From: Candidatus Omnitrophota bacterium
GTDB taxonomy: Bacteria > Omnitrophota > Gorgyraeia > Zapsychrales > Zapsychraceae
DNA length: 64,000 nt
Direction of reading: 5' to 3'
Assembly (NCBI GenBank): GCA_015233405.1
Contig: JADFXT010000010.1
Span: 41,578 to 105,577 of the forward strand
A model generated the notes under the pieces. It searched no databases. It worked only from the letters and a program-made list of their open reading frames with translations, and was not told the DNA's origin. Positions 1 through 64,000 of the stretch are shown piece after piece. The stretch's first letter is position 1. The number at the start of each line of letters is the position of its first letter. Position numbers and translations under genes: made by a program.

Positions 1-909
1 CTGCAGATATTTCCAGACGACAATTTGTTTCGGGGAGAATATTTTCTCGACATTCTCTGCGGAAAGTAATCCTAAGGCCAGCTCTGTTTGCTTTTGTGCC
101 GTTGTTAAGAAGAAATCCAACCAAGGAACAATATTGGGATTCTTTGTCCGCATAGTTTTCTGACTCTTCCGCAAAGCCATATAATAATCAGCCTTATTTT
201 CCTCAATCAATTTTTCATGGGAAATATAGGGTATATACTCATAGCCGTTTTTCAATAATAAAAAATTTGTCATAACACGAGAAATGCGGCCATTGCCATC
301 TTGAAAAGGGTGAATGAGTAGAAACTCAACGAGGAAATTGCCGATAATCAATAGAGGCGGAAATCGTTTTTCCTTAAATGCTTTGTCCGTAGCCTCAACC
401 AATTCCTGCATTTCTTTTGGGGTCAAGTATGCCGGTGTCGTATCAAAAAGAAGACCGACCGATTTTCCTTCGGCATCAATCATATGAACTTTATTTTCGG
501 TCTTTTTGTATTGCCCCCGGTGCAGCTTATCTTTCTCAGCATATTTTAATAGCTCTTTATGAAAATGCTTAATCGTGTTCTCCGAGAAAGCTATTGTATT
601 CCAAGCCTCAAAGACATTTTGCAAAAGTTCATAATATCCTTTTACTTCCTGTTTATCCCTATCCGCGAACTTTTGAATAGAAATCCCCCTCATCAGCTTC
701 TCAACATCCTCATCGGATAGTCTGGCCCCTTCGATACGAGTCGATGCTCCTGTAGAAGTCGCTAAAACAGTCCGTTTGAGGCGACCTAAAATTTGGGGGT
801 TTAGTTTAAGGCCTGACACCCACTGGCCTTTCAGTTCATCAATCTTAATAACCTTAGACCAGGTTTCCGGCGGTAAATTTTCTAAACGTTTAAGGAATGA
901 TTGAAGCAT
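1..909 (-). CDS. Fic/DOC family protein (AMPylase-type); C-terminus runs off the left window edge
   Basis: Absent from the ORF track because there is no stop in the window. Reverse-strand ATG (rc of 907-909) follows an AGGAGG (rc of 915-920). Translation MLQSFLKRLENLPPETW... contains the canonical Fic motif HPFQDGNGRISR (rc of 277-312). Confidence 0.85.
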   Translation of the reverse strand, partial: MLQSFLKRLENLPPETWSKVIKIDELKGQWVSGLKLNPQILGRLKRTVLATSTGASTRIEGARLSDEDVEKLMRGISIQKFADRDKQEVKGYYELLQNVFEAWNTIAFSENTIKHFHKELLKYAEKDKLHRGQYKKTENKVHMIDAEGKSVGLLFDTTPAYLTPKEMQELVEATDKAFKEKRFPPLLIIGNFLVEFLLIHPFQDGNGRISRVMTNFLLLKNGYEYIPYISHEKLIEENKADYYMALRKSQKTMRTKNPNIVPWLDFFLTTAQKQTELALGLLSAENVEKIFSPKQIVVWKYLQ

Positions 910-1036
910 GGACACCTCCTATTCAAGATATATTAGATTATATGAGATTATATGAGATTGTCAAGGGCCGCTTGCTGTGGTTTTATTCACAAGATTTGGC
1001 AGAAAATTTATTTCGTGAATTATTTTTATTATTAAC

Positions 1037-1192
1037 CGGACGCAGGCCAATCGTGTTCCTATAAAGGATGCCATGAATCGTTCTGGGCATAAAGATGTCG
1101 AAATTTTTGTTAAACATTATCAGCAACATTCACAAGAGGGCATTGGGGCTGTGATAAATGCGGTCGGATTGGATACTCAAGCGTTGGCATAA
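1037..1192 (+). pseudogene. Tyrosine recombinase (phage integrase) C-terminal remnant
   Basis: The frame ending at TAA 1190-1192 reads RTQANRVPIKDAMNRSGHKDVEIFVKHYQQ... This fits the C-terminal integrase pattern (hydrophobic-x-x-x-GH-x-x-hydrophobic-x5-6-Y, catalytic Tyr). A TGA at 1016-1018 closes the frame upstream, so the N-terminal roughly 250 aa are missing. Confidence 0.55.
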
Positions 1193-1251
1193 ATTTGATG
1201 ACTTATCGAAAGGAATCGTGTAAAATGGTGGTCAAAATGGTGGTAAAACAA

Positions 1252-1295
1252 GTGGACGACGACGGACCCGAGTTCAATTCTCGGCACCTCCACCA
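1252..1295 (+). other. tmRNA / tRNA-Ala-like 3'-end fragment (T-arm, acceptor strand, CCA); putative att-site remnant
   Basis: T stem CCGAG (1268-1272) / CTCGG (1280-1284), loop TTCAATT, acceptor strand CACCTCC, then ACCA ending at 1295. U at position 70 implies a G3:U70 alanine identity, as in tmRNA. No matching 5' acceptor strand lies at tRNA distance upstream. Confidence 0.6.
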
Positions 1296-1416
1296 TTGAA
1301 ACCAATCCGAACCGTTGTCCTTAGTACAATGGTTCGATAGTTTTCGGGGCTACCCGTTTATTTTTATATGTTGTAAGTTACTATTTGACATCAGATGATA
1401 TGCGTAGAATTTAAGA

Positions 1417-2220
1417 ATGAATATAAGAAAGTATTGTTTATTAAAATATAAACTTCCCATTTGGATTGCGTTGATTTTGTTATGCCTTCCTTTAAAGAAT
1501 TCTTTTAGTGAGTCCTCTAAAATCCACGTTTTATTTATTGGAAATAGCCTGACCTATGTCAATGACCTTCCGGGGCGGATCAGCCAACTTGCTAAAACCC
1601 GCAACATTGTTATGGAATATGAAATGTATGCTCCCGGAGGATATCGATTATACCAGCATGCATCAGACCCTGTATTATCGGAAAAGATCAAGAAGGGAAT
1701 CTGGGATTTTGTTGTTTTACAGGAACAAAGTCAGTGGCCTGCGCTGGAAGACAAGAGGCTGGAAGCGGAAGTGTATGTGTATGCCCAAAGTTTGTGCGAG
1801 ACGATCAGGGAATCGAATCCCAAAGCGCATGTGGTTTTTTATATGACCATGGCTAAAAAAGATGGAGATCCTGATAATGCTCGATATATTCCAGAAGTCG
1901 CGACATATGAAGGAATGCAGGACAGGATTAATAATAGTTACATCCATATGGCAGAACAAAACCATGGTATTATTGCGCCAGTAGGTTTTGTCTGGCAAAA
2001 TGTGCGGAAGGATCAACCGTCAATTGTGTTATATGCGGATGATAAGCATCCCAATATTACGGGTTCCTATTTAGCCGCTTGTGTGTTTTTTGAGGTTCTT
2101 TTTAAAGATAGTCCCGTAGGATTGCCTCATCCCCAAGAAATTGATGATAATACAGCGTCGTATTTACAAAAGATGACGGAACAGGCCATACAAAAACAAT
2201 CCTGGGATTGGGAGCAATAA
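1417..2220 (+). CDS. Secreted SGNH/GDSL-like hydrolase
   Basis: N-terminal hydrophobic signal. Block I-like motif FIGNSLT, and a C-terminal DDKHP motif consistent with the Asp-x-x-His catalytic pair of SGNH hydrolases. Confidence 0.6.
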   Translation: MNIRKYCLLKYKLPIWIALILLCLPLKNSFSESSKIHVLFIGNSLTYVNDLPGRISQLAKTRNIVMEYEMYAPGGYRLYQHASDPVLSEKIKKGIWDFVVLQEQSQWPALEDKRLEAEVYVYAQSLCETIRESNPKAHVVFYMTMAKKDGDPDNARYIPEVATYEGMQDRINNSYIHMAEQNHGIIAPVGFVWQNVRKDQPSIVLYADDKHPNITGSYLAACVFFEVLFKDSPVGLPHPQEIDDNTASYLQKMTEQAIQKQSWDWEQ

Positions 2221-2367
2221 GATCGATCAAAAACATGATATTTGAATTAGGCAAATTCGATATTGAGGAGAAAACAACAAATAAAATTGAAACCATAGTT
2301 CTTGATAATTTATAAAATGGAACTGTGCTCATTTAACTATCAGTTCATTGCATAGGAGGGATTCACG

Positions 2368-2802
2368 ATGAATAAAAAAGGATTTACGATACTGGAGATT
2401 ATTGTGGTGGTTTCCGTAATCGCGATTCTTCTGGGGGTTGCCCTGCCGCGTTTAAAAGGCATGCAGGAGGAGGCGAAGATTACGCAGGTCAAGAGTGAAT
2501 TAAAAACTCTACAAGCGGCTGTTGAAGCCTATAAGATTCATCAGGGAAGTTATCCGAACGTCGATAATCCCCCGGATTGGGAAACGTCATATCTGATTAC
2601 AGCCACTCCAAAGATTATTGATTCTGAATTGCTTGATCCTTTCACTCAGGGAGCGGAATATCGGTATGTTAATCACGGGAATTACTATGTTATCTGGTCT
2701 GTTGGAGCTGGTGATGGATCAAGCACTTTATTGTTTTCTAATGATGGAGCCGTCACAAATGCCGGGGATAATATTTGCGTTACCAACGGCAGCGGATGTT
2801 AG
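2368..2802 (+). CDS. Prepilin-type N-terminal cleavage/methylation domain protein (type IV pilin / T2SS pseudopilin-like)
   Basis: MNKKGFTILEIIVVVSVIAILLGVALP is a class III signal (G|FTxxE plus a hydrophobic helix). RBS GGAGGG lies upstream. Confidence 0.85.
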   Translation: MNKKGFTILEIIVVVSVIAILLGVALPRLKGMQEEAKITQVKSELKTLQAAVEAYKIHQGSYPNVDNPPDWETSYLITATPKIIDSELLDPFTQGAEYRYVNHGNYYVIWSVGAGDGSSTLLFSNDGAVTNAGDNICVTNGSGC

Positions 2803-2912
2803 AAATATTGGTAACAGTTTCTTTGGTCGGTGGGACAAATCAGAGTAGGTAGTTTAAAGTTGGAAAATAATTAGAAAACATTTATAATAAAGCCTCTTTC
2901 TAGGAGATAGAA

Positions 2913-4172
2913 GTGGATCGACAATTTATTGATAAAACCATCAATCAATTTCTTGGCCAACTCCGTGAGAGCGGATATCATCTGAAGATGGACTTCACAA
3001 ACGCTCCTGACCATGAAAAAATAAATTTTCGGAAAGGCGTCGAATCGCAATTAGGGTTTATTCTAAAGCAAAATAAAAATGTATTTCTCTCCGCGCAACA
3101 GCAAGAAGAACTCCTCAATGAGCTATTATCGGAAATAACCGGATTTGGTCCCCTCGATAAACTACTCAATGATCCTGTCATCGCTGAAATCATGATTAAT
3201 GGCCCGAAGGAAGTCTACGTCGAGAAAAACGGTAAAATAGAGCCCTGTGATGTGGGTTTTCGCGATAGAGAGCATTTGGACTATTTTATTGAGAAAATTC
3301 TTAATTCCTCCGGCAAGCGTCTTACGCAATTAGAGCCTTATGTGGATATCAGCCTTAAGGACGGCTCGCGCGTCAATATCGTAAGATCATCCCTTGCAAC
3401 AGATAGCGCCAAAGTCACTATCAGGAAATTTTCTAAACATATAACAAAGATAGAAGATTTAATTGATCTGGGTTCTTTAGACCATAACGCTGCAAAATTT
3501 TTAGCAGCTTGTGCCGCTTCCAAATTGAACATATTAATTTCCGGAGGCGCTTCAACAGGCAAGACCACGTTACTAAATGTTTTGATAAATTTTATTCCTC
3601 CCGAAGAAAGAGTCGTGATCATCGAGGATACGCGAGAAATACGATCGTCGAGGAAAAATACTATTTTTCTGGAGACAAAAACTCCTAATATGGAAGGTAA
3701 AGGCGCTGTGACCATGAGGGACTTGGTCAAAAATTCTTTACACATGCGTCCGGACCGTATTATTGTCGGCGAAGTCCGTTCTTCTGAGGTCTTGGATATG
3801 ATTCAAGCGATGAACAGCGGTCATGAGGGGTCCTTATCAACGGTCCATGCCAATTCGGCCCTTGAAACTTTGGATCGCTTGGAGATGATCGTCCTTATGG
3901 AAAACGCTAATATTTCGTCGAATGTGGCCAAAAAATATCTTATCAGGGCTTTTGACCTTATCATTCATTTGACAAGGGTGCCCGATGGTTCGCGAAGAGT
4001 GTCTCGGATCAGCGAAGTCTTAAAAAGAGAAGAATATTCTTTTCAGGATATTTTTATTTTTGACGAAATGACTGGGAAATTGACATTTACCGGGAAAATA
4101 CCGGAATTTTATCGTAAATTAAATGCTCAGGGTAAGAGCAGCATCGAAGAAAAACCGTTCATTTTTAAATAA
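2913..4172 (+). CDS. CpaF/TadA/VirB11-family secretion ATPase
   Basis: GTG start after AGGAGA. Walker A GGASTGKTTLLN. The stretch RPDRIIVGEVRSSEVLDMIQAMNSGHEGSLSTVHANS is typical of CpaF-type T2SS/T4SS family ATPases. Confidence 0.9.
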   Translation: MDRQFIDKTINQFLGQLRESGYHLKMDFTNAPDHEKINFRKGVESQLGFILKQNKNVFLSAQQQEELLNELLSEITGFGPLDKLLNDPVIAEIMINGPKEVYVEKNGKIEPCDVGFRDREHLDYFIEKILNSSGKRLTQLEPYVDISLKDGSRVNIVRSSLATDSAKVTIRKFSKHITKIEDLIDLGSLDHNAAKFLAACAASKLNILISGGASTGKTTLLNVLINFIPPEERVVIIEDTREIRSSRKNTIFLETKTPNMEGKGAVTMRDLVKNSLHMRPDRIIVGEVRSSEVLDMIQAMNSGHEGSLSTVHANSALETLDRLEMIVLMENANISSNVAKKYLIRAFDLIIHLTRVPDGSRRVSRISEVLKREEYSFQDIFIFDEMTGKLTFTGKIPEFYRKLNAQGKSSIEEKPFIFK

Positions 4173-4296
4173 AAAATGAAAGCCTAGTATATAAGAAATA
4201 TGTAAGCCCAAATAGATAGAATTATTTTTTACTCCAAACAATGAAATTTTTCCGCCAAGAACGCGGGCATAATAAAGGAAATGGTTAGGAGAAAAA

Positions 4297-5472
4297 ATGA
4301 GAAGAAGCGGTTTAATAATAAAGAAAAAGATCGCGTTTAAGAATGTTTTTTGTTTTATGCTCTTCGGTTTATTATTCCTTTCCCCGTTATCTTTGACGCC
4401 CGCCTACCCTCAGCAATATGACGCCACACATTACCCGCATGCTGATCTAGGGACGATTGATTTTATTGTCAAACCTTTGAAGGCTAATTTTTCCGACAGT
4501 AATAACTTCGTTCTTTTCCAGGCGAGTTCTTCGGATGGAAAAGAGTTTTATGAAATTCAAATCATTGGTGACGATGTGCTTGTCTTCAGGGATTTTGGAC
4601 AATGTCTCAGGAGCATGAATCGGGGCCCGCATGATTTTAAACAAGGAGGCGTGTATAAGCTGACGTTAACTTGGAATGGCCCGTCGACGAAATTCTTTAT
4701 CAATGATGGAGAAATGAAGGGATTTAATCTGGTCGTCAACGGTGACTCTTATCAGCATAGCCCTTTTGTTAAATTTGGCGAATCTGATAACTTTGAAATA
4801 AGCGATGTAAATATTTCTTCTGAGAGTAATATGAGCGTTGCATCCGCTGATCAAGATTTTGCCGACCATCATCAGTGCCCTCAACTTGCGAAGCTTTTGG
4901 ATGAAAAAGCTCAGGAGGAATATAAAGGAATTTCGCTCTTCGGCTTTCCCGATCAAGAATCTCGAGACCAGGTCAAATCGTATATTGATCTTTTGCCCGA
5001 GGCTGTTGCTGGGTCTCTTAAGCGAATCATTTTTGTTGATGAGGGACAGAGATTAGGAAGTGCGCAAGGCTTGACCACGTCTGAGGACACATTTTTCTTA
5101 AGACAAGGATATGAGCCGAGTACTTTCTTTCACGAATCAACGCACGTCTACGATATCCGTCATAATGAAAACAGCAGTAAAGAGTGGGGAGAGAAATTCC
5201 TGCAGAAAGAAGATCATCTGAATTTTGCCGCTGCTTCCACGGATTTGAATCATAGAAGCGGAAGTATTTTAGGTAATCTGGATGGGTCAAGCCCTAGTGA
5301 GCAGTTGGCGCAATTTACAGGGATTGTTTATGATTTTTATCTTAAGAATAAAACGTCCGCCGATTTGATTGCTGCTTTTGGTCCACAGGCAAAAGAACAA
5401 TTAGATTTTTTGTTGAGCAATGGATTTATTACGAGAAAGATTTACGATCAATTGAATATGACCAACCATTAA
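4297..5472 (+). CDS. Secreted hypothetical protein with HExxH (putative zinc metallopeptidase) motif
   Basis: Signal/TM segment FCFMLFGLLFLSPLSLTPAYP. HESTH at 5131-5145 (FFHESTHVYD). The N-terminal half resembles a lectin/LamG-like beta sandwich only loosely. Confidence 0.4.
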   Translation: MRRSGLIIKKKIAFKNVFCFMLFGLLFLSPLSLTPAYPQQYDATHYPHADLGTIDFIVKPLKANFSDSNNFVLFQASSSDGKEFYEIQIIGDDVLVFRDFGQCLRSMNRGPHDFKQGGVYKLTLTWNGPSTKFFINDGEMKGFNLVVNGDSYQHSPFVKFGESDNFEISDVNISSESNMSVASADQDFADHHQCPQLAKLLDEKAQEEYKGISLFGFPDQESRDQVKSYIDLLPEAVAGSLKRIIFVDEGQRLGSAQGLTTSEDTFFLRQGYEPSTFFHESTHVYDIRHNENSSKEWGEKFLQKEDHLNFAAASTDLNHRSGSILGNLDGSSPSEQLAQFTGIVYDFYLKNKTSADLIAAFGPQAKEQLDFLLSNGFITRKIYDQLNMTNH

Positions 5473-5508
5473 TTTGTGAGAACCAATAAGCGATAGGAGG
5501 ATTTTAAA

Positions 5509-6303
5509 ATGCTGGAAAGAAAATTTTTTAAGATGCTGGTTTTACTTGCCTTAGGTCTTTTGCTTGTTCCGGGGATTCTTTTCGCTCAAGAAAAAGTAGT
5601 TAATATTGTTCTCAACGGTAAGAATTTTACGTCAGTGGATTGGCCTCAAGACAATACAGAGGCTAGCATTCCCTACACGTGGAGAGGTTGCAAAGCGGAA
5701 GACGTGATGAGCCGATTAAATACAGTAAAGCCGGACGCTGTGACTGCGCTGCCGAAATTTCAGGGCACTGAACAATTGTACGGATACTTAAAATTGGGCA
5801 ATTTTCCTGATAACCGTTTTTATTTTGTTATGGATGTCTTGGCTCCGGATAAAATGCTCATGTATTTTGATTTCAATCACAATGGCCGTCTCGATGATGA
5901 TGGTGCTCCTTTGCCTAACACGGGAGAAGCCATTAAACCCGGCGAAGCGGGATTTGCGACATACTTAGCTATTCCCTGGGAAAAATTAATTGTAGACTCT
6001 CCGTTTCAAGGAAATTTTAAAGTTTGGTTCTTTATCAATAATTTTCAATGGGAAAATAAAGGATTTTCTCATTCGAGCCATACTTTCTTAAGAGGCATGA
6101 TAGATTTAAATGGCGTTGCCCACACGATTTATATGCATGACCAGGCGGAGAATGATAATGATGCCGACTTGACCAATGACGGATTTTATTTAAAAATTGA
6201 GGAAGGAAAGACTAGATATATTTCTAAAGAAGAAGCGCAAAACGGCGTCACCATTGACAACAATTTATATAAATTTAATATCGCCTATGGGAACGGGAGC
6301 TAA
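5509..6303 (+). CDS. Secreted hypothetical protein
   Basis: RBS AGGAGG. Signal peptide MLVLLALGLLLVPGILFAQE. No family recognised. Confidence 0.5.
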   Translation: MLERKFFKMLVLLALGLLLVPGILFAQEKVVNIVLNGKNFTSVDWPQDNTEASIPYTWRGCKAEDVMSRLNTVKPDAVTALPKFQGTEQLYGYLKLGNFPDNRFYFVMDVLAPDKMLMYFDFNHNGRLDDDGAPLPNTGEAIKPGEAGFATYLAIPWEKLIVDSPFQGNFKVWFFINNFQWENKGFSHSSHTFLRGMIDLNGVAHTIYMHDQAENDNDADLTNDGFYLKIEEGKTRYISKEEAQNGVTIDNNLYKFNIAYGNGS

Positions 6304-6363
6304 TTATTGAAATGTCCTCATTAACAAAAGGGGCCGAACACGTAGTTTTACAAGGAGGAAATT

Positions 6364-6765
6364 ATGAAATTTGTCGAAGAGTTTAAGCAGTTCGCTTTAA
6401 AAGGTAATGTCATGGATATGGCGGTAGGTATTATTATCGGTGCGTCCTTCGGTAAGATCGTTGATTCAGCCGTCAAGGATGTCATGATGCCGCCCTTGGG
6501 ATTTTTAATGGGTGGGGTCGATTTTAGTAATCAGGAATGGGTTATTCGTTCCGCCCAAGGAACCACTCCTGCGGTCACGTTAAAATACGGCTTATTTCTT
6601 AACGCCCTGGTCAGTTTTGCGATCGTAGCCTTCACGATTTTTCTTCTTGTCAAAGGGATCAATGCGTTAAAGAAAAAAGAAGAGGCCTCGCCGACGCTTC
6701 CGCCGAATCCGACGAAAGAAGAGCTGTTGTTGACAGAGATCCGCGATCTGTTGAAGAAAAAATAA
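6364..6765 (+). CDS. mscL: Large-conductance mechanosensitive channel MscL
   Basis: [41 protein letters not shown] matches the conserved MscL TM1 region. The 133-aa size is typical. Confidence 0.95.
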
Positions 6766-6775
6766 ATAGATTTTA

Positions 6776-8521
6776 ATGGCCAATAATGAGGGAGGGAATA
6801 TGCTAAAGAAAATTTACACGATAGCCGCCCGGATCATTGCGGGTCTTTTTTTATTTTATTTGGTTGTCAGTCTTGTGGTGATCCCGCTCGTCGCTCCTTG
6901 GGTGATCAGCAGCCAAGGGACGCAATATCTCAAGCATCCTGTTGTTGTACGTTTTGTTTCTTTTAATCCTTTCTTGTTGCGTTTGACGGTCAGTGGTTTT
7001 GAGATCCAGGATGCACAAAAAAAGAGCTTGGTGGGTTTTAAGAGCTTTAGCGTCGATGTGAGTTTCTTAAGTCTTTTTAAGAAACAATATCGTATAGAAT
7101 CGGTAAAACTCGACGGGCTTAAGGTAAGTGCGGCGCTCCTTCCCGGCGGGAAGATCAATCTGATGGACTTAGTTCCGGCGACAGGTCCGCAGCCGGCTGC
7201 TACACCTTTAAAAGAATCCAAGCCTGCAGCGGCCGTGGGAGCGAAAACAGTTTCCGCTCAGTCCGCTATAGCTCAGCCGTTACCCGTTGTTTTGTTTGAT
7301 GATATTTTGGTCAGTCAAGGTAGTGTTCGATTTGTCGACCAGACCGTTACCCCACATTTTATGACGACACTTCATGATATCGACATCCATGTGACAGGAT
7401 TATCGACCAAGCCCGATTGTTTGGCGAAGGTCACATTCAAGGCGGGACTTGATGAAAAAGGGATCATCTTAAATGAAACCATGATCAAGCCGTTCGTGCA
7501 ACCGCTCGAGATGGAAACGACGTTTTCGCTAAACGGTTACGCGATGAATGTTTTAACGCCCTACACTGGAAAATACACCGGACGCACGCTTAAAGACGGC
7601 AACCTGGAATTCCGTATGGATTATCGGATCGCGGACAACAAGTTGACCGCCGGGCATAAGCTCCTGATTCAGCGTTTTGAGTTTGGACAAAAGGTCGCAA
7701 GCAAAGATGCGTTGCCGTTGCCCTTTGGCCTTGTTGTCGCGCTTTTGGAAGACCCTCAAGGCCGGATCAATATTTCCTTGCCTGTGACCGGTGATATGAG
7801 TAAGCCGGATTTCCACTATTGGCCGCTCGTCGGGCAAGTGGTCCGGAATTTCTTCATAGGGCTCGTGACCAAGCCGTTCAGTTTTTTGGCGGCCAGTTTA
7901 GGCGCTGACAGCGGCACCGAGGAATTGGGTTATGTTCGTTTTACCCCAGGTCAGGCCAATCTCCTCGATCAGGAAAAAGAAAAATTAAAGCTTTTGATCA
8001 AAGGATTGAAGGACCATCCTAAACTTTCGTTGGAGATCAACGGAAGCACGGATCCTATTGTTGACTGGAAAGCTATTAAGACAGAAGCGTTGGGCAAGGA
8101 ATATAAAGACCTTCGCGCCCAATCCTCTCGCTCGGAAAGTTTGGTCTATCAGATGATCTATCAGCGGCATTTTGGTATTCGGGAACTCTGGGCCGTGACC
8201 AAGAAATATAAATCCTCGACGGGAGTTTATGATGATACGAAACTGGTCCAAGAGCTCAAACGCCAGCTTGTGGAAAATGCGCCGGCGGATAAAATAGCGC
8301 TCGAGGCTTTGGCGACGACGCGTGCGAAAGCGGTCTATGATCAAATGATCGCCGACGGCTTCGGGGGCGAACATCTTACGATCGGAGCGACCCGCTCCAC
8401 TCAGGCCAGTATGGGGTATGTGCCTTTAGAATTCACATTAACGGTGTTCGGGGAACCGTCGGACTCGACGAAAATTCCCGGGATCGAAAGCCCAGCTGTT
8501 GGCGCTGAACCAAAAAAGTGA
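6776..8521 (+). CDS. Membrane-anchored DUF748/AsmA-like protein
   Basis: N-terminal TM helix, then repetitive beta-rich sequence resembling DUF748 proteins. An alternative start at ATG 6800 follows GAGGGAGGG. Confidence 0.45.
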   Translation: MANNEGGNMLKKIYTIAARIIAGLFLFYLVVSLVVIPLVAPWVISSQGTQYLKHPVVVRFVSFNPFLLRLTVSGFEIQDAQKKSLVGFKSFSVDVSFLSLFKKQYRIESVKLDGLKVSAALLPGGKINLMDLVPATGPQPAATPLKESKPAAAVGAKTVSAQSAIAQPLPVVLFDDILVSQGSVRFVDQTVTPHFMTTLHDIDIHVTGLSTKPDCLAKVTFKAGLDEKGIILNETMIKPFVQPLEMETTFSLNGYAMNVLTPYTGKYTGRTLKDGNLEFRMDYRIADNKLTAGHKLLIQRFEFGQKVASKDALPLPFGLVVALLEDPQGRINISLPVTGDMSKPDFHYWPLVGQVVRNFFIGLVTKPFSFLAASLGADSGTEELGYVRFTPGQANLLDQEKEKLKLLIKGLKDHPKLSLEINGSTDPIVDWKAIKTEALGKEYKDLRAQSSRSESLVYQMIYQRHFGIRELWAVTKKYKSSTGVYDDTKLVQELKRQLVENAPADKIALEALATTRAKAVYDQMIADGFGGEHLTIGATRSTQASMGYVPLEFTLTVFGEPSDSTKIPGIESPAVGAEPKK

Positions 8522-8592
8522 TTTGATGATCCCAATTCCTAATTATAAAGTTATACTGATATTGGAACTCATGTTCAAATAGGGATTTTTTT

Positions 8593-10122
8593 ATGTCAAA
8601 CAATAACATCGAACAAATTCTAGGAGTGCTCAAGGAATTGAAAGGTTTAATTCTTTTGTGGGTCGGATTGTTTCTTGTTTGTATTGTATTGATCATTACC
8701 CTCGGAGTTTCAAGTTATAGGGAGACGTACCGTAGTAAGACCGAAAGTATTATTGAGCAAAAACGGTCCTTATCTATTTTGGTTGCTGGCATCGTGAGTG
8801 GAAAACTTGATTCTTGGGAGAATCTTAGTATCGCCTTGGCGACTAGACCAAGATTAATCGACTCCATTACCGACGGTAATTGGCCTGGGGCTATTGATAC
8901 ATTAAAAGATGTATCTCAAAGTTTTCCATTCATTGATCGGGTTGTTTTATATGACCCTAATGGTATTATCAAAGCTGATGAGCCGGCGGCAACTCCTTCA
9001 GTCATTGGGCAAAGCCGAGTAGAGAAAGAATGGTTTAAAGGGATTACCAAGAATTGGAAACCATATGTTTCGGGAATTTATCAAAGAGGAGCGAGCCCCA
9101 AGATTAATGTCATTTCAATCGCAATTCCAATCCAAATCCGCGATTCGTTTAAGAAAGAGGGTGCTAAAGTCATAGGGATTTTACAATTGCAGGTCAAGTT
9201 AGATGCGTTTCAGGAATGGATCAAAGAAGCTAATGTCGGACGAGGAGGGCTGGTTTTTATCGTCGATCAATATGGACATATTGTCTATCATCCTAAATTT
9301 CGGTCAGAGTCCCAGATCGTCGATTTTTCGTCTGTTCCGATAGTTCGCGAACTTATGAAAGGGTTGTCTGGCGCAAGGATCAATTATAATCCTGTAGAAA
9401 AAGAAAAACGCGTTGCGGCATATCGCGCTTTGCCAAAATATAAATGGGGCGTTGTTGTTACTCAGCCAATGAAATTGGCATTTGCTAAGAGAGATAAAGA
9501 ACTTTTGGGCCTGCTTTATGGATACCTGGCCTATGCGTTATTATTTTTTATTTTGATTGGACTTATTTTCCATGCTTTGATCGTGCGAAAGATCTCAGAG
9601 GACAAACTGAAGGTGCTGAATGAAGAGTTGCAGGTCTTATCTTTGACGGATCCTTTGACGGGGGTGTGCAATCGCCGGGGATTTGAAGTGTATGCGCATC
9701 AGTTCTTGAGAATGGCCGCGCGCGATAATCATAATGGATATGTTTTATTTATCGATATCGATAATATGAAGTGGATCAATGACAATTTAGGGCACAGCGA
9801 AGGCGATGCGGTCTTAAAGGAAGTTGCGGAAATTTTAAAGAATTGCTTTCGGACTGTTGATATTATTGCACGATTGGGAGGAGATGAATTTAGTGTGCTT
9901 ATATCCACGGCTAAAGTCGGGGATGAAAAGATCGTGATCCAAAGGCTGGAAGAGCAAGTGGCTCGACGCAATGAAGCTTGCCGTCCACCACGGCATCCAT
10001 TTTTTTTGAGCATCGGCGGAGTCGCGTGCAACACCCACGAGCTTTGCGATTTAGACAAGCTCCTATCTGAAGCGGATAAGATGATGTACGTTAATAAATC
10101 GATAAAGAAAAAACAAGCGTAA
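8593..10122 (+). CDS. Diguanylate cyclase with periplasmic Cache-like sensor domain
   Basis: Two TM segments flank a sensor region of about 280 aa. The C-terminal GGDEF domain carries RLGGDEFSVL and upstream DIDNMKWINDNLGHSEGD. Confidence 0.9.
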   Translation: MSNNNIEQILGVLKELKGLILLWVGLFLVCIVLIITLGVSSYRETYRSKTESIIEQKRSLSILVAGIVSGKLDSWENLSIALATRPRLIDSITDGNWPGAIDTLKDVSQSFPFIDRVVLYDPNGIIKADEPAATPSVIGQSRVEKEWFKGITKNWKPYVSGIYQRGASPKINVISIAIPIQIRDSFKKEGAKVIGILQLQVKLDAFQEWIKEANVGRGGLVFIVDQYGHIVYHPKFRSESQIVDFSSVPIVRELMKGLSGARINYNPVEKEKRVAAYRALPKYKWGVVVTQPMKLAFAKRDKELLGLLYGYLAYALLFFILIGLIFHALIVRKISEDKLKVLNEELQVLSLTDPLTGVCNRRGFEVYAHQFLRMAARDNHNGYVLFIDIDNMKWINDNLGHSEGDAVLKEVAEILKNCFRTVDIIARLGGDEFSVLISTAKVGDEKIVIQRLEEQVARRNEACRPPRHPFFLSIGGVACNTHELCDLDKLLSEADKMMYVNKSIKKKQA

Positions 10123-10138
10123 AGGATTTTGATAAAAA

Positions 10139-11089
10139 ATGGACCCTGAACAAATCAAATACCATGCTGAAATTTTATCGAACCGCGTCAAGAAGCGTTA
10201 TGATCATCTTAAAAAACGATTCGCCCGGCAGAATATCGACTGCTTTCGCCTCTATGACTGGGACATTCCGGAGGTCCGTGCCGTCGTGGATTGGGTTGCC
10301 GGCCATATCGTCGTCGCAGAATATGTCCGCTGGCAGACCGGGCCGGATTGGCTTCCTCAAATGGCAGCAGCAGTTGCTCAAAGTTTGGGGGTTTCAAAAG
10401 ACCAGGTACACATTAAGCGGCGCCGCACGAATACCGACGAGGAACCGCGTTATAGCAAAATGGATTCTAAGAATCAGCGCATCAAGGTGCGCGAACGGAA
10501 TTTGCAGTTTTGGGTCAACCTCGATGATTTTCTCGATACAGGACTGTTTTCCGACCATCGGGAGACGCGTGTGATCGTTGGGAAATTAGCTCAGGGTAAG
10601 GATTTTCTAAATTTGTTTGCCTACACCGGGGCATTTACGTGTGCTGCGGCAGCTGGTTTGGCGAATTCTACTGTGACGGTAGACCGGTCTGAAACGTATA
10701 TCAACTGGGCGCGGGATAATATGAAATTAAACGGATTTGTCGGCCCAGAACACCAGATGGTCCAATCCGATGTTGCGCAATTTTTAGCCAAAGCAACCCG
10801 TGAAGGCCGCCGTTTTACATTGGCCTTTGTCGACCCGCCATCTTTCTTCCAGAACCAGGCGAAGTCTATATCTTTTGATGTCAATCAGGACCATCCGGAT
10901 CTGATTCGCGGCGTCCTTAAGGTCATGGTGTCTGGCTCTCCGGTATTTTTTTCAACCAACCATCAGCGTTTTGAACCCCACTTTGAAGGCCTTCCCGTCA
11001 AGGATTTAGTCGAGCTCACGCCGGCGACTATTCCGGAAGACTATCGTAACCGCTTGATCCATCGCTGTTGGAGGATGACAGCAGGATAA
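10139..11089 (+). CDS. Class I SAM-dependent 23S rRNA methyltransferase, RlmK (YcbY C-terminal half)-like
   Basis: Co-linear with my recollection of the E. coli RlmKL C-terminal domain: CFRLYDWDIPE, WVNLDDFLDTGLFSDHRETR, KDFLNLFAYTGAFT, FVDPPSF. Confidence 0.8.
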   Translation: MDPEQIKYHAEILSNRVKKRYDHLKKRFARQNIDCFRLYDWDIPEVRAVVDWVAGHIVVAEYVRWQTGPDWLPQMAAAVAQSLGVSKDQVHIKRRRTNTDEEPRYSKMDSKNQRIKVRERNLQFWVNLDDFLDTGLFSDHRETRVIVGKLAQGKDFLNLFAYTGAFTCAAAAGLANSTVTVDRSETYINWARDNMKLNGFVGPEHQMVQSDVAQFLAKATREGRRFTLAFVDPPSFFQNQAKSISFDVNQDHPDLIRGVLKVMVSGSPVFFSTNHQRFEPHFEGLPVKDLVELTPATIPEDYRNRLIHRCWRMTAG

Positions 11090-11188
11090 TCTCACCGTTT
11101 TTTTCAAAACCCCTAGGCTCTTTTTTTTGCTTTTTGGGAATTTATATTTTATACTTTCCCCGATTGAAGAAAAAGGAGGTATGACACT

Positions 11189-11293
11189 ATGGGACGTACA
11201 AAAGACGATTGGCGGGAAGATAAGCCGGTCGAGACTTCCAGTAAAGAGAGAGATGTTTTTACTTGGGATGAATCTTCGTCTGTTTATCTATAA
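11189..11293 (+). CDS. Possible 34-aa small protein (MGRTKDDWREDKPVETSSKERDVFTWDESSSVYL)
   Basis: ATG lies 8 nt after a strong AAAGGAGGT. Preferred over the 66-aa TTG-start track ORF in another frame. No homology recognised. Confidence 0.3.
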   Translation: MGRTKDDWREDKPVETSSKERDVFTWDESSSVYL

Positions 11294-11296
11294 AAA

Positions 11297-11370
11297 CAGA
11301 CTACGGACAATAGACCAGAGACTTTAGTGTGCATTTAGTCTCTAGTCTATTGTCGATAGTCTTCGGTCTG
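11297..11370. repeat. Heptad-periodic (nn[T/G]AGAC) palindromic element, intergenic copy; likely bidirectional terminator
   Basis: Left arm cagactacggacaatagaccagagact and right arm agtctctagtctattgtcgatagtcttcggtctg are near-complementary. The inner 18 bp has 1 mismatch. It sits between convergent genes. Confidence 0.7.
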
Positions 11371-11375
11371 CTTCT

Positions 11376-12809
11376 TTAATATTTTTTCAAATCCGCTTTT
11401 TCTGTAAGGGCTTCCGCAAATTTATTAAAAACTTCATTTTTCGCTGCAGCTAGAAGTTCTTGTTTGAATGTTTCTTTATTTTTCTCAAAGTCTTCCAATT
11501 TAATGGGCACAAAATTGTCCACATACAAAAGACAAGCCCCGCTTAAGGTTGTTAAGACGGAAGTTTGGGCTTTTGTATTTAGTGCGTAAAAATCATTTTC
11601 CGATGGCTTATCTATTTCGAGCGTTTCCGCAAGTTTGTTTTTGGCAAGCAAAGCGGATTGTTCGATCTTTAAGTTCAATGTTTTCTGAATAGTTTCTAAG
11701 GCTTTACCGTCTTTATTATTGTCCAAAAGTTGTTTTACTTTCTCGACGTATTGACTGGCTTGGGCTTTCGCTGCTTCGCTGGCTTTTTGAACAGTCAATT
11801 TATCCTTAATGATCTGTTGGGCTTCAGGCAATGTTGCCATATGCGCGGGCAAGGTGTCTTTGATCTTAAATACTAAATAACCCTCTTTAAGTTCGACCGG
11901 ATCATGGATCTGTCCTTTGTTCATCTTAAAAGCATCCATCATCATTTCCAAAGTCCATCCTAACTCGAGATTGGGCTGCTGTTTATTGAAGAACCCGGTT
12001 TCTTTATAGGGAAAGCCGATTTTTTCTGCCGCGCTTTTTAAATCTTTTGTCAATTTATACTGGTCGACGATCGCGATGGCTTTGTATTTAGTTTCCACCT
12101 CTTTCTGGACGCCGCCGTCTTTGGGGAAAGGCAGTAAGACATATTCGACACTGATCGAAGGAGGCAGACGCAAGGTTGCGCTATTTTTTACATAATAATC
12201 TTTTATTTCTTGGTCTGTGACGGAGCTTTCCTTTTTATTGTCCGCGGTAAAAGGAATAAAACTTACCTGAAGCTGTTCGGTCGTTTTCTTATATTCACTC
12301 AGAAGTTGTGTGTCGGAGATGGAAACATCTTTAGTTACATCTTTAAACAGTTTCGTCATCATGAGGGATTCGCGCACGGTTTCTTCAAAATCCTGCGGTT
12401 GGCATTCAAAGGAAGATTTGATAATCCCTTGATAGAGCGCAGGGTCAAACCGGTTGTTACGGTAAAAAATATCGTTCTTGGCGATTTCATCGATGACTTC
12501 TTTATTGGAAACTTTAATGTGGCGTTTTTTGGCTTCCTGAAGAAGGGTAAGCTGCTGCCAGGCTTCTTGCTCGAGGTCGAATAATTTCTCCAGCTGCTTA
12601 AACATTTTGCCATACCGCAAAAGCGCCTGGATCTTGGCATGCGTGACGGCCGCCTGGAGTTGGCTGGTCGAGATTTTCTCACCGGAAATTTCTCCGACAT
12701 AAGTCGCCGGCTTTATGCTGCCGGCAAAAAGTCCAGCAATCAAAATGCTTACGGCAATCGCGATGCCGATAATAATGATCAATTTTTTTGCTTTAAATAC
12801 CTCGGACAT
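11376..12809 (-). CDS. Periplasmic chaperone / parvulin-type peptidyl-prolyl isomerase (PpiD/SurA-like)
   Basis: N-terminal membrane anchor IIIIGIAIAVSILIAGLF. SurA-N-like helical region and a parvulin-like segment (...GQIHDPVELKEGYLVFKIKD). Confidence 0.6.
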   Translation of the reverse strand: MSEVFKAKKLIIIIGIAIAVSILIAGLFAGSIKPATYVGEISGEKISTSQLQAAVTHAKIQALLRYGKMFKQLEKLFDLEQEAWQQLTLLQEAKKRHIKVSNKEVIDEIAKNDIFYRNNRFDPALYQGIIKSSFECQPQDFEETVRESLMMTKLFKDVTKDVSISDTQLLSEYKKTTEQLQVSFIPFTADNKKESSVTDQEIKDYYVKNSATLRLPPSISVEYVLLPFPKDGGVQKEVETKYKAIAIVDQYKLTKDLKSAAEKIGFPYKETGFFNKQQPNLELGWTLEMMMDAFKMNKGQIHDPVELKEGYLVFKIKDTLPAHMATLPEAQQIIKDKLTVQKASEAAKAQASQYVEKVKQLLDNNKDGKALETIQKTLNLKIEQSALLAKNKLAETLEIDKPSENDFYALNTKAQTSVLTTLSGACLLYVDNFVPIKLEDFEKNKETFKQELLAAAKNEVFNKFAEALTEKADLKKY

Positions 12810-12984
12810 AGAAAACTCCTTTTCTTCTCAAATAGGATTATAAAATTTTTTTTATTATATATCGCTTAAGTTTTAGAGACAAGTCCATTTAGGAATCATT
12901 TGTTTTTTTATAAGAATCGTTTATAATCAATAAATCTTTAACCGCAGAAAGCTGTTCGTCAATATTAATTTATAGGAGGGATCA

Positions 12985-14049
12985 ATGAGCATATTATTTC
13001 TTATCCAAAAAATTTTAGAATTGTCTTTTTTAGGCAATCATGTGAAAGATTATCTGGATTTTTTGTTGTTTATTCTCATCGGGATCATTATTCTGCGCAT
13101 TTTTGAGCGAGACCTGCTTAAACGTCTTAAGAAATGGGCGGAGACAACAGAGACAACCATTGATGATTTTCTCGTCGATGTTTTTAAGCGGGTTCTTGTC
13201 CCCTTGGGATATGTCGGTGTTATTTATTTTAGCTTTCACACATTAAAGCTTCCGGCCTTCGTCAATAAATCTTTGAGTGTGCTGGCGGTCGCCATTCTCG
13301 TTTTCTTCGGGGCAAAACTGGCCACAACCTTCTTTGCGTATGCCTTTAAAATGTATTGGCAGAAACGCGGCAAGGACATCAAGACGGAAAAAAGTTTGGT
13401 GGGATTGCTCAGGACGATTGACATTTTGGTCTGGGGTTTGGCGGTGATGTTGTTTTTAGATAACATCGGCGTTAAAATTTCCGCGATTGTCGCTGGTTTA
13501 GGCATCGGCGGTGTGGCGGTGGCTTTGGCCGCCCAGAAAATTTTGGGCGATTTGTTCAGCTATTTTTCGATTCTTTTCGACCATACATTCGAGATCGGGG
13601 ATTTTATTACCGTGGACGACTATCAGGGAACCGTCGAACATATTGGGATTAAGACGACGAGGCTTATATCCACGAGCGGCGAACAATTGATCTTTTCCAA
13701 TAGCGATCTGACCAGCGCGAGGGTGAGGAATTTTAAAAAAATGGAAAAGCGCCGGGTGGCTTTTGAGCTTAAGGTTCCGCATCAAACGCCTTTGGAAAAA
13801 TTAAAAGAAATTCCTTCTTTGCTGGAGGGGATCATCAAAAGCGCCGACAATGGCGTGATTTTCGACCATGCGCATCTGATGTCTTATGGAGATTTTGGTT
13901 TGATTTATGAGGTTGTTTATTATATTGAGGGCAGCGACAAAAAGAAATATTTTGATGTTCATCAAAAGGTCAATTTTGCGATCAAAGAAGCTTTTGAAAA
14001 ACGGCAGATCGAGTTTGCGACTCCGCCGCTGTTTCAGTTTAGAAAATAA
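12985..14049 (+). CDS. Small-conductance mechanosensitive channel (MscS family)
   Basis: Multiple N-terminal TM helices. Conserved MscS core AQKILGDLFSYFSILFDHTFEIGDFITVDDYQGTVEHIGIKTTRL. Confidence 0.9.
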   Translation: MSILFLIQKILELSFLGNHVKDYLDFLLFILIGIIILRIFERDLLKRLKKWAETTETTIDDFLVDVFKRVLVPLGYVGVIYFSFHTLKLPAFVNKSLSVLAVAILVFFGAKLATTFFAYAFKMYWQKRGKDIKTEKSLVGLLRTIDILVWGLAVMLFLDNIGVKISAIVAGLGIGGVAVALAAQKILGDLFSYFSILFDHTFEIGDFITVDDYQGTVEHIGIKTTRLISTSGEQLIFSNSDLTSARVRNFKKMEKRRVAFELKVPHQTPLEKLKEIPSLLEGIIKSADNGVIFDHAHLMSYGDFGLIYEVVYYIEGSDKKKYFDVHQKVNFAIKEAFEKRQIEFATPPLFQFRK

Positions 14050-14139
14050 AATACAAGCTATGCCACCTCCTGGCGGAGACCGGGTAGCTGTCATTGACCG
14101 TTAAGCCATTAATTTTCTTCCCATTTTGTAAATACGCTC

Positions 14140-17100
14140 ATGGCATCCAAGACGAACAATTTTCATTTTCCCGAGGTCCGCGTGGTGGAAGCTTCCGCCG
14201 GGTCGGGGAAAACCTACGCGCTTGCCAAACGTTATATTCAACTGCTGCTCAATCCTTCCTTAAAGCTTGAACAGATCCCCTTAAGAAACATCCTGGCGAT
14301 TACGTTCACGAACAAAGCCGCTTTTGAAATGAAGGCGCGCATTCTGGAATTCTTAAAAAAGATCGCGCTTGGAAAGCTCTCCGACGCCCAGCAAAAAGAT
14401 ATTTTAGCTCCGCTAGGCATTGACAGCGACCAGGCGAAGGAAAAAGCGTTTCGGATCATGGAAGACCTCATTCGCCATTACAATTTTTTCCAGGTCCAGA
14501 CCATCGACGAGTTTATTAACGCGCTTTTATCCGGCTGCGCTTTTAAGATCGGGTTAACCGCGAATTTTAAGATCAAGACCAATGCGTTTGACTATCTTCA
14601 GTTTAGCCTCGACGAGCTTATTGATAAAACGGCTAAGGACAAAAACGTCGCCGTCATTTTCGAATATTTTCTCCATAATTACCTGTATCTTGAGAATCGG
14701 TCGGGCTGGTTTCCCAAAGAGGATATTTTAAATATCGTTTTTGCCCTTTTTAGGGAATATAACGCCTACGGGCTTGAATTTCAGACAGGGGCGTTTGCGC
14801 CGCAGGATTTGATGAAAAAAAAGGCGCTCATCCTTAAAGAAATCCAGCTTTTGTACCAAAACCTTCCGCCGGGGACTCATAGCGCTTTTGTTAAGAACCT
14901 AGACAAGTTTTTGTCCAAGTACACCAAAGGATTTGATATCGACAATATTTCGGATTATTTTGCCCGCGAGGAATTTCCTTTAAAGAAAGGCAGCGAACTT
15001 CCCCCCGACGTCGAACAGATGTGGCAGTTGATTCGTCTTAACTTAAAAGAGTTCTGCCTGGAAGAATCCCACAGCCTTTTTAATCCGTATATTCAGATTT
15101 TTAATGAGGTCAAAGGGATTTTTCAGTCCGTATCATCCCGGGAAGACGTCTTATTTCTCGAGGAGCTTAATAAAAAAGGCGAATTTCTTTTTGATGAAGG
15201 GCATATTACGGTCCAGGAATTATATTATCGGCTGGCCACGCGGTTTCGCCACTATTTGATCGACGAGTTTCAAGACACCAGCCGCCTGCAGTGGAATAAT
15301 CTCGAGCAGATGATCGAGGAGGCCTTGTCGACGGGGGGGTCATTATTTTATGTCGGCGACCAGAAACAGGCCATCTATCAATTTCGCGGCGGGGATGTGG
15401 ACTTGTTCGATGATGTCAAGAAACGGTTTAGCGCGTTCTCAGTCCAGACGGAGGCTTTGACGAAAAATTGGCGAAGCCAGAAAGTGATCGTGGAGTTTAA
15501 CAACACAATATTTTCGCCGGATAATTTGAAGGCTTTTATCTTAAAGAAGCAAGAATATGAGGAGGAAAAAGGCGGGACGGGTATTTTGAGCGACCAGGAA
15601 CTCAAGGAAATTGAAAACATCTTCCGGTTTTCCCAGCAAACACATGACACACGATATGAAAAAGGTTATGTGTATGTCGAGCATATCGATATTGACAGGA
15701 AAGAAGAGCGGCATGCCTGTATCCGGCAGAAAACTTTAGACCTGATCCGGGATTTGAAAACCAGGCTTGCTTATCGGGACATGGCCGTCTTGACCCGGCA
15801 CAATACGGAAGTCGAAGAGGTCACGAACTGGCTCTTAGAGGAAGGAATTAACGTCGAGTCTGAACGGACGAGCGATGTCCGTGAAAATGTTTTGGTGCAG
15901 GAATTGATCGCGTTCTTGAAATTCCTGAATTCTCCCATCGACAATCTTTCTTTTGTTCAGTTTATTACGGGCGAGATTTTTCTTAAGAAAACAGGCTTAA
16001 GTCCCGACGAGATACAAGGATTTGTCTTTGGCCTTCGTCAAAGGATTGAGGCAGAAAAGAATTTTTATGTTTATACGGAATTCCGGAAAGTTTATCCGAA
16101 GCTTTGGGAAGAAGTTATCGAGGAGTTTTTTAAGAACGTCGGGCTTTTTCCTTTGTATGAGCTCGTTGTCAGTATTTACGGCCGGTTGGAATGTCTGGCG
16201 AACTTTCCTTCTCATCAGGGATTTCTTATGCATTTTCTGGAGCTGATCAAGCGAAAGGAAAATGAGTTTTCGGACATCGCGGGGTTTCTTAATTATTTCG
16301 AGAACATGAAAGGCGACGAGCCGTATGTCCATATTACGGACAGCAACGCCGTGAAGGTTTTGACCATTCACAAAGCCAAGGGGCTGGAATTTCCGGTTGT
16401 TCTTCTGCCGTTTTTGGCGATGGATGTTCAGGTCGGGTCGAGGACCGCGGATAACAAACAATCGTATGTCACTCGAAAGCAGGATGAGACGGTGACATTG
16501 CTTAAGCTTAAGGAAAAATATTATAAGTTTTCCGACGAGCTTTTTGATCTTTATCGCCAGGAATATCTAGAGACCTTTATTTCAGAACTCAACAGCGTCT
16601 ATGTGGCGCTCACCCGCGCCAAGGAAGAGCTTTACTGCTTTATCCCTAAGAAAATTGCCAATCGGGTCAATGACGTGAGGTTTCTCTTACCTTCGGGCGT
16701 GACCACTCTGGGCGAAAAAAATGCGTTTCTGGAAACGAAAACAAAAGATGCCCATCTTTTTCCTGTAAAGGCTTCATGCTATCGGGATTGGATCTATTTT
16801 TTGAAAGAGGAATTTGTTTCCCTGGAAGAGATCGCCCACAGGGATTTAAGGCGTCAAGGCCAGTATGTTCATGCGGTTTTAGCGGCGATCGAAAATGTTT
16901 ATCAGAAGGACCTTGGTGATATTGTAGACCAGGCGATCTTAAAAGCAGGGCAGCAGTTTTCTTGTCCCTCGTCCGATATAAAGGAGGGAATAGTAAAATT
17001 GCTAAAGGATAAGAATATCCGGCCATTTTTTGAGATTGCTACAGGAGAGGTCTTTGTCGAGAAGGAAATCGTGGATTCTTTTGGCGCAACGCACCGCTTG

Positions 17101-17286
17101 GACAGGATGATCGTTAAGAATGATGAAGTTGTCATTGTCGATTTTAAAAGCTCAGAGCCCGTCGATAAAAAGCCGTATCAGGATCAGCTGGCGGTCTATT
17201 TAAAGCTGGTCCGTCAGATGTATCCGAACAAAACGGTAAAAGGATATTTGGTTTATATGGACTCTTTGGGTGTGGAGGAAGTTTAG
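14140..17286 (+). CDS. UvrD/PcrA-type helicase with C-terminal PD-(D/E)xK nuclease (AddA-like)
   Basis: Walker A EASAGSGKTYAL. Helicase motifs HYLIDEFQDTS and VGDQKQAIYQFRGG. VYVALTRAKEEL. C-terminal nuclease motif VIVDFKS. Confidence 0.85.
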   Translation: MASKTNNFHFPEVRVVEASAGSGKTYALAKRYIQLLLNPSLKLEQIPLRNILAITFTNKAAFEMKARILEFLKKIALGKLSDAQQKDILAPLGIDSDQAKEKAFRIMEDLIRHYNFFQVQTIDEFINALLSGCAFKIGLTANFKIKTNAFDYLQFSLDELIDKTAKDKNVAVIFEYFLHNYLYLENRSGWFPKEDILNIVFALFREYNAYGLEFQTGAFAPQDLMKKKALILKEIQLLYQNLPPGTHSAFVKNLDKFLSKYTKGFDIDNISDYFAREEFPLKKGSELPPDVEQMWQLIRLNLKEFCLEESHSLFNPYIQIFNEVKGIFQSVSSREDVLFLEELNKKGEFLFDEGHITVQELYYRLATRFRHYLIDEFQDTSRLQWNNLEQMIEEALSTGGSLFYVGDQKQAIYQFRGGDVDLFDDVKKRFSAFSVQTEALTKNWRSQKVIVEFNNTIFSPDNLKAFILKKQEYEEEKGGTGILSDQELKEIENIFRFSQQTHDTRYEKGYVYVEHIDIDRKEERHACIRQKTLDLIRDLKTRLAYRDMAVLTRHNTEVEEVTNWLLEEGINVESERTSDVRENVLVQELIAFLKFLNSPIDNLSFVQFITGEIFLKKTGLSPDEIQGFVFGLRQRIEAEKNFYVYTEFRKVYPKLWEEVIEEFFKNVGLFPLYELVVSIYGRLECLANFPSHQGFLMHFLELIKRKENEFSDIAGFLNYFENMKGDEPYVHITDSNAVKVLTIHKAKGLEFPVVLLPFLAMDVQVGSRTADNKQSYVTRKQDETVTLLKLKEKYYKFSDELFDLYRQEYLETFISELNSVYVALTRAKEELYCFIPKKIANRVNDVRFLLPSGVTTLGEKNAFLETKTKDAHLFPVKASCYRDWIYFLKEEFVSLEEIAHRDLRRQGQYVHAVLAAIENVYQKDLGDIVDQAILKAGQQFSCPSSDIKEGIVKLLKDKNIRPFFEIATGEVFVEKEIVDSFGATHRLDRMIVKNDEVVIVDFKSSEPVDKKPYQDQLAVYLKLVRQMYPNKTVKGYLVYMDSLGVEEV

Positions 17287-17313
17287 AAGTGGCCATCCCT
17301 CGTTTTTTTTGTT

Positions 17314-17390
17314 GTCATCCCCGCGAAGGCGGGGATCCAGGGTCCGCTGGTTCTGTGCAATTCTGGATTCCCGCTTGCGCGGGAATGACA
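17314..17390. repeat. Double-hairpin palindromic element, copy A (GTCATCCCCGC..GCGGGGATCCAG ... CTGGATTCCCGC..GCGGGAATGACA)
   Basis: Two perfect GC-rich hairpins. It lies between the addA-like and addB-like genes. A spurious track ORF (17200-17391, MSFPRKRESR...) is its translation. Confidence 0.85.
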
Positions 17391-17445
17391 AATAAATAAG
17401 GGGAGAATAATAGAGAAATAATGGAAATAGTAATGAGGAAACTAA

Positions 17446-20244
17446 ATGAGTGAAATTTTAACCTATAATTTTTGTGAAGATTATCTTAAGAAACTCGTCG
17501 ATTATATCGAGAAAAACTATGTCCGGAAAGATAAGGACTTAAGCCGTCTGGCCATTTGTTTCGGCGGCAGACGCCCGCAACTTTTTTTAAAGCAGAAGCT
17601 GGCGAAGAAGTTAAAGGCCGGGTTTTATCCGCCGAAATTTTTTGCTATCGATGAGCTGATTACGTATATCAATGAAAAAAGCCAATCTTGCTTGCCCATC
17701 AATGATTTAAACAGCTGTTATCTGATCTATACCTTAGCCAAAAACATTGCGCCGCAGATCTTAGAGAAGCGCCAGAGTTTTGAAAAATTTCTCCCCTGGG
17801 CGCGGGAGATTTTAGATTTTATCGACCAGCTCGATTTGGAAAATATCGACGACAAGCGGCTGCTCAATATCAAGGCTAACGCGGAAATCGGATATGATGT
17901 GCCAGAGGATATTAACCGGCTTTTAAAACACATCCTTGTTTTAAGGCATAAATATCATGCAAAATTAGACGAGCTTAACCTGACATCCCGCGGGCTTCAA
18001 TATTGGAAGGCTTCTCAAGATATCGACAAGATCTCGTTTGAGGAATTTGACCAGATCTTATTTTGTAATTTCTTTTATTTCCACCGCACCGAAGAGCTGG
18101 TCGTCAAGAATCTGTATAACCGTCAGAAGGCGACGCTCATTTTTCAGGGCGATGAGCGCAAGTGGTCTGTCTTAAAGCGCATCGCAAAGAATTTTGATTG
18201 TAAGCTTAACGAGGCGGACGAACCGCCAGATCCGCAGTTTAACCTCAAGCTTTACAGCGGTTTTGATACACATTCTCAGGTGGGCGTTGTCCGGGAGATC
18301 CTCAAAGAAATCAAGAACCCGGATAAAACCATCATTGTCCTTCCCAACGCTGATTCCTTGGTCCCGCTTTTAACGGAAATCTCGACGGTGACTGAAGATT
18401 TTAATGTGTCCTTAGGTTATCCTGTTGGGCGAAGCAGTCTCTACAGTTTGTGTGAGTTGATCTTTCAGGCTCAGTTCTCACGGAAACAAAATCGTTATTA
18501 CACTCGGGATTATTTAAAAGCGCTTGGCCATCCGTTTGTCAAGAATTTGAAGTTGGCCCCTGAGACTTCTGTCACCCGGATTTTAGTCCATAAGCTCGAG
18601 GAGATCTTAACCGGCAAGGAAGAGACGGACATTTCCGGCAGTTCGTTCATTGACCTTAAGAACATTGAAGAGCTTGATGCCCTTTACTCGGAAGCCCAGG
18701 AAATGATTGAGCGCTTAGGAGTGAAGCTGACGAAAGAAAAAATCAAAGAGGTTTTAAAGACTCTTCATGAAATTGTTTTTAAAAGTTGGGAGCCGGTAGA
18801 AAACTTTCTTTCTTTTTCGAAGGCGTTAAAGGGCTTTCTGGATGTGCTGGTCAAGAATAGTTTTATTTCTGCGTATCCTTTAAACATCAATATCGTCGAG
18901 AAATTCTACGCTATCGCAGATGATCTGGCCGAGGTTTCTTTTAAAGACGAGCCGTTGTCTTCGCATGAACTATTTAAGATCTTTAGCGATAAAATCGCGC
19001 GCGAGATGATTTCTTTTCACGGTTCTCCTTTAAAAGGGCTGCAAGTTTTAGGGCTTTTTGAAACGCGGTCCTTAAATTTTGAGAACGTTATTATCCTCGA
19101 CGTCAATGAATCGTCCTTGCCGAGCCTGGCGGTCCATGAGCCGCTCATCCCGAGAGAAATTATGATTAGCTTAGGATTAGACCGGCTTGAGCTCGACGAA
19201 GAAATCCAGCGCTATCAGTTCATGCGGCTTATTTCTTCCGCCCAAAACGTCCATTTGATCTATCAGCAAAGCAAAGACAAAGAACGAAGCCGGTTTATCG
19301 AGGAGCTTATTTGGAAGCAGGAAAAAGATGCTAAGACGCTTAATGTTCTTCAGGCGCCTAAGGCCAGCTTTGAGGTTGCGGTTAGTTCGAAGAAAAAGAC
19401 AGTGCCTAAGACTCCTGCGATAATTTCTTTTTTGAAAAATCGGACCTATTCTGCGTCGAGCGTTAACATGTATCTTAAAAATCCAATGGAGTTTTATTAC
19501 AGTTATGTCTTAGGGCTTAAGGAGCAAGATGATCTTTTGGACGAACCGGAAGCCCGGCATATCGGCACCTTTGTCCACGAGTTGTTAGAAGATGCTTTTA
19601 AACCTTTTTTGGGGAAGGTGGTCAAGATCGACGACGCTTTCCGTAAAAGATTCTTTAAAAAGTTTGAGGAGCGGTTTGAGGCGACATTGAGCCGTAGCAT
19701 GAAATCCGACGCTTTCTTGCTTAAGTCGGTCATGATCGAGAGGTTGACGAGGCTTCTGGACTATGAAGAGGAAAATCTCGACCGGCAAGGGGCCCAGATC
19801 CTTTATCTGGAAAACGCCTTTGAGAATGTCATCAGCCTTCCGTCGGGGAATTTCAAATTTAAGTATATTGTCGACCGTATCGACCAATTAGCCGACGGCA
19901 GCATTCTTTTATTGGATTATAAAACCGGTAGTGCAGACCAAGTCCCGAGAGCAATTACTCAGATTTCGTCCATGGAATTATCGCGTAAGACGATCTATCA
20001 ACAGGTCAAATCTTTTCAGATCCCGCTCTATTTTTATTATATGACCCAGCAGTTTCCAGGAAGAGTTGTCAACGCCGGGCTGTACAGTTTAAGGGCCCTG
20101 GATATTCAAAAGCTCATTACGGATAAGATGAACTATGATTATCCGACGATCAATCAGGCGTTCTTGCGGGCGCTTGATTTTGTCATGAAGGAAATCCTCG
20201 ACCCTGACGTTCCTTTTATCGAGGACAAGCTGGATGTTTGGTAG
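17446..20244 (+). CDS. PD-(D/E)xK nuclease family protein (AddB-like partner of the upstream helicase)
   Basis: Size, position directly after the AddA-like gene, and a C-terminal nuclease motif (ILLLDYKTGSA). No intact Walker A seen. Confidence 0.7.
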   Translation: MSEILTYNFCEDYLKKLVDYIEKNYVRKDKDLSRLAICFGGRRPQLFLKQKLAKKLKAGFYPPKFFAIDELITYINEKSQSCLPINDLNSCYLIYTLAKNIAPQILEKRQSFEKFLPWAREILDFIDQLDLENIDDKRLLNIKANAEIGYDVPEDINRLLKHILVLRHKYHAKLDELNLTSRGLQYWKASQDIDKISFEEFDQILFCNFFYFHRTEELVVKNLYNRQKATLIFQGDERKWSVLKRIAKNFDCKLNEADEPPDPQFNLKLYSGFDTHSQVGVVREILKEIKNPDKTIIVLPNADSLVPLLTEISTVTEDFNVSLGYPVGRSSLYSLCELIFQAQFSRKQNRYYTRDYLKALGHPFVKNLKLAPETSVTRILVHKLEEILTGKEETDISGSSFIDLKNIEELDALYSEAQEMIERLGVKLTKEKIKEVLKTLHEIVFKSWEPVENFLSFSKALKGFLDVLVKNSFISAYPLNINIVEKFYAIADDLAEVSFKDEPLSSHELFKIFSDKIAREMISFHGSPLKGLQVLGLFETRSLNFENVIILDVNESSLPSLAVHEPLIPREIMISLGLDRLELDEEIQRYQFMRLISSAQNVHLIYQQSKDKERSRFIEELIWKQEKDAKTLNVLQAPKASFEVAVSSKKKTVPKTPAIISFLKNRTYSASSVNMYLKNPMEFYYSYVLGLKEQDDLLDEPEARHIGTFVHELLEDAFKPFLGKVVKIDDAFRKRFFKKFEERFEATLSRSMKSDAFLLKSVMIERLTRLLDYEEENLDRQGAQILYLENAFENVISLPSGNFKFKYIVDRIDQLADGSILLLDYKTGSADQVPRAITQISSMELSRKTIYQQVKSFQIPLYFYYMTQQFPGRVVNAGLYSLRALDIQKLITDKMNYDYPTINQAFLRALDFVMKEILDPDVPFIEDKLDVW

Positions 20245-20351
20245 CCGTTTAAGTCTTAGAAAACAATTGACGCGGTCCTATGCTCTGTATTAATCTAATC
20301 TTCCTTTAATTAACGTCGCATGATTTTAACTAGCCAAAAAGGACTCTAAAG

Positions 20352-21821
20352 ATGAAAAAAATAATTGTTATGCTCTGGGTGTTGGCTTCTATTATCGTTT
20401 ATGTTCCGTCGGCGGGATGGGCGGCGGATTTCCGTGATTCCGTGGTCAAGGTCTTTACGACGGCCAATCCGCTAGATTATGTCCGTCCCTGGCAATCGAA
20501 GGGGATTGAATCCAAGAGCGGTTCGGGTTGCATCATCAAAGGAAACCGTATTTTGACCAATGCCCATGTCATCAGCGACCAGACATTCATTCAGGTCAAA
20601 AAATATAACAGCCCCAAGAAATATACGGCAAGACTTTTTGCGGTGGCGCATCAGTGCGACTTGGCGATTTTAGAGGTGGATAATCCGGAATTTTTTAAAG
20701 ACACTTTGCCGCTCGAATTAGGCGGGCTTCCTTCGCTGCAGGACACGGTCCATGTGATCGGGTTTCCCGAGGGAGGCGATAAAGTTTCCATTACTCAAGG
20801 CGTTGTTTCGAGAATCGAGATGACGCAATATTCCCATAGCTTAATGACCCTTTTGGCGGTTCAAATTGACGCGGCGATTAATCCCGGTAATAGCGGTGGG
20901 CCGGTCATCAAAGACGATAAGCTCATCGGCATTGCCATGCAGGGCATGCAAAACGCCCAGAATATCGGCTATATCATTCCGGTGCCGGTCATCCAACATT
21001 TCCTTAAGGATGTCAATGACGGACAACTGGACGGGTTTCCTCAATTAGGAATCCAGTTCGCCGATACCGAAAGCCGGTCTCTTCGCAAATATTATAAGGT
21101 CAGTGAAAATCAAGGCGGGGCGCTGGTGGTCAATGTCTTGCCATTCTCTCCGTCGGAAGGGAAGTTATATCCGGACGATGTTGTTTTATCTATTGATGGC
21201 GTTGATATCGGAGAAGATGGAACGTATGCGTTTCGCCAGGACGAGCGGTTGTATTTATCAGAAATTGTTCTAGAAAAAATGATCGGCGATACGGTCAAGG
21301 TGCGCGTTTTAAGAAATGGAAAAGAACAGATCATCCCGATCAAATTAACATCTTTTAGGCCGTTGGTCCCGTATCCTTTTGCTTACGGCAAGGCGCAATA
21401 TTATATTTTCGGAGGGCTTGCGTTTACCGTTCTTACCACGGACCTATTAATGAATTGGAACAATCCTTATCAGGCGCCGGAAAATTTTATTTATTATTTT
21501 CTGGGCAAGGGGTCTTTAAATAAGGAACGGAAAAAAGAGCGCGTTGTTTTGCTGGGAGTTTTGCCGGATGATGTGAACATCGGTTATCATACCGACCACA
21601 TGGAAGTGATCGAAAAGGTCAACGGACATGATTTTAGCTCTTTTGAGGAATTTGTGAAGTTGGTCAATAAAAAAGAAGGCCCGTTCACGGTTTTTGAGAC
21701 CGACGGTGAATATAAAATGATTCTGGATAATAATGGAATCGATAAAGCCAACGAAGAAATTTTAAAACGCAATAGTGTCCCCGCCGCATATTCAGAAGAA
21801 GTCGCGAAGTGGATGAAGTAG
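20352..21821 (+). CDS. Trypsin-like serine protease with PDZ domain (Deg/HtrA family, S1C)
   Basis: Signal peptide. Catalytic His context ILTNAHVI, an Asp in CDLAIL, and Ser in GNSGGPV. A PDZ-like region follows. Confidence 0.9.
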   Translation: MKKIIVMLWVLASIIVYVPSAGWAADFRDSVVKVFTTANPLDYVRPWQSKGIESKSGSGCIIKGNRILTNAHVISDQTFIQVKKYNSPKKYTARLFAVAHQCDLAILEVDNPEFFKDTLPLELGGLPSLQDTVHVIGFPEGGDKVSITQGVVSRIEMTQYSHSLMTLLAVQIDAAINPGNSGGPVIKDDKLIGIAMQGMQNAQNIGYIIPVPVIQHFLKDVNDGQLDGFPQLGIQFADTESRSLRKYYKVSENQGGALVVNVLPFSPSEGKLYPDDVVLSIDGVDIGEDGTYAFRQDERLYLSEIVLEKMIGDTVKVRVLRNGKEQIIPIKLTSFRPLVPYPFAYGKAQYYIFGGLAFTVLTTDLLMNWNNPYQAPENFIYYFLGKGSLNKERKKERVVLLGVLPDDVNIGYHTDHMEVIEKVNGHDFSSFEEFVKLVNKKEGPFTVFETDGEYKMILDNNGIDKANEEILKRNSVPAAYSEEVAKWMK

Positions 21822-21952
21822 TTTCGCTGTTTCTCAACTATTCCCTCGGACATTTCGTCCTCGGTCAAGATGGCTTCGTCGTCACAATCATTGTTGATTA
21901 AATTAGAGGGGGGCATCTCCACCCCAGCGTTTTGTCACCCCTTTTTCCTATT

Positions 21953-22078
21953 GTCATTCCCGAAATTTTTTGTCGGGAATCCAGAGGCAATCGAAGCCTC
22001 GGGATCACGGGTAACCTTTAATAAAAGTAAATCTTTTCTGAAACCCTGGATCCCCGCTTAAAAATTGCGGGGATGACA
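21953..22078. repeat. Double-hairpin palindromic element, copy B (opposite orientation, expanded centre)
   Basis: gtcattcccg..cgggaatccag at the 5' end and ctggatccccgc..gcggggatgaca at the 3' end. This is the reverse arrangement of copies A, C and D. It lies 115 bp upstream of the 3301-aa ORF. Confidence 0.8.
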
Positions 22079-22193
22079 GGAATGATTTTTTAAATTCTCC
22101 TTAAGGTAGCGCTTTCCTGAAGACCCCCGCCTGCCCTTTTTATTATTAATAATATAGTGTAAACTTAAAGTAGGAATAAAAAGGGGGGCATCA

Positions 22194-25100
22194 ATGACTT
22201 TGGGGACGCCAATCTACAATAAAAGGATATTTAAGGTAATCACCTTAAGCGTATTAATAAGCTTTACGTTTAATTGCGTGATTCCCCCGCAGTTTGCCTC
22301 TGCCCAAACCGCTCCTGTTTTACCAGCCCAGCAACTTATTACACTCACAGACGCCTATTCTCCGGTTGTTATGAAAGGTTTGAAACTTTATCCGGATAAC
22401 CCGCTTAAGTTTGATTTTATTTTAGACAAAGGCGAAGCCTTTGCTCCAAATGACCCTGCTCGGCCCACGGCAGAGCAAGAGTCACAATTAAAAGAAGAAG
22501 CCACTCGTCTTATTAAATATTTTCTGGCGTCTTTAACAACTCCAGAAAAAGATATGTGGGTCAACTTAAACCCCAAAGAGCCGGACCGGATTGTCCCCCA
22601 GAAATTCGGTGAGACGGAAATGGGCCGTGACCTTTTGGCGCAGGATTATTTACTCAAGCAGATGACTGCTTCCTTGATGCATCCCGATGGAGACGTCGGC
22701 AAAAAGTTTTGGAGTAAGATTTATCAGCAGGCTTATGAGAAATTCGGCACCACTGATGTCCCGGTGGATACCTTAAACAAAGTTTGGATTGTTCCGGAGA
22801 AAGCTGTCGTGTATGAGAATCAGAACACGGCATTTGTTGTCCAGGCAAAACTGAAGGTGATGTTGGAGGAGGATTATGAAGCGTTAGAACAGACAAAAGA
22901 CCATAGACAAGAGACTATAGACCAGCCTTCGGCTGAAAAAAAGTCTAGGGTCTCTGGTCTATCGTCTATGGTCATTCGTCAAATTATCCTTCCCGTCCTT
23001 GAGAAAGAAGTCAATGAAGGCAAAAATTTCGCACAGTTGCGGCAGGTTTACCATTCCTTGATCCTTGCCACATGGTTTAAACGGAATTTAAAGGAAAGTT
23101 TGTTAGGGCGTAAGTATGTGGACCAAAGCAAAACTCCAGGCGTGAATATTGAGGACAAGAACGAAAAATTTAAGATCTATGACCGATACCTTGAGGCGTT
23201 TAAAAAAGGCGCGTATAACTATATTAAAGAAGAATACGACCCTGCGACCCAGGCTATTGTTCCCAAAAAATATTTCTCCGGCGGTATCACGGCGCTTAAC
23301 CTCGACAGTGCCATGACGGTTACGCATAACCAAAGCCTCGCGAAAACATTGTTAACTGCTTTGCTGATTACCGTTGGGGTGAATCTTTTTGTCGGCTGTG
23401 AGACCCAACCGAATTATAACCAGCGTCACTCAAAAACCACGCATCAGGTGCGACAAAAACCCGTACGCATAAATCATACAATTCCCCAAGCGCAGCCGGT
23501 AGCGACGGATAGTGTCGTGAGCGAATTTTTGTGGTCCCAGCCGACCGCGGATTCCTTGAACCTTTATGAACAGAAATTTCGGAGTCAAAATCCAAATTTC
23601 GCGAATCAATCTCTTGACCAACAAGTGGTCTCATTTGTGGAATTTATTAAATCCCCGACGGGGTTGGGAGTTTCTTATTCGATGGCTTTGACAAGAACGG
23701 AAGAGCTGGCGCAGCAAGGAGGGAATCTGGATTCTGTTGTGGCGACAAAGCAGGCCGTTTGTTTGGGTTTTACGCGGTTAATATATTTTTTGGGGAAAAA
23801 ATTGGGTTTGCCAAATCAGATATATTCCGTCGAAGGGCAGAAACATGTTATTAATGTTTTTTCTTTATTAAGAAAAACGGAAGACGGTCAGTCTCAAGAT
23901 GGTTATGCGCTTATCGTTGACGCTTCGACGAATAAATCGGGAGGGTTTATCAGGACGGACGTATTTAAGTTTGATGAAAAATATGGAAAGAACGGGGATG
24001 CTTATGCGTTAAGACCAGGCCAACAATTGCCCATGGATAATTATAATTTTAATGCGGCGGGCAATGTCCGATATGAAATCATAAAACCGTTTGAACCTGG
24101 CGCCTATAATCTGACGGAAGCTTTGGCGCGGGTGCATAAAGATCAAGAGAATGTTCAGCAAATATTTTCTGAAGCGAGCAAGTGCTTTGAAAATAGGCAA
24201 TATCCTGAAGCCATTGCCAAATATCAAGCGGCTATTCCCCTGGTTGAAGCCCTCAGATCTCGTTTGGTGGAAAAATCGTGGTTATTTTCTTCAATTATAA
24301 AGAATTTTCAAGAGGTGGTTCGTTCTCTGGATGAAATGAGAGAGAATGCTTCAACCAATATTTCTGCCGCCGAGCATAATCAGCAGAATGCCGGATATGC
24401 CCAGAATTCTTCGCAGTCGCAAAACACGATGAGTATCACTCTTGAATCTGAACAAGACAAGCAGGACTTTCAGGAAATATCAGTTAAGAAACAAGAAATA
24501 GTTGCTTTGATTAATACAGGAGTCCGTTTCGCAGAAAATGGAAAATATCGGGAATCCGCCGGGTATTTTAGTAAGGCTATCGGAATAAGCAGAAGTTTGG
24601 AACAATTGGGTTTGGCGAAAAAATATCCTGATATGTTGGGTCCCCTTCGTCAGACAGCGGAAAGAAATTTGGAACAGGTTAAAAATCTCGGAGGATTAAG
24701 CCAATATACGCCATCTTCGCAAACTTTTCGAGATGCCGCGCGGTATGCGCAAAGAAATATTCAAAATCCGCAAGACATAGACGCCGCCATGATGACGAAG
24801 TGGGTGAGTGCTGTTGCCTTCGCCGGAGCGCTCGCTTTTATGAATATGCAGCCGGCAACGGCGCAAAATGTCAATTTGGCCGGGGTCATGGGTTCGCAGA
24901 TTGCCACGAGTGCAGTAGCTCGGCAAGCTGTAAGTCCTGCGGAACTTGATACTCTTTTTGTAGGGCTTTCTAAAGGGGACCTAGCCGCCTATTCTAAATT
25001 AATGAATCTTGCTGGCACAAAAAATCCTTCTGTTATATCTGGCTTACTGAATCAAGCTTCGCGGGGAAGTATTGATGCTATAGGAATTTTGGGTCATCAT

Positions 25101-28100
25101 GCGACATCGATTTCTGGAATTAAAGAGGGATTAAAAAATGTTAATCCTCAGCCTCTTCTCGACGCTGATCCTGAGGGAAGTAAGAGAACCGTTGATGCTT
25201 TGTACACACTAGCGCTTTATGATAATGCCAAGGCTTTGTTTGTTTTGGTTCATTTAGCCACTCAGAAAGTCAATACGCTTGCGGCAGAGGCTTTGAAGCA
25301 ACTTTCGTTTCAAGAGGGTCAGGGGATTATGGCTCAAGAGGCGATAAAAAATATTGATCTTAAGCCGCTCATTGAGAAGGCGAGTTATGGAGATAAGAAA
25401 GCCATTGAGATGTTACGGCTCTTTGCCGAGACTGGAATTGTTCCGGCAGCTCGGTCAGCAATAAAAAATTTGAATGTTCAATTTTTTATTGATAAATCTT
25501 CCCAAGGCAGCGATGAAAATCTTGATTTTTTGATTTCTCTTGCCGATGCGGGTAATCTTGCCGCCCAGGAAGCTTTAAAGATTATGGACCCTCATGTTTT
25601 TGTGGAAAAAGTATCTCCAAACAATCCTGGATCAATATATTCCTTAGAACAACTTGCGTTAAATCAGAATCAAATAGCGTTATCAGCGATTAATCTTTTT
25701 GCCCGTCAAGGTTATAAAGAAGCGACGACTTCTTTGCAGCTCATCGTTGGTAGTATTAACGAACTGCACGGTTCTGCGGATAGCATACGTTTTGCAATTG
25801 TCAATAACTCTAGTCCTGTGGATCTTTATACGATGATCGTTTCCGCTCAGGATGAGGTTTTGGCGTTTCCGTCTACGTTTACAGGGCTTTTTAACCGGAT
25901 GATGGAAGGGATGAAAGCGCAGGGCATAAGCATAAGCGGCGACGGGATTCTTAATCAGGCTAATTATTATAAATTTAGAACGTTTTTTAAGCTTGCAGTA
26001 AATTTTAACCGGCTCAATGATTTCTTAGGAACGCTGCCTTCTGAGGAAGAAAAGACTGCTTTGCTCGAGAAATTTGTCAAAGGATTGGATAAAGAAAAAG
26101 ATGTTTTAGCTCAGGCCACGGTGGTAGCGGATGTTTTTGGAATGATAAAAACAGATGCGACGCTTTTTCCTCTGATGCGGCAAATGGTCAAAACTGAATT
26201 TGAGCGGACTCTTCAAGATGGATCTAACCGTTATGCAGAGGTCATTTATGGTTTGCTAACGATATTGTTTGCGCAAAATACTGATATCAATGATTCTTTG
26301 TTTAAAAGAGTAGCTGACGATTTCCAATTCCCCGATGTCAGCGTACTTCATCAAGCAGATTTATTCGATGCGAATGGCATCTTTCGACAAGTCCAGTATT
26401 TTTATGAAGATGAAGATGGGGATGCTTCTTTTAAGAATCTTTTGAATACCTATAAAAATAAGCCGAATTGGAAAATTATTGATTTTTTCAATTATATTCT
26501 TATCAAAGGAACGTTAAAAGGCCGGACAATCGAAATTTATGCCAATAAACCTTTTTTGGACTCAGCGGACCAAACGACCAATGCCCAAAATGAGCTAGAT
26601 AATTTTATTCAAAGAGAAGGGCTTGGTGTTTATATGGCGATTCACCGTGGGCATAGTTATCATGTGCAAAAAACCATCGATCGATTAGGATCTTCTCTTA
26701 AATTTGTCTTTTTAGGATCTTGCGGCGGATCCAATCGCATGAACGATGTGTTAAAAAAATCTCCGGGCGCTCAAATTTTAGCGACAAAAGGCATCGGTAC
26801 CGCCACGATCAATGACCTTTTGTTAAAAATGATCAATGATTTGTTGTTAAGCGGACAAGATGTTAATTGGCATGCTTTTCGATCCAATCTGGCAAAGAAA
26901 GAAGAATTCAAACGTGCTGCGGAGTTTATTCATTATATATTCCCGGATGAAAACACCGGATTTCTTTTTATCAGAGCTTATATGGAACTGTTGAAGCGTT
27001 TTGGTCTCGAGTATCCTATTGAGGGAATAGATTTCAACAAGTTAAATCGTGATCATTTTAATAAGGTCGCGCGATATGTGGAGAATGAAATTAAGTATAA
27101 TCAAGAACAAGGCCCCGTCATCGTTTGGACGCAAGAGCCTGACTCTGCACAAAAGAAAAACAGCAATGTCCCCGCAGCCTCTAATCAAATCAGCAACTCA
27201 GATTACCAGGCTATTGTAGCCCTGATCAATTCTAATTCTCTTGATTACAGCAGTAATCCGGTCTTAAACCCAAATGACCCGACGAGATTGAGTGTCGTTA
27301 TCAACGTGATTTCCGATCTGGCATTGAATCATCCTGATGCTCAAGTCAGATATAAAGCTTTGAATATGTGGAGGTATTTGTCGGAGAAATATCCGAATAA
27401 TGCTCCCCTGCAGTCCCCCCAATTACAAAATGCCGGCGGAATTCAAGGCGGTGACCATGCGATGATGGCAAGCCGATTGAAGACAGTCCTGAAAATGTCG
27501 TCTTTGGTCCTTATGTCCTCCTTACCGATGTGTTTTAATTTTCAAGGAAAAATAGCAACCAGTTCTGCCGTTTTTAATCCACCGCCCGCGGTTCTCATGG
27601 AAGAAAATAGGCTTGCTGCGGCGATCAAATCTGCGGATATGGGCACGCTTCACTATTCTCAACAAATAACCGACGCCCATACGTCATGGCTTATGAGCAA
27701 AAAAGATACTAGCGGTCGGCCGTATGTTTCTATCTGGAAAGAAAAGTCCGACGGTATTCTTAGTGATTATAAAGCAGGCCGGATGAGCGCGGACAGTGCC
27801 GCCGAAGCACAGAGGCAGTTGATGGACCAAATAAGCAAAAAGGTCAAAAGCTGGATGGGCCATAATACAACTACTGTTGGTTTGGATAAAGCCATAGTAA
27901 AGAATACAATTGCGAAATCAAAGTTTTCTCAAGTCGGTCTAAATAGCATCGCGATTTTAGAGAGGTTACTTAAAAATGATATTTTAGAAAATGTTTCGTC
28001 AACAGAGGTGCGTTTAAAATCAAATAATGACCTCAGCAGAGATGCTGTTCTGAAAATTGTAGGTCAAAATAATATTGATCAAGTTTGGAGTATTTTATTA

Positions 28101-31100
28101 CAGTCCTTCGAAGCAGGCGATTGCCTGACGCATACTGAGAACGCATTTGCTATCGTCCACGGTGATTTAGGCTATCCGATTCAGTTTGTGCATGTGACGC
28201 AGGAGCAAGATGGACATCCTACGGAGCATTTTGTTCCTTTGCTTACGACCCTTGATGGCAGAAATGTTTATTTGGAGTTCACATCGCCGTCGGTCAGCCC
28301 AAGGTTTGTCTTGGAAAAGGCGTACACTTTTACGCCCACGTCTGAGGGCATTGTCGGGATGCTTAAGGATCCGAATAGAGAAGGCTTGTCTCGTTATGCA
28401 AAAATAACGATCATTTCGACGCAACGATTTATCGCGAGTAGATATTTTCTTATAGGTCAAGCCGAGTATCTTGCCGGACTGAATGAAGAGAATCAGATGC
28501 ATTTTGTCAACGCTGAGTCCAATTTTAAACAATCGATTGCAACCGATCCGACTTTTGCTGAAGCCCATTACTATCTTGGTTTGGTCCAAAAGAATTCTTT
28601 TCGGTATGAAGCCGCCATCCGCAGCCTCACCAAAGCCATTAACCTTGACCCGACCAATGCCAATTATTATCGCGAGAGAGGTTCGGCTTATGATAGGTTA
28701 TGGCAGCATGAGAAAGCTTTGCGTGATTTGAATAAAGCCCTTCAAATTAATCCCAATGATAAAGAGGCTATAAAGCTATCGGATGAAATAGAGTCGAGAA
28801 ACAATAAAAAGCAATCTTTTCAATACAATATAGACACATTAAAAGCCCTTGCCCGTCGAGGAAGTTCCACGGCCACAGCCTTGCTGGCCGGTGAGATCGA
28901 TTGGAATAATTATGGTATTCCTGCGGCGTTGGCTTTAGCCGGTATAAATTTTGACCAGGTTGCCAGAGAATCCCAAAGATCGTCGTCACCCACTTATGAG
29001 GTCGGCAACGCCAGAGAAACTGTGAATGATTATTTACAGGGTCCCGATGCCGCCATGATGGCTCGCGGGGATTCTTTGACGAAGAAAGAAGCTGCGAGTA
29101 TTTTAAAGAAAATTACAGCGGCTTATCGTGCAGGAGATCGTCTAGAGAATGAAACTTTAGGAGAATATCTTAACAGGATCTTACAGACCAGGGAGTTTTA
29201 TCGTTATGTTGCCGCACATCCTTTGAGCACACGCATTCAAAGTTTCTTGAAGGAGCCTAAGAAGTCTTTAAAAGAAGCCGGATGGGGACTCACCATGTCC
29301 TTAGTGAAGGCGACCATGCCGGTTGATGATCCGACGATCGTTTATATTCTACGAGATAATGCTCAACTATTCTTGTCTCAGGTGAAATCAAATATTTTTA
29401 TGTGGTATGCGTTTTTAGCGCTCTCCGTGAATAACGGAAAAGCAAAGTTAAAAAAATTGCCTAACAAGAAAAATGAGATTCCCAACGGAAAAGATGCCGA
29501 TAGAGCGATGATGACAAGAGGGTTCCGGAATCTTTTCGTTCCTTTTGCTTTTGTTGCGGCAGCAACGGCTCCGGTGTTATTGAATCCGTCGATCACGTCG
29601 GCAGAAGAAATGCAAAAATCAGGTTCGACCTTAAATGAAGATGCCATACTCGCGAATGATGGAATCCCCATTGGGATTAAGGCGATGGAAGAGCTTAAGG
29701 GTGCATTTAACGCCACTTCGCCTGATTATACAACCATCTCAGTTCTTAACTCTCCCCAAAATTACAACAAGGTTTTGAGGATCCTTATCATGCAGGTCAT
29801 GCGCAAACACCAGCCGAATTCTCCTCAGTGGCAAAGGGCGTTTGATATTGTAAGGTACATGTCTGGGCAGGATTCTCTGGCCATTGGCTTGGCGCTTTCG
29901 AAAGTTTTATCGAGCGAAAATACAACTAATGCTGGCGCATCTGTCCAAACGCCTAGAGCTCTTTCTTTGGAAGACCAAAAGGTCGCCGATGTTATTAAGG
30001 ATTTGGCCCTTCGGTTTAAGTCATCTGCCTCGACGGTAGATGATTTTACCGCTCTAGTGATGTCGTGGAAAGATAAGGGGGACTCATTAAAATTATTTAT
30101 GAGCGCCCGACGCAAGGAAATGGATAGTCTTAGAAAAGACATCGATGCCGGTAAACCTGAAGCTCAAGAGGCGGCAAGAGATATTGCTCTTAAAATAAGG
30201 CTTAAAACGATTGCGGAATTTTTCCATGATGTGGATGTTGTTGGCATCGAGGAAGCCATGTTGTTTGGCGCTGCGACGTGCCATACGTTAGCCGAAATGA
30301 ATTATATTCTTCTTCGGGCCGTTGGATTCAAGGAAGACGAGGTTTCATTTGTCGCGCTTAGATCCGGAGTCCTTCATTATTTTCATTGGTTCTGTATGGT
30401 CAGGTTTCAAGATCAGAATAAGGCTTTTATCACAGATGCCGCCTTTGGTAAAACCACACCCATGTTTACTGTTCAGGATGCTTACGATATTTCTTCCGAC
30501 GGTGGTTTGATCCTCAAATCAGACAGAACGAACATTCCAATGGAGGTGCAGACTTACCCGAATATGATGCCTTTAAGACTCGAGGATTTCATCAATGAAG
30601 GGGGTGATGTTTATACCGGCAGGGAGTTTATAACTATTGATGGAAAGTATAAATTCGACATTGCCATAAAATATTTTACGCGGGCCATTGAAGCGAATCC
30701 TCATTCCGCTGAGGCCTACATGTGGAGGGCCAAGGCTTATCTCGGACTTGCTGGTAACGATCGCGATTTACAAATGAAAGCCAGGACCGATCTTCTTAAG
30801 ACCATCGAAATAAACTACCGCTTGATTCCAAGGGTCAGGGATTTATTAAGTCCTTATGTGTGGAATTGGACTGCGTTTTTATTTGTAGGTCATGATTCGA
30901 GCTTTCCTTCTGATTCAGTCAAAGACATCGATAGTTCGCTGGCCCAAGGCGAATTAGCCATGAACGTCGGCGACAATCTTAAAGCCGTTGGATTTTTCCA
31001 AAGTGTTCTTAAGAATGTTGCGGAATTAAAACAGTCCAACCCGCAGCTCACAGACGAGCAGCGTGTTTTATTGAATGGGCTTGCGAATGAAGCGCTGGCA

Positions 31101-32099
31101 CATGTAGAATGGATGAAAAGATATCATATAAGTATTTCTTCTGATGGGAAAATGATGTTTCATCCGCAAAAGCCTGTGAAAGTCAAAGGCAAGAAAAGCT
31201 CCGACGGGGCGATGATAACGAAGGCGTTACATTTAACAGAAGGGCAAGAGATCACTATTCCCTATCAAGGAAAAACGGTTAAGCTCATTCCCGTAAGGAT
31301 TTCGGATTATGATATCGTTGTGGCAAAGGGCAAAGTGCTGGCCACTCCAGGGGCTTTTAAATTATGGATAGAGGGTAAAGGTATTATTGAGAATAGTATT
31401 TTTACTTTCCAGGAGAAAGCGGATGCGATATTAATTGAATCTTTCAAAATTAATACCAGTAATTATCAGGATACGGGCGATGGAATCGGCCGCGCCATCA
31501 TGGATGTTATCGTCGCTATCGGCAAGAGGGTGGAAGTGGATCAATCCGCTAATTACGGTTTGCTTCGGCTTCTTTCTTTTTATCAAGCGGACAATAGAAA
31601 AGTCACGTTTGACGGAAAAGAATTTCAGGATATCCATTGGTTTGAGGACTACGGTCCGATCAGAATCGTTATGTCGGATGGCCGGACTGCCAAGTTTGTT
31701 ATCAGTAGCGACGGTAAACATTTTGAATTTCAAACAGGAGACGGTAGCCAGGTGTCTTTGAGCATGCTTGAAGTTCTCAATCAAGACGGATATGTTCGTA
31801 TTCCGGGAATCACAACACCGTTTCAAGTTTATTTATCTAAAAAGATCGATAAAATAATCATTTCCGCGCCGACGGATGCAGCGATGAGCACTAGGACAAC
31901 AGACGTCGGTGGTATTGATTTAAATCCGGAAAATTTGAGCATTGAAAGTAAAGGCGAGAAGATAAAGTTTGATGCCAAAAAATTTGAGAATATGGAAATT
32001 GACGGCTTGACGCCGGTGATTTTTAATATGGTCCCGCTTGCCCCGGCACAGGTCGAGATGCTGTTAGGGTTTAAAGATGGTGAGCAAGGAAAGGTATAG
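22194..32099 (+). CDS. Giant modular protein G1 (3301 aa): signal/anchor, conserved N-domain, six variable modules (three transglutaminase-like plus TPR, one HEAT-like), conserved C-tail
   Basis: Uninterrupted 9.9-kb ORF with RBS AAGGGGGG and ATG 22194. The N-terminal region and the last roughly 70 aa are homologous to the 46919-52612 ORF. D-x-A-M junction Met codons lie at 23313, 24789, 27462, 29055, 29508, 31212 and 31884. TPR sequence example: AEAHYYLGLVQKNSFRYEAAIRSLTKAINLDPTNANYY. Confidence 0.85.
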   Translation: MTLGTPIYNKRIFKVITLSVLISFTFNCVIPPQFASAQTAPVLPAQQLITLTDAYSPVVMKGLKLYPDNPLKFDFILDKGEAFAPNDPARPTAEQESQLKEEATRLIKYFLASLTTPEKDMWVNLNPKEPDRIVPQKFGETEMGRDLLAQDYLLKQMTASLMHPDGDVGKKFWSKIYQQAYEKFGTTDVPVDTLNKVWIVPEKAVVYENQNTAFVVQAKLKVMLEEDYEALEQTKDHRQETIDQPSAEKKSRVSGLSSMVIRQIILPVLEKEVNEGKNFAQLRQVYHSLILATWFKRNLKESLLGRKYVDQSKTPGVNIEDKNEKFKIYDRYLEAFKKGAYNYIKEEYDPATQAIVPKKYFSGGITALNLDSAMTVTHNQSLAKTLLTALLITVGVNLFVGCETQPNYNQRHSKTTHQVRQKPVRINHTIPQAQPVATDSVVSEFLWSQPTADSLNLYEQKFRSQNPNFANQSLDQQVVSFVEFIKSPTGLGVSYSMALTRTEELAQQGGNLDSVVATKQAVCLGFTRLIYFLGKKLGLPNQIYSVEGQKHVINVFSLLRKTEDGQSQDGYALIVDASTNKSGGFIRTDVFKFDEKYGKNGDAYALRPGQQLPMDNYNFNAAGNVRYEIIKPFEPGAYNLTEALARVHKDQENVQQIFSEASKCFENRQYPEAIAKYQAAIPLVEALRSRLVEKSWLFSSIIKNFQEVVRSLDEMRENASTNISAAEHNQQNAGYAQNSSQSQNTMSITLESEQDKQDFQEISVKKQEIVALINTGVRFAENGKYRESAGYFSKAIGISRSLEQLGLAKKYPDMLGPLRQTAERNLEQVKNLGGLSQYTPSSQTFRDAARYAQRNIQNPQDIDAAMMTKWVSAVAFAGALAFMNMQPATAQNVNLAGVMGSQIATSAVARQAVSPAELDTLFVGLSKGDLAAYSKLMNLAGTKNPSVISGLLNQASRGSIDAIGILGHHATSISGIKEGLKNVNPQPLLDADPEGSKRTVDALYTLALYDNAKALFVLVHLATQKVNTLAAEALKQLSFQEGQGIMAQEAIKNIDLKPLIEKASYGDKKAIEMLRLFAETGIVPAARSAIKNLNVQFFIDKSSQGSDENLDFLISLADAGNLAAQEALKIMDPHVFVEKVSPNNPGSIYSLEQLALNQNQIALSAINLFARQGYKEATTSLQLIVGSINELHGSADSIRFAIVNNSSPVDLYTMIVSAQDEVLAFPSTFTGLFNRMMEGMKAQGISISGDGILNQANYYKFRTFFKLAVNFNRLNDFLGTLPSEEEKTALLEKFVKGLDKEKDVLAQATVVADVFGMIKTDATLFPLMRQMVKTEFERTLQDGSNRYAEVIYGLLTILFAQNTDINDSLFKRVADDFQFPDVSVLHQADLFDANGIFRQVQYFYEDEDGDASFKNLLNTYKNKPNWKIIDFFNYILIKGTLKGRTIEIYANKPFLDSADQTTNAQNELDNFIQREGLGVYMAIHRGHSYHVQKTIDRLGSSLKFVFLGSCGGSNRMNDVLKKSPGAQILATKGIGTATINDLLLKMINDLLLSGQDVNWHAFRSNLAKKEEFKRAAEFIHYIFPDENTGFLFIRAYMELLKRFGLEYPIEGIDFNKLNRDHFNKVARYVENEIKYNQEQGPVIVWTQEPDSAQKKNSNVPAASNQISNSDYQAIVALINSNSLDYSSNPVLNPNDPTRLSVVINVISDLALNHPDAQVRYKALNMWRYLSEKYPNNAPLQSPQLQNAGGIQGGDHAMMASRLKTVLKMSSLVLMSSLPMCFNFQGKIATSSAVFNPPPAVLMEENRLAAAIKSADMGTLHYSQQITDAHTSWLMSKKDTSGRPYVSIWKEKSDGILSDYKAGRMSADSAAEAQRQLMDQISKKVKSWMGHNTTTVGLDKAIVKNTIAKSKFSQVGLNSIAILERLLKNDILENVSSTEVRLKSNNDLSRDAVLKIVGQNNIDQVWSILLQSFEAGDCLTHTENAFAIVHGDLGYPIQFVHVTQEQDGHPTEHFVPLLTTLDGRNVYLEFTSPSVSPRFVLEKAYTFTPTSEGIVGMLKDPNREGLSRYAKITIISTQRFIASRYFLIGQAEYLAGLNEENQMHFVNAESNFKQSIATDPTFAEAHYYLGLVQKNSFRYEAAIRSLTKAINLDPTNANYYRERGSAYDRLWQHEKALRDLNKALQINPNDKEAIKLSDEIESRNNKKQSFQYNIDTLKALARRGSSTATALLAGEIDWNNYGIPAALALAGINFDQVARESQRSSSPTYEVGNARETVNDYLQGPDAAMMARGDSLTKKEAASILKKITAAYRAGDRLENETLGEYLNRILQTREFYRYVAAHPLSTRIQSFLKEPKKSLKEAGWGLTMSLVKATMPVDDPTIVYILRDNAQLFLSQVKSNIFMWYAFLALSVNNGKAKLKKLPNKKNEIPNGKDADRAMMTRGFRNLFVPFAFVAAATAPVLLNPSITSAEEMQKSGSTLNEDAILANDGIPIGIKAMEELKGAFNATSPDYTTISVLNSPQNYNKVLRILIMQVMRKHQPNSPQWQRAFDIVRYMSGQDSLAIGLALSKVLSSENTTNAGASVQTPRALSLEDQKVADVIKDLALRFKSSASTVDDFTALVMSWKDKGDSLKLFMSARRKEMDSLRKDIDAGKPEAQEAARDIALKIRLKTIAEFFHDVDVVGIEEAMLFGAATCHTLAEMNYILLRAVGFKEDEVSFVALRSGVLHYFHWFCMVRFQDQNKAFITDAAFGKTTPMFTVQDAYDISSDGGLILKSDRTNIPMEVQTYPNMMPLRLEDFINEGGDVYTGREFITIDGKYKFDIAIKYFTRAIEANPHSAEAYMWRAKAYLGLAGNDRDLQMKARTDLLKTIEINYRLIPRVRDLLSPYVWNWTAFLFVGHDSSFPSDSVKDIDSSLAQGELAMNVGDNLKAVGFFQSVLKNVAELKQSNPQLTDEQRVLLNGLANEALAHVEWMKRYHISISSDGKMMFHPQKPVKVKGKKSSDGAMITKALHLTEGQEITIPYQGKTVKLIPVRISDYDIVVAKGKVLATPGAFKLWIEGKGIIENSIFTFQEKADAILIESFKINTSNYQDTGDGIGRAIMDVIVAIGKRVEVDQSANYGLLRLLSFYQADNRKVTFDGKEFQDIHWFEDYGPIRIVMSDGRTAKFVISSDGKHFEFQTGDGSQVSLSMLEVLNQDGYVRIPGITTPFQVYLSKKIDKIIISAPTDAAMSTRTTDVGGIDLNPENLSIESKGEKIKFDAKKFENMEIDGLTPVIFNMVPLAPAQVEMLLGFKDGEQGKV
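22899..22973. repeat. Heptad-periodic (TAGAC-type) palindromic element inserted in-frame in G1
   Basis: 75 bp (25 codons). Arms of catagac/aagagac/tatagac units and their complements surround a central hairpin cagcc-ttc-ggctg. Same family as 11297-11370. It encodes the linker DHRQETIDQPSAEKKSRVSGLSSMV. Confidence 0.7.
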
Positions 32100-32141
32100 T
32101 TTTGGACAATTAATTATTTTGTCATCTGTCTTTCTTTTGTT

Positions 32142-32250
32142 GTCATCCCGGGCGAAGACCCGGGATCCAGGATATTAAAATCATTTGCTGGATTCCCGCT
32201 TCCGCGGGAATGACAGTGAAGCGAGGCGGGAATGACAGAATGGGATGACA
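32142..32250. repeat. Double-hairpin palindromic element, copy C plus trailing half-copies
   Basis: gtcatcccgggcgaagacccgggatccag ... ctggattcccgcttccgcgggaatgaca (to 32215), then the partial repeats gcgggaatgaca and gggatgaca. It starts 43 bp after the G1 stop and abuts the stop of the minus-strand gene at 32259. Confidence 0.85.
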
Positions 32251-32258
32251 GAAAAAAG

Positions 32259-33374
32259 CTACAAAATAAATCCTTCCACCATTTCCGCGATCGCAAGACA
32301 GCTGGTTAGTCCCGGCGATTCAATCCCGATAAGATTAATAAAATTTTCCAATCTTTTGTCTTTTTCATGAGAGATGACAAAGTCATGGAAAGCCTCGTTT
32401 GGTTTTTGGAGTTTTGGGCGCACTCCAGCGGTATCTATGGCCAAATCGTTAAGCATTAACGCCGGAAGATAGGATTGAACATCGGTGAAGAATTTTTCTT
32501 TGTCCGCTTCATTGACGTCGTAATTTATGATGTCAATCCACGCGTCGTCTGGGCCTAAACGTAAGCCGCCAGCTAAATCCGGAGTGATATGGATCCCTAA
32601 TCCGTTCTTTGACGGCGGCGGATAAATCAATCGCATCACGGAAAATTTTTTAGGATTACTGATGCGAAAGTATTGCCCTTTGTTAAACCGCAAACGATAA
32701 TCAAGCGCGTCAATGTCCATTCCAACCATTTCTGCTATTTTATCCGCCCACAAGCCACCACAATTAATCACCGTTGTTGTTTCAAACGGAAAATGTTCTC
32801 CATCAGGTTCTTCGACCACGATTTCGTAGGAAGACGGGCATTGGCGTATAACCGCCGCCGTGATACCGAAACCGAACTCGACCCCGTTGGCTTTGGATGT
32901 TTCATAAAAAAATTTCATGGCCGCATGAGAATCGATGATACCGGTATCCGGTGAAAGAATTCCCATTTCCGCAGTCACATCCGGCTCAAGTTTACGGATT
33001 TGGTCCTTATCTAAAAACGTCAGGTTTTCGACGCCGCAGGCAATAGCATTTTTATAAATATTCTCGATCTTTCCGATTTCTTCTTTTGTCGGTGCGATCA
33101 CCAGCTTGCCGAGTTTTTTATGAGGAATGTTATGCTTCTGGCATAATTCATAGAGAAGCTTGTTACCGCGCAGACAACATTTAGCTTTAAGGCTGCCGGG
33201 TTTGTAGTAAAGGCCGGCATGAATGACCTCGGAATTGCGCGAACTCGTTTCCTGGCCGAAGGACTTGTGCTGATCAATAACAAGGATATTTTTTTTTCCT
33301 GATTGAGATAATTTATATCCTATGGCCAATCCAACGATGCCGGCGCCGATAATTGTGATGTCCACTCTTTCCAT
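32259..33374 (-). CDS. FAD-dependent oxidoreductase, L-2-hydroxyglutarate oxidase/dehydrogenase (LhgO)-like
   Basis: N-terminal dinucleotide fold ITIIGAGIVGLAIG. NSEVIHAGLYYKPGSLKAK parallels the E. coli LhgO stretch NSGVIHAGVYYTPGSLKAQ. Confidence 0.75.
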   Translation of the reverse strand: MERVDITIIGAGIVGLAIGYKLSQSGKKNILVIDQHKSFGQETSSRNSEVIHAGLYYKPGSLKAKCCLRGNKLLYELCQKHNIPHKKLGKLVIAPTKEEIGKIENIYKNAIACGVENLTFLDKDQIRKLEPDVTAEMGILSPDTGIIDSHAAMKFFYETSKANGVEFGFGITAAVIRQCPSSYEIVVEEPDGEHFPFETTTVINCGGLWADKIAEMVGMDIDALDYRLRFNKGQYFRISNPKKFSVMRLIYPPPSKNGLGIHITPDLAGGLRLGPDDAWIDIINYDVNEADKEKFFTDVQSYLPALMLNDLAIDTAGVRPKLQKPNEAFHDFVISHEKDKRLENFINLIGIESPGLTSCLAIAEMVEGFIL

Positions 33375-33481
33375 GGTGACTTTATTTTACACATTCGGCG
33401 AAAAAAACCAAAAGAAAAATAGACATTCTTCGGAGTCGTTGATAAGATGGGGACAATTGTTCAGAGGAGAAAGGAGAGGCA

Positions 33482-34111
33482 ATGAAGAAAATCTTGCATA
33501 TCATCGCGACTCCCCGCGATCAAGAATCGCGCACGCTTAAAATCTCCAGGGCTTTTTTGGAAGTTCTTAAGAGAAAGAATCCGGATTATCAGATAGACGA
33601 GTTAAATCTTTTTGAGGAAGAATTGCCTTCCTTGACGGTCAAGACTGTTGCGGGTAAATATACGCTGATGAGCGGAAAATCTCTTGATGCGGCACAGAAA
33701 GAGGCTTGGGCCGGCGTTTTGAAACATATTGAGCGGTTTTTGTCTGCTGATATTTATGTGATCTCAACTCCGATGTGGAATTTCAGTATTCCTTATGTTC
33801 TTAAACATTACATCGATGTGATTTTTCAGCCGAGTTATTTATTTCAATATACAGCCAAAGGCCCCGAGGGTTTGGCCAAAGATAAGAAAATGGTCGTCTG
33901 CACGTCCCGTGGAGGTGATTATAGTGAAGGCACGGCCGCGGAAAGATTTGATTATCAGGACCCTTACCTTAAAATGGCGTTTGGATTTGTTGGCATAACG
34001 GATATTGCTTTTATTCACGCACAGCCGATGGATGCGGCGGGCGCGGAAGTTCGGGACCAAAAACTTAAAGACGCTATTTTGACCGCGTCTCGTATCGCAG
34101 AAGAGATATAA
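33482..34111 (+). CDS. azoR: FMN-dependent NADH-azoreductase / flavodoxin-like quinone reductase
   Basis: Co-linear with AzoR: PMWNFSIPYVLKHYIDV, YTAKGPEGLAKDKKMVVCTSRGG, FGFVGITDIAFI. Confidence 0.8.
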   Translation: MKKILHIIATPRDQESRTLKISRAFLEVLKRKNPDYQIDELNLFEEELPSLTVKTVAGKYTLMSGKSLDAAQKEAWAGVLKHIERFLSADIYVISTPMWNFSIPYVLKHYIDVIFQPSYLFQYTAKGPEGLAKDKKMVVCTSRGGDYSEGTAAERFDYQDPYLKMAFGFVGITDIAFIHAQPMDAAGAEVRDQKLKDAILTASRIAEEI

Positions 34112-34178
34112 TAATAAAATGGTTTCATGATGTAATTTGACTTGATTTTTTGTAAAAACTTTGTAAACTTATCTCATT

Positions 34179-34985
34179 ATGAATAAAAAAATCCTGATTG
34201 TTGATGATGATCCCGTAAGTATCAAGCTGATCCGTTCCAAAATAGAACAGGAAGGCTACACAGTTCTTTATGCTGAAAATGGAAAGATCGGGCTTGAAAT
34301 CGCAAATACGGAAGACCCGGATGTGATTATTACGGATATTGTCATGCCTGTGATGGATGGGGTTGACCTGTTCCGTGAACTTAAAAAATCTATTCGTACC
34401 GCTAACATTCCGATTATTGTTATTACAGAAAGCCGCGTTATCGAGGAATCTTTCCGTCGTCTAGGGATCAATGATTTTTTTGCGAAGCCGTTAGACGGCT
34501 TTAAAGTGATTGAGAAAGTCCGGCAGGTTGTCGCTTTAAAAAAGCAAAGATTCGGGCAAAGAAAAATTTTGGTTTCCGGGAATTATCGCGCGATCACCTC
34601 TGAGATGGAGGATTTGTTATCCGAGGAGAATTATGTAACGCTTTCTACAGAAGAAGGCGCAGAGGTCGTTTCTAAGGCCTTATTGATGGTTCCGGATTTT
34701 ATTCTTCTAGATGTTTTACAAAAGGATATTTCTGCCAAGGAAATTATTAAGGCTTTAAGATGTTTTGTAAAGATCAAAGGGTCAAACATTGTTGTTTATA
34801 ATAGTTTTAATTCTGATGATGTGGGCAATCCCGCCATGCTGACTTTGTTAAGTGGAGAAAAAGAAGCGTGTTTCGAGTCCGGCTCTAATTATTATTTGGG
34901 GCGTTATAGCCGAAGTAATTTTATTGAAAACTTTAATGCGCTCATTTCTTTAGCTTCCTCGCCTAAAGATAATCTTAAGAGTTAA
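34179..34985 (+). CDS. Response regulator (REC domain plus uncharacterised C-terminal, possibly second pseudo-receiver, domain)
   Basis: KILIVDDDP...DVIITDIVMPVMDG...AKP are classic receiver motifs with a phospho-acceptor Asp. No DNA-binding output recognised and no adjacent kinase. Confidence 0.8.
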   Translation: MNKKILIVDDDPVSIKLIRSKIEQEGYTVLYAENGKIGLEIANTEDPDVIITDIVMPVMDGVDLFRELKKSIRTANIPIIVITESRVIEESFRRLGINDFFAKPLDGFKVIEKVRQVVALKKQRFGQRKILVSGNYRAITSEMEDLLSEENYVTLSTEEGAEVVSKALLMVPDFILLDVLQKDISAKEIIKALRCFVKIKGSNIVVYNSFNSDDVGNPAMLTLLSGEKEACFESGSNYYLGRYSRSNFIENFNALISLASSPKDNLKS

Positions 34986-35015
34986 GATCCTTCCTAAAAT
35001 TGTATCTAAAATAAG

Positions 35016-35167
35016 GTAAATTTCTTGTAGTATAGAAAAGCAGGGGATGCTTTTTCATGTCACTGCGGAAAATTTCTTAGAATTATATTAAATATACTGT
35101 AAATTTCTTGTGGTATAGAAAAGCAAAAGTCGCTTTTCCACACCACTGCGAGAATTCTCTGGAATTA
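35016..35167. repeat. Imperfect tandem duplication (2 copies, period 83 bp, about 69 bp conserved each) in the glyQS 5' region
   Basis: Copy 1 starts at 35016 (gtaaatttcttgtagtatagaaaagcaggggatgctttttc...cactgcgg). Copy 2 starts at 35099 (gtaaatttcttgtggtatagaaaagcaaaagtcgcttttcc...cactgcga). Each holds a gaaaagc/gcttttc hairpin. Confidence 0.8.
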
Positions 35168-35229
35168 AAGTAAAAGACCGTGGAATTCTCTTGCTTTCCA
35201 AAAACTTTTTGGCTAAAATACCGCAACTC

Positions 35230-36531
35230 ATGCAAACTAACGACCTCATGGAAAAAATCGTATCGCTGTGTAAGCGCCGCGGATTTATCTTTCAATCCTC
35301 GGAAATTTATGGCGGCTTAAACGGCGCCTGGGATTACGGGCCTTTGGGCGCGGAGCTCAAACGCAATGTCAAGAACGCCTGGTGGAAGGCTGTTGTCCAC
35401 GAGCGTGAAGATATCGTCGGGCTCGATGCTTCTATCCTCATGCATCCGAGGACTTGGGATGCTTCAGGGCATACAGCCAATTTTGCGGATATTCTCGTTG
35501 ATTGTAAAAAATGTAACAATCGTTTCCGTCAGGACCATTTGAAGGGTAAGTGTCCGGTCTGTGGAGCCAATGATTTTACAGAAGGTCGGGCGTTTAACTT
35601 GATGTTTAAGACGCAGGTCGGAGCGGTAGAAGACGAGAAGGGGATTTGCTATCTTCGCCCCGAAACCGCACAGGGGATCTTTGTCAACTTCGCTAACGTC
35701 CTGGACTCGACTCACCGTAGGCTTCCTTTTGGGATTGCGCAGATCGGAAAATCGTTTCGTAATGAAGTGACCGCCGGGAATTTTATATTCCGTTGCCGCG
35801 AGTTCGAACAGATGGAAATCGAATATTTCACAAAACCAGCGGATGCGGAAGAATGCCATAAGGCTTGGATCGAGGCTCGGTTTAATTGGTATTTGAATTT
35901 GGGGATAAAAAAAGAAAATCTTCAGCTACGGGTTCATGATAAAGACGAGCTTGCCCATTATGCTAAAGGGTGTTCCGATATCGAATATAATTTTCCTTTT
36001 GGATGGTCGGAGCTGGAGGGAATCGCGAACCGCACCGATTACGATCTTAAACAGCATTCTCAGTTTTCCGGGAAAGATCTTCAGTATCAGGACCCGGTGA
36101 CGAATGAGAAAATTTTTCCTTACGTGATTGAACCATCCGGCGGAGTGGACCGAGCGACTTTGGCATTCTTAGTCGACGCCTATCATGAAGAAACGGTCAA
36201 TGAGCAGACACGCGTAGTGTTAAGGTTCAGCAAGGAGCTGGCGCCGATCAAGGTGGCGGTGTTGCCGCTTTTAAAGAAGAACGCCGACATTGTAGCTCTT
36301 GCAAAAAATATTAAGAAAGATTTGCAGAAAAGCTTCAGTTGTGTTTATGATGATACAGCTGCCATCGGGAAACTATACCGCCGGCAGGATGAGGTCGGGA
36401 CTTTTTATTGTGTGACCGTCGATGTCGATTCACTCGAAGACAAACAGGTCACGGTCCGCGATAGGGACACGATGACGCAAATTCGTATTCCCGTCGATAA
36501 TATAAAACAGTATTTGGCCGAGAAATTTTAA
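35230..36531 (+). CDS. glyQS: Glycine--tRNA ligase (alpha2 homodimeric type)
   Basis: MEKIVSLCKRRGFIFQSSEIYGGLNGAWDYGPLGAELKRNVKNAWW is a hallmark GlyQS N-terminus. The track start (TTG 35191) is replaced by the in-frame ATG at 35230; ATG 35248 is also possible. Confidence 0.92.
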   Translation: MQTNDLMEKIVSLCKRRGFIFQSSEIYGGLNGAWDYGPLGAELKRNVKNAWWKAVVHEREDIVGLDASILMHPRTWDASGHTANFADILVDCKKCNNRFRQDHLKGKCPVCGANDFTEGRAFNLMFKTQVGAVEDEKGICYLRPETAQGIFVNFANVLDSTHRRLPFGIAQIGKSFRNEVTAGNFIFRCREFEQMEIEYFTKPADAEECHKAWIEARFNWYLNLGIKKENLQLRVHDKDELAHYAKGCSDIEYNFPFGWSELEGIANRTDYDLKQHSQFSGKDLQYQDPVTNEKIFPYVIEPSGGVDRATLAFLVDAYHEETVNEQTRVVLRFSKELAPIKVAVLPLLKKNADIVALAKNIKKDLQKSFSCVYDDTAAIGKLYRRQDEVGTFYCVTVDVDSLEDKQVTVRDRDTMTQIRIPVDNIKQYLAEKF

Positions 36532-36644
36532 CTACCTACCGCTAGAGTTTTTTCAGAGCAGGTAGGCAAACCCCTGTAGTTCCCCAAGGGAACGAAAGGG
36601 GCAACATAACCATTCTTTAAGAATAGAAGGAGAGTAGGTGTACC

Positions 36645-39446
36645 ATGGCAAAGAAACACGTTTTTTCATACGGCGCTGGTAAAGCGGAAGCTAAAGGTGA
36701 AGATTTAACCAAGAATGTCCTCGGAGGCAAAGGTATCGGCCTCATGGAAATGACGAGCATCGGCATCCCTGTTCCGGCGGGATTTACCATTACCATCCAG
36801 ACATGCGAAGAATATTATAAGATCGGCCGCAAACTTCCTTCAGGCCTTGAGAAGGAAGTCCGCGACGCCGTTGTCAAATTGGAAAAGGTCACCGGCAAAA
36901 AGCTTGGTGATCTTAATGATCCGTTATTGGTTTCCGTGCGTTCCGGCGCGGCACGTTCGATGCCCGGCATGCTCGAAACAATTTTAAATTTGGGTCTTAA
37001 TGATAAATCCGTCGAGGGATTGGCGAAAAAAACCGGTAACCAGCGTTTTGCTTATGATGCGTACCGCCGATTTATCCAGATGTATTCGTCGACGGCCATG
37101 GGGCTTTCCAAGCAGCCTATGGAAGAGATGCTTCATAAGATGAAGCACGATCTTGGTGTCAAGACCGATCCTGAGATTCCCGGCGAGAAATTAAAAGAAT
37201 TATGTGAACAGTTCAAAGCGTTTTATAAACAAAATAAGGGCGAGGATTTTCCGCAAGATCCTTACAAACAGCTTTGGGGCGCCATCATGGCGGTCTTTAA
37301 TAGCTGGGAAGCGGAAAAGGCTGTTACGTATCGCCGCGTCGAGAAAATTTCTGATCTTAAAGGGACTGCGGTTAATGTGGTCCAGATGGTTTTTGGTAAC
37401 AAGGGCGAAAATAGCGGGACGGGCGTTTGCTTTACCCGCGACCCCAACACTGGCGAAAATGAATTTTATGGTGATTATCTTATCAATGCCCAAGGGGAAG
37501 ACGTCGTCGCTGGTATCCGTACGCCGCTTAAATTGATCACGCTTCACGAGCAGATGCCGAAACCGTATGAACAGCTTTTGGCAGTCCGCGCGATCCTTGA
37601 ATCGTATTATAAGGAAATGCAGGACCTTGAGTTTACGATTGAAGACGAGAAACTTTATATGCTTCAGTGCCGCACGGGGAAACGTTCGCCGGCGGCAGCA
37701 TTTAAGATCGCTGTTGACCACGCGACCAAGCCTTTGTTGACCAAGGCGCAGGCCAATAATCTCGTCAAGAAAGGCTATCTTCCGAAGAAATTCGCGGAGA
37801 TGGCAGTAAAATCAGTTATTACCAAAGAACAAGCGGTTTGCCGTCTGACATCTGATGATATCGAACGATTATTCTATCCGGTCATCGACGGAACAAAAGT
37901 GTCCCCGCAACAATTGAAAGACGCAAAATTGGCGAGCGGTATCAATGCCGTTCCTGGTGCTGCTGCGGGTAAAATTGTTTTCACAGCGGCGGAAGCGGAA
38001 GAAATGGCTGGTAAAGGCGACAAGGTTATTTTGGTCCGTAAAGAAACTTCTCCCGAGGACGTTGGTGGTATGCACGCGGCCAAAGGGATTTTGACAGCGA
38101 CGGGTGGAAAAACTTCTCACGCAGCGGTCGTGGCCCGTGGTTGGGGTAAGTGCTGTGTCGTCGGTTGCGAAGCCTTGGATATCAATTATGAAGCCAAGCA
38201 GATGACCGTCGGTGGAAAGACCTTGAAGCAAGGGGATTATATCACCTTGGACGGGTCAGCCGGTGAAGTCTTTAACGGCAACTTCCCGTTAAAGGACCCT
38301 GTTCTTCCGGAAGCTTATTATACGCTCTTAAAGTGGGCGGATGAAATCCGTACCATCAATGTCCGTACCAATGCCGACACACCGTACGATTCCAAGAAGG
38401 CCGTCGAGATGGGCGCTGAAGGTATCGGGCTTTGCCGTACAGAACATATGTTTTTCGACACAGAGGAACGTCGTTTAGCTATTCAGGAAATGATCGTCGC
38501 GGAAACTGTTGAAGCTCGGAAAGCGGCTTTGGCCAAACTTCTTCCGATCCAGCGTGAAGATTTTGCTGGTATCTTTAAGGCGATGAACGGTAAACCGGTC
38601 ACGATTCGTTTGATCGATCCGCCGCTTCATGAATTTACACCTAAAGATGACGCTGGCGTTGAGAAATTAAGCAAAGTAACAGGTTTATCGCCGGAAAAGA
38701 TCAAGCACCGCTGCGAGCAACTTCATGAATCGAATCCGATGCTCGGTCATCGCGGATGCCGTTTGTGCATTACTTATCCAGAGATCCTCGATATGCAGGT
38801 GAGGGCCATTATTGAGGCCGCGATCCAGTGCGTCAAGGAAGGCTATAAGGTTTATCCGGAAATTATGCATCCGTTAACCATCGACAAAAAAGAGTTGAAG
38901 ATCCTCGAGGTTCAAACTCGCTTGGTCGCTGATAAGTTGATCAAAGATGCGAAGGTCAAACTTCCGTATATGGTCGGGACCATGATCGAAATTCCGCGCG
39001 CCGCATTGTTAGCGAATGAGTTAGCGGAAGTTGCGGAATTCTTCAGCTTCGGGACCAACGATCTTACTCAGATGACCTTAGGGTTATCGCGTGATGATGC
39101 CGGACGGTTCTTGCCGGTTTATGTCGCGACGGAAAAAGACGGTGGTAAAGGCATTTTTAAGGCTGACCCATTCCAGAGCTTGGATCAAAATGGCGTCGGG
39201 CTTTTAGTGAAATATGGTATCGAACGTGGCCGCTCGACCCGTCCTCATTTAAAGATCGGGATCTGCGGCGAGCACGGCGGGGAAGCGGAAAGCGTCAAGT
39301 TCTGCGTTCGTGCCGGTATGAATTATGTATCATGTTCACCTTATCGCGTTCCGATCGCTCGTTTAGCAGCAGCTCAGGCGGCGGTGGAAGCGAAGAGTAC
39401 AGGTAAGACAAAAACACAAGCTAAAAAGATAAGCAAAAAGAAATAA
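36645..39446 (+). CDS. ppdK: Pyruvate, phosphate dikinase
   Basis: Full-length 933 aa. N-terminal ATP-grasp LGGKGIGLMEM. Phospho-His domain GGKTSHAAVVARGWGKCCV. C-terminal PEP-utilising TIM barrel (GLCRTEHMF, FFSFGTNDLTQ). Confidence 0.95.
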   Translation: MAKKHVFSYGAGKAEAKGEDLTKNVLGGKGIGLMEMTSIGIPVPAGFTITIQTCEEYYKIGRKLPSGLEKEVRDAVVKLEKVTGKKLGDLNDPLLVSVRSGAARSMPGMLETILNLGLNDKSVEGLAKKTGNQRFAYDAYRRFIQMYSSTAMGLSKQPMEEMLHKMKHDLGVKTDPEIPGEKLKELCEQFKAFYKQNKGEDFPQDPYKQLWGAIMAVFNSWEAEKAVTYRRVEKISDLKGTAVNVVQMVFGNKGENSGTGVCFTRDPNTGENEFYGDYLINAQGEDVVAGIRTPLKLITLHEQMPKPYEQLLAVRAILESYYKEMQDLEFTIEDEKLYMLQCRTGKRSPAAAFKIAVDHATKPLLTKAQANNLVKKGYLPKKFAEMAVKSVITKEQAVCRLTSDDIERLFYPVIDGTKVSPQQLKDAKLASGINAVPGAAAGKIVFTAAEAEEMAGKGDKVILVRKETSPEDVGGMHAAKGILTATGGKTSHAAVVARGWGKCCVVGCEALDINYEAKQMTVGGKTLKQGDYITLDGSAGEVFNGNFPLKDPVLPEAYYTLLKWADEIRTINVRTNADTPYDSKKAVEMGAEGIGLCRTEHMFFDTEERRLAIQEMIVAETVEARKAALAKLLPIQREDFAGIFKAMNGKPVTIRLIDPPLHEFTPKDDAGVEKLSKVTGLSPEKIKHRCEQLHESNPMLGHRGCRLCITYPEILDMQVRAIIEAAIQCVKEGYKVYPEIMHPLTIDKKELKILEVQTRLVADKLIKDAKVKLPYMVGTMIEIPRAALLANELAEVAEFFSFGTNDLTQMTLGLSRDDAGRFLPVYVATEKDGGKGIFKADPFQSLDQNGVGLLVKYGIERGRSTRPHLKIGICGEHGGEAESVKFCVRAGMNYVSCSPYRVPIARLAAAQAAVEAKSTGKTKTQAKKISKKK

Positions 39447-39455
39447 TTAGTTTTT

Positions 39456-39570
39456 CCTCCCCCTTGATGGGGGAGGCGTTCCGCCGCAGGCGGGACTGGT
39501 GGGGGTGAGGGGACAACAAGTTCTAAAATAATTGTCCCCCCTCCCTTAACCCTCCCCACAAGGGGGAGGG
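39456..39570. repeat. GC-rich multi-hairpin element (four consecutive stem-loops)
   Basis: cctccccc-ttgat-gggggagg. gttccgcc-gcag-ggcgggac. ggggacaa...ttgtcccc. ccctcccc-acaa-ggggaggg. Strongly GC-skewed against the AT-richer background. Two minus-strand track ORFs are its translations. Confidence 0.75.
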
Positions 39571-39586
39571 GAAGGATCTCAAATCT

Positions 39587-40414
39587 ATGGAATCCATAAA
39601 AGCGTATCTTAAAGATGTCAGGCCCATTGCTCTCCTAAAACCGCACGAGGAAATTGATTTGGCTAAACGTGTGCAAAAAGGGGACCAGGTCGCTCGGGAG
39701 AAAATGATCCGGGCGAATTTGCGCCTTGTTATCAGCATCGCGAAGCGTTACACGAACTTAGGGATTCCTTTAAGTGATTTAATTGAAGAAGGCAACATCG
39801 GCCTCATGCGTGCCGTCGAGAAATTCGATCCTAAGAGAGGTTTTCGTTTTTCGACCTATGCGGCATGGTGGATCAAGCAGGGAATTTCCCGCGCCATTAT
39901 TGACCAGGGAAAAATGATCCGCGTCCCCGTTTATATGAATGAAGAAATTATCAAATATAAGAAAGCTGTTGAGCATTTGACGCATAAGCTTAACCATAAA
40001 CCGCGCGTGAGTGAAATTGCCAAGAAGCTGAGAATGCCTGTGGACAAGGTGCGGGATATGGAGAATGTCATCGCGAAGATGTCGAGCTTGGATGCTCCTT
40101 TAGGGGAAGAGGGCGAAGGACAAATGAAAGATATGATCCCGGATGATTCCATTGCCACTCCCGATGAACATCTCGAAGAGATTTTTAATAAAGAGCGAGC
40201 CATGAGTTTTCTAGACCTTTTGGATGAGCGTGAACGGAAAATAATTGATCTGCGTTATGGTTTGACCGACGGAGAACGGCGCACATTGGCCCAAGTCGCG
40301 AAAATCCTGGGCGTTTCCCGCGAGCGTATTCGTCAGATTGAGGCCGTGACCATTCAGAAGATCAGGGATGTTATGCAGCGCCGAGAAGAATACCAAGAAG
40401 AAAGCGAGGAATGA
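39587..40414 (+). CDS. RNA polymerase sigma-70 family factor (RpoD/RpoS-like, regions 1.2-4)
   Basis: [65 protein letters not shown] (region 2), and the region 4 stretch [19 protein letters not shown]. Confidence 0.9.
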
Positions 40415-40418
40415 TAGC

Positions 40419-40952
40419 ATGGTTGTGAAACTTAAAAAAAATGATTTAAAACAATACATTCGTGATATCCCGGATTTTCCTAAAAAAGGGATTATTTTTA
40501 AAGACATCACCACTTTGCTTAAAGACAAAGAAGCTTTTAAAAAGTCCGTGAATCTTCTGGCAAAACAATACAAGAAAGAAAATATTGATTTTGTCGTCGG
40601 TGTTGAAGCCCGCGGATTTATTTTTGGCGCATCATTGGCTTATAAATTAGGCGCCGGGTTTATCCCTGTGCGCAAAAAAGGCAAGCTTCCTTATAAAACG
40701 AAATCCGTGACGTATTCTCTCGAATATGGGACGGACACCTTGGAAATTCATGAGGATGCCATTCCGGAAAACGCCCGAGTCTTGATCGTCGATGATTTGC
40801 TTGCGACCGGCGGAACCATTAAAGCTGTCTCCGACCTTATTAAAGAACAAAAGGCAAAAATTATCGGCATTGCTTTTGTTGTTGAACTTCGGTTCCTAAA
40901 AGGCAAAGAGAAGCTCAAAGATTTTGATGTGTATTCCATAATCAAATATTAA
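40419..40952 (+). CDS. apt: Adenine phosphoribosyltransferase
   Basis: [21 protein letters not shown] plus the PRPP-binding loop [13 protein letters not shown]. Start moved to ATG 40419 (GAGGA 8 nt upstream), which removes the overlap with the sigma gene. Confidence 0.9.
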
Positions 40953-40975
40953 TATTTTTCTTATCCATTCCTTCG

Positions 40976-41542
40976 ATGCCAATAAATAGAAAAATTCTTC
41001 CTGTTCTTTTAATTCTTCTATGTTTCTTTATAATATTTATATTAATTAATAAAAAGGCTTCTCCACAAAAGAAAGCCCAGGATAATTTAGGCGGGCTGAT
41101 CTATTATTTTACAAAAGGAATAGAAGCCGCCAAACAAGGAAATTATCCAGAAGCCAAGAAGTTTTATCTTTTGGCGCTAGAAAAGAGCCCCAAAGATGCC
41201 AAGGTCTATTTTAGCTTAGGATATGCTCAGGAGATGCTCGGTGAGCTTGTCCATGCCCAAGAATCTTATCAGAAGGCGATTGAAAATGATGGAAATAACG
41301 CTGAGCTCTATTATAATCTGGGGAATGTTGATGTGAAGCTTTTAGATCAGGAAGCTGCCTTAAAGGCGTATTTAAAGGCGGTTGAGCTTAATCCTAAACA
41401 TGTGGATGCGTGGGTAAATTTGTCCATCATATCTTTTCGATTAGGCCATTTTGCGGATGCGGTCAAATATTGCGATGAAGCTATTCTTTTAGGGTATGAC
41501 GCGCCACTGGAGTATTTAAATACTTTGAAGCAGTATAGATAG
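40976..41542 (+). CDS. Membrane-anchored TPR-repeat protein
   Basis: N-terminal TM helix ILPVLLILLCFFIIFILI, followed by 3-4 TPR units (e.g. AKVYFSLGYAQEMLGELVHAQESYQKAIENDGNN). Confidence 0.8.
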   Translation: MPINRKILPVLLILLCFFIIFILINKKASPQKKAQDNLGGLIYYFTKGIEAAKQGNYPEAKKFYLLALEKSPKDAKVYFSLGYAQEMLGELVHAQESYQKAIENDGNNAELYYNLGNVDVKLLDQEAALKAYLKAVELNPKHVDAWVNLSIISFRLGHFADAVKYCDEAILLGYDAPLEYLNTLKQYR

Positions 41543-41648
41543 CAAAAACTTTATAATATTAATGCCCCTGTTCTGATTTTTTTGAGAAAGACGGTATTGA
41601 AATCAGAACTAGGGGCATATGTTTCTCGAAAAGACTCAATGGAATTAT

Positions 41649-41722
41649 GCCCCTGTAGCTCAGATGGATAGAGCGCGGCTCTCCTAAGGCCGGCGTGGGC
41701 CGTTCGACTCGGCCCAGGGGCA
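41649..41722 (+). tRNA. tRNA-Arg (anticodon CCT)
   Basis: Manual cloverleaf. Acceptor GCCCCTG/CAGGGGC. D arm GCTC..GAGC. Anticodon stem CGGCT/GGCCG with loop CTCCTAA (CCT). T arm GGCCG-TTCGACT-CGGCC. Discriminator A. CCA is not encoded. Confidence 0.9.
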
Positions 41723-41745
41723 TTTTTTGCCCAGAGGGCAAAAAA
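41723..41745 (+). terminator. Perfect palindromic hairpin directly after the tRNA (ttttttgccc-aga-gggcaaaaaa)
   Basis: 10-bp stem with a 3-nt loop and A/T runs on both sides, giving the shape of a bidirectional intrinsic terminator. Confidence 0.5.
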
Positions 41746-41831
41746 TAGAGCAATCGAGAATTGAGATTCGAAAATAGACAAGCAAAGTCTCGATTGCGGT
41801 CAAATCTCGATTTTCAATTCTCAGTGGTTAT

Positions 41832-42176
41832 ATGCCTTTTCTATTCGAAAATCTGGATGTTTATAAAAAGGCTGTTGATTTCGCGGACAAGACCAGCCGT
41901 TTAACGGAAGCTTTCCCCAAAGGAAATTATTATTTAACCGACCAGCTAAATAGGGCGGCGTTATCTATATCAGCAAATATCGCCGAAGGAAATGGAAGAT
42001 ATCATAAGCTGGACAGGGTGAATTTTTTTAGAATTGCCCGTGGGTCAGCCTTTGAATGCGTCCCTATTTTAGAGCTTTGCCGGAGGAAAGGTCTTGTAAA
42101 GCCAGAAGAGCAGATCTCTCTTAAGAAAGATCTTGAAGATATTTCTAAAATGTTGTCGGGGCTTATAAAGTATTAA
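41832..42176 (+). CDS. Four-helix-bundle protein (23S rRNA intervening-sequence protein family)
   Basis: FENLDVYKKAVDFADKTSRLTEAFPK...LTDQLNRAALSISANIAEGNGRYH...FFRIARGSAFEC is the characteristic signature of this family. Confidence 0.88.
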   Translation: MPFLFENLDVYKKAVDFADKTSRLTEAFPKGNYYLTDQLNRAALSISANIAEGNGRYHKLDRVNFFRIARGSAFECVPILELCRRKGLVKPEEQISLKKDLEDISKMLSGLIKY

Positions 42177-42245
42177 TAGCAAATAAAAAGCACTTCCGTC
42201 TTATTTTTTCTGCGTTCCTGCCTAGTAAAATTTTTTTAAAAAATA

Positions 42246-42274
42246 TTGACAGTGTTTTATTCCTATGTGACAAT
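42246..42274 (+). promoter_or_regulatory. Sigma-70-like promoter candidate for the porin gene (TTGACA-17 bp-GACAAT with an extended -10 TG)
   Basis: TTGACA at 42246-42251, TGT at 42266-42268, GACAAT at 42269-42274. This implies a leader of about 230 nt. Confidence 0.4.
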
Positions 42275-42510
42275 ATACCCACTGTGGAATTTCACGGCTT
42301 AAAAGCTGTGAGATTTCTCTTTTACCCAGAGATGATTCTAAACCGGACCGAGAAAGGGGGGATGCAAAGGTAGACGTGTCGGGATCATCGAGTAGCTGGA
42401 AATTCCTAAAGATAGATTTCTAAGTTCTTCAAAGGGGGAGAAACTTAGTTTAATATAAGTAACAAAATAAACTTTAAGTCAGAATCGCTAATTTTTTGGA
42501 GGAATAAATC

Positions 42511-43872
42511 ATGATGAAAAAAATTCTTTTAGCAGTGCTTCTCGTGGCCTTAGTTGCCATGCCGGCATTCGCTAGTGTTCAAAACGTCAAAGTTGGTGGA
42601 AGCATCGATTCTATGTTTTTACATAGAGCCAATCTTGATTTTGGTAAAGCAATCAGCGCTGCTCCTGGTTATGGTACAGAAAGACAGAACCTTTTCATTA
42701 CCCAAACTCAGGTCAATGTTGCTGCTGATTTAACAGACAATGTTTCTACTGTCGTTGATCTTATCAACGAAAGAGTATGGAACGATAATAAGGGTTCAGA
42801 CAGCAATAATATCGATCTCAACCTTGCTTATGTTACCTTAAAAGAAATGCTTTATTCGCCTTTAACAGTTGTTGTTGGTCGTCAGGCATTTTCTTATGGT
42901 AACAGCTTTGTTATTGATACAAAAGCTGGCAGCGTTGCTGATTCAGGTATAGCTGGTGCCGCATCTGATCTTAGCAAACAAAGCGGATTAGATGCTGTTC
43001 GAGCGATTTTGGATTACAATCCTTTAAAACTCGAAATGTTCTACGGAAAAATCACCAAAACAAATTCAACCTTGATCACAGATCCTACAAATGGCGCTGA
43101 TAAAGATATTATGGGCGTCAACGCAACCTATGATCTTGGTGATTCTAGAAAGACACAAGTCGAAGGTTATTTCTTTGCCAAGACTGATAAAACCAACGAA
43201 AATACCTATAAAAAGAACGGGAAAGTTTATGTTCCTGGTGTTCGCGTGAGCACAAATCCTATTGAGAAATTGAACGTATCTTTAGAATATGCTCACCAAA
43301 TGGGTACTCCTGGTTCAACTGGTACAACAGCTCAGTCCATCAATGCTAATGGTATTCAAGCCATTGCTGCTTATCAGTTGCCAGTTCTTACAAAGTATAA
43401 ACCGGTTCTATCCTATGATTTCACTTATATGTCTGGTGACAAAAATACAACTGACAGACAATATACGACATGGGATCCGATGTTGAACCGTCAGAATATT
43501 GGGAAAATTTACAAAGCATTATTCCCTGTAAACAACAACGTTACTCAAACATTGGCTTTGCAAGCTAACCCTGTCGAAGATATTACTGCAAAGTTATCTT
43601 GGACAAATATTATGTTAGATAAGAAGCTGAATTCAGATACAGTTTCTGGCCTATCTCTTAATCAACCAGATGGCGCAGGAACAGTTACTAACGTTGGTCA
43701 AGTTGGAAAGAAAGGTCTTGGTAATGAAATTGATGCTAGCTTAGTTTATAATTACACAGAAGATGTTAGCATCGGCGCTAATTTAGGATGGCTTATGCCA
43801 GGCGCTGCTATTACAAAGCCTTATAAGACAACAGCTTCACAAGCAATTGTTAATCTTAATGTAAACTTCTAA
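42511..43872 (+). CDS. Outer-membrane beta-barrel porin-like protein
   Basis: Signal peptide MMKKILLAVLLVALVAMPAFA|SVQ. Gly/Asn/Thr/Tyr-rich amphipathic pattern. C-terminal ...VNLNVNF ends in Phe. A strong terminator follows. Confidence 0.65.
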   Translation: MMKKILLAVLLVALVAMPAFASVQNVKVGGSIDSMFLHRANLDFGKAISAAPGYGTERQNLFITQTQVNVAADLTDNVSTVVDLINERVWNDNKGSDSNNIDLNLAYVTLKEMLYSPLTVVVGRQAFSYGNSFVIDTKAGSVADSGIAGAASDLSKQSGLDAVRAILDYNPLKLEMFYGKITKTNSTLITDPTNGADKDIMGVNATYDLGDSRKTQVEGYFFAKTDKTNENTYKKNGKVYVPGVRVSTNPIEKLNVSLEYAHQMGTPGSTGTTAQSINANGIQAIAAYQLPVLTKYKPVLSYDFTYMSGDKNTTDRQYTTWDPMLNRQNIGKIYKALFPVNNNVTQTLALQANPVEDITAKLSWTNIMLDKKLNSDTVSGLSLNQPDGAGTVTNVGQVGKKGLGNEIDASLVYNYTEDVSIGANLGWLMPGAAITKPYKTTASQAIVNLNVNF

Positions 43873-43904
43873 GACCCTTCTTAGAACAAGCATTAACCAA
43901 AAAA

Positions 43905-43934
43905 CCCCTTGCCGTAAAAAGCAAGGGGTTTTTT
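43905..43934 (+). terminator. Rho-independent terminator
   Basis: ccccttgc-cgtaaaaa-gcaagggg followed by tttttt. Confidence 0.85.
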
Positions 43935-43999
43935 ATTGGTTGGTAAACCTTTGAACGCCCTCTGGATGGATGAGAAAAAATATTTTTCTATTACGTCCT

Positions 44000-44075
44000 G
44001 TCATCCCCGCAATCTTTAAGCGGGGATCCATGATGGGGAAAAATGTTCTGGATTCCCGTTTTCACGGGAATGACA
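44000..44075. repeat. Double-hairpin palindromic element, copy D
   Basis: gtcatccccgcaatctttaagcggggatcca ... ctggattcccgttttcacgggaatgaca. Same orientation as copies A and C. Confidence 0.85.
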
Positions 44076-44260
44076 AAAAAATAAATACACTGCCGTCGAG
44101 ATACTTCCAAAAAAATATTAAAAAAAATTAAAATAATATTTTTAATTCATTTTTTCTTTGTTATTATAAAAATATCCTCTCCAAAGAACCCGAACCTTTT
44201 TATTTAAGGTTTGGGTAGTCGTATTTTTATTAACCCTTTCACAAATCAGAAAATTTACCT

Positions 44261-44851
44261 ATGAGTAGAGAAGATATCTATGATCATCTGGCTCAAGTCT
44301 ATTTGGGCAAACGGAAAAAGACTGAAGAAAAAAAGAAAAAACAATTTAGCGCGTGGTTTGTCATTAATATTTTTACGGCCGTGATTATCTTTGCGAGTGT
44401 CTTTTATGGATTAACAGCTTTTCTGACCCGCAATGGTTTGACCTTAAAGAAAAACATCATCTTCACTGTTTATAGCGGGCCGCTCAAGATTGATTATAAT
44501 TTTAAACAGTCGTTTACTCCGTCGAAAACTTTTTCTTTATCCATTCCTCCGACGCTTAATCCGGGGAAATATGCGAGCTTTCAGTTTTCGATCCGCGGCA
44601 AAGATGTTTCACCGGGGATCGTCAAGGTCGTCTTTAAGAACAAAAGAAATGAGATCGCCTCTTACTATGTTCAGCAGATTGGACAGAAGTGGCAGAAGGT
44701 CAATATTCCTTTAGGAAAGTTTTATCAAATTACGGATTGGTCCACCATTGTCGATGTTTCTTTTGTTTTGGAATCATGGAATGTCGACAGTAAAGAAGGC
44801 GCAGTTCTCATCGACGAAATTTGTTTCGCGGGAATAAAGAACCCGGCTTAA
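44261..44851 (+). CDS. Membrane-anchored hypothetical protein with beta-sandwich (CBM/CIA30-like?) ectodomain
   Basis: Lys-rich N-terminus, one TM helix (WFVINIFTAVIIFASVFYGLTAFL), then a beta-rich domain ending ...AVLIDEICFAG. The family assignment is tentative. Confidence 0.4.
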   Translation: MSREDIYDHLAQVYLGKRKKTEEKKKKQFSAWFVINIFTAVIIFASVFYGLTAFLTRNGLTLKKNIIFTVYSGPLKIDYNFKQSFTPSKTFSLSIPPTLNPGKYASFQFSIRGKDVSPGIVKVVFKNKRNEIASYYVQQIGQKWQKVNIPLGKFYQITDWSTIVDVSFVLESWNVDSKEGAVLIDEICFAGIKNPA

Positions 44852-44889
44852 AGCATATATTAATTCATCTACGAGGGGGGCACAGACTG

Positions 44890-46014
44890 ATGAAAGTGAT
44901 TTCTATTGCGAATCAAAAAGGGGGTTGCGGGAAAACGACAACGGCCATTAATTTAGCCTCGTCGTTAAGTTCGATCGGAAAGACAGTGCTTTTAATTGAT
45001 CTAGACCCGCAGGCACACGCCTCTTTAGGGTTAAATATCGAGAGCCAAGACAGCATTTACAATGTCATTTCGAAGTTAACTCCCAAGAAACTTAAGATGG
45101 ACGATATTATCAAAAGAGCAGAAGACCGTTTTGATATTATTCCTTCCAACATCCTTGTTGGAACATTGGAACAGGAACTTTCCGATGAGATCGGCCGAGA
45201 GCTTAAGTTGTTGTCTATTATTGAGCCTTTAAAGGAACGGTATGATTACATCCTGATTGATTGCCCGCCGAGTTTAGGGATCTTGACCGTCAACGCCATT
45301 CGTACCAGCGATGAAATTATTTTGCCGGTCGAGACAAGCCGTTTTTCTATGCAAGGCGTTGATCATTTATTGGATATTGTGACGTTGATTAAGGAACGAT
45401 TGAACCACCATGTCCATTGCCGAATTCTTGTCACCATGTTTGATTCCCGTTTAAGGCATTCGTTCACGATGCTGGCTGTTTTTAAAGAACGGTTTGAAAA
45501 GATGCTGTTTGATACGATCGTCCATGTGAATGTGAAACTTAAAGAAGCTGCCGTTATGGGACGCACGGTGGCTTATTACGATAAATATTGCCGTGGCACA
45601 AAAGATTATTATTCTCTGGCCAAAGAAATCCTTTGTGTTGAGAAACAAAATGAAAAATCTTTTAAAGGTGGAGAACAGATTTCAAAAGTCCTATCCAGCA
45701 AGATGAAAAAGATCATGACGCAAGAGATCAAAGAGTTCTTTCCGACGACATTTGTCCTCGAAGCCCCGGGAGCTCAATCGGTTTATATTACGGGGAGCTT
45801 TAATGATTGGTCGTTGGATGATGCTTGCCGCTTAAAGGAAGTCGATGGCGTCTGGTCTACGGAAATTCCTTTAAAGCCGGGGGTCCATAAATATCAATTT
45901 ATCGTCGATGGTGTTTGGCGAGAAGACCCTCAAAATCCGCGCCGGGAGAAAAATTCTTTCGGAGATGTGAACTCTATTATTGAAGTGGCTGCCGGTGAGC
46001 TCAATGCTGTCTAA
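44890..46014 (+). CDS. ParA/MinD-family ATPase fused to a C-terminal AMPK-beta-type glycogen-binding domain (CBM48)
   Basis: Start moved to ATG 44890 (GAGGGGGG upstream). Deviant Walker A NQKGGCGKTTTAINLA. The C-terminal stretch VYITGSFNDWS...GVHKYQFIVDGVWREDPQNP...GDVNSIIEV parallels the AMPK-beta GBD motifs SGSFNNW / HQYKFFVDGQWTHDP / GTVNNIIQV. Confidence 0.85.
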   Translation: MKVISIANQKGGCGKTTTAINLASSLSSIGKTVLLIDLDPQAHASLGLNIESQDSIYNVISKLTPKKLKMDDIIKRAEDRFDIIPSNILVGTLEQELSDEIGRELKLLSIIEPLKERYDYILIDCPPSLGILTVNAIRTSDEIILPVETSRFSMQGVDHLLDIVTLIKERLNHHVHCRILVTMFDSRLRHSFTMLAVFKERFEKMLFDTIVHVNVKLKEAAVMGRTVAYYDKYCRGTKDYYSLAKEILCVEKQNEKSFKGGEQISKVLSSKMKKIMTQEIKEFFPTTFVLEAPGAQSVYITGSFNDWSLDDACRLKEVDGVWSTEIPLKPGVHKYQFIVDGVWREDPQNPRREKNSFGDVNSIIEVAAGELNAV

Positions 46015-46321
46015 CGAAGAGAATCAAATCATCGAAGGCAAGATGTTTGCATTATTATCTTACCTGTCTATTTTCTGCATTATCCCGCTGGTCTTAAAGA
46101 AGGAAAATCCTTTTGTGCTGGCCCATGGCAAGCAGGGGCTTGTGATCTTTGTTGCCCAGGTCGGTATTTTTGTAATTCATATCGTTCTTGGGTCTTTATT
46201 CTTACGTCTGGGATTTTTTGTTTTCGGCATATTATCCCTGATGGGAATTATTCATGTCTTACGAGGAAGGTATATTAAAATTCCGGTTATTTATGAAATC
46301 GCCCAGAAAATTATTTTGTAA
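46004..46321 (+). CDS. Small multi-pass membrane protein (DUF4870-like)
   Basis: LSYLSIFCIIPLVLKKENPFVLAHGKQGLVIFV resembles DUF4870 proteins. The start is uncertain (ATG 46004 or 46043). It overlaps the ParA stop by a few nt if 46004 is used. Confidence 0.55.
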   Translation: MLSNEENQIIEGKMFALLSYLSIFCIIPLVLKKENPFVLAHGKQGLVIFVAQVGIFVIHIVLGSLFLRLGFFVFGILSLMGIIHVLRGRYIKIPVIYEIAQKIIL

Positions 46322-46330
46322 GAGAATAAA

Positions 46331-46816
46331 ATGTCTATTATTGACCGAATTTTAGATTCCTTGATTAAATATCTTCAGAAAACGAAGAAAGATCTTCAAA
46401 AAAAACGCTGTAAACGTCCTAAAAAAACACCTGCTAAGGTGAAAGTCCGTCCGAAATCTCTTCCCAAGCCGCAGCGAAAACCAGCGGTTAAGCTTCCTCA
46501 GGTTAAAAAGGAAATTCCTCCGAAGGCCAAAAAAGTTTCTGTATCTTCTGTGGCGCAAAAGCCAAAAATGGTTTTGATCGGCGATGTCACGCATTTTTTC
46601 CCGAGAATTGAAGTCGCGGTTGTTAAGATCACAGGGGCGGATTTAAAAGTTGGCGATGAAATCAGGATTCAAAGCGGGGAAGGAAGCTTTACGCAAAAGG
46701 TCGATTCGATGCAGCGAGAAAGTGTAGATGTCTCTTTAGCCCGCAAAGGGCAATTGATAGGACTGAAAGTCAAACAAGAGGTCAAGGCCGGCTTCAAGGT
46801 TTTTAAACTCTCCTAG
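46331..46816 (+). CDS. Hypothetical protein: highly basic Lys/Pro-rich disordered N-half plus small beta-barrel C-half
   Basis: Residues from about 15 to 75 are KKDLQKKRCKRPKKTPAKVKVRPKSLPKPQRKPAVKLPQVKKEIPPKAKK. The C-terminal roughly 80 aa resemble an EF-Tu-domain-2-like barrel (VVKITGADLKVGDEIRIQ). Confidence 0.5.
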   Translation: MSIIDRILDSLIKYLQKTKKDLQKKRCKRPKKTPAKVKVRPKSLPKPQRKPAVKLPQVKKEIPPKAKKVSVSSVAQKPKMVLIGDVTHFFPRIEVAVVKITGADLKVGDEIRIQSGEGSFTQKVDSMQRESVDVSLARKGQLIGLKVKQEVKAGFKVFKLS

Positions 46817-46918
46817 TAGTTTTTTCAATCCTAATTCCAACCTTAGAAATATTTGTTTTTTTCTGCCGTATATTCCATACTTATACTACTTAAATCAATC
46901 ATAAAAAAAGATATTTCT

Positions 46919-49900
46919 ATGATAAAAAGAACTTTATCTGCATTAATCCTTATAACTTTTATTACTACAGTTATTATGCCGCCGGGCTATGCCCAGAGCG
47001 TAACATTGCCAACTCCAGGTGTGATGGTCAATCCATCAGTAGCCTATGTCCCAGCACTGTTGCGTGGGATGACGCTACATAAGGACAATCCATTTCAGTT
47101 TGATTTTATCGTCGACAACGGCCAAAGCGGGCTTCAAGGCGAAGCATTAAAGAAAGAATCGCAGCGTTTGGTCAAATATTTCCTCGCATCCATGACCGTT
47201 CCGCAGAATGATTTGTGGGTAAACCTTTCTCCGGCTGAAAAGAATCGTATCGTCCCCGACGCGTTAGGCAAAACTGAATTAGGCCAGGATTTATTGGCTC
47301 AGGATTACATTTTAAAGCAACTGACTGCCACATTGATGTATCCGGAAGCGGAGTTAGGCAAGAAATTTTGGGATCGCATATATAAGGAAGCAAAAGAAAA
47401 ATACGGTGTCACTGATATTCCGACAGATACTTTTAATAAAGTCTGGATTCTGCCTGAATCCGCGACGATCTATGAAAACGGCGCGACGGTGTATGTGGTT
47501 GATGCAAAATTGAAGGTGATGTTGGACCAAGACTATCAAGCGATTTCGAAAACTGTAGGGGCGGGGTCTCCCCGCCCGGATGATGATGGGCGCGGGAACC
47601 GCGCCCCTACGAAGATCATTAAAGAAGTTATCCTTCCCGCCATCGAGAAAGAAGTAAACACCGGCAAAAATTTCGCTCCACTTCGCCAGATCTATCATTC
47701 GCTCATCTTAGCCAAGTGGTATAAAGAGAAAGTCCGCAACAGCATTCTTTCCAGCGCCTACATTAACCAGAACAAAGTCTCTGGTATCGACGAGAATAAT
47801 CCGAAAGCCAAAGAAGAAATTTACGCGCAGTACATGGAAGCCTACAAAAAGGGCGTCTATAACTATATGAAGGAAGAGTATGACCCCAAGACCCAACAGA
47901 TCACGCCTAAGAAATATTTCTCCGGCGGGTTTAAGGACCAGGCGATGACTATTAATCGGACAAATGAGATAAAAATAGTCGAAGCGTCGGTTGTGGGGAG
48001 CAATTACACCATTTCGCTACGCATAGACCCGCAAAAGAAGCATGGCGATTCGGCAATGTCTTCTAAACAAAAATCTGCGTCTGCTATTCCGGTTGTGTTA
48101 TTGGTTGGAAAGCCAGGGGCGGGGAAGACAAAAATAGGCATGCAAATCAGTAAAAAACTTGGGCCTAATGTGTTCCATCTGTCGATGGGAGAATTCATAA
48201 GGTCCCAGATGCCGCATAAAACGCCGCTCACCCATGAACAGCGTCGAGATATTTATAAGCGTTTGACGGAATACTTAAAAACTAAGCCGCATATATCTTT
48301 GTTTCTTTTTGATAATAATCCCTACGGCAGCGACTCCTATGACGCTTTACAGGATTTCCTAAATCAAGGGAACTTCGAACTGGTGAAGGTCATCAATATT
48401 GATGTGACGGATGAAGCGGCTCTAAGCCGACAAGAGTCGAGAGGAAGGATAGATTCTATGGGAGTCTCTTTCCAGAATCGGCTGAATTATTACAATAATA
48501 ACCTCCAAAAAAATGTCCCTGACCAGATCAAGAAGTTCGCCCAAGAAGGCCTTGTTCAAAACATAGATAACAATGAAAATGATAAAGGAAAAAGCGCGTT
48601 GGTAACTCTTTTTGAAGCCCTTTCTCCTCTTGCGCTTGAGGGATGTGAAAGGCTTGTCCGTCGGATGATTCCTCAATTACAAGCGCTCATTGCATCAGAG
48701 CAGGCGGTTGTTGTTAATGAATTGGCGCAAGAAATCATGAAAGAAGGGCTGTCTAAACTAGAAGAAAGGCTCGCCTTAAAATATCCCGATGTTCTAAAAG
48801 AAAATTTGCTTGTGCTTGAGGCTGAACATATTATTGCTGATCTAAAAAAACCTGCTGACCATGCCATGACAAGTGACGTGAAGGCTTTACTGGAATCGGC
48901 AAAGATAGCTGATAACAGTACTCTAAAAAAGATTTACGACGAGCTTAACAAGATGCCTAATGGCGCAGCGAGGGCGATTTACGACATACTTTATAAGACG
49001 ACAAGCATGGATTTGGTAGAGGCCAATGATTTGGTTGAAGCATCCAAAATAGCCGCGAAAGAATTTTTTACTGGTTTTCAAAACTGGATGAATACCAAAG
49101 GCCAAGACCCTAAAAAGAAATTTATTTTGATGTTCGCTACAGGGAAAAGCCCGGAGATGGCGTATAAATTTATTGAGGATTATCTGCACCAGGATTGGAC
49201 AAATGCCGACGTACGCAAAGGTTTAATAGCCCAAGGCATTGACCCGGATCGAAAACCAGACATGACCAGGGTCATTTCGTTTCATCTGGATACAATCATA
49301 GCTCAAAAAAGAGGAGAATATTTTGCCTTTTCCAATATTGTCAATAAATGGGATGACAGTTTCGGAATTCCTAAAGACCAGCGTAATTTCTTTCATGGTG
49401 ATGTGATTTTATCCGATGATGGAAAATCTGTGCGGCAGATGACCGAAGAAGAGTTTTCAAAATTGCGTCAAGATATCCAGAAAAATGGGCTTAAAGTCAA
49501 AGATTATGTCGCCGGAAAACTGGATAAAGAAAAATTTGGCGTCCAATATGCGTTCTTTGAGGCGCTGAAGCTTCAGAATAAGATCATGACGGAAAAATTA
49601 AAAAGTTTAGGCGGCGCGGACATTGTTTTTGGCAGTACTGGCCCGGCCAATGACGGTTCAGGGCATATTGCTTTCGTGGAATCGGAGAGCTTAGATGAAA
49701 TGGAAGCTTTTATAGCAGAGGCGAATCATCATATTTTAGCCGGACAGGCTTCTCAAGGTCGTGGTTATCAATCCCTGATGGGCAAGACAGGGATTGCTTC
49801 GTTCTCGCTCTCAGACATTACGCAGAACAAAGATGCAAAATTGATCATGATCGTCCTCGACAATAAAAAAAGGACCACGGTTAAAGAGGCCATCGAAGGA

Positions 49901-52612
49901 AATAATATGGCGATGCCTGTAGGAGCGCTTCGGAATGCAAAAGGAGTTTTTATCGTCGATAAAGGCTCGGCAGAAGATCTTCTTATCAATAAATATCCTT
50001 GGGATTTCCGGTTAATTGATGAGTCCGGCTGGACGGATTCTTTGCGCAAAGACTTTTTTGTCCGTGTGGCGCTTCGAAGTGGGAAAAAAGTGAAAGATCT
50101 GACCCGGGAAGATTTTCTTAATTTTGAACAGGACAAAACACATCCTTTAATCCTTTGGGCTCGGCGTCAAAACTTAAACGTGTTACTTAAAAAAGAAGGT
50201 TTTGACAAACAAAAAATGCGCGTTGCCGTAGAGACAAAATCAAATACTATTCTAACAGAAAATTTAGCAGAAAAACTCTGGGGTCAAGACTACGTTAATG
50301 AGTTTGAGGCTGCCAAGAAACATTTGTCCGATTTAGAAAAAAAAGCCCGTCAATCTACAGAAGACCTTTCTAGCCAAATCAATGAAGCTCGTCGGGAAGT
50401 TCGCCGTTTAAAAAAGACAATTATTGCTTTCGATCCTCATCCCGATGACCGGTTCTTAGCTGACCCGAACGCGTATCGACACTTAATTGCCCAGGGGCAT
50501 CGCGTCATTGCCATTATGGCGACACCGGGCCTCTCAGGTGTTGGAGACGCTTTTACTCTTTCCATTCTGTCTCATATTTTATCTTGGGATGAAGAAAAAT
50601 TTAACGCGGCAAAAAATACAGATAGAAAAACACTCTCTCAAAAATTATTGCAGGTCGCTCAACAAAGAAATTTTGAAAAACAGAATCTGCCCGATTATGA
50701 AATATGGAGCCGGATGACTTTTGAGGAAAAAGATTTACGGGCCGGGTTATTGCTTAATTACCTTGCGAACAAAATTTATCCCACTTTGACAGATTCCGAT
50801 AAGCAGATGTGCCCTCAGGGCTTTGAAACCGTTGCTGATTTTAAACAGTTTTTTAATATCATAAAAAACGTCATTGATGCCCGGCAGGATTGGGGTTCTG
50901 CTTCTGTTAAAATAATGGATGAAATAAAAAGCGCAATTCGTGTCATTGAAGAAAAAACTGCCATGCTTTCGTGGGGCATTGCTTATGAGGATATTTACGA
51001 TCCCATTAAGCCAAGCTGGTATTCTTCCGTCGGAAGGCTGGGGACAGCCAGCCAAAAAGATATTGAAAAGTTCATCGCGCTCCTTAAACAGGCAGGCCAG
51101 CTCGATGAGGGCGGACGTATTGACGCTGTTTTCGGTAACGGAGAAGGGTTCTCCGACTGGGAAGCGCATGCGTCTACGGAAGCCACGATGATTGCATCCT
51201 TATTTGCTCTAGACAATGAAGGCCTTTTAGACCATAAAACTTTTCGTTATATGACTTATGCCGGAGTTTGGGAAAGGATCAGGACTGAACAATCCAATCT
51301 CACCATTGCTTATTCCAAAAAAGAAAAAGAAAACCTGCACACAAAATTTTCTCAGCTTTATCCGTCTCAATCTCCGAATATGGCGCCGGATGCTTCTTAT
51401 GATAGATTAATGTTATTCCCTCAATCCGTCGAGTTAAACGGAATCGCTACGAAAGAGGAAATCCTGTCTTTAATAGATCCCGACGATGAAATAGCAAAAA
51501 TATTGATAGAAGGGGGTATGGCCCTCAACTTTAGGATCCACGATTTCTTTGATCCGGCAACACGAGAATTTTTAAAGACAAAAGTCACCGAATTGGAGCG
51601 CCTCAGAGATGATCTTAAGCGGACCAGCGCTCCGGCTTTGTATGGCAAACCTCCTTTACCGTCCGTCTTGACACGACGAGAGAAAGAGAAAAATGCTATC
51701 TTAGAGAAAATTTATCCGAAGCCAGACGACCCGTGGACGCAATTGGAAGGGGTTAATGACCGGTATTGGGAGAAATTTGCCGGGGAATTTGAAAAGGCCA
51801 AAGTAGCGGATACGTTCCCTGTAGATTTTTTAAATAAAATTTTGCGTAAGGTTATCAAAGATGCTCCGGTCCTGGAGATTGCCGCCGGAAGCGGCCGGGC
51901 CATGGTGCAAATGCGTGACCAAGGATATGATAACATCACCGGACTCGATATTTCTGCGGAAGCCCGTGAGATGGCCTTAAAGAAAGGCTTTGCCCCGGAT
52001 AAATTTTTAGTTTCCAATATTAAGAAAGATGAGATCAATGGGACCTATGATGCTATTGTTGCCAATGATATCTTTCTCTATTTTACTCCTCGAGAATTGG
52101 ATCTTGTGATGAGAAAAATACAAAATGCCTTAAAGCCTGGTGGCCGGCTTGGGTTTCGTTGGGCCGCGCAAAACGAAAAACAACCTCCGTTTAAACGTAA
52201 AGATAAAGGGACCGAGAAAGACCGATGGGTCGTTCATGCATCACAGCAAATGCTCAAAGATATCTTGGCTTTGTATGGCTTTAATCTTGTCGAGGAGCCC
52301 AAGATAATTCCTGAACCGATTTATGGCGGAAATGCCTTTGTGGATTATTGGTATGTCGTCGCTGAGAAAACATCCGACGCGGCGCTTATAACAGACAAAA
52401 AAGTCGGTGGGATCGATATGAATAATATTAATTTAAAAGGTAACGATAAAGGCGTGTTTCAATTTGATCCGTCGATTATGAAGAAATTCGAAGACATGGA
52501 CATCGACGGGTTTGTGCCGGTAATCATTGAATTAACGCCGGTAACCAGTATTCTTCCTCTGCTAGGTTTATCAGCGCAGAAGGAAGAAAAAGTAGCTTTA
52601 TCTCACCGTTAA
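46919..52612 (+). CDS. Giant modular protein G2 (about 1897 aa): signal/anchor, conserved N-domain, P-loop kinase-like, NagB/6PGL-like, PIG-L/LmbE-like and SAM-methyltransferase modules, conserved C-tail
   Basis: Start moved to ATG 46919 (MIKRTLSALILITFITTVIMPPGYAQS). P-loop GKPGAGKT (about 48106-48132). FATGKSP...GHIAFVES (about 49110-49680). PHPDD (about 50437-50451). VLEIAAGSGR...LKPGGRL (about 51869-52150). C-tail VGGIDMN...PVIIELTPV...LLGL. Confidence 0.85.
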   Translation: MIKRTLSALILITFITTVIMPPGYAQSVTLPTPGVMVNPSVAYVPALLRGMTLHKDNPFQFDFIVDNGQSGLQGEALKKESQRLVKYFLASMTVPQNDLWVNLSPAEKNRIVPDALGKTELGQDLLAQDYILKQLTATLMYPEAELGKKFWDRIYKEAKEKYGVTDIPTDTFNKVWILPESATIYENGATVYVVDAKLKVMLDQDYQAISKTVGAGSPRPDDDGRGNRAPTKIIKEVILPAIEKEVNTGKNFAPLRQIYHSLILAKWYKEKVRNSILSSAYINQNKVSGIDENNPKAKEEIYAQYMEAYKKGVYNYMKEEYDPKTQQITPKKYFSGGFKDQAMTINRTNEIKIVEASVVGSNYTISLRIDPQKKHGDSAMSSKQKSASAIPVVLLVGKPGAGKTKIGMQISKKLGPNVFHLSMGEFIRSQMPHKTPLTHEQRRDIYKRLTEYLKTKPHISLFLFDNNPYGSDSYDALQDFLNQGNFELVKVINIDVTDEAALSRQESRGRIDSMGVSFQNRLNYYNNNLQKNVPDQIKKFAQEGLVQNIDNNENDKGKSALVTLFEALSPLALEGCERLVRRMIPQLQALIASEQAVVVNELAQEIMKEGLSKLEERLALKYPDVLKENLLVLEAEHIIADLKKPADHAMTSDVKALLESAKIADNSTLKKIYDELNKMPNGAARAIYDILYKTTSMDLVEANDLVEASKIAAKEFFTGFQNWMNTKGQDPKKKFILMFATGKSPEMAYKFIEDYLHQDWTNADVRKGLIAQGIDPDRKPDMTRVISFHLDTIIAQKRGEYFAFSNIVNKWDDSFGIPKDQRNFFHGDVILSDDGKSVRQMTEEEFSKLRQDIQKNGLKVKDYVAGKLDKEKFGVQYAFFEALKLQNKIMTEKLKSLGGADIVFGSTGPANDGSGHIAFVESESLDEMEAFIAEANHHILAGQASQGRGYQSLMGKTGIASFSLSDITQNKDAKLIMIVLDNKKRTTVKEAIEGNNMAMPVGALRNAKGVFIVDKGSAEDLLINKYPWDFRLIDESGWTDSLRKDFFVRVALRSGKKVKDLTREDFLNFEQDKTHPLILWARRQNLNVLLKKEGFDKQKMRVAVETKSNTILTENLAEKLWGQDYVNEFEAAKKHLSDLEKKARQSTEDLSSQINEARREVRRLKKTIIAFDPHPDDRFLADPNAYRHLIAQGHRVIAIMATPGLSGVGDAFTLSILSHILSWDEEKFNAAKNTDRKTLSQKLLQVAQQRNFEKQNLPDYEIWSRMTFEEKDLRAGLLLNYLANKIYPTLTDSDKQMCPQGFETVADFKQFFNIIKNVIDARQDWGSASVKIMDEIKSAIRVIEEKTAMLSWGIAYEDIYDPIKPSWYSSVGRLGTASQKDIEKFIALLKQAGQLDEGGRIDAVFGNGEGFSDWEAHASTEATMIASLFALDNEGLLDHKTFRYMTYAGVWERIRTEQSNLTIAYSKKEKENLHTKFSQLYPSQSPNMAPDASYDRLMLFPQSVELNGIATKEEILSLIDPDDEIAKILIEGGMALNFRIHDFFDPATREFLKTKVTELERLRDDLKRTSAPALYGKPPLPSVLTRREKEKNAILEKIYPKPDDPWTQLEGVNDRYWEKFAGEFEKAKVADTFPVDFLNKILRKVIKDAPVLEIAAGSGRAMVQMRDQGYDNITGLDISAEAREMALKKGFAPDKFLVSNIKKDEINGTYDAIVANDIFLYFTPRELDLVMRKIQNALKPGGRLGFRWAAQNEKQPPFKRKDKGTEKDRWVVHASQQMLKDILALYGFNLVEEPKIIPEPIYGGNAFVDYWYVVAEKTSDAALITDKKVGGIDMNNINLKGNDKGVFQFDPSIMKKFEDMDIDGFVPVIIELTPVTSILPLLGLSAQKEEKVALSHR
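47555..47610. repeat. GC-rich double-hairpin palindromic element inside the G2 coding sequence
   Basis: Outer 9-bp inverted repeat gtaggggcg/cgcccctac. Inner hairpins gggcgggg-tct-ccccgccc and gggcgcgg-gaa-ccgcgccc. It encodes VGAGSPRPDDDGRGNRAPT, at the linker position equivalent to the G1 insertion. Confidence 0.75.
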
Positions 52613-52661
52613 ATCCATGTTTTATTTAACGTTATATTTTCTCGGGAATAAAAAATAGTTG

Positions 52662-52689
52662 TTGCGAGTTTCTTTTGTCTCAGTATAAT
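52662..52689 (+). promoter_or_regulatory. Sigma-70-like promoter candidate (TTGCGA-16 bp-TATAAT)
   Basis: TTGCGA at 52662-52667 and a perfect TATAAT at 52684-52689, located 50 bp after the G2 stop and 209 bp before the amt start. Confidence 0.4.
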
Positions 52690-52752
52690 TAACCTTGATT
52701 CAAAAATAAAAATGGGCACATTGAGGTGCCTGTTTTAGTAAAACGCAAAGAA

Positions 52753-52803
52753 GCGTCCTTAGAAAGGTTATGGTTACGTATCCTTTCTGATGGCGCTTTT
52801 TTT
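52753..52803 (+). terminator. Intrinsic-terminator-like hairpin plus T7 run, between the promoter candidate and amt
   Basis: gcgtccttagaaagg (52753-52767) pairs imperfectly with cctttctgatggcgc (52782-52796), followed by ttttttt. It could terminate G2 or act as a leader attenuator for amt-glnK. Confidence 0.5.
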
Positions 52804-52897
52804 GTTTTATCGGCACGGGAGCCGATTAAAACGGTGGAACAATGACGTTCTGTCTTTGGGGTAAACTTACAAAAAAATTTTATGAAAGGAAGAGAAA

Positions 52898-54124
52898 ATG
52901 GTGAATACAACTGACACCCTTTTCGTGTTATTATCAGCAGCATTGGTGATGCTGATGACTCCCGGATTGGCCCTCTTTTATGGAGGGATGGTTCGTAGGA
53001 AAAATATTTTAAGCGTTCTCATGCAATGTTTTGTGGCGTTGTGCCTTTTAAGTGTGCAGTGGATATTTTTCGGATATAGCTTGGCATTTGCGCCGGGCAA
53101 TGGATTCTGGGGAGGATTTTCTTGGTTGGGATTAAATGGCGTGGGATTCACCCCTTTTGCGGATTATGCTCCGACGATCCCGCATCAAGTTTTTATGATC
53201 TTTCAGGCGATGTTTGCGGTCATTACACCGGCGTTGATCATCGGCGCTTTTGCTGAAAGGATGAAATTTTCCGCGTTTCTGGTTTTTACGCTTTTGTGGG
53301 CGACATTCGTTTATGACCCTTTGTGCCATTGGGTTTGGGGCAGCGGCGGATGGTTAAAGCAATTGGGTGTGTTGGATTTTGCCGGCGGGATTGTGGTCCA
53401 TACGAGTGCAGGGATCGCGGCGTTGGTCACAGCCATTGTTATCGGACGGCGAAAGAACTTGGAACATACACCGCCTCCGCACAATCTTCCTTTTGTCGCT
53501 TTAGGGACTGGGCTTTTATGGTTCGGTTGGTTTGGTTTTAACGCCGGAAGCGCCTTGGCGGTCAATGCGGTCGCGGTCAATACTTTTGTCGTGACGAATA
53601 CGGCTGCCGCCGCTGCGGGCTTAAGCTGGTGCCTTCTGGAATGGATCCGTAATGGAAAACCCACGGTCTTTGGGATCATGACCGGGGCCATTGCTGGTCT
53701 TGCGACCATTACCCCCGCGTCGGGATTTGTAAGCCCGATGTCCGCACTTGCTATTGGGGCCATGGCGAGTATCATTTGTTTTATTTCCGTCGCGATTATG
53801 AAACCAAAATTCGGCTACGATGATTCTCTTGACGCTTTTGGCGTTCATGGCATCGGAGGGATCTTAGGGACTTTAGCCGTCGGATTGTTCGCCTCAAAGG
53901 CGGTCAATCCTGCTGGCGCCGACGGATTATTTTTCGGCAATCCACAACAGTTTTTCATTCAACTTATTGGCATTCTCGTTGCAAGCGGCTATGTCGCTAT
54001 TGCCACGTGGGTAATTTATAAATTTGTCGATATATTCTTCGGCGTACGGGTCAAAGAAACCGAAGAGATCATTGGCCTCGACTTAACGCAGCATCGTGAA
54101 GGGGCTTATACGATATTAGAGTAA
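52898..54124 (+). CDS. amtB: Ammonium transporter (Amt family)
   Basis: Eleven-TM pattern with Amt signatures: [61 protein letters not shown]. Confidence 0.95.
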
Positions 54125-54150
54125 AACATTCTTTCAGTCAGGAGGAGAAC

Positions 54151-54492
54151 ATGAAACTCATTATTGCCATTATTCAGCCTTATCGGTTGGAACACGTCAA
54201 GAAGGAATTATACGCGGTGGAAGTGAATCTTATTACGGTCAGCGAGGTCTTAGGCCACGGCCGGCAAAAAGGGATCACAGAAGTCTATCGCGGTGTTAAA
54301 GAGACCGGGAATCTTTTACGGAAGATCCGTTTAGAGATCGCGGTCAATGATAATTTCGTCGAACCGACCATTAAGGCCATTGTCAAAGGGGCCAAAACAG
54401 GCAATACCGGCGACGGGAAAATCTTTGTCATGGATTTACAGGAATGTATCAGAATCCGTACCGAAGAACACGGGTCCATCGCGATTGGATAA
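54151..54492 (+). CDS. glnK: P-II nitrogen regulatory protein
   Basis: [20 protein letters not shown]...GHGRQKG...YRG (T-loop)...[11 protein letters not shown]. Its position directly after amt is the classic amtB-glnK pairing. Confidence 0.93.
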
Positions 54493-54530
54493 ATCTTCAA
54501 GGGCCTGAATTTTTATTAAGAAAGAAATAG

Positions 54531-54566
54531 CCCCCTGCCATTAATTTGTTGCAGGGGGTTATTGTT
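54531..54566 (+). terminator. Rho-independent terminator after glnK
   Basis: ccccctgc-cattaatttgtt-gcaggggg followed by a T-rich tract. Confidence 0.7.
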
Positions 54567-54700
54567 TGGGACTAAAATATAATTTTAAGAATAAGATTTC
54601 TAATAAATTTCTAAAAAAGAAATAATAAATCTTGGAAAGTCTGATATAATTCAACATACGTTTAAAATTGCTGAATAAGAGGGGGAAAAGGAGAACTTTG

Positions 54701-55219
54701 GTGACAAAGCTTGATACGAAAGCGTTGGACAAAGTTATCGCTCGGTATGAAGGCAAGCCTGGCAGGCTCCTGAGTATCCTCGAAGATGCCCAGAAATTAG
54801 ATGAGCATCAATATCTTTCCACTTCGGCATTGGAATACGTCAGCGAAAAGACCGGCATTCCCCTTTCCCGCATTTATTCCGTCGTGACTTTTTACGCATT
54901 CTTCAGCTTAAAGCCCCGAGGAGACCATTCGATTACCGTTTGTCGCGGCACCGCTTGCCACACACGTGGTTCCAAAAAAATGCTGGACTATTTAAAACAG
55001 ATCTTGGATTTGAAGGAAGATGAGTCTTCCGGCCAGCAGAGCAAGGTTTTTTTAACGACCAAAGACAATCAATTTACCTTGATGACGGTCGCCTGTTTCG
55101 GACAGTGCGCGTTGGCCCCTGTCGTCGAGATTGATGGGACAATTTATAGTAATGTGACCGAGCGCAAGCTTAAAGGTCTTATTGATAATATCCGCCGCAA
55201 AGGAAAAAATAAGAAATGA
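54701..55219 (+). CDS. NuoE/HndA-like [2Fe-2S] subunit of NAD(P)-linked [FeFe]-hydrogenase
   Basis: GTG start 7 nt after AAGGAGA (the track gives TTG 54668). Thioredoxin-like 2Fe-2S motifs: VCRGTACHTRG and VACFGQCALAPV. Confidence 0.85.
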   Translation: MTKLDTKALDKVIARYEGKPGRLLSILEDAQKLDEHQYLSTSALEYVSEKTGIPLSRIYSVVTFYAFFSLKPRGDHSITVCRGTACHTRGSKKMLDYLKQILDLKEDESSGQQSKVFLTTKDNQFTLMTVACFGQCALAPVVEIDGTIYSNVTERKLKGLIDNIRRKGKNKK

Positions 55220-58200
55220 CCGGCGCAGCCAATACCATTAAAGAACAAGGAATGAAAAAAATATTTCCGCAAAAGGTCCGCATTGCCGTCGGAATGGGCA
55301 CGTGCGGCATCGGGAATGGCGCAGATGAAGTCTATCGTGCGCTGGAAAAGAAAATCAAAAAAAGAAAACTCAAGATTTATCTGACCAAAACCGGATGTTT
55401 TGGCTTTTGTGCTCAGGAGCCGTTGGTCAACGTCCAGATCCCCGGCAAACCGCTCGTTATTTTTAAGCAGGTCAAGGTCGCCGATGTAAATCAACTGATG
55501 AATTTTGCCGCGGGTGGCAAAATTCCTCCAGCGAATATTTTGTGCAAGATTGAGAGTTGGCATTTCTTAGCGGGGAAACATATTTTTGGAAAAGATTATC
55601 CTAATATCCCGCTTTGGAATGAAATCCCATTTTTTAAAGGACAAAAGAAAATCGTCTTAAGAAATGCGGGTCTTATTAATCCTGAAGATATTGAAGAATA
55701 TGTCGCGGTAGGCGGATATAGTGCTTTGGACAAGGCGCTTAAAAGCATGACGCCGGTCCAGGTGATCGAAGAAGTCAAAAAATCGAAATTGCGCGGGCGC
55801 GGCGGGGCAGGATTCCCGACGGGAATTAAATGGGAACTGATGCAAAAAGTCCCGGCTGAAGAAAAATATATTATTTGTAATGCTGATGAAGGCGACCCCG
55901 GCGCTTATATGAACCGTAATGAAATCGAAAGCGACCCGCATTCCTTGATCGAAGGCATGATCATCGGGGCGTACGGCATGGGGGCATCGAAAGGCATTGT
56001 TTATGCGCGCGCGGAATATCCTTTGGCCGTCGAGAGATTGAAACTTGCTATCCGCCAGGCGCGCGAATGCGGCCTTCTGGGAAAAAATATTTTAGGGTCA
56101 ACGTTTAGTTTTGATATTGACGTGGTCGAAGGCGCGGGGGCTTTTGTCTGCGGCGAAGAAACGGCTTTGATGGCGTCTATCGAAAGTGAAACCGGTCGTC
56201 CTCGTCCTCGTCCGCCATTCCCGGCGGAAAAAGGGCTTTATGGAAAGCCGACCACCATCAATAATGTGGAAACATGGTTTAATATCCCGGTCATTATTGG
56301 AAAAGGGTTTGATTGGTTTACTCATACGGGTACAGATAAAAGCGCTTGCACCAAGGTCTTTTCTCTCGTCGGGAAAATCAAGAATACAGGGCTCGTTGAG
56401 CTGCCACTGGGCACTCCTTTAAAGACAATCGTTTATAATATCGGCGAGGGGACTGGCACCAAACGCAGGGTCAAAGCTGTCCAAACGGGAGGGCCTTCCG
56501 GCGGATGCATTCCGGTGGAGCTTTTTGAAACGGTCGTGGATTATGAAACATTGGGGGCCTTAGGCGCTATCATGGGTTCCGGTGGGATGGTCGTTATGGA
56601 CGACGATAATTGCATGGTCGACGTGGCGCGGTATTTTACGGAATTTACCACATCGGAGTCTTGCGGGAAATGTACGCCCTGCCGGGAAGGATTATTTCAG
56701 CTTCTTAAGATGGTCAAAGATGTTACCGACGGGCATGCCTCTCCGAATGTCTTAGCGGATTTAGATGAGTTGGGGACCGTGATTAAAGATACAGCGCTTT
56801 GCGGTTTGGGGCAGACAGCTCCGAACCCGGTTTTGACGACCATGAAATATTTTCATAAAGAGTATATCGAGCATATTCAAGAAAACCGTTGTGATGCAGG
56901 GGTCTGTCAGCCGCTCTTTCTTTCTCCGTGCGAGAATGATTGTCCTCTTCACATGAACATCCCGGGATATCTGGAGTTGTTCAAGGAGCAGAGGCTTGAG
57001 GATTCTTTTGAAATGATCATGCGTTATAATCCTCTTCCGGCGTCAACGGGAAGGATATGCCATTTTCATTGTAAGATGCGCTGCCGCCGGGAAGACCTGG
57101 ACCAGCCGATCGCCTCTGGGGAAAGTCATCGTTATATTGCGGATACTATTTATAAAGCAAAAAAAGAAAAAGCGGTCATCGAGAAATTGGTCAAAGGGAA
57201 TTTCCCTAAGACGGGAAAGAAAGTCTCCATTATCGGCGCCGGGCCCGCGGGTCTGACGGCCGGATTTTATTTGGCTAGGCTTGGATATGACGTCACAATT
57301 TATGAAGCCCAGGCCGAACCCGGCGGGATTTTACGCTACGGCATTCCCGAATACCGTCTGCCTAAGGCCGTGCTTAAAAAAGAAATTGAAAATATCAAGA
57401 AGTTCGGCGTCAAGATCCTCTGTAATCAAAAAATTGGCACGGATGGTCTTAAGAAAATAACGAAAGCCAGCGATGCGGTTTTTGTCGCGACGGGTGCTTA
57501 TAAAGATATGATGCTCGACATTCCCGGAGAATATCTAAAAGGGGTCATGGCCGGAAGCGCCTACTTAGAGGATATTGCCTTAGGCAAGAAAGTTGCCCTC
57601 GGCAAGGACGTTTTAATTATCGGCGCGGGTAATGTTGCGATTGACGCGGCGCGGACTGCATTTCGTTTCGGCGTTAACGTGACTGTCGTTTACCGACGGG
57701 AAAAAGAAGACATGCCGGCCAACAAGGATGAGATTTCCGAGGCGGAAAAAGAAGGCATTAAATTTGTCTTTTTGGCCGCACCAAAAGAAATTTTAGGTGA
57801 TGGGAAAAATAAAGTTAAAGCGCTTAAGGTGGAAAAGATGATTCCCGGCGAGTTTGACCTGTCCGGCAGGAAACGTCCGGCGGCGACGGGCGAGACTTAT
57901 GATATTGCCTGCGATACGATCCTTTTGGCAATTGGCGAGCGGGTTGAGTCGGAGTTCTTAAGCCAGGCTGGCATTTTGGTTAACAAAAACGGAACAGTCC
58001 AAGCGAACCACGTTACATTAAAAACGAACTTGCCTAACGTGTTTGCTGGTGGAGATTTGGTCATGGGGCCGGCGACGGCCGTCGAGGCCATGGCACATGG
58101 ATTACGGGTAACGCAAGCCATTGACCGTCAATTGAGCGGCGAAGACAGATTAATGAATCTTTTTGCGCCGGTTTTTGTTTACGAGAATATTGTTCCTACA

Positions 58201-58350
58201 GTGCCGCATCCTGCTAAAAGACAGCAAGGCAAGAAACTTGGGTTAAAGCAAAGAAAAGGTAGTTTTAAAGAAATTTCTGCGGGCCTCACGGGCGCGCAAG
58301 TAAAAGTTGAAGCGTTACGCTGTTTACGATGTGATGTGAAGGAATCATAG
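55216..58350 (+). CDS. NuoF/HndC-like flavoprotein subunit with N-terminal HndB-like 2Fe-2S domain and C-terminal GltD-like NAD(P)H oxidoreductase domain (fusion)
   Basis: ATGA start/stop overlap with the upstream gene. FMN site GRGGAGFPTG. GEETAL. ESCGKCTPCREG. From about 56887: CENDCPLHMNIPGY, IIGAGPAGLTAGFYLARLG and IIGAGNVAIDAAR, as in the glutamate synthase small subunit. Confidence 0.85.
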   Translation: MTGAANTIKEQGMKKIFPQKVRIAVGMGTCGIGNGADEVYRALEKKIKKRKLKIYLTKTGCFGFCAQEPLVNVQIPGKPLVIFKQVKVADVNQLMNFAAGGKIPPANILCKIESWHFLAGKHIFGKDYPNIPLWNEIPFFKGQKKIVLRNAGLINPEDIEEYVAVGGYSALDKALKSMTPVQVIEEVKKSKLRGRGGAGFPTGIKWELMQKVPAEEKYIICNADEGDPGAYMNRNEIESDPHSLIEGMIIGAYGMGASKGIVYARAEYPLAVERLKLAIRQARECGLLGKNILGSTFSFDIDVVEGAGAFVCGEETALMASIESETGRPRPRPPFPAEKGLYGKPTTINNVETWFNIPVIIGKGFDWFTHTGTDKSACTKVFSLVGKIKNTGLVELPLGTPLKTIVYNIGEGTGTKRRVKAVQTGGPSGGCIPVELFETVVDYETLGALGAIMGSGGMVVMDDDNCMVDVARYFTEFTTSESCGKCTPCREGLFQLLKMVKDVTDGHASPNVLADLDELGTVIKDTALCGLGQTAPNPVLTTMKYFHKEYIEHIQENRCDAGVCQPLFLSPCENDCPLHMNIPGYLELFKEQRLEDSFEMIMRYNPLPASTGRICHFHCKMRCRREDLDQPIASGESHRYIADTIYKAKKEKAVIEKLVKGNFPKTGKKVSIIGAGPAGLTAGFYLARLGYDVTIYEAQAEPGGILRYGIPEYRLPKAVLKKEIENIKKFGVKILCNQKIGTDGLKKITKASDAVFVATGAYKDMMLDIPGEYLKGVMAGSAYLEDIALGKKVALGKDVLIIGAGNVAIDAARTAFRFGVNVTVVYRREKEDMPANKDEISEAEKEGIKFVFLAAPKEILGDGKNKVKALKVEKMIPGEFDLSGRKRPAATGETYDIACDTILLAIGERVESEFLSQAGILVNKNGTVQANHVTLKTNLPNVFAGGDLVMGPATAVEAMAHGLRVTQAIDRQLSGEDRLMNLFAPVFVYENIVPTVPHPAKRQQGKKLGLKQRKGSFKEISAGLTGAQVKVEALRCLRCDVKES

Positions 58351-58360
58351 AGGAGATCGG

Positions 58361-60127
58361 ATGGCTGACAAGTTGTTTCAGGTAAAAATCGACGGAAAAA
58401 ATTATGAGATTGCCGCGGGCACTTCGATTCTTAAGGCGTGCCAGGATATCGGCATTGCGATTCCGACACTCTGTTATCTTGAGGGCGTGAGCGAGGCTGC
58501 GGCATGCTCTTTGTGCCTGGTTGAAATTAAAGGCGTCAAGCCTTTGATGCGCGCTTGTGTCACGAAGGTCAGAGATGGCATGGAGGTCAATACCTTTTCT
58601 GCGCGCGTCAACAAAGCCCGTAAGGTCAATATGGAGCTTTTGTTGGCGGGGCATCCTAAGGATTGTTTTGTTTGCGACCGTAACCAAGATTGCGAACTGC
58701 GTCGGATGGCTTTTGAGATGGGAATTCGTGAGGTCCGGTTCCCTAAAGTCACTACGCTAGAAACAGAGGTGGACATTTCCTCGCCGTCGATTATCCGCGA
58801 TCCTAATAAATGTATTTTATGCCGTCGGTGTGTGAGTGTTTGTAGCGCGATCCAGGCGGTTCATGCGATTGATGCGGTGGGCCGCGGGAAACAAACCAAG
58901 ATCTCGACGTATGGCGATAAAGGGTTGGGACATGTGGCGTGTATCAATTGCGGGCAATGTTTGCTGGTCTGTCCGACGGGCGCTTTGACCGAACAAACGA
59001 AGGTCTCCGATATTTGGAGGGCTTTGACCGACCCCAAGAAGATCGTGATGGTCGAGACTGCTCCGGCGGTGCGCGCGGCTATTGGCGAGGAATTCGGGCT
59101 TGAACCGGGCACGTTAGCGACGGGGAAAATGGTCGCCGCTCTACGCAGACTTGGCTTTAATAAGGTTTTCGATACACAGTTTAGCGCGGATTTGACGATC
59201 CTGGAAGAAGGCCACGAGCTGATTGAACGCATCAAGAATAAAGGCGTTTTGCCGTTGATCACCTCTTGCTCTCCGGGATGGATCAAGTTCGCCGAGCATT
59301 TTTATCCGGGGATATTAAAAAATCTTTCGACGTGTAAATCGCCCCAGCAGATGTTCGGGGCTATCGCGAAGACTTATTACGCCGAGAAGATGAAGGTCGA
59401 CCCGCGCGACATCGTGGTCGTTTCCATTATGCCGTGCGTCGCCAAGAAATTCGAGGCGGATAGACCGGAAATGGACAGCGCGTTTCATTATTGGAAAGAT
59501 ACGCTCAAATTAAAGCCCGAGGACCATTTTAAGGACGTGGATTTTGTTTTAACGACCCGAGAAGCCGGCCGAATGGTCAGAGAGGCCGGAATTGATTTTG
59601 TGCATTTGCCAGATGAGGATTTTGACGCTCCGCTCGGAGTTTCTACAGGCGCCGCCGTCATCTTCGGCGCCACGGGTGGTGTTATGGAAGCTGCTTTACG
59701 TACCGCGTATGAAGTATTAACCGGGAATCCTTTACCGAAGATAGATTTTGAAAGTGTCCGCGGTTTAAAAGGGATCAAGACGGCCGAGGTCGACATCAAT
59801 GGCATGAAAGTCAAGATCGCGGTCGCCCACAGTCTCGGGCATGCGCGTGTTTTATTAGATGAGATCAAAGAAGGCAGATCTCCGTATGCCTTTATCGAGA
59901 TCATGACCTGTCCTGGCGGATGCATCGGCGGTGGTGGGCAGCCTTTACCAACGAATACAGTCGTCCGGCAGAAACGTATTGACGCTATTTACAGAGAAGA
60001 TAAGAATAAACAGTTGCGCAAATCCCACGAAAATCCTGCGGTCCTTGCCTTGTATAACGAATTTCTCGGTAAGCCTCTCGGTGAGAAATCCCATCATCTG
60101 TTGCATACAACTTACGTGAAAAGATAG
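58361..60127 (+). CDS. hydA: [FeFe]-hydrogenase catalytic subunit (M3-type, NuoG-like N-terminus)
   Basis: N-terminal 2Fe-2S and His-ligated cluster region (HPKDCFVCDRNQDCELRR). Two ferredoxin motifs (CILCRRCVSVC, CINCGQCLLVCP). H-domain motifs: L1 TSCSPGW (variant), L2 MPCVAKKFE, L3 EIMTCPGGCIGGGGQP. Confidence 0.92.
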   Translation: MADKLFQVKIDGKNYEIAAGTSILKACQDIGIAIPTLCYLEGVSEAAACSLCLVEIKGVKPLMRACVTKVRDGMEVNTFSARVNKARKVNMELLLAGHPKDCFVCDRNQDCELRRMAFEMGIREVRFPKVTTLETEVDISSPSIIRDPNKCILCRRCVSVCSAIQAVHAIDAVGRGKQTKISTYGDKGLGHVACINCGQCLLVCPTGALTEQTKVSDIWRALTDPKKIVMVETAPAVRAAIGEEFGLEPGTLATGKMVAALRRLGFNKVFDTQFSADLTILEEGHELIERIKNKGVLPLITSCSPGWIKFAEHFYPGILKNLSTCKSPQQMFGAIAKTYYAEKMKVDPRDIVVVSIMPCVAKKFEADRPEMDSAFHYWKDTLKLKPEDHFKDVDFVLTTREAGRMVREAGIDFVHLPDEDFDAPLGVSTGAAVIFGATGGVMEAALRTAYEVLTGNPLPKIDFESVRGLKGIKTAEVDINGMKVKIAVAHSLGHARVLLDEIKEGRSPYAFIEIMTCPGGCIGGGGQPLPTNTVVRQKRIDAIYREDKNKQLRKSHENPAVLALYNEFLGKPLGEKSHHLLHTTYVKR

Positions 60128-60223
60128 AAACGGAAATCTTCCTTCCTTTTTTCATTGGACATATTGAACATATACGGTTACAATATCTCCCAACTATAAC
60201 TGCTACTGAAAGGTTTTTCACCC

Positions 60224-61807
60224 ATGCTTGATAGAACAAAAGAACGTTTTCGTTTAAGAATCATTATCCCGGCGTTTCCAGCGTTTAATATTTATTCCTA
60301 CATCGCCGACAGGACGACGGCTTTAGGCCCGGTCTGTGTTGCGACCGCCGCCAACAAACTTCAGCACTGGGATGTCGAAGTTATCGACGAGAATAATCTG
60401 CGTATGCATGGTCCCCGCGGCCCCATTGGCGCGGACCATAAATTATTACAATGGATCAGACCGGCGGATGTTGTCGGGTTTTACGGCGGGCTCACCTCGA
60501 CCATTCCGCGGCTTTATGAACTTTCGAATTTTTATAAGAAGGCGGGTTGCATTACCTTGGCCGGCGGACAGCATTTTCTTGAAGAGAATATTGAGGAAGG
60601 TCTTAATTCCAACCTTGATTATATTATCCGTGGCGAGGCTGAAGAAACCATTGAAGAATTTCTTTTGGCCCTTGAGAACAACAAGAGCCTTGAGGGCATT
60701 AAAGGTTTGGCATACCGGCAAAACGGAAAAACAGTTTTAACGCCTGAGCGGCCTGAGATCACTGATTTCGACCAGTTCCCCATTCCGGATTTTTCTTTGG
60801 TGCGTTATGCCAGGATCATTATGTATCCGGTCGGAAGAATCCGCGGCTGCGGGATGAACTGCGAGTTCTGCACGGTCAAGGGTAATATCCGCTGCGCGTC
60901 TCCGGAAAGGCTCATGGAACAGATCAGCCTTTTATTGGAGACCAAAGACGCTCGCCACTTTTTTGTCGTCGACGATTTATTTGGCCAGCAGCGTTCGGAA
61001 ACGTTACGCTTTTGTGAATTGCTTAAGAACTATCAGCTGGCGATCAAAAAACGTTTGGACCTGGCGGTCCAGATCAGGCTTGATAAGGCCAAGGATGCCG
61101 AGCTTTTGACCGCGATGAGAGCGGCTGGGATCAATATTGTTTGTATCGGTTATGAGTCTCCCGTCGAGGAAGAACTCGAGGTCATGAACAAGCATTTAAA
61201 GTCCCAGGACATGGTCGACCTGACAAAGCTTTACCATAAGGCTGGTTTTATTATTCACGGAATGTTTATCTTTGGATATCCGGCGAAAGAGGGGACATCC
61301 TTTACCCTGTCCATCGACGAGCGCGTCAAGGCCTACAGAAATTTCATCAAGAAAGCCGGCGTCGATACGATTCAGGTTCTTTTGCCTGTTCCGCTTCCCG
61401 GCACGGAATTCCGTAAAAGACTTCAAAGTCAGAACAGGATCTATCCTAAAGAGCGTTTGGGATGGGAATATTATGACGGGAATTTTCCTCTTTTTGAGCC
61501 TGACCCGCCTATCACGGCAGAACAGATGCAAGAGGCCGTTAAGAAGATCATGGGAAAATTTTATCGGTTCCGCCATATGTTCATGATTTTGGTGAATATC
61601 ATTCTTTTCCCGTCGATGATCTTTTATCTTCACAATATCAAGCCTGGCTGGCGCCAGTGGTACCGTCAATGGCGTAATCATCTGATCCGTTTCGGCGGAT
61701 GGATGACATTTCGCGGATGGATGGCCGCATTCAAGAAAGATCCGTTCAGTGAAAATTTGCAAAAAGCCAAAGAGGACTTAACTGCGCAGAAAGGTTTGAA
61801 AAAATAA
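60224..61807 (+). CDS. B12-binding-domain radical SAM protein with C-terminal membrane segment
   Basis: CxxxCxxC at 60848-60871 (CGMNCEFC). An N-terminal Rossmann-like B12-binding-type region. A hydrophobic C-terminal helix (FMILVNIILFPSMIFYL). Not HydE/HydG-like by eye. Confidence 0.75.
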   Translation: MLDRTKERFRLRIIIPAFPAFNIYSYIADRTTALGPVCVATAANKLQHWDVEVIDENNLRMHGPRGPIGADHKLLQWIRPADVVGFYGGLTSTIPRLYELSNFYKKAGCITLAGGQHFLEENIEEGLNSNLDYIIRGEAEETIEEFLLALENNKSLEGIKGLAYRQNGKTVLTPERPEITDFDQFPIPDFSLVRYARIIMYPVGRIRGCGMNCEFCTVKGNIRCASPERLMEQISLLLETKDARHFFVVDDLFGQQRSETLRFCELLKNYQLAIKKRLDLAVQIRLDKAKDAELLTAMRAAGINIVCIGYESPVEEELEVMNKHLKSQDMVDLTKLYHKAGFIIHGMFIFGYPAKEGTSFTLSIDERVKAYRNFIKKAGVDTIQVLLPVPLPGTEFRKRLQSQNRIYPKERLGWEYYDGNFPLFEPDPPITAEQMQEAVKKIMGKFYRFRHMFMILVNIILFPSMIFYLHNIKPGWRQWYRQWRNHLIRFGGWMTFRGWMAAFKKDPFSENLQKAKEDLTAQKGLKK

Positions 61808-61956
61808 TGCCTAAGGCCTCACAAGGCTGATGGGTGAAAAATTTTTCTTGCCAAATTTCAAAAAAGGAGTATAAGCTAAAATTAACAACCCTGAAAAGAA
61901 AGGGGCGTGTGATTTGAGCTTAAAAATTCTAACATATATTCCAAGCGATTTCTGAA

Positions 61957-61992
61957 GGGCAACTCGAAATGAAAAACGAGTTGCCCTTTTTT
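61957..61992 (+). terminator. Rho-independent terminator
   Basis: gggcaactcg-aaatgaaaaa-cgagttgccc followed by tttttt. It lies about 150 nt after the radical SAM stop codon. Confidence 0.8.
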
Positions 61993-62122
61993 ATTGGCCT
62001 GCCTTTTAATGTTCTTAAGAAAGAGATCATCAACCCCTTAGTGAGCTTTAGTGAGCCGCAGGGGTTACCTCAAAAAATTCAAATTTTTTAAAAATATTTT
62101 TTAATACCAAAGGGGGTGAATT

Positions 62123-62581
62123 ATGAAAAGACTCGTAGATGTCCATACGGACGAAATCATGGCCGGGAGTGCAGAGACAATTCTTCATTCCGATGCCAAG
62201 CGCGCCTGCATGGTCCTTTGCGCCTATGATTCCATGAAGAAGATCGGCGGATTGGCACATGCCATGTTTTTATCAGGACCGGCAGCTGAAAAGAAACACA
62301 GCTCAGCGGCCATCCGTGAAGCAGACAGGGCCATTGATGAGATGCTTTCCGATATGATGATGATGGGGGCCAGGAAAGAAAACATCGAAGTGTGTTTTAT
62401 CGCCGGAGAAAATGTTCCCCATAAACAAAATGACCCCGAATACAATAAAACCCTTACTTCCGCTTTGGAGGTTTTAAAGCAGAAACAAATTAAACTCCGT
62501 GAAGGTTCCCTCAACGACGTTGGCAACAGGCATATCTGTTTTGACGTGGAGACAGGCAGCGTTTCTACCACAGAAAAATAG
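62123..62581 (+). CDS. cheD: CheD-like chemoreceptor glutamine deamidase family protein
   Basis: Co-linear with T. maritima CheD as I recall it: KRACMVLCAYDSMKKIGGLAHAMF vs LGSCVAVCMRDPVAKVGAMAHVML (catalytic Cys and His kept), and GNRHICFDVETGSV vs GNRARSVEYNIETGKL. Confidence 0.7.
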   Translation: MKRLVDVHTDEIMAGSAETILHSDAKRACMVLCAYDSMKKIGGLAHAMFLSGPAAEKKHSSAAIREADRAIDEMLSDMMMMGARKENIEVCFIAGENVPHKQNDPEYNKTLTSALEVLKQKQIKLREGSLNDVGNRHICFDVETGSVSTTEK

Positions 62582-62641
62582 TCACGGCACGAAGCCCTTT
62601 GAGCCCTAATCCTCAAAGGGGCAAGAAAGGATGTCCGGCCT

Positions 62642-64000
62642 ATGAATGTCAATCAAAAACGTGATATTGTCCTCGTAGGGCATGCTCACTCTGGTAAGAC
62701 GACCCTTGCAGAGAGCATGCTTTTTTTATGCGGGGCCACGTCCCGCAAAGGGGATGTGATGCAAGGCAGTTCCATCAGTGATTATAATGACGACGAGCGT
62801 GATCGTAAAATTTCCATCAACGCCAGTTTCCTTAATGCCACGTTTAAAGACCATGGCCTTCAGATCATTGACACTCCCGGTTATTTGGATTTTATCGGAG
62901 AAACAGTCTCTTCCTTAAAAGTTTCCGATGGGGCCGTTATCGTCGTGGATGCGGTCAGCGGCGTCGAAGTCGGCACCGAAGATGTCTGGCAGCGCCTGGA
63001 TTCGCTTCAAATCCCAAGGCTTATTTTTATTAATAAGATCGATAAGGAAGGCGCTGATCTTACCGAGACGATCAATACCATCAAAGACCAGCTTTCGACA
63101 CGCGCGGTATTACTGAATCTCGATTCGTCGGACTTCATCGAAGCCGTTGCCGAAAGTGACGACCAGCTTCTTGAAAAATATTTGGACAAAGGGTCCTTGT
63201 CCCGGGAAGAAGTCGAAGGTGCTGTCCGTAAGGCGGTCCTGGAACGAAAACTCTTTCCCATTTTGACGGGAAGTGCCTCGTCCGATAAAGGCGTTAAAGA
63301 ACTCTTAGACGCTATTATGGCGTATTTACCTTCTCCTCTCGACCACATGCCATTTAAAGTCAAAGATCCTGTAAATCATACAGAGAAAGAAATCGAGTCT
63401 AGTTCCGACGGGCCATTCGCGGGATTTGTTTTTAAATCGATGTTCGACCCGCATTTGGGGCATTTGTCCTTGATGCGCGTTCTTAGAGGAACGCTTAACA
63501 GCAATAGTGATTTTATCAATGCGAACAATTCGACCAAGGAACATATCGGCGGGATTACGATCCTTCAGGGAAAAGACCAGGTGACGGTTTCTCAAGCCAG
63601 ATGCGGGGATATTGTGGCGTTGCCGAAGTTGAAAAATACCCACGTCTCGGATTGTTTATGTGATGCCAAAGAGAAAATTTCTTTGGACCCGATTGAATTT
63701 CCCGAGCCGTCTATTTCCGCGTCCATTAAGCCAAAGACCCGGGAGGACGAAGAAAAGATCTCGAGTAGCCTTCACCGGCTTTGCGAAGAAGATCATACGT
63801 TCCAGGTCAAGCGCGACGAGGAAACCAAGGAGCTGATTGTTTCCGGCGTGGGAGATCTGCATCTTAAAATCCTCATGGACCGGATGAAAAGCCGCTATCA
63901 CGTCGATGTGGAAGTCGGCAAGCCCAAGGTTTCTTACCGTGAAGCCATCAGCAAAACCGCGCGCGCCCGGTATAAATATAAAAAGCAGTCCGGTGGGCGT
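62642..64000 (+). CDS. Elongation factor G family GTPase (EF-G paralog); continues past the right window edge
   Basis: Absent from the ORF track because there is no stop in the window. G1 VGHAHSGKTT. G3 DTPGYLDF. NKID. The window ends in ...RYKYKKQSGGR, which is the conserved EF-G domain IV/V region. Confidence 0.9.
   Translation, partial: MNVNQKRDIVLVGHAHSGKTTLAESMLFLCGATSRKGDVMQGSSISDYNDDERDRKISINASFLNATFKDHGLQIIDTPGYLDFIGETVSSLKVSDGAVIVVDAVSGVEVGTEDVWQRLDSLQIPRLIFINKIDKEGADLTETINTIKDQLSTRAVLLNLDSSDFIEAVAESDDQLLEKYLDKGSLSREEVEGAVRKAVLERKLFPILTGSASSDKGVKELLDAIMAYLPSPLDHMPFKVKDPVNHTEKEIESSSDGPFAGFVFKSMFDPHLGHLSLMRVLRGTLNSNSDFINANNSTKEHIGGITILQGKDQVTVSQARCGDIVALPKLKNTHVSDCLCDAKEKISLDPIEFPEPSISASIKPKTREDEEKISSSLHRLCEEDHTFQVKRDEETKELIVSGVGDLHLKILMDRMKSRYHVDVEVGKPKVSYREAISKTARARYKYKKQSGGR

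Follow-up and report, generated by a model that had tools for sequence, protein, structure and literature searches.

The window, by which we mean the whole 64,000-nt stretch of DNA analysed here, contains a giant open reading frame, G1, that can be divided into modules M0 to M7 (Table 1). Its product matches P0001, 'MAG: tetratricopeptide repeat protein [Candidatus Omnitrophica bacterium]', with 100% identity. The peptides quoted in a preliminary description of this region are all present in G1 at the places given there, and the module borders drawn in that description coincide exactly with the Met of seven D-x-A-M motifs. Neighbouring genes in the window encode AddAB-like helicase/nucleases, an HtrA-like protease, a DAO oxidoreductase, and a flavodoxin-like protein. 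The HtrA-like gene lies just upstream of G1, a position in which only 2 of the 79 related loci have it. A conserved neighbourhood was rejected, as the other neighbours of G1 do not recur, save for response-regulator-like matches at 4 of the 79 loci. PADLOC returned no defence-system match.

Table 1. Features of G1 and of the second family member in the window (nt, position in the window; aa, residue of G1).
Feature	Position (nt)	Strand	Description	Basis
G1	22194..32099	+	Single ORF, 3,301 aa	ORF list and translation
M0	22194..23303	+	Signal-peptide-like stretch (hydrophobic aa 15-31) and conserved ~330-aa family domain	
Linker	23304..23315	+	D-S-A-M, aa 371-374	
M1	23313..24788	+	Signal-peptide-like start containing an LFVGC lipobox (aa 386-402); transglutaminase-like core; degenerate TPR-like helices after the core	
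M1 candidate catalytic core	23724..24023	+	aa 511-610; C523, H551, D576	External family HMM, i-E 5.4e-11
Linker	24780..24791	+	D-A-A-M, aa 863-866	
M2	24789..27461	+	Non-transglutaminase; helical N-terminal part and conserved ~400-aa C-terminal domain	
M2 conserved C-terminal domain	25746-26993	+		Invariant FANKP, HRGHSY, LGSCGG motifs
Linker	27453..27464	+	D-H-A-M, aa 1754-1757	
M3	27462..29054	+	Transglutaminase-like + TPR module	Family HMM; TPR Pfam and NCBIfam matches
M3 parts			aa 1765-1781, weak signal-like start; aa 1805-1903, helical subdomain; insertion of ~70 aa; aa 1976-2090, core (C1977, H2012, E2028); aa ~2090-2200, three TPRs	
Linker	29046..29057	+	D-A-A-M, aa 2285-2288	
M4	29055..29507	+	151-aa module	Without Pfam match
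Linker	29499..29510	+	D-R-A-M, aa 2436-2439	
M5	29508..31211	+	Transglutaminase-like + TPR-like module	Family HMM, AlphaFold model, LapG match
M5 parts			Signal-peptide-like start aa 2447-2463; helical subdomain and core aa 2593-2767 (C2696, H2731, D2748); TPR-like helix pairs aa ~2796-2898	
Linker	31203..31214	+	D-G-A-M, aa 3004-3007	
M6	31212..31883	+	~224-aa module	Without Pfam match
Linker	31875..31886	+	D-A-A-M, aa 3228-3231	
M7	31884..32096	+	Conserved ~70-aa C-terminal tail, GGIDLNPENL... (aa 3231-3301)	
G2	46916..52612	+	Second family member: M0-like N-domain (49% identity), D-x-A-M linkers, M7-like tail	

G1 carries all three traits of an Omnitrophota-wide family of giant proteins, namely the M0 N-terminal domain, the M7 tail, and, between these, variable gene-sized modules separated by D-x-A-M. 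The ~370-aa M0 segment with its signal-like start is 49-66% identical to the N-termini of all 119 other giants listed, and a tail like that of M7 (GGID[LM]N...) ends 95 of these 119 proteins. At least 514 loci with an M0-type domain were found in species-level genomes, and the returned loci all come from MAGs labelled Omnitrophota/Omnitrophica or uncultured Planctomycetales. Pfam finds nothing in M0, and its structure model is poor (pLDDT 63), with no credible PDB match. The second member in the window, G2, has adenylate-kinase and methyltransferase modules as its cargo and no transglutaminase module.

The D-x-A-M motif occurs at 1.15 per 1000 aa in the giants, against 0.105 expected (an 11-fold enrichment), and G1 alone has seven sites where ~0.35 are expected. 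The median spacing in the family is 330 aa, and in three giants all 15 sites fall between Pfam domains. The motif is not universal, as P0052 has none. The 148 D-x-A-M sites examined draw on either Asp codon and on any of the four Ala codons, with a moderate preference for GCG/GCC at the Ala position (83% vs. 60% in the background). We dismissed a DNA site on account of this codon variety, which suggests that the constraint acts mainly on the peptide. Internal translation starts were likewise rejected as the main reason for the Met: the seven internal ATGs lack an AGGAG-like Shine-Dalgarno sequence, which precedes most real gene starts of the window. We know of no cleavage site that D-x-A-M matches. 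Our literature search returned no paper joining Omnitrophota with 'polyprotein', and we found the motif described in neither of two studies of Omnitrophota giants, West-Roberts et al. 2023 (bioRxiv 10.1101/2023.11.21.568195) and Nielsen & Lui 2026 (bioRxiv 10.64898/2026.06.07.730766).

The preliminary description had proposed that M1, M3, and M5 are diverged copies of one module. In direct comparison, pairwise BLAST with M1 gave no match to its sibling modules, and M3 matched M5 no more than marginally, at E 0.003 and 1.7e-4 with a very small database. M3, M5, and a module of the paralogue P0013 are co-linear by BLAST. The poor pairwise matches would fit a rival reading in which the three modules are not homologous and their Cys, His, and Asp strings arose by chance in unrelated helical stretches. 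A family HMM made solely from 129 sequences outside G1 nevertheless matched M1 at aa 511-610, M3 twice (aa 1805-1903, 2e-11; aa 1976-2090, 5e-8), and M5 at aa 2593-2767 (2.7e-16), while the rest of G1 was unmatched. Matches of 5e-11 to 3e-16 to just these three regions, together with a confident M5 model of the expected fold, refute the chance explanation, to which we give practically no weight. Over 120 giants, the sole match of this HMM beyond G1 was P0013. On the strength of the common profile, we assign M1, M3, and M5 to a single domain family, within which they diverged long ago.

Searched against 1.84 billion representatives, a three-sequence profile returned 146 proteins at E<=1e-3 (52 of them at <=1e-10), each standing for a cluster at 50% identity. 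The family goes unrecognised by our Pfam and NCBIfam scans, and its named members are annotated just 'TPR protein'. It includes stand-alone proteins of ~450 aa, those named being from Planctomycetota, and two to three copies of the module also occur in other Omnitrophota giants, yet without D-x-A-M. M3, M5, and the family at large have a helical ('WKD') subdomain before the core, which M1 lacks.

The preliminary description had also read a transglutaminase- or papain-type triad, in the same order, in each of the three modules, and both the alignment and a model bear this out. The candidate residues fall in conserved family columns, as Cys-His-Asp in M1 and M5 and as Cys-His-Glu in M3, where Glu occupies the Asp column; the M5 Asp is one column off in some alignments. 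Across the 129 members, the columns hold Cys in 123 (95%), His in 124 (96%), and Asp in 112 (87%), with Glu in a further 7. The AlphaFold model of M5, the one transglutaminase-like module of G1 for which there is a structure model, has a pLDDT of 79.6, mostly >90 over the first ~210 residues (helical subdomain and core). By DSSP, Cys108 (C2696) sits at the N-terminus of helix 108-121, His143 (H2731) begins strand 144-150, and Asp160 (D2748) ends strand 155-160, so that Cys at a helix start is followed by His and Asp on adjacent strands. The fold resembles solved members of the superfamily: in a Foldseek search of the PDB, the top six matches were all LapG (E 2.6e-3 to 1.3e-2, probability 1.0), with a moderate target-normalised TM of 0.43-0.47.

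Curated models reach the family only below threshold. PF01841 (Transglut_core) matched 13 of 23 family members, all under its 23-bit cut-off (best E 1.1e-4); the same 23 gave one EDR1/CTR1/ARMC3 peptidase-like match and one to Transglut_core2. The Pfam scan of G1 returned TPRs only, with no PF01841 match on M1, M3, or M5 and curated thresholds not reached there, and the NCBIfam scan returned only TPR equivalogs, all far below cut-off. Weak Pfam matches were seen to Acetyltransf_2 (PF00797) for M5 (E 0.15) and to Transglut_core for the P0013 module. A profile made from M3, M5, and P0013 alone gave only spurious helical matches among PDB sequences and was set aside. With the broader family profile, the best match was GdmF (E 0.0043), which we take to be an arylamine-N-acetyltransferase homologue and whose Cys, His, and Asp pair with those of the family. 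The aligned columns and the M5 model together lead us to conclude that the family core has a predicted transglutaminase/papain fold with an ordered Cys-His-Asp(Glu) triad. The catalytic fold itself is of an ordinary, known kind.

The GdmF alignment and the PF00797 match on M5 would suit enzymes like the arylamine N-acetyltransferases, whose fold and triad are the same; the domains would then be acyl-transferases or amide synthases rather than proteases or transglutaminases. We think this very unlikely: PF00797 is matched once, against the 13 of 23 members that match Transglut_core, and LapG ranks first in the structural search. Moreover, many stand-alone homologues start with a hydrophobic stretch, 22 of 92 carry a lipobox-like motif, and exported proteins would presumably be without acyl-CoA donors.

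TPR-like helices had been proposed to follow each core, and here the three modules differ. The M3 repeats pass Pfam thresholds (TPR_11, TPR_2, TPR_1, and TPR_17 at aa 2103-2200), and M5 has a Pfam TPR_16 stretch at aa 2820-2850 where the AlphaFold model also places helix pairs. In M1, the Pfam scan found no TPR, and the scores of a family-derived TPR-unit HMM were 5.2 bits (aa 666-681) and -1.1 bits (aa 772-798), so the proposal holds for M3 and M5 and only in a weak, degenerate form for M1. The reading of M2 as HEAT/armadillo-like repeats was not confirmed, as Pfam gave no family there at E<=10. M2 is 35-39% identical to modules of P0002-P0004, and neither a Pfam nor a PDB match was found for it.

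It is conceivable, if unlikely, that M1, M3, and M5 are catalytically silent scaffolds whose fold and TPRs were kept for binding, and that G1 serves at the surface as a scaffold or in the manner of an adhesin. The Glu in place of Asp in M3 and the loss of the helical subdomain from M1 would fit such a role, as would the family HMM scores of the G1 modules (25-52 bits vs. 133 bits for P0013), which suggest relaxed constraint; E. coli SirB1/YchA, the closest analogue in layout, also has no Cys at the aligned position. Against it, Cys and His are kept in all three modules despite ~20% identity, an acidic residue stands at or beside the third position in each, and the triad is 87-96% conserved across the family.

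No nucleotide similarity among M1, M3, and M5 was detected by blastn (best E ~0.9), on which ground we rejected a recent tandem duplication, and their cores share 19-21% identity with one another as compared with 25-37% with family members outside G1. The divergence without DNA repeats that had been noted for these copies was thus confirmed, and the greater closeness of each copy to outsiders than to its siblings favours independent capture or ancient divergence, the two origins suggested earlier. Strong hydrophobic segments occur in G1 at the protein N-terminus and directly after the D-x-A-M of M1, M3, and M5, and nowhere else; that of M1 has a hydropathy of 2.21. Stand-alone homologues have a hydrophobic N-terminal stretch at the equivalent place, and the LFVGC lipobox of M1 is also present in the stand-alone P0132 and P0144. 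Because each of these modules opens with the Met of D-x-A-M, followed by a signal-like stretch placed as in the stand-alone homologues, we infer that M1, M3, and M5 each descend from a whole stand-alone exported protein and that, judging from their sequences, the three were probably captured or diverged independently and not amplified recently.

Taken as a whole, G1 is in our view probably a giant modular protein of an Omnitrophota bacterium that bears a signal peptide and has, in M1, M3, and M5, diverged transglutaminase-fold + TPR enzymes that were captured or diverged independently. Its build would follow the family plan of a conserved N-domain, gene-sized cargo separated by D-x-A-M, and a conserved C-tail. 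The three modules would most likely act as thiol-dependent peptide-bond enzymes, as proteases or isopeptidases or, less likely, as protein cross-linkers, with the TPR array holding a protein or peptide substrate. By analogy with the periplasmic protease LapG, they would work in the envelope or on host or prey cell surfaces. If G1 stays one chain, its internal signal-like stretches would be membrane anchors. Anchors in an uncut G1 would leave some modules on the cytoplasmic side, which fits an exported protease less well.

Whether the chain is cut bears on a further pair of readings. The motif at which LapG cuts giant adhesins, PAAG or AAAG, contains a di-alanine (PMC6890996), and D-A-A-M makes up three of the seven linkers of G1. 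In one reading, M1, M3, and M5 are LapG-like proteases that cut the D-x-A-M linkers, making G1 a self-processing polyprotein that releases its modules; the linkers do stand between domains, and the modules open with Met and a signal-like peptide, as pre-proteins do. We nonetheless judge it highly improbable, since among the 120 M0 giants the module is confined to G1 and P0013 while the motif is enriched across the whole set, since other Omnitrophota giants with two to three module copies lack D-x-A-M, and since the named stand-alone homologues belong to Planctomycetota, not Omnitrophota. A broader version, speculative and in our estimation rather improbable, is that D-x-A-M marks the junctions of whole-gene cassettes and that G1 is cut there, releasing pre-proteins that each start with Met and a signal peptide of their own; in that case, LapG-like modules embedded in the chain would be candidate linker proteases because of the di-alanine in those three linkers.

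Were cutting at the junctions true, it would amount to the use of polyproteins by bacteria, with a processing motif that is defined, spread Omnitrophota-wide over the M0-type loci, and if D-x-A-M is a processing or docking site, the cutting of giants becomes directly testable at predicted positions. Irrespective of this, a large class of Omnitrophota giants can be read unusually well in their anatomy through G1: its modules look like the equivalents of whole genes, joined by a short, strongly enriched peptide, and the cargo keeps its own Met and signal-like peptide. The transglutaminase-fold + TPR family, with its 146 representative clusters, escaped our Pfam and NCBIfam scans and occurs both stand-alone and, repeatedly, in multiple copies inside Omnitrophota giants.

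Gene-sized modules within one ORF and short recurring junction motifs are also found in MARTX-type multi-effector toxins and viral polyproteins. Unlike MARTX toxins, G1 has neither MARTX repeats nor a CPD protease domain detectable with Pfam or NCBIfam.

LapG (BTLCP, Peptidase C93), which the M5 model matches best in structure, is a cysteine protease with Cys, His, and Asp in the same order (PMC3032545). It is periplasmic, which parallels the signal-like starts of the G1 modules, and it is tied to giant surface proteins as these modules are to a giant. LapG differs in having no TPR array and in acting on its giant from outside, whereas the G1 modules sit inside theirs. BTLCP/DUF920 is absent from the G1 scans and from the top-25 Pfam family table of the 23 members (E<=1), and no LapD/LapA-type partner genes were found in the window.

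The preliminary description had called the arrangement SirB1-like. This is apt for the layout, as SirB1/YchA (Transglut_core2 PF13369 + TPR_9 PF13371) likewise has a transglutaminase-like domain directly followed by TPR helices, an order that is clear in M3 and M5 and weak in M1. Membership of the SirB1 family did not hold up. PF13369 is unmatched in G1 and matches just one of 23 family members (E 0.059); YchA itself scores 150.9 bits on it. hhalign against E. coli YchA gave a probability of 9.8% over 37 columns. The prfA-prmC-sirB2 neighbourhood of SirB1 is missing around G1, and the G1 family differs further in its extra N-terminal helical subdomain and in the signal-like starts of many stand-alone members. 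In the Transglut_core superfamily and the arylamine N-acetyltransferases (GdmF), Cys, His, and Asp follow one another as they do in the G1 family and sit at the same secondary-structure elements, but the G1 family forms a separate branch for which all matches lie below curated thresholds.

As for the host protein, the giants catalogued by Nielsen & Lui have at least 10,000 aa, and those of West-Roberts et al. are likewise far longer than G1 with its 3,301 aa. Neither study mentions transglutaminase, and the words 'linker' and 'cleavage' are both absent from Nielsen & Lui. Signal peptides and hydrophobic segments are common in these giants and post-translational cleavage is suspected (bioRxiv 10.1101/2023.11.21.568195; 10.64898/2026.06.07.730766), at points that West-Roberts et al. 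state to be unknown (bioRxiv 10.1101/2023.11.21.568195). They resemble G1 in coming from the same phylum and in being encoded by long ORFs that tile many unrelated domains.

G1, the giant modular protein, is encoded by a single ORF of 3,301 codons and is identical to its database copy P0001 (GenBank, 'MAG: tetratricopeptide repeat protein [Candidatus Omnitrophica bacterium]'). All peptides quoted in the preliminary description were found in G1 at the positions assigned to them, and the module borders it had drawn coincide with the Met of seven copies of the four-residue linker motif D-x-A-M. In Pfam and NCBIfam scans, TPR repeats were the only matches in G1 (M3, aa ~2090-2200; M5, aa 2820-2850), and no transglutaminase model was recognized.

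Pairwise BLAST was nearly blind to the proposed relationship among M1, M3, and M5, the transglutaminase-like plus TPR modules. In a tiny database, M3 and M5 aligned co-linearly (E = 0.003 and 1.7e-4), both matched a single module (aa 2555-2780) of P0013, a paralogue of 3,938 aa encoded on the same contig as G1, and M1 gave zero matches. We used a three-sequence profile (M3, M5, and the P0013 module; alignment A1) to search 1.84 billion representative proteins exhaustively, obtaining 146 matches at E ≤ 1e-3 and 52 at E ≤ 1e-10. An HMM of 129 outside domains from this search, containing no G1 sequence, was run against G1 and 119 other giants. It matched M1 (aa 511-610, 5.4e-11), M3 twice (aa 1805-1903, 2e-11; aa 1976-2090, 5e-8), M5 (aa 2593-2767, 2.7e-16), and P0013, and nothing else in this set scored below 0.1. 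Because an HMM of outside sequences alone matches all three modules, we conclude from sequence comparison that they are homologous to each other. M1 comprises the core only, and in M3 an insertion of ~70 aa separates the helical subdomain from the core.

The predicted Cys-His-Asp order was recovered in each module, with Glu third in M3, at conserved family columns (Cys in 123, His in 124, and Asp in 112 of 129 domains; Glu in the Asp column in 7). An AlphaFold2 model of M5 (aa 2589-3006, 73-sequence alignment) had a mean pLDDT of 79.6 and a pTM of 0.72, with pLDDT mostly >90 over model residues 1 to ~210 (helical subdomain and core). In this model, Cys108 starts helix 108-121, His143 lies just before strand 144-150, and Asp160 closes strand 155-160, a predicted placement that is canonical for the transglutaminase/papain fold; helix pairs follow the core. 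Among PDB sequences, the family profile matched GdmF best (E = 0.0043), which we take to be an arylamine-N-acetyltransferase homologue and whose Cys, His, and Asp line up with those of the family; a 'transglutaminase-like domain' chain reached E = 0.4. PF01841 gave sub-threshold matches in 13 of 23 family members (best 1.1e-4). When the M5 model was compared with the PDB by Foldseek, ranks 1-6 were chains of LapG, a cysteine proteinase of the bacterial transglutaminase-like type whose triad is C-H-D (PMC3032545), above every TPR protein (E 2.6e-3 to 1.3e-2, probability 1.0, target-normalised TM 0.43-0.47). By database standards, none of these lines of evidence is strong on its own, yet all point the same way, and the model and the LapG ranking support the transglutaminase-type fold suggested earlier.

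Features of G1 and its surroundings (all on the + strand)
Feature	Window position	G1 aa	Remark
G1	22194-32099		single ORF
D-x-A-M motifs 1-4	23304-23315, 24780-24791, 27453-27464, 29046-29057	371, 863, 1754, 2285	at module borders
D-x-A-M motifs 5-7	29499-29510, 31203-31214, 31875-31886	2436, 3004, 3228	at module borders
M1 triad		C523/H551/D576	family triad columns
M3 triad		C1977/H2012/E2028	family triad columns
M5 triad		C2696/H2731/D2748	family triad columns
Hydrophobic stretch, M1	23349-23399	386-402	ends in lipobox LFVGC
Hydrophobic stretch, M3	27486-27536	1765-1781	weak
Hydrophobic stretch, M5	29532-29582	2447-2463	
Conserved M2 domain, ~400 aa	25746-26993	~1185-1600	common to P0002-P0004, 35-39% identity
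Second giant of the G1 family	46916-52612		about 1,900 aa; M0-like N-domain, 49% identity
HtrA/DegP-like gene	20352-21821		373 nt upstream of G1
AddA/AddB-like pair	14140-20244		upstream of G1

The TPR helices expected after each core were clear in M3 (Pfam, NCBIfam) and present in M5 as partial units and modelled helix pairs; M1 gave two weak partial matches, where they had been quoted. Pfam did not confirm the HEAT reading of M2. The conserved M2 domain, with FANKP, HRGHSY, LGSCGG, and STKGTG motifs invariant in G1 and three other giants, was without a match in Pfam and PDB sequence searches; it is a possible His/Cys hydrolase.

More than 1,300 proteins of 1,800-5,000 aa share with G1 only its first ~370 aa (43-65% identity), the N-terminal domain M0. 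Their cargo is highly varied: triose-phosphate isomerase (TIM), phosphoglycerate kinase (PGK), phosphoglucomutase (PGM), kinases, methyltransferases, and peptidases. The last ~70 aa of G1 recur in 95 of 119 giants. Scanning one genome per species gave at least 514 M0-type loci, several per genome, and those listed are all in MAGs labelled Omnitrophota/Omnitrophica or 'uncultured Planctomycetales'. The second giant in the window has three D-x-A-M motifs, adenylate-kinase and methyltransferase modules, and a 'DAAL...GGIDMN' C-terminal tail. In P0063, a related giant outside the window, the TIM module (aa 403-607) begins five residues after D-K-A-M; because the Pfam profile (245 positions) aligns to it only from position 51, ~50 residues at the N-terminus of the module seem to be missing or very diverged. 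The serine protease gene just upstream of G1, HtrA/DegP-like with PDZ domains, is not generally linked to the giants: of 79 related loci, only 2 have a similar gene upstream of the giant. The AddA/AddB-like pair (a UvrD-type helicase that carries a PD-(D/E)XK nuclease domain, followed by another PD-(D/E)XK protein) was not found near related loci.

D-x-A-M occurs 1.15 times per 1000 aa in 120 related Omnitrophota giants versus 0.105 expected (11-fold), and the remaining window ORFs have zero sites in 13,070 aa. In M0-sharing giants, median spacing is 330 aa and Met is preferred 9.5-fold after D-x-A; in three members checked, each of the 15 sites falls between Pfam domains. Giants can do without the motif: it is absent from P0052, and just 47 of 119 carry a site near the N-domain end. 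At 148 sites (79 related loci plus the window), the Ala codon was GCG or GCC in 83% of cases versus 60% of Ala codons in the same genes, a synonymous bias of moderate size adjoining the ATG. Both Asp codons and all four Ala codons are in use at these sites, which shows that the constraint acts mainly on the peptide. No ribosome-binding motif precedes the internal ATGs of G1.

As described previously, the modules are strongly diverged without a DNA repeat: no DNA similarity was found among them, and their cores are 19-21% identical (88 columns). M1 is closer to several stand-alone proteins (34-37%), M3 to P0013 and modules of other Omnitrophota giants (32-33%), and M5 to stand-alone proteins (25-28%). 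Most profile-search matches are stand-alone proteins of 380-600 aa that combine an N-terminus of hydrophobic or lipoprotein type with a helical subdomain (L.YS..A.DF..MV..WKD), the Cys...His...Asp core, and several TPRs; the few that are named come from Planctomycetota, including Sedimentisphaerales. Strongly hydrophobic 17-mers in G1 are confined to the N-terminal signal peptide and to stretches directly after the D-x-A-M motifs opening M1, M3, and M5, and the M1 lipobox is identical in stand-alone P0132 and P0144. Each module looks like a complete pre-protein, with Met and signal peptide, which favours an origin by whole-gene capture. If G1 stays uncleaved, the internal stretches would be membrane anchors, alternating the sidedness of the modules. 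Four other Omnitrophota giants (P0121, P0125, P0128, and P0129) carry two or three module copies each, so multi-copy use is recurrent. None of the four has M0, the C-terminal M7 tail, or an enrichment in D-x-A-M, so the module has made its way into giant proteins of at least two kinds.

Beyond the homology, conserved triad, M5 fold, TPRs, and modular frame documented here, the modules would be thiol-dependent peptide-bond enzymes, more likely proteases or isopeptidases than cross-linkers or acyl-transferases. Two preprints on Omnitrophota giants (West-Roberts et al.; Nielsen & Lui) between them describe multi-enzyme giants and suspect cleavage, at points stated as unknown by West-Roberts et al.; transglutaminase is absent from both, and 'linker' and 'cleavage' from the text of Nielsen & Lui. 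That the modules might cut the linkers themselves is only a lead: D-A-A-M linkers contain di-alanine, as do the PAAG/AAAG sites cut by LapG (PMC6890996), but among 120 examined giants sharing the N-terminal domain only G1 and P0013 have the module. The TPR array would hold the substrate, with the reaction taking place at the envelope or on the surface of a host or prey cell.

The enzyme belongs to a known superfamily, as a new and unannotated branch; the D-x-A-M-jointed, whole-gene construction is the more unusual feature. The original observation is confirmed and its interpretation supported, 'SirB1-like' holding only as an analogy of layout. For Escherichia coli YchA, the Transglut_core2 score is 150.9 bits and the TPR_9 score 85.3 bits; the family of M1, M3, and M5 has no PF13369 match, and hhalign aligned it with YchA only over the Cys-helix region (probability 9.8%). 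SirB1 membership is not supported. What the modules share with SirB1/YchA is the order of parts, a transglutaminase-like domain followed by TPRs, whereas the sequence family differs.

What the first reader, a model, noticed from the sequence alone, without database searches (positions are those of the whole stretch)
22899..22973. Two different palindromic repeat elements sit in-frame at the same linker position of the two giant paralogs
Both paralogs carry the conserved blocks KLKVML[ED][EQ]DY[EQ]A and I[RK][QE][IV]ILP[VA][LI]EKEVN, and the insertions lie between them. In G1 the linker DHRQETIDQPSAEKKSRVSGLSSMV is encoded by a 75-bp TAGAC-heptad palindrome (22899-22973). In G2 the equivalent linker VGAGSPRPDDDGRGNRAPT is encoded by a GC-rich double hairpin (47555-47610) with composition unlike the surrounding gene. 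So the two paralogs acquired unrelated palindromic elements independently at one permissive surface loop, without breaking the frame. This resembles what is established for Rickettsia palindromic elements in coding genes. It could also mark a recombination or structural hotspot used to swap the region downstream.
Basis: partly seen in the sequence, partly recalled or inferred. Interest (0 to 1): 0.65.

Follow-up and report, generated by a model that had tools for sequence, protein, structure and literature searches.

The report
Palindromic repeats inside a protein loop
Two giant secreted proteins of an uncultured Omnitrophota bacterium each carry a different selfish palindromic DNA repeat, read in frame, in the same floppy loop. 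Relatives sampled from many Omnitrophota genomes carry such repeats in that loop too, much like the palindromic elements known from Rickettsia genes.

Summary
Both palindromes are real. G1 22891-22980 folds at -38 kcal/mol (z -6.5) and G2 47555-47610 at -45.8 kcal/mol (z -5.6). They lie at the same place in two paralogous N-terminal domains, a low-confidence loop between two helices.

The G2 element is a GTAG-tagged REP doublet (REPIN-like, 75% GC in a 43% GC gene). The same two stems occur intergenically in another Omnitrophota genome.

The G1 element is a palindrome of AGACNNN heptads. A second copy is intergenic in the window (11296-11370). The same element, giving almost the same peptide, sits in the inter-domain linker of an unrelated glycosyltransferase.

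The pattern generalises. In 98 homologous linkers from 79 Omnitrophota loci, strong palindromes are about 33 times denser than in other coding DNA, and about as dense as in intergenic DNA. At least five repeat families are involved.

The G1 element is shared with homologues in other genomes, so it is inherited rather than recent. No empty linker exists.

Best reading: dispersed REP-like repeats that survive in a permissive hypervariable loop, analogous to Rickettsia RPEs. The hotspot in a multi-copy domain and the heptad palindromes are new variants of a known kind. A recombination or regulatory role is not supported but not excluded.

The parts
22194..32099 (+). G1, giant ORF (3301 aa). It has a signal-peptide-like N-terminus, the conserved N-domain, a variable TPR-containing middle and a conserved C-terminal module of about 84 aa.
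22314..23300 (+). G1 N-domain (about 330 aa). It belongs to an Omnitrophota multi-copy family with no Pfam match and no PDB fold match.
22891..22980 (+). AGAC-heptad palindromic element read in frame, G1 residues about 233-263. Left arm 22892-22923 (AGACNNN x5), central mini-hairpin CAGCCttcGGCTG, right arm 22949-22980 (GTCT heptads). The heptad that falls in frame reads GAG rather than TAG, which avoids a stop.
46853..52612 (+). G2, giant ORF (1919 aa). N-domain, an adenylate-kinase-like P-loop, a methyltransferase domain, and the shared C-terminal module.
47000..47950 (+). G2 N-domain, paralogous to that of G1 (44% identity).
47555..47577 (+). GTAG-tagged REP unit A: GTAG + GGGCGGGG tct CCCCGCCC.
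47588..47610 (-). GTAG-tagged REP unit B on the minus strand: GTAG + GGGCGCGG ttc CCGCGCCC. With unit A and the spacer GGATGATGAT it forms a REPIN-like doublet that encodes VGAGSPRPDDDGRGNRAPT.
11296..11370 (.). Intergenic copy of the AGAC-heptad palindrome family. It lies between convergent genes, 17 nt from the stop of the SurA-like ORF. It shares ATAGACCAGAGAC with the G1 element.
17312..17391 (.). Intergenic doublet of a third palindrome family (TGTCATYCCCGC...GCGGGAATGACA). The same family is found in frame in the homologous linker in other genomes (L078, L013, L043, L060).
21953..22077 (.). TGTCAT-type REP doublet just upstream of the G1 start.
32141..32236 (.). TGTCAT-type REP doublet (plus an extra unit) 45 nt after the G1 stop.
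43999..44074 (.). TGTCAT-type REP doublet, intergenic.

Best explanation
The two inserts are in-frame copies of dispersed, REP-like palindromic repeats. They sit in a hypervariable, structurally tolerant loop of a multi-copy N-terminal domain specific to Omnitrophota.

Shown:
- The genome and its relatives carry at least three families of small palindromic repeats: AGAC-type heptad palindromes, GTAG-tagged GC-rich REP doublets, and TGTCAT..ATGACA REP doublets.
- These normally lie a few bases after stop codons, between unidirectional or convergent genes.
- The same families also occur, translated, inside the linker between the 'KVMLEEDY' helix and the 'IxREIxIPxxEKEVN' helix of many N-domain paralogues. 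They occur occasionally in other loops of the domain and in linkers of unrelated proteins.
- The loop is the most length-variable part of the domain and is predicted to be disordered.

Inferred:
- The repeats spread by the usual REP/REPIN route. For the GTAG type this is probably a RAYT-type Y1 transposase, or recombination with other copies. For the heptad type the route is unknown.
- Copies that break the frame or the fold are purged.
- With about 94% of the sampled DNA lying in open frames of at least 90 codons and dozens of N-domain paralogues per genome, this loop becomes a major refuge.
- Elements are then inherited with the gene (G1 with L002 and L003), decay (L044 and P0055 keep only one arm), are replaced (at least five types within the G2-like clade), and are sometimes homogenised between paralogues of one genome.
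- The encoded peptide is a passenger: a flexible spacer with no required sequence.
For: - Palindromes are real and far beyond chance.
- They occupy the same alignment position in the two paralogues.
- The centre of the site is a coil with pLDDT below 50, between helices 185-197 and 212-235 of the model.
- The linker is the most length-variable segment of 97 aligned domains, with sd 6.9 aa against 3.6 or less elsewhere.
- Only 36 of 4753 linker pairs are alignable, while in those pairs the 300-nt flanks are 57-82% identical at DNA level.
- Of the first 58 linkers mapped, 21% fold with z < -3, against 2.6% of flanking coding controls (Mann-Whitney p = 3e-6). In the full set the figure is 25% of 97.
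- Ungapped palindrome scan of 1.16 Mb (123 hits, 16 in shuffles): 15 in 10.9 kb of linker (1.37/kb), 45 in 1083 kb of other ORF space (0.042/kb), 63 in 61 kb of intergenic DNA (1.03/kb).
- Heptad-periodic palindromes: 9 in linkers, 8 intergenic, 0 in other CDS.
- Dispersal of the G1 family: the intergenic copy at 11296-11370 and 30 metagenome stretches, all heptad arrays.
- The same element sits in frame, encoding KTIDDRPETIDQESKSQVSSLESLV, between the two Rossmann domains of a GT4 glycosyltransferase. Most homologues of that enzyme lack the extra residues.
- Dispersal of the G2 family: both stems are intergenic in L012:8669-8719. There are 53 IMG/VR stretches with the exact REP. GTAG doublets with other stems and in two reading frames occupy the linkers of L058, L020/L033, L065, L011, L009 and P0088.
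- Intergenic copies lie 0-30 nt after stops and never between divergent genes, the pattern described for REPs (PMC3733652).
- Other loops of the N-domain carry REP-derived peptides in element-rich genomes, and other CDS carry REP heads. This argues for general permissiveness rather than a dedicated site.
- Insert start points scatter over about 20 nt, as read from the sequences.
- Intragenic GTAG/CGTC REP dimers encoding 20-30 aa are documented in other phyla (PMC3733652).
Against: - No empty linker was found in 98 loci plus 175 proteins; the minimum is 20 aa. G2's linker is 27 aa, of which 19 are element-encoded. A simple insertion into a native linker is therefore not directly shown for this domain.
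- G1's linker has the modal length. Without gaps it shares ID, SG and SS with the common non-palindromic 'GTD...SS.VVREI' linker class. It could be partly native.
- Element density in the linker equals or exceeds the intergenic density, which pure tolerance does not predict. Copies related by descent inflate the count, however.
- No RAYT or other transposase is in the window. Only one GTAG doublet occurs in 64 kb. Multi-copy status within this genome is therefore not shown for the G2 element.
- The source genome was not found in any collection, so genome-wide counts are lacking.
Confidence: 0.78

Rival explanations
1. The linker is a recombination or gene-conversion hotspot. Palindromes at a fixed site between conserved flanks would promote exchange between paralogues. 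This could swap the downstream cargo or diversify a surface loop, with the elements either selected for that role or a by-product of it.
For: - The four within-genome paralogue pairs whose linkers align best have linker identity 17-21 points above their flanks: L017/L072 99% against 82/73%, L020/L033 92% against 72/70%, L054 pair 87% against 71/66%, L005/L021 86% against 70/68%. Across all ten same-genome pairs the mean excess is only about 8 points.
- Linker content does not track flank similarity. G1's nearest flanks (L001, L004) have different linkers, and AGAC heptads occur in both the G1-like and G2-like clades.
- G1 and L002 are 76% identical upstream and 66% downstream.
- The family has conserved N- and C-terminal modules around a hypervariable middle.
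Against: - The conserved domain continues for about 110 aa after the site, so a crossover there would not swap the cargo alone.
- The domain flanks are equally diverged from nearly all homologues (protein identity 60-68%). This gives no sign of frequent recent exchange.
- Heptad low complexity inflates linker identity.
- The same elements occur in other loops and in unrelated proteins.
- Insertion offsets vary by about 20 nt.
Confidence: 0.1
2. The hairpins are selected as nucleic-acid structures, for example an mRNA or DNA hairpin that pauses, processes or stabilises the transcript of very long genes. The peptide would be incidental.
For: - Palindromic DNA of unrelated sequence recurs at one position in 20-36% of paralogues.
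- P0088 has a GTAG doublet with the same frame and the same GATGATGAT spacer as G2 but entirely different stems, each still self-complementary.
- REPs elsewhere act on mRNA stability (PMC3733652).
- The G1 centre has a cUUCGg-type mini-hairpin.
Against: - Most linkers (about 65-80%) have no significant structure.
- On the sense strand, mismatches are A.C 23 against G.T 6. The antisense strand folds better (-37.0 against -31.4 kcal/mol), the opposite of what selection on the mRNA predicts.
- There is no terminator-like T-run and no Rfam family.
- Arm decay in G1 and L002 is about what neutral divergence from a perfect palindrome predicts, given 76% flank identity.
- Half-elements persist (L044, P0055).
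Confidence: 0.06
3. The palindromes arose in place in a weakly constrained loop, by chance inverted repeats, heptad slippage plus template-switch 'quasipalindrome correction', and are not copies of mobile repeats.
For: - G1's linker has the modal length and shares in-register residues with non-palindromic linkers.
- Heptad arrays can grow by slippage; there is a 21-nt direct repeat and a duplicated 14-nt unit in L002.
- No target-site duplications were seen.
Against: - The same 13-22-nt cores occur in an intergenic copy in the window, in 30 metagenome stretches and in a GT4 gene.
- The exact G2 REP stems occur in another genome and in 53 IMG/VR stretches.
- A 75% GC element in a 43% GC gene is hard to generate locally.
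Confidence: 0.04

Closest known systems
Rickettsia palindromic elements (RPE-1, RPE-4/6) inserted in frame in protein-coding genes (Ogata et al. 2000, from my own knowledge; discussed in PMC3733652 and PMC1779305)
   Same: Both are small palindromic repeats found in intergenic DNA and also inside ORFs. They keep the reading frame, encode 20-30 extra residues at tolerant surface or linker positions, and come in several families per genome.
   Different: The phylum, sequence and architecture differ. The present case concentrates on one loop of one highly multi-copy domain family, with turnover of at least five element types at that loop, rather than scattering over many unrelated housekeeping genes. 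No sequence comparison with RPEs was made.
GTAG-tagged REPs, REP dimers and REPINs with their RAYT transposases (PMC3733652; PMC3116915; PMC3333891; PMC8266576)
   Same: The G2 element has the defining GTAG tag, an 8-bp GC-rich stem with a 3-nt loop, and two units in inverted orientation that form a larger hairpin. Intragenic dimers encoding 20-30 aa are described for Opitutus terrae and others. Intergenic relatives lie just after stop codons between unidirectional or convergent genes.
   Different: Only one doublet occurs in 64 kb, and it is intragenic. No RAYT was seen in the window. The host is a 43% GC Omnitrophota genome, whereas identical REP units turn up in contigs of about 60% GC.
Cyanobacterial STRR short tandemly repeated heptanucleotides (Mazel et al. 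1990, from my own knowledge) and heptameric SSRs (PMC4692102)
   Same: A 7-nt repeat unit, dispersed copies, and many heptad variants between genomes.
   Different: The G1 family consists of imperfect heptads (a conserved AGAC core plus 3 variable bases) arranged as an inverted pair that forms a long hairpin. The sequence differs from STRR1-3. Membership was not tested.
Prokaryotic MITEs inserted in frame (review PMC10969869) and PARCEL palindromic coding repeats of Mollicutes (PMC2996958, abstract only)
   Same: Short non-autonomous or palindromic repeats that can be translated as part of host proteins.
   Different: There are no terminal inverted repeats flanking a distinct core and no target-site duplication. 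The elements are not tandem amphipathic modules.

Membership tests
GTAG-tagged REP / REPIN (for the G2 element) | GTAG tetranucleotide at one end of each unit | tested here: met
   GTAG at 47555-47558 (+) and at 47610-47607 (-)
GTAG-tagged REP / REPIN (for the G2 element) | Short stem-loop next to the tag (stem 5-13 bp, loop 2-20 nt; Table 1 of PMC3733652) | tested here: met
   Two perfect 8-bp stems with 3-nt loops (I2 and I3)
GTAG-tagged REP / REPIN (for the G2 element) | Two units in inverted orientation that fold into a larger hairpin | tested here: met
   23-nt arms at 83% complementarity with a 10-nt spacer; -45.8 kcal/mol
GTAG-tagged REP / REPIN (for the G2 element) | Many dispersed copies in the same genome | tested here: inconclusive
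   Only this doublet in the 64-kb window. The same stems are intergenic in L012, and the exact units occur in 53 IMG/VR stretches. The rest of the source genome was not available.
GTAG-tagged REP / REPIN (for the G2 element) | Cognate RAYT (Y1 HUH transposase) in the genome | not testable with these tools
   No transposase among the 30 further ORFs of at least 150 aa sent to Pfam, nor in G1 or G2. The source genome was not found.
Rickettsia palindromic elements (RPE), as a way of working | A palindromic repeat present both in intergenic DNA and in frame inside ORFs | tested here: met
   G1 family: 22891-22980 in a CDS and 11296-11370 intergenic. Across the loci, 9 linker and 8 intergenic heptad palindromes. 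GT4 case.
Rickettsia palindromic elements (RPE), as a way of working | Insertion at a structurally tolerant, surface-exposed position | tested here: met
   Coil with pLDDT below 50 between two helices. Most length-variable segment of the domain. This rests on prediction only.
Rickettsia palindromic elements (RPE), as a family | Sequence homology to the RPE-1 to RPE-8 consensus sequences | not tested
   No RPE sequences were compared. The host is a different phylum, so this is treated as an analogy only.
MITE | Terminal inverted repeats with flanking target-site duplication | tested here: not met
   The whole element is the palindrome. No direct repeat flanks either insert (reading).
STRR-type heptanucleotide repeats (for the G1 element) | Tandem 7-nt period | tested here: met
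   AGAC at 7-nt spacing five times, GTCT three or more times. Lag-7 periodicity test.
STRR-type heptanucleotide repeats (for the G1 element) | STRR consensus units (CCCCAGT, TTGGTCA, CAACAGT) and a cyanobacterial host | tested here: not met
   The unit is NNAGACC/AGACCAK and the host is Omnitrophota. The STRR consensus units are from memory.

The most novel reading that the evidence does not exclude
The loop may be more than tolerant. It could be an actively used landing pad where hairpin-forming repeats are preferentially captured and exchanged between the dozens of N-domain paralogues, by gene conversion or hairpin-targeted recombination. That would give Omnitrophota a built-in way to diversify an exposed loop, or the expression, of their giant secreted proteins. 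The points in its favour are element density in the linker at or above the intergenic level, within-genome homogenisation of linkers, turnover of at least five element types within one clade, and the absence of any empty site.
Probability: 0.12. Interest if true: 0.75.

Novelty: new variant of a known kind. Interest (0 to 1): 0.55.

Why it matters
In-frame palindromic repeats are textbook for Rickettsia and have been noted sporadically for REPs. Here one loop of one uncharacterised domain family, present in over a thousand Omnitrophota proteins, acts as a recurrent refuge for at least five repeat families.

This gives a natural experiment on how selfish DNA and protein structure accommodate each other in genomes with almost no intergenic space. 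It defines a heptad-periodic class of palindromic repeats that is widespread in metagenomes.

It also has practical uses:
- It warns annotators that many 'linker' peptides in these giant proteins are translated repeats.
- It flags the linker as a likely site of MAG misassembly.
- It marks a safe insertion site for tagging these proteins.

Tried and rejected
- Rfam scan of the whole window: no family.
- Terminator and promoter scans at both sites: nothing at the elements.
- Foldseek of the N-domain model against the PDB: no match with E below 0.08, so the domain's function stays unknown.
- Pfam: nothing on the N-domain, and no transposase or RAYT in the window.
- Finding the source genome failed. 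The best GTDB relative is 64% identical, there was no BLASTN overlap with the metagenome hits, and an exact-protein look-up of ORF 33482-34111 was not on record. Genome-wide copy counts were therefore impossible.
- A strict heptad detector (exact 4-mer core three times on both arms) found only 4 elements. It was replaced by a lag-7 periodicity test on all palindromes.
- The first regex mapping of linkers missed 40 of 98. It was replaced by two flanking HMM blocks.
- The first palindrome threshold (score 16, mismatch -2) missed both target elements and was relaxed, with a shuffle control.
- Covariation analysis of the hairpins was abandoned. There are too few orthologues, and heptad arms pair in several registers.
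- tBLASTn with the rest of G1 and G2 found no orthologous giant proteins, only the shared C-terminal module. Orthology of G1 with L002 and L003 therefore rests on the N-domain alone.
- A chance origin and an intrinsic-terminator role were considered and rejected.
Full report
**What is at the coordinates**

The window is 43.6% GC. It encodes ordinary chromosomal genes: a T2SS ATPase, an AddAB-like helicase/nuclease pair, HtrA, PPDK, a sigma-70 factor, an ammonium transporter and an FeFe-hydrogenase cluster.

There are two giant ORFs. G1 is 22194-32099 (3301 aa, with TPRs). G2 is 46853-52612 (1919 aa, with an adenylate-kinase-like P-loop and a methyltransferase).

Their first 370 or so residues are paralogous, at 44% identity. 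This region has a signal-peptide-like start and no Pfam match. Both also end in a shared module of about 84 aa at 39% identity (also seen in other family members).

The two inserts lie at the same alignment position, between KLKVML..DY.A and I[RK][QE][IV]ILP..EKEVN.

G1 carries a palindrome with arms 22892-22923 and 22949-22980, 32 nt at 81% complementarity.
- The arms are AGACNNN and NNNGTCT heptads, five on the left.
- Three heptads make seven codons, which accounts for the 21-nt direct repeat.
- It folds at -38 kcal/mol, z = -6.5, and 0 of 200 shuffles fold as well.

G2 carries GTAG-GGGCGGGG-tct-CCCCGCCC, then GGATGATGAT, then the inverted GTAG-GGGCGCGG-ttc-CCGCGCCC at 47555-47610.
- It folds at -45.8 kcal/mol, z = -5.6.
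- Its GC is 75% in a 43% GC gene.

**Organism and domain family**

The N-domain has over 1,100 relatives, and nearly all the named ones are from Candidatus Omnitrophota/Omnitrophica MAGs. More than 580 stretches match in GTDB representative genomes. Several copies occur per genome; for example, four or more loci come from JAJDCA01 and three from DATDQB01.

The best identity to G1 or G2 is only about 64-70%, so the source genome is not in the collections.

An AlphaFold2 model (mean pLDDT 76) shows:
- a helix ending about 10 residues after the DY motif;
- a coil with pLDDT below 50 at model residues 198-211, which is G1 RQETIDQPSAEKKS;
- then a long helix starting at RVSGLSS.

So the centre of the palindrome encodes a disordered loop and the arm ends encode helix termini. 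Foldseek found no PDB relative.

**The linker across the family**

I mapped 98 linkers in 79 Omnitrophota loci plus the window, using two flanking HMM blocks.
- The linker is the most length-variable segment of the domain. It runs 20-64 aa, with sd 6.9 aa against 3.6 or less elsewhere.
- Only 36 of 4753 linker pairs can be aligned. In those pairs the 300-nt flanks are 57-82% identical at DNA level.

Its DNA is often palindromic.
- Of the first 58 linkers mapped, 21% fold with z < -3, against 2.6% of equal-length flanking coding controls (Mann-Whitney p = 3e-6).
- In the full set the figure is 25% of 97.

An ungapped palindrome scan of all 1.16 Mb gave 123 hits, against 16 in block shuffles:

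| Compartment | Hits | Size | Density |
|---|---|---|---|
| N-domain linkers | 15 | 10.9 kb | 1.37/kb |
| Other ORF space | 45 | 1083 kb | 0.042/kb |
| Intergenic | 63 | 61 kb | 1.03/kb |

Many of the 45 hits in other ORF space look like terminators caught inside stop-to-stop frames.

**The element families involved**

1. GTAG-tagged doublets built like G2's but with different stems. They occur in two of the three possible reading frames; the third would read TAG. Carriers are L058, L020/L033, L065, L011, L009, P0080/P0123 and P0088.
2. TGTCATYCCCGC...GCGGGAATGACA units or doublets, which give peptides such as VIPAKAGIQ...GNDI. Carriers are L078, L013, L043, L059, L060, L067 and L025. This family has four intergenic doublets in the window, two of which bracket G1.
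3. Heptad palindromes with various cores:
   - TCAG: L005, L021, L023, P0124, P0149.
   - GTCAC: L023 (second domain), P0118, P0109.
   - TAGAT: L004.
   - GCCAAGA: L075, L054.
   - AGAC: G1, L002, L003, P0121, P0130.
4. By peptide signature, further classic repeat types: VILSAAKDL, VVASEAKQS..SRND, PTRGHV..VSPSRLP.

Heptad-periodic palindromes were found 9 times in linkers, 8 times in intergenic DNA and never in other CDS of this sample.

**Are the two elements members of dispersed families?**

G1 family:
- An intergenic copy lies at 11296-11370, between convergent genes. It shares ATAGACCAGAGAC with the G1 element.
- A 19-base pattern common to G1, this copy and L003 hit 30 metagenome stretches. 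All are AGACC-heptad arrays, and several are palindromic.
- One (L090/L091) lies in frame in a GT4 glycosyltransferase, exactly between its two Pfam domains. It encodes KTIDDRPETIDQESKSQVSSLESLV, close to G1's KDHRQETIDQ...SRVSGLSSMV.
- In 40 GT4 homologues that segment is 30-34 aa in 28. It is 42 aa in the two carriers and 90 aa in a third with a nested insert. Other homologues carry other repeat-like inserts.
- This is the nearest thing to an empty-site control.

G2 family:
- L012:8669-8719 is intergenic and in another MAG. It carries both G2 stems in swapped order.
- The exact REP units occur in 53 IMG/VR stretches from contigs of about 60% GC, 13 of them as doublets.

Intergenic copies of all three families lie 0-30 nt after stop codons, between unidirectional or convergent genes. 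None of the 13 with genes on both sides lies between divergent genes. This is the distribution reported for REPs (PMC3733652).

**History of the two inserts**

G1 insert:
- L002 and L003, two paralogues in MAG JAKQLT01, carry the same AGAC-heptad palindrome at the same site and frame as G1. L002 also shares the central CCTTYGGCTGRAAAAAAGTCT. L044 keeps only the left arm.
- G1 and L002 are 76% identical in both the linker and the upstream flank.
- The element is therefore inherited. Its present 81% arm complementarity is about what neutral decay from a perfect palindrome predicts.
- In every carrier, the heptad that falls in frame reads GAG, ATG or AAG rather than TAG. The copies are thus filtered or shaped for an open frame.

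G2 insert:
- P0088 is 57% identical to G2. It has a GTAG doublet in the same frame with the same GATGATGAT spacer but different stems. This is either common origin with stem turnover or a family trait.

Independence:
- The G2-like clade (64-70% identity) shows at least five element types among about 15 members.
- AGAC heptads occur in both the G1-like and G2-like clades.
- Occupancy of the loop is therefore repeatedly renewed. The G1 and G2 inserts are independent of each other.

**Tolerance or targeting?**

For tolerance:
- Other variable loops of the N-domain occasionally carry REP-derived peptides: VIPAKAGIQ at G1 residues 84-94 in L059 and L043, and SLRGSEATEAIS, VIASA and NVLVGDP near residues 318-325.
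- REP heads also occur in other CDS, including the variable parts of giant proteins.
- Insert start points scatter over about 20 nt after the DY codons.

For something more:
- No empty linker exists, and G2's 19 element-encoded residues sit in a 27-aa linker. The elements therefore replace earlier linker sequence, which may itself be decayed repeat. The common ...ARIQN..NxLGSQ linkers, for instance, resemble VIPAKARIQNKNDINALGSQ.
- Linker density is at or above the intergenic density, although copies related by descent inflate the count.
- The four within-genome pairs whose linkers align best have linkers 17-21 points more similar than their flanks.

Against a functional mRNA hairpin:
- Most linkers are unstructured.
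- There is no terminator or Rfam signal.
- Sense-strand mismatches are A.C 23 against G.T 6 (p = 0.002). The antisense strand folds better, -37.0 against -31.4 kcal/mol.

**Comparison with what is known**

G2's insert meets the structural definition of a GTAG-tagged REP dimer or REPIN. Intragenic dimers encoding 20-30 aa are already described, for example in Opitutus terrae and in Rickettsia RPE-4/6 (PMC3733652; REPINs PMC3116915). Multi-copy status in this genome and a RAYT could not be tested.

G1's insert works like an RPE or REP, but it is a heptad-periodic palindrome. I found no description of that class in two literature searches. Cyanobacterial STRR heptamers are the nearest recollection, and the unit sequence and host differ. 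The two preprints on Omnitrophota giant genes mention neither the N-domain family nor palindromes.

**Verdict**

These are translated copies of dispersed palindromic repeats in a permissive hypervariable loop, and that loop is a hotspot in the Omnitrophota genomes sampled.

It is a new variant of a known kind of phenomenon. Interest is moderate, about 0.55. About a 12% chance remains that the loop is an actively used recombination or landing site, which would be considerably more interesting.

Noticed in passing
window 17312-17391, 21953-22077, 32141-32236, 43999-44074: Four intergenic doublets of a third palindromic repeat family (TGTCATYCCCGC..GCGGGAATCCAG ... CTGGATTCCCGC..GCGGGAATGACA). 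Two of them bracket the G1 gene. The same family is translated inside the homologous linker in other genomes (L078, L013, L043, L060).
   Followed up: partly
window 31854-32096 (G1) and 52355-52594 (G2): G1 and G2 share a C-terminal module of about 84 aa (39% identity, motif VGGID[LM]N...KKFE.M.IDG..PVI). The module also ends other N-domain proteins (L004, L005, L016, L023, L030). The family therefore has conserved N- and C-termini around a hypervariable middle. Its function is unknown.
   Followed up: partly
15 linker palindromes (window 22892-22980, 47555-47610; L002, L004, L005, L020, L021, L023, L054, L064, L065, L075, L078): On the coding strand, arm mismatches are A.C 23 against G.T 6 (p = 0.002), and the antisense strand folds more stably as RNA. 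The cause is unexplained. It could be selection to weaken the mRNA hairpin, coding constraint, or an orientation bias of the elements.
   Followed up: partly
L090:5124-6353 (and L091), metagenome contigs Ga0114945_10000647 / Ga0137796_10002207: A GT4 glycosyltransferase carries the AGAC-heptad palindrome in frame between its two Rossmann domains. Homologues P0180, P0187, P0189, P0193 and P0206 carry other repeat-like inserts at the same inter-domain linker. This is a second 'landing loop' in an unrelated protein family.
   Followed up: partly
L110-L162 (IMG/VR contigs): The exact REP units GTAGGGGCG[GC]GGTYYCC[GC]CGCCC occur in 53 stretches of contigs classed as viral, with about 60% GC. Some contigs hold 3-4 copies. 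Either these REPs travel in phage genomes or the contigs are bacterial.
   Followed up: no
L080, L082, L083, L094, L101, L102, L105, L107, L109: Long tandem arrays of AGACCAT/AGACCAG heptads with no inverted partner. Several lie inside open frames of 200-860 codons. Taxa unknown.
   Followed up: no
window 39441-39580: A cluster of three strong GC-rich hairpins (CCTCCCCC..GGGGGAGG, GTTCCGCC..GGCGGGAC, CCCTCCCC..GGGGAGGG) between the PPDK gene and the sigma-70 gene. They are unlike the three repeat families.
   Followed up: no
window 46853-52612 (G2): G2 fuses the secreted-type N-domain to an adenylate-kinase-like P-loop (aa about 415-550) and a class I SAM methyltransferase (aa about 1660-1810). 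These are odd cargo for a protein with a signal peptide.
   Followed up: no
L059, L043 (G1-equivalent residues 84-94); L059, L067 (~318); L065 (~325): REP-derived peptides (VIPAKAGIQ, SLRGSEATEAIS, VIASA, NVLVGDP) occur in three other variable loops of the N-domain in element-rich genomes.
   Followed up: partly
window 54668-60127: A NuoE-like, NuoF-like/GltD-like fusion and FeFe-hydrogenase large-subunit cluster. This suggests an electron-bifurcating hydrogenase and fits an anaerobic Omnitrophota lifestyle.
   Followed up: no
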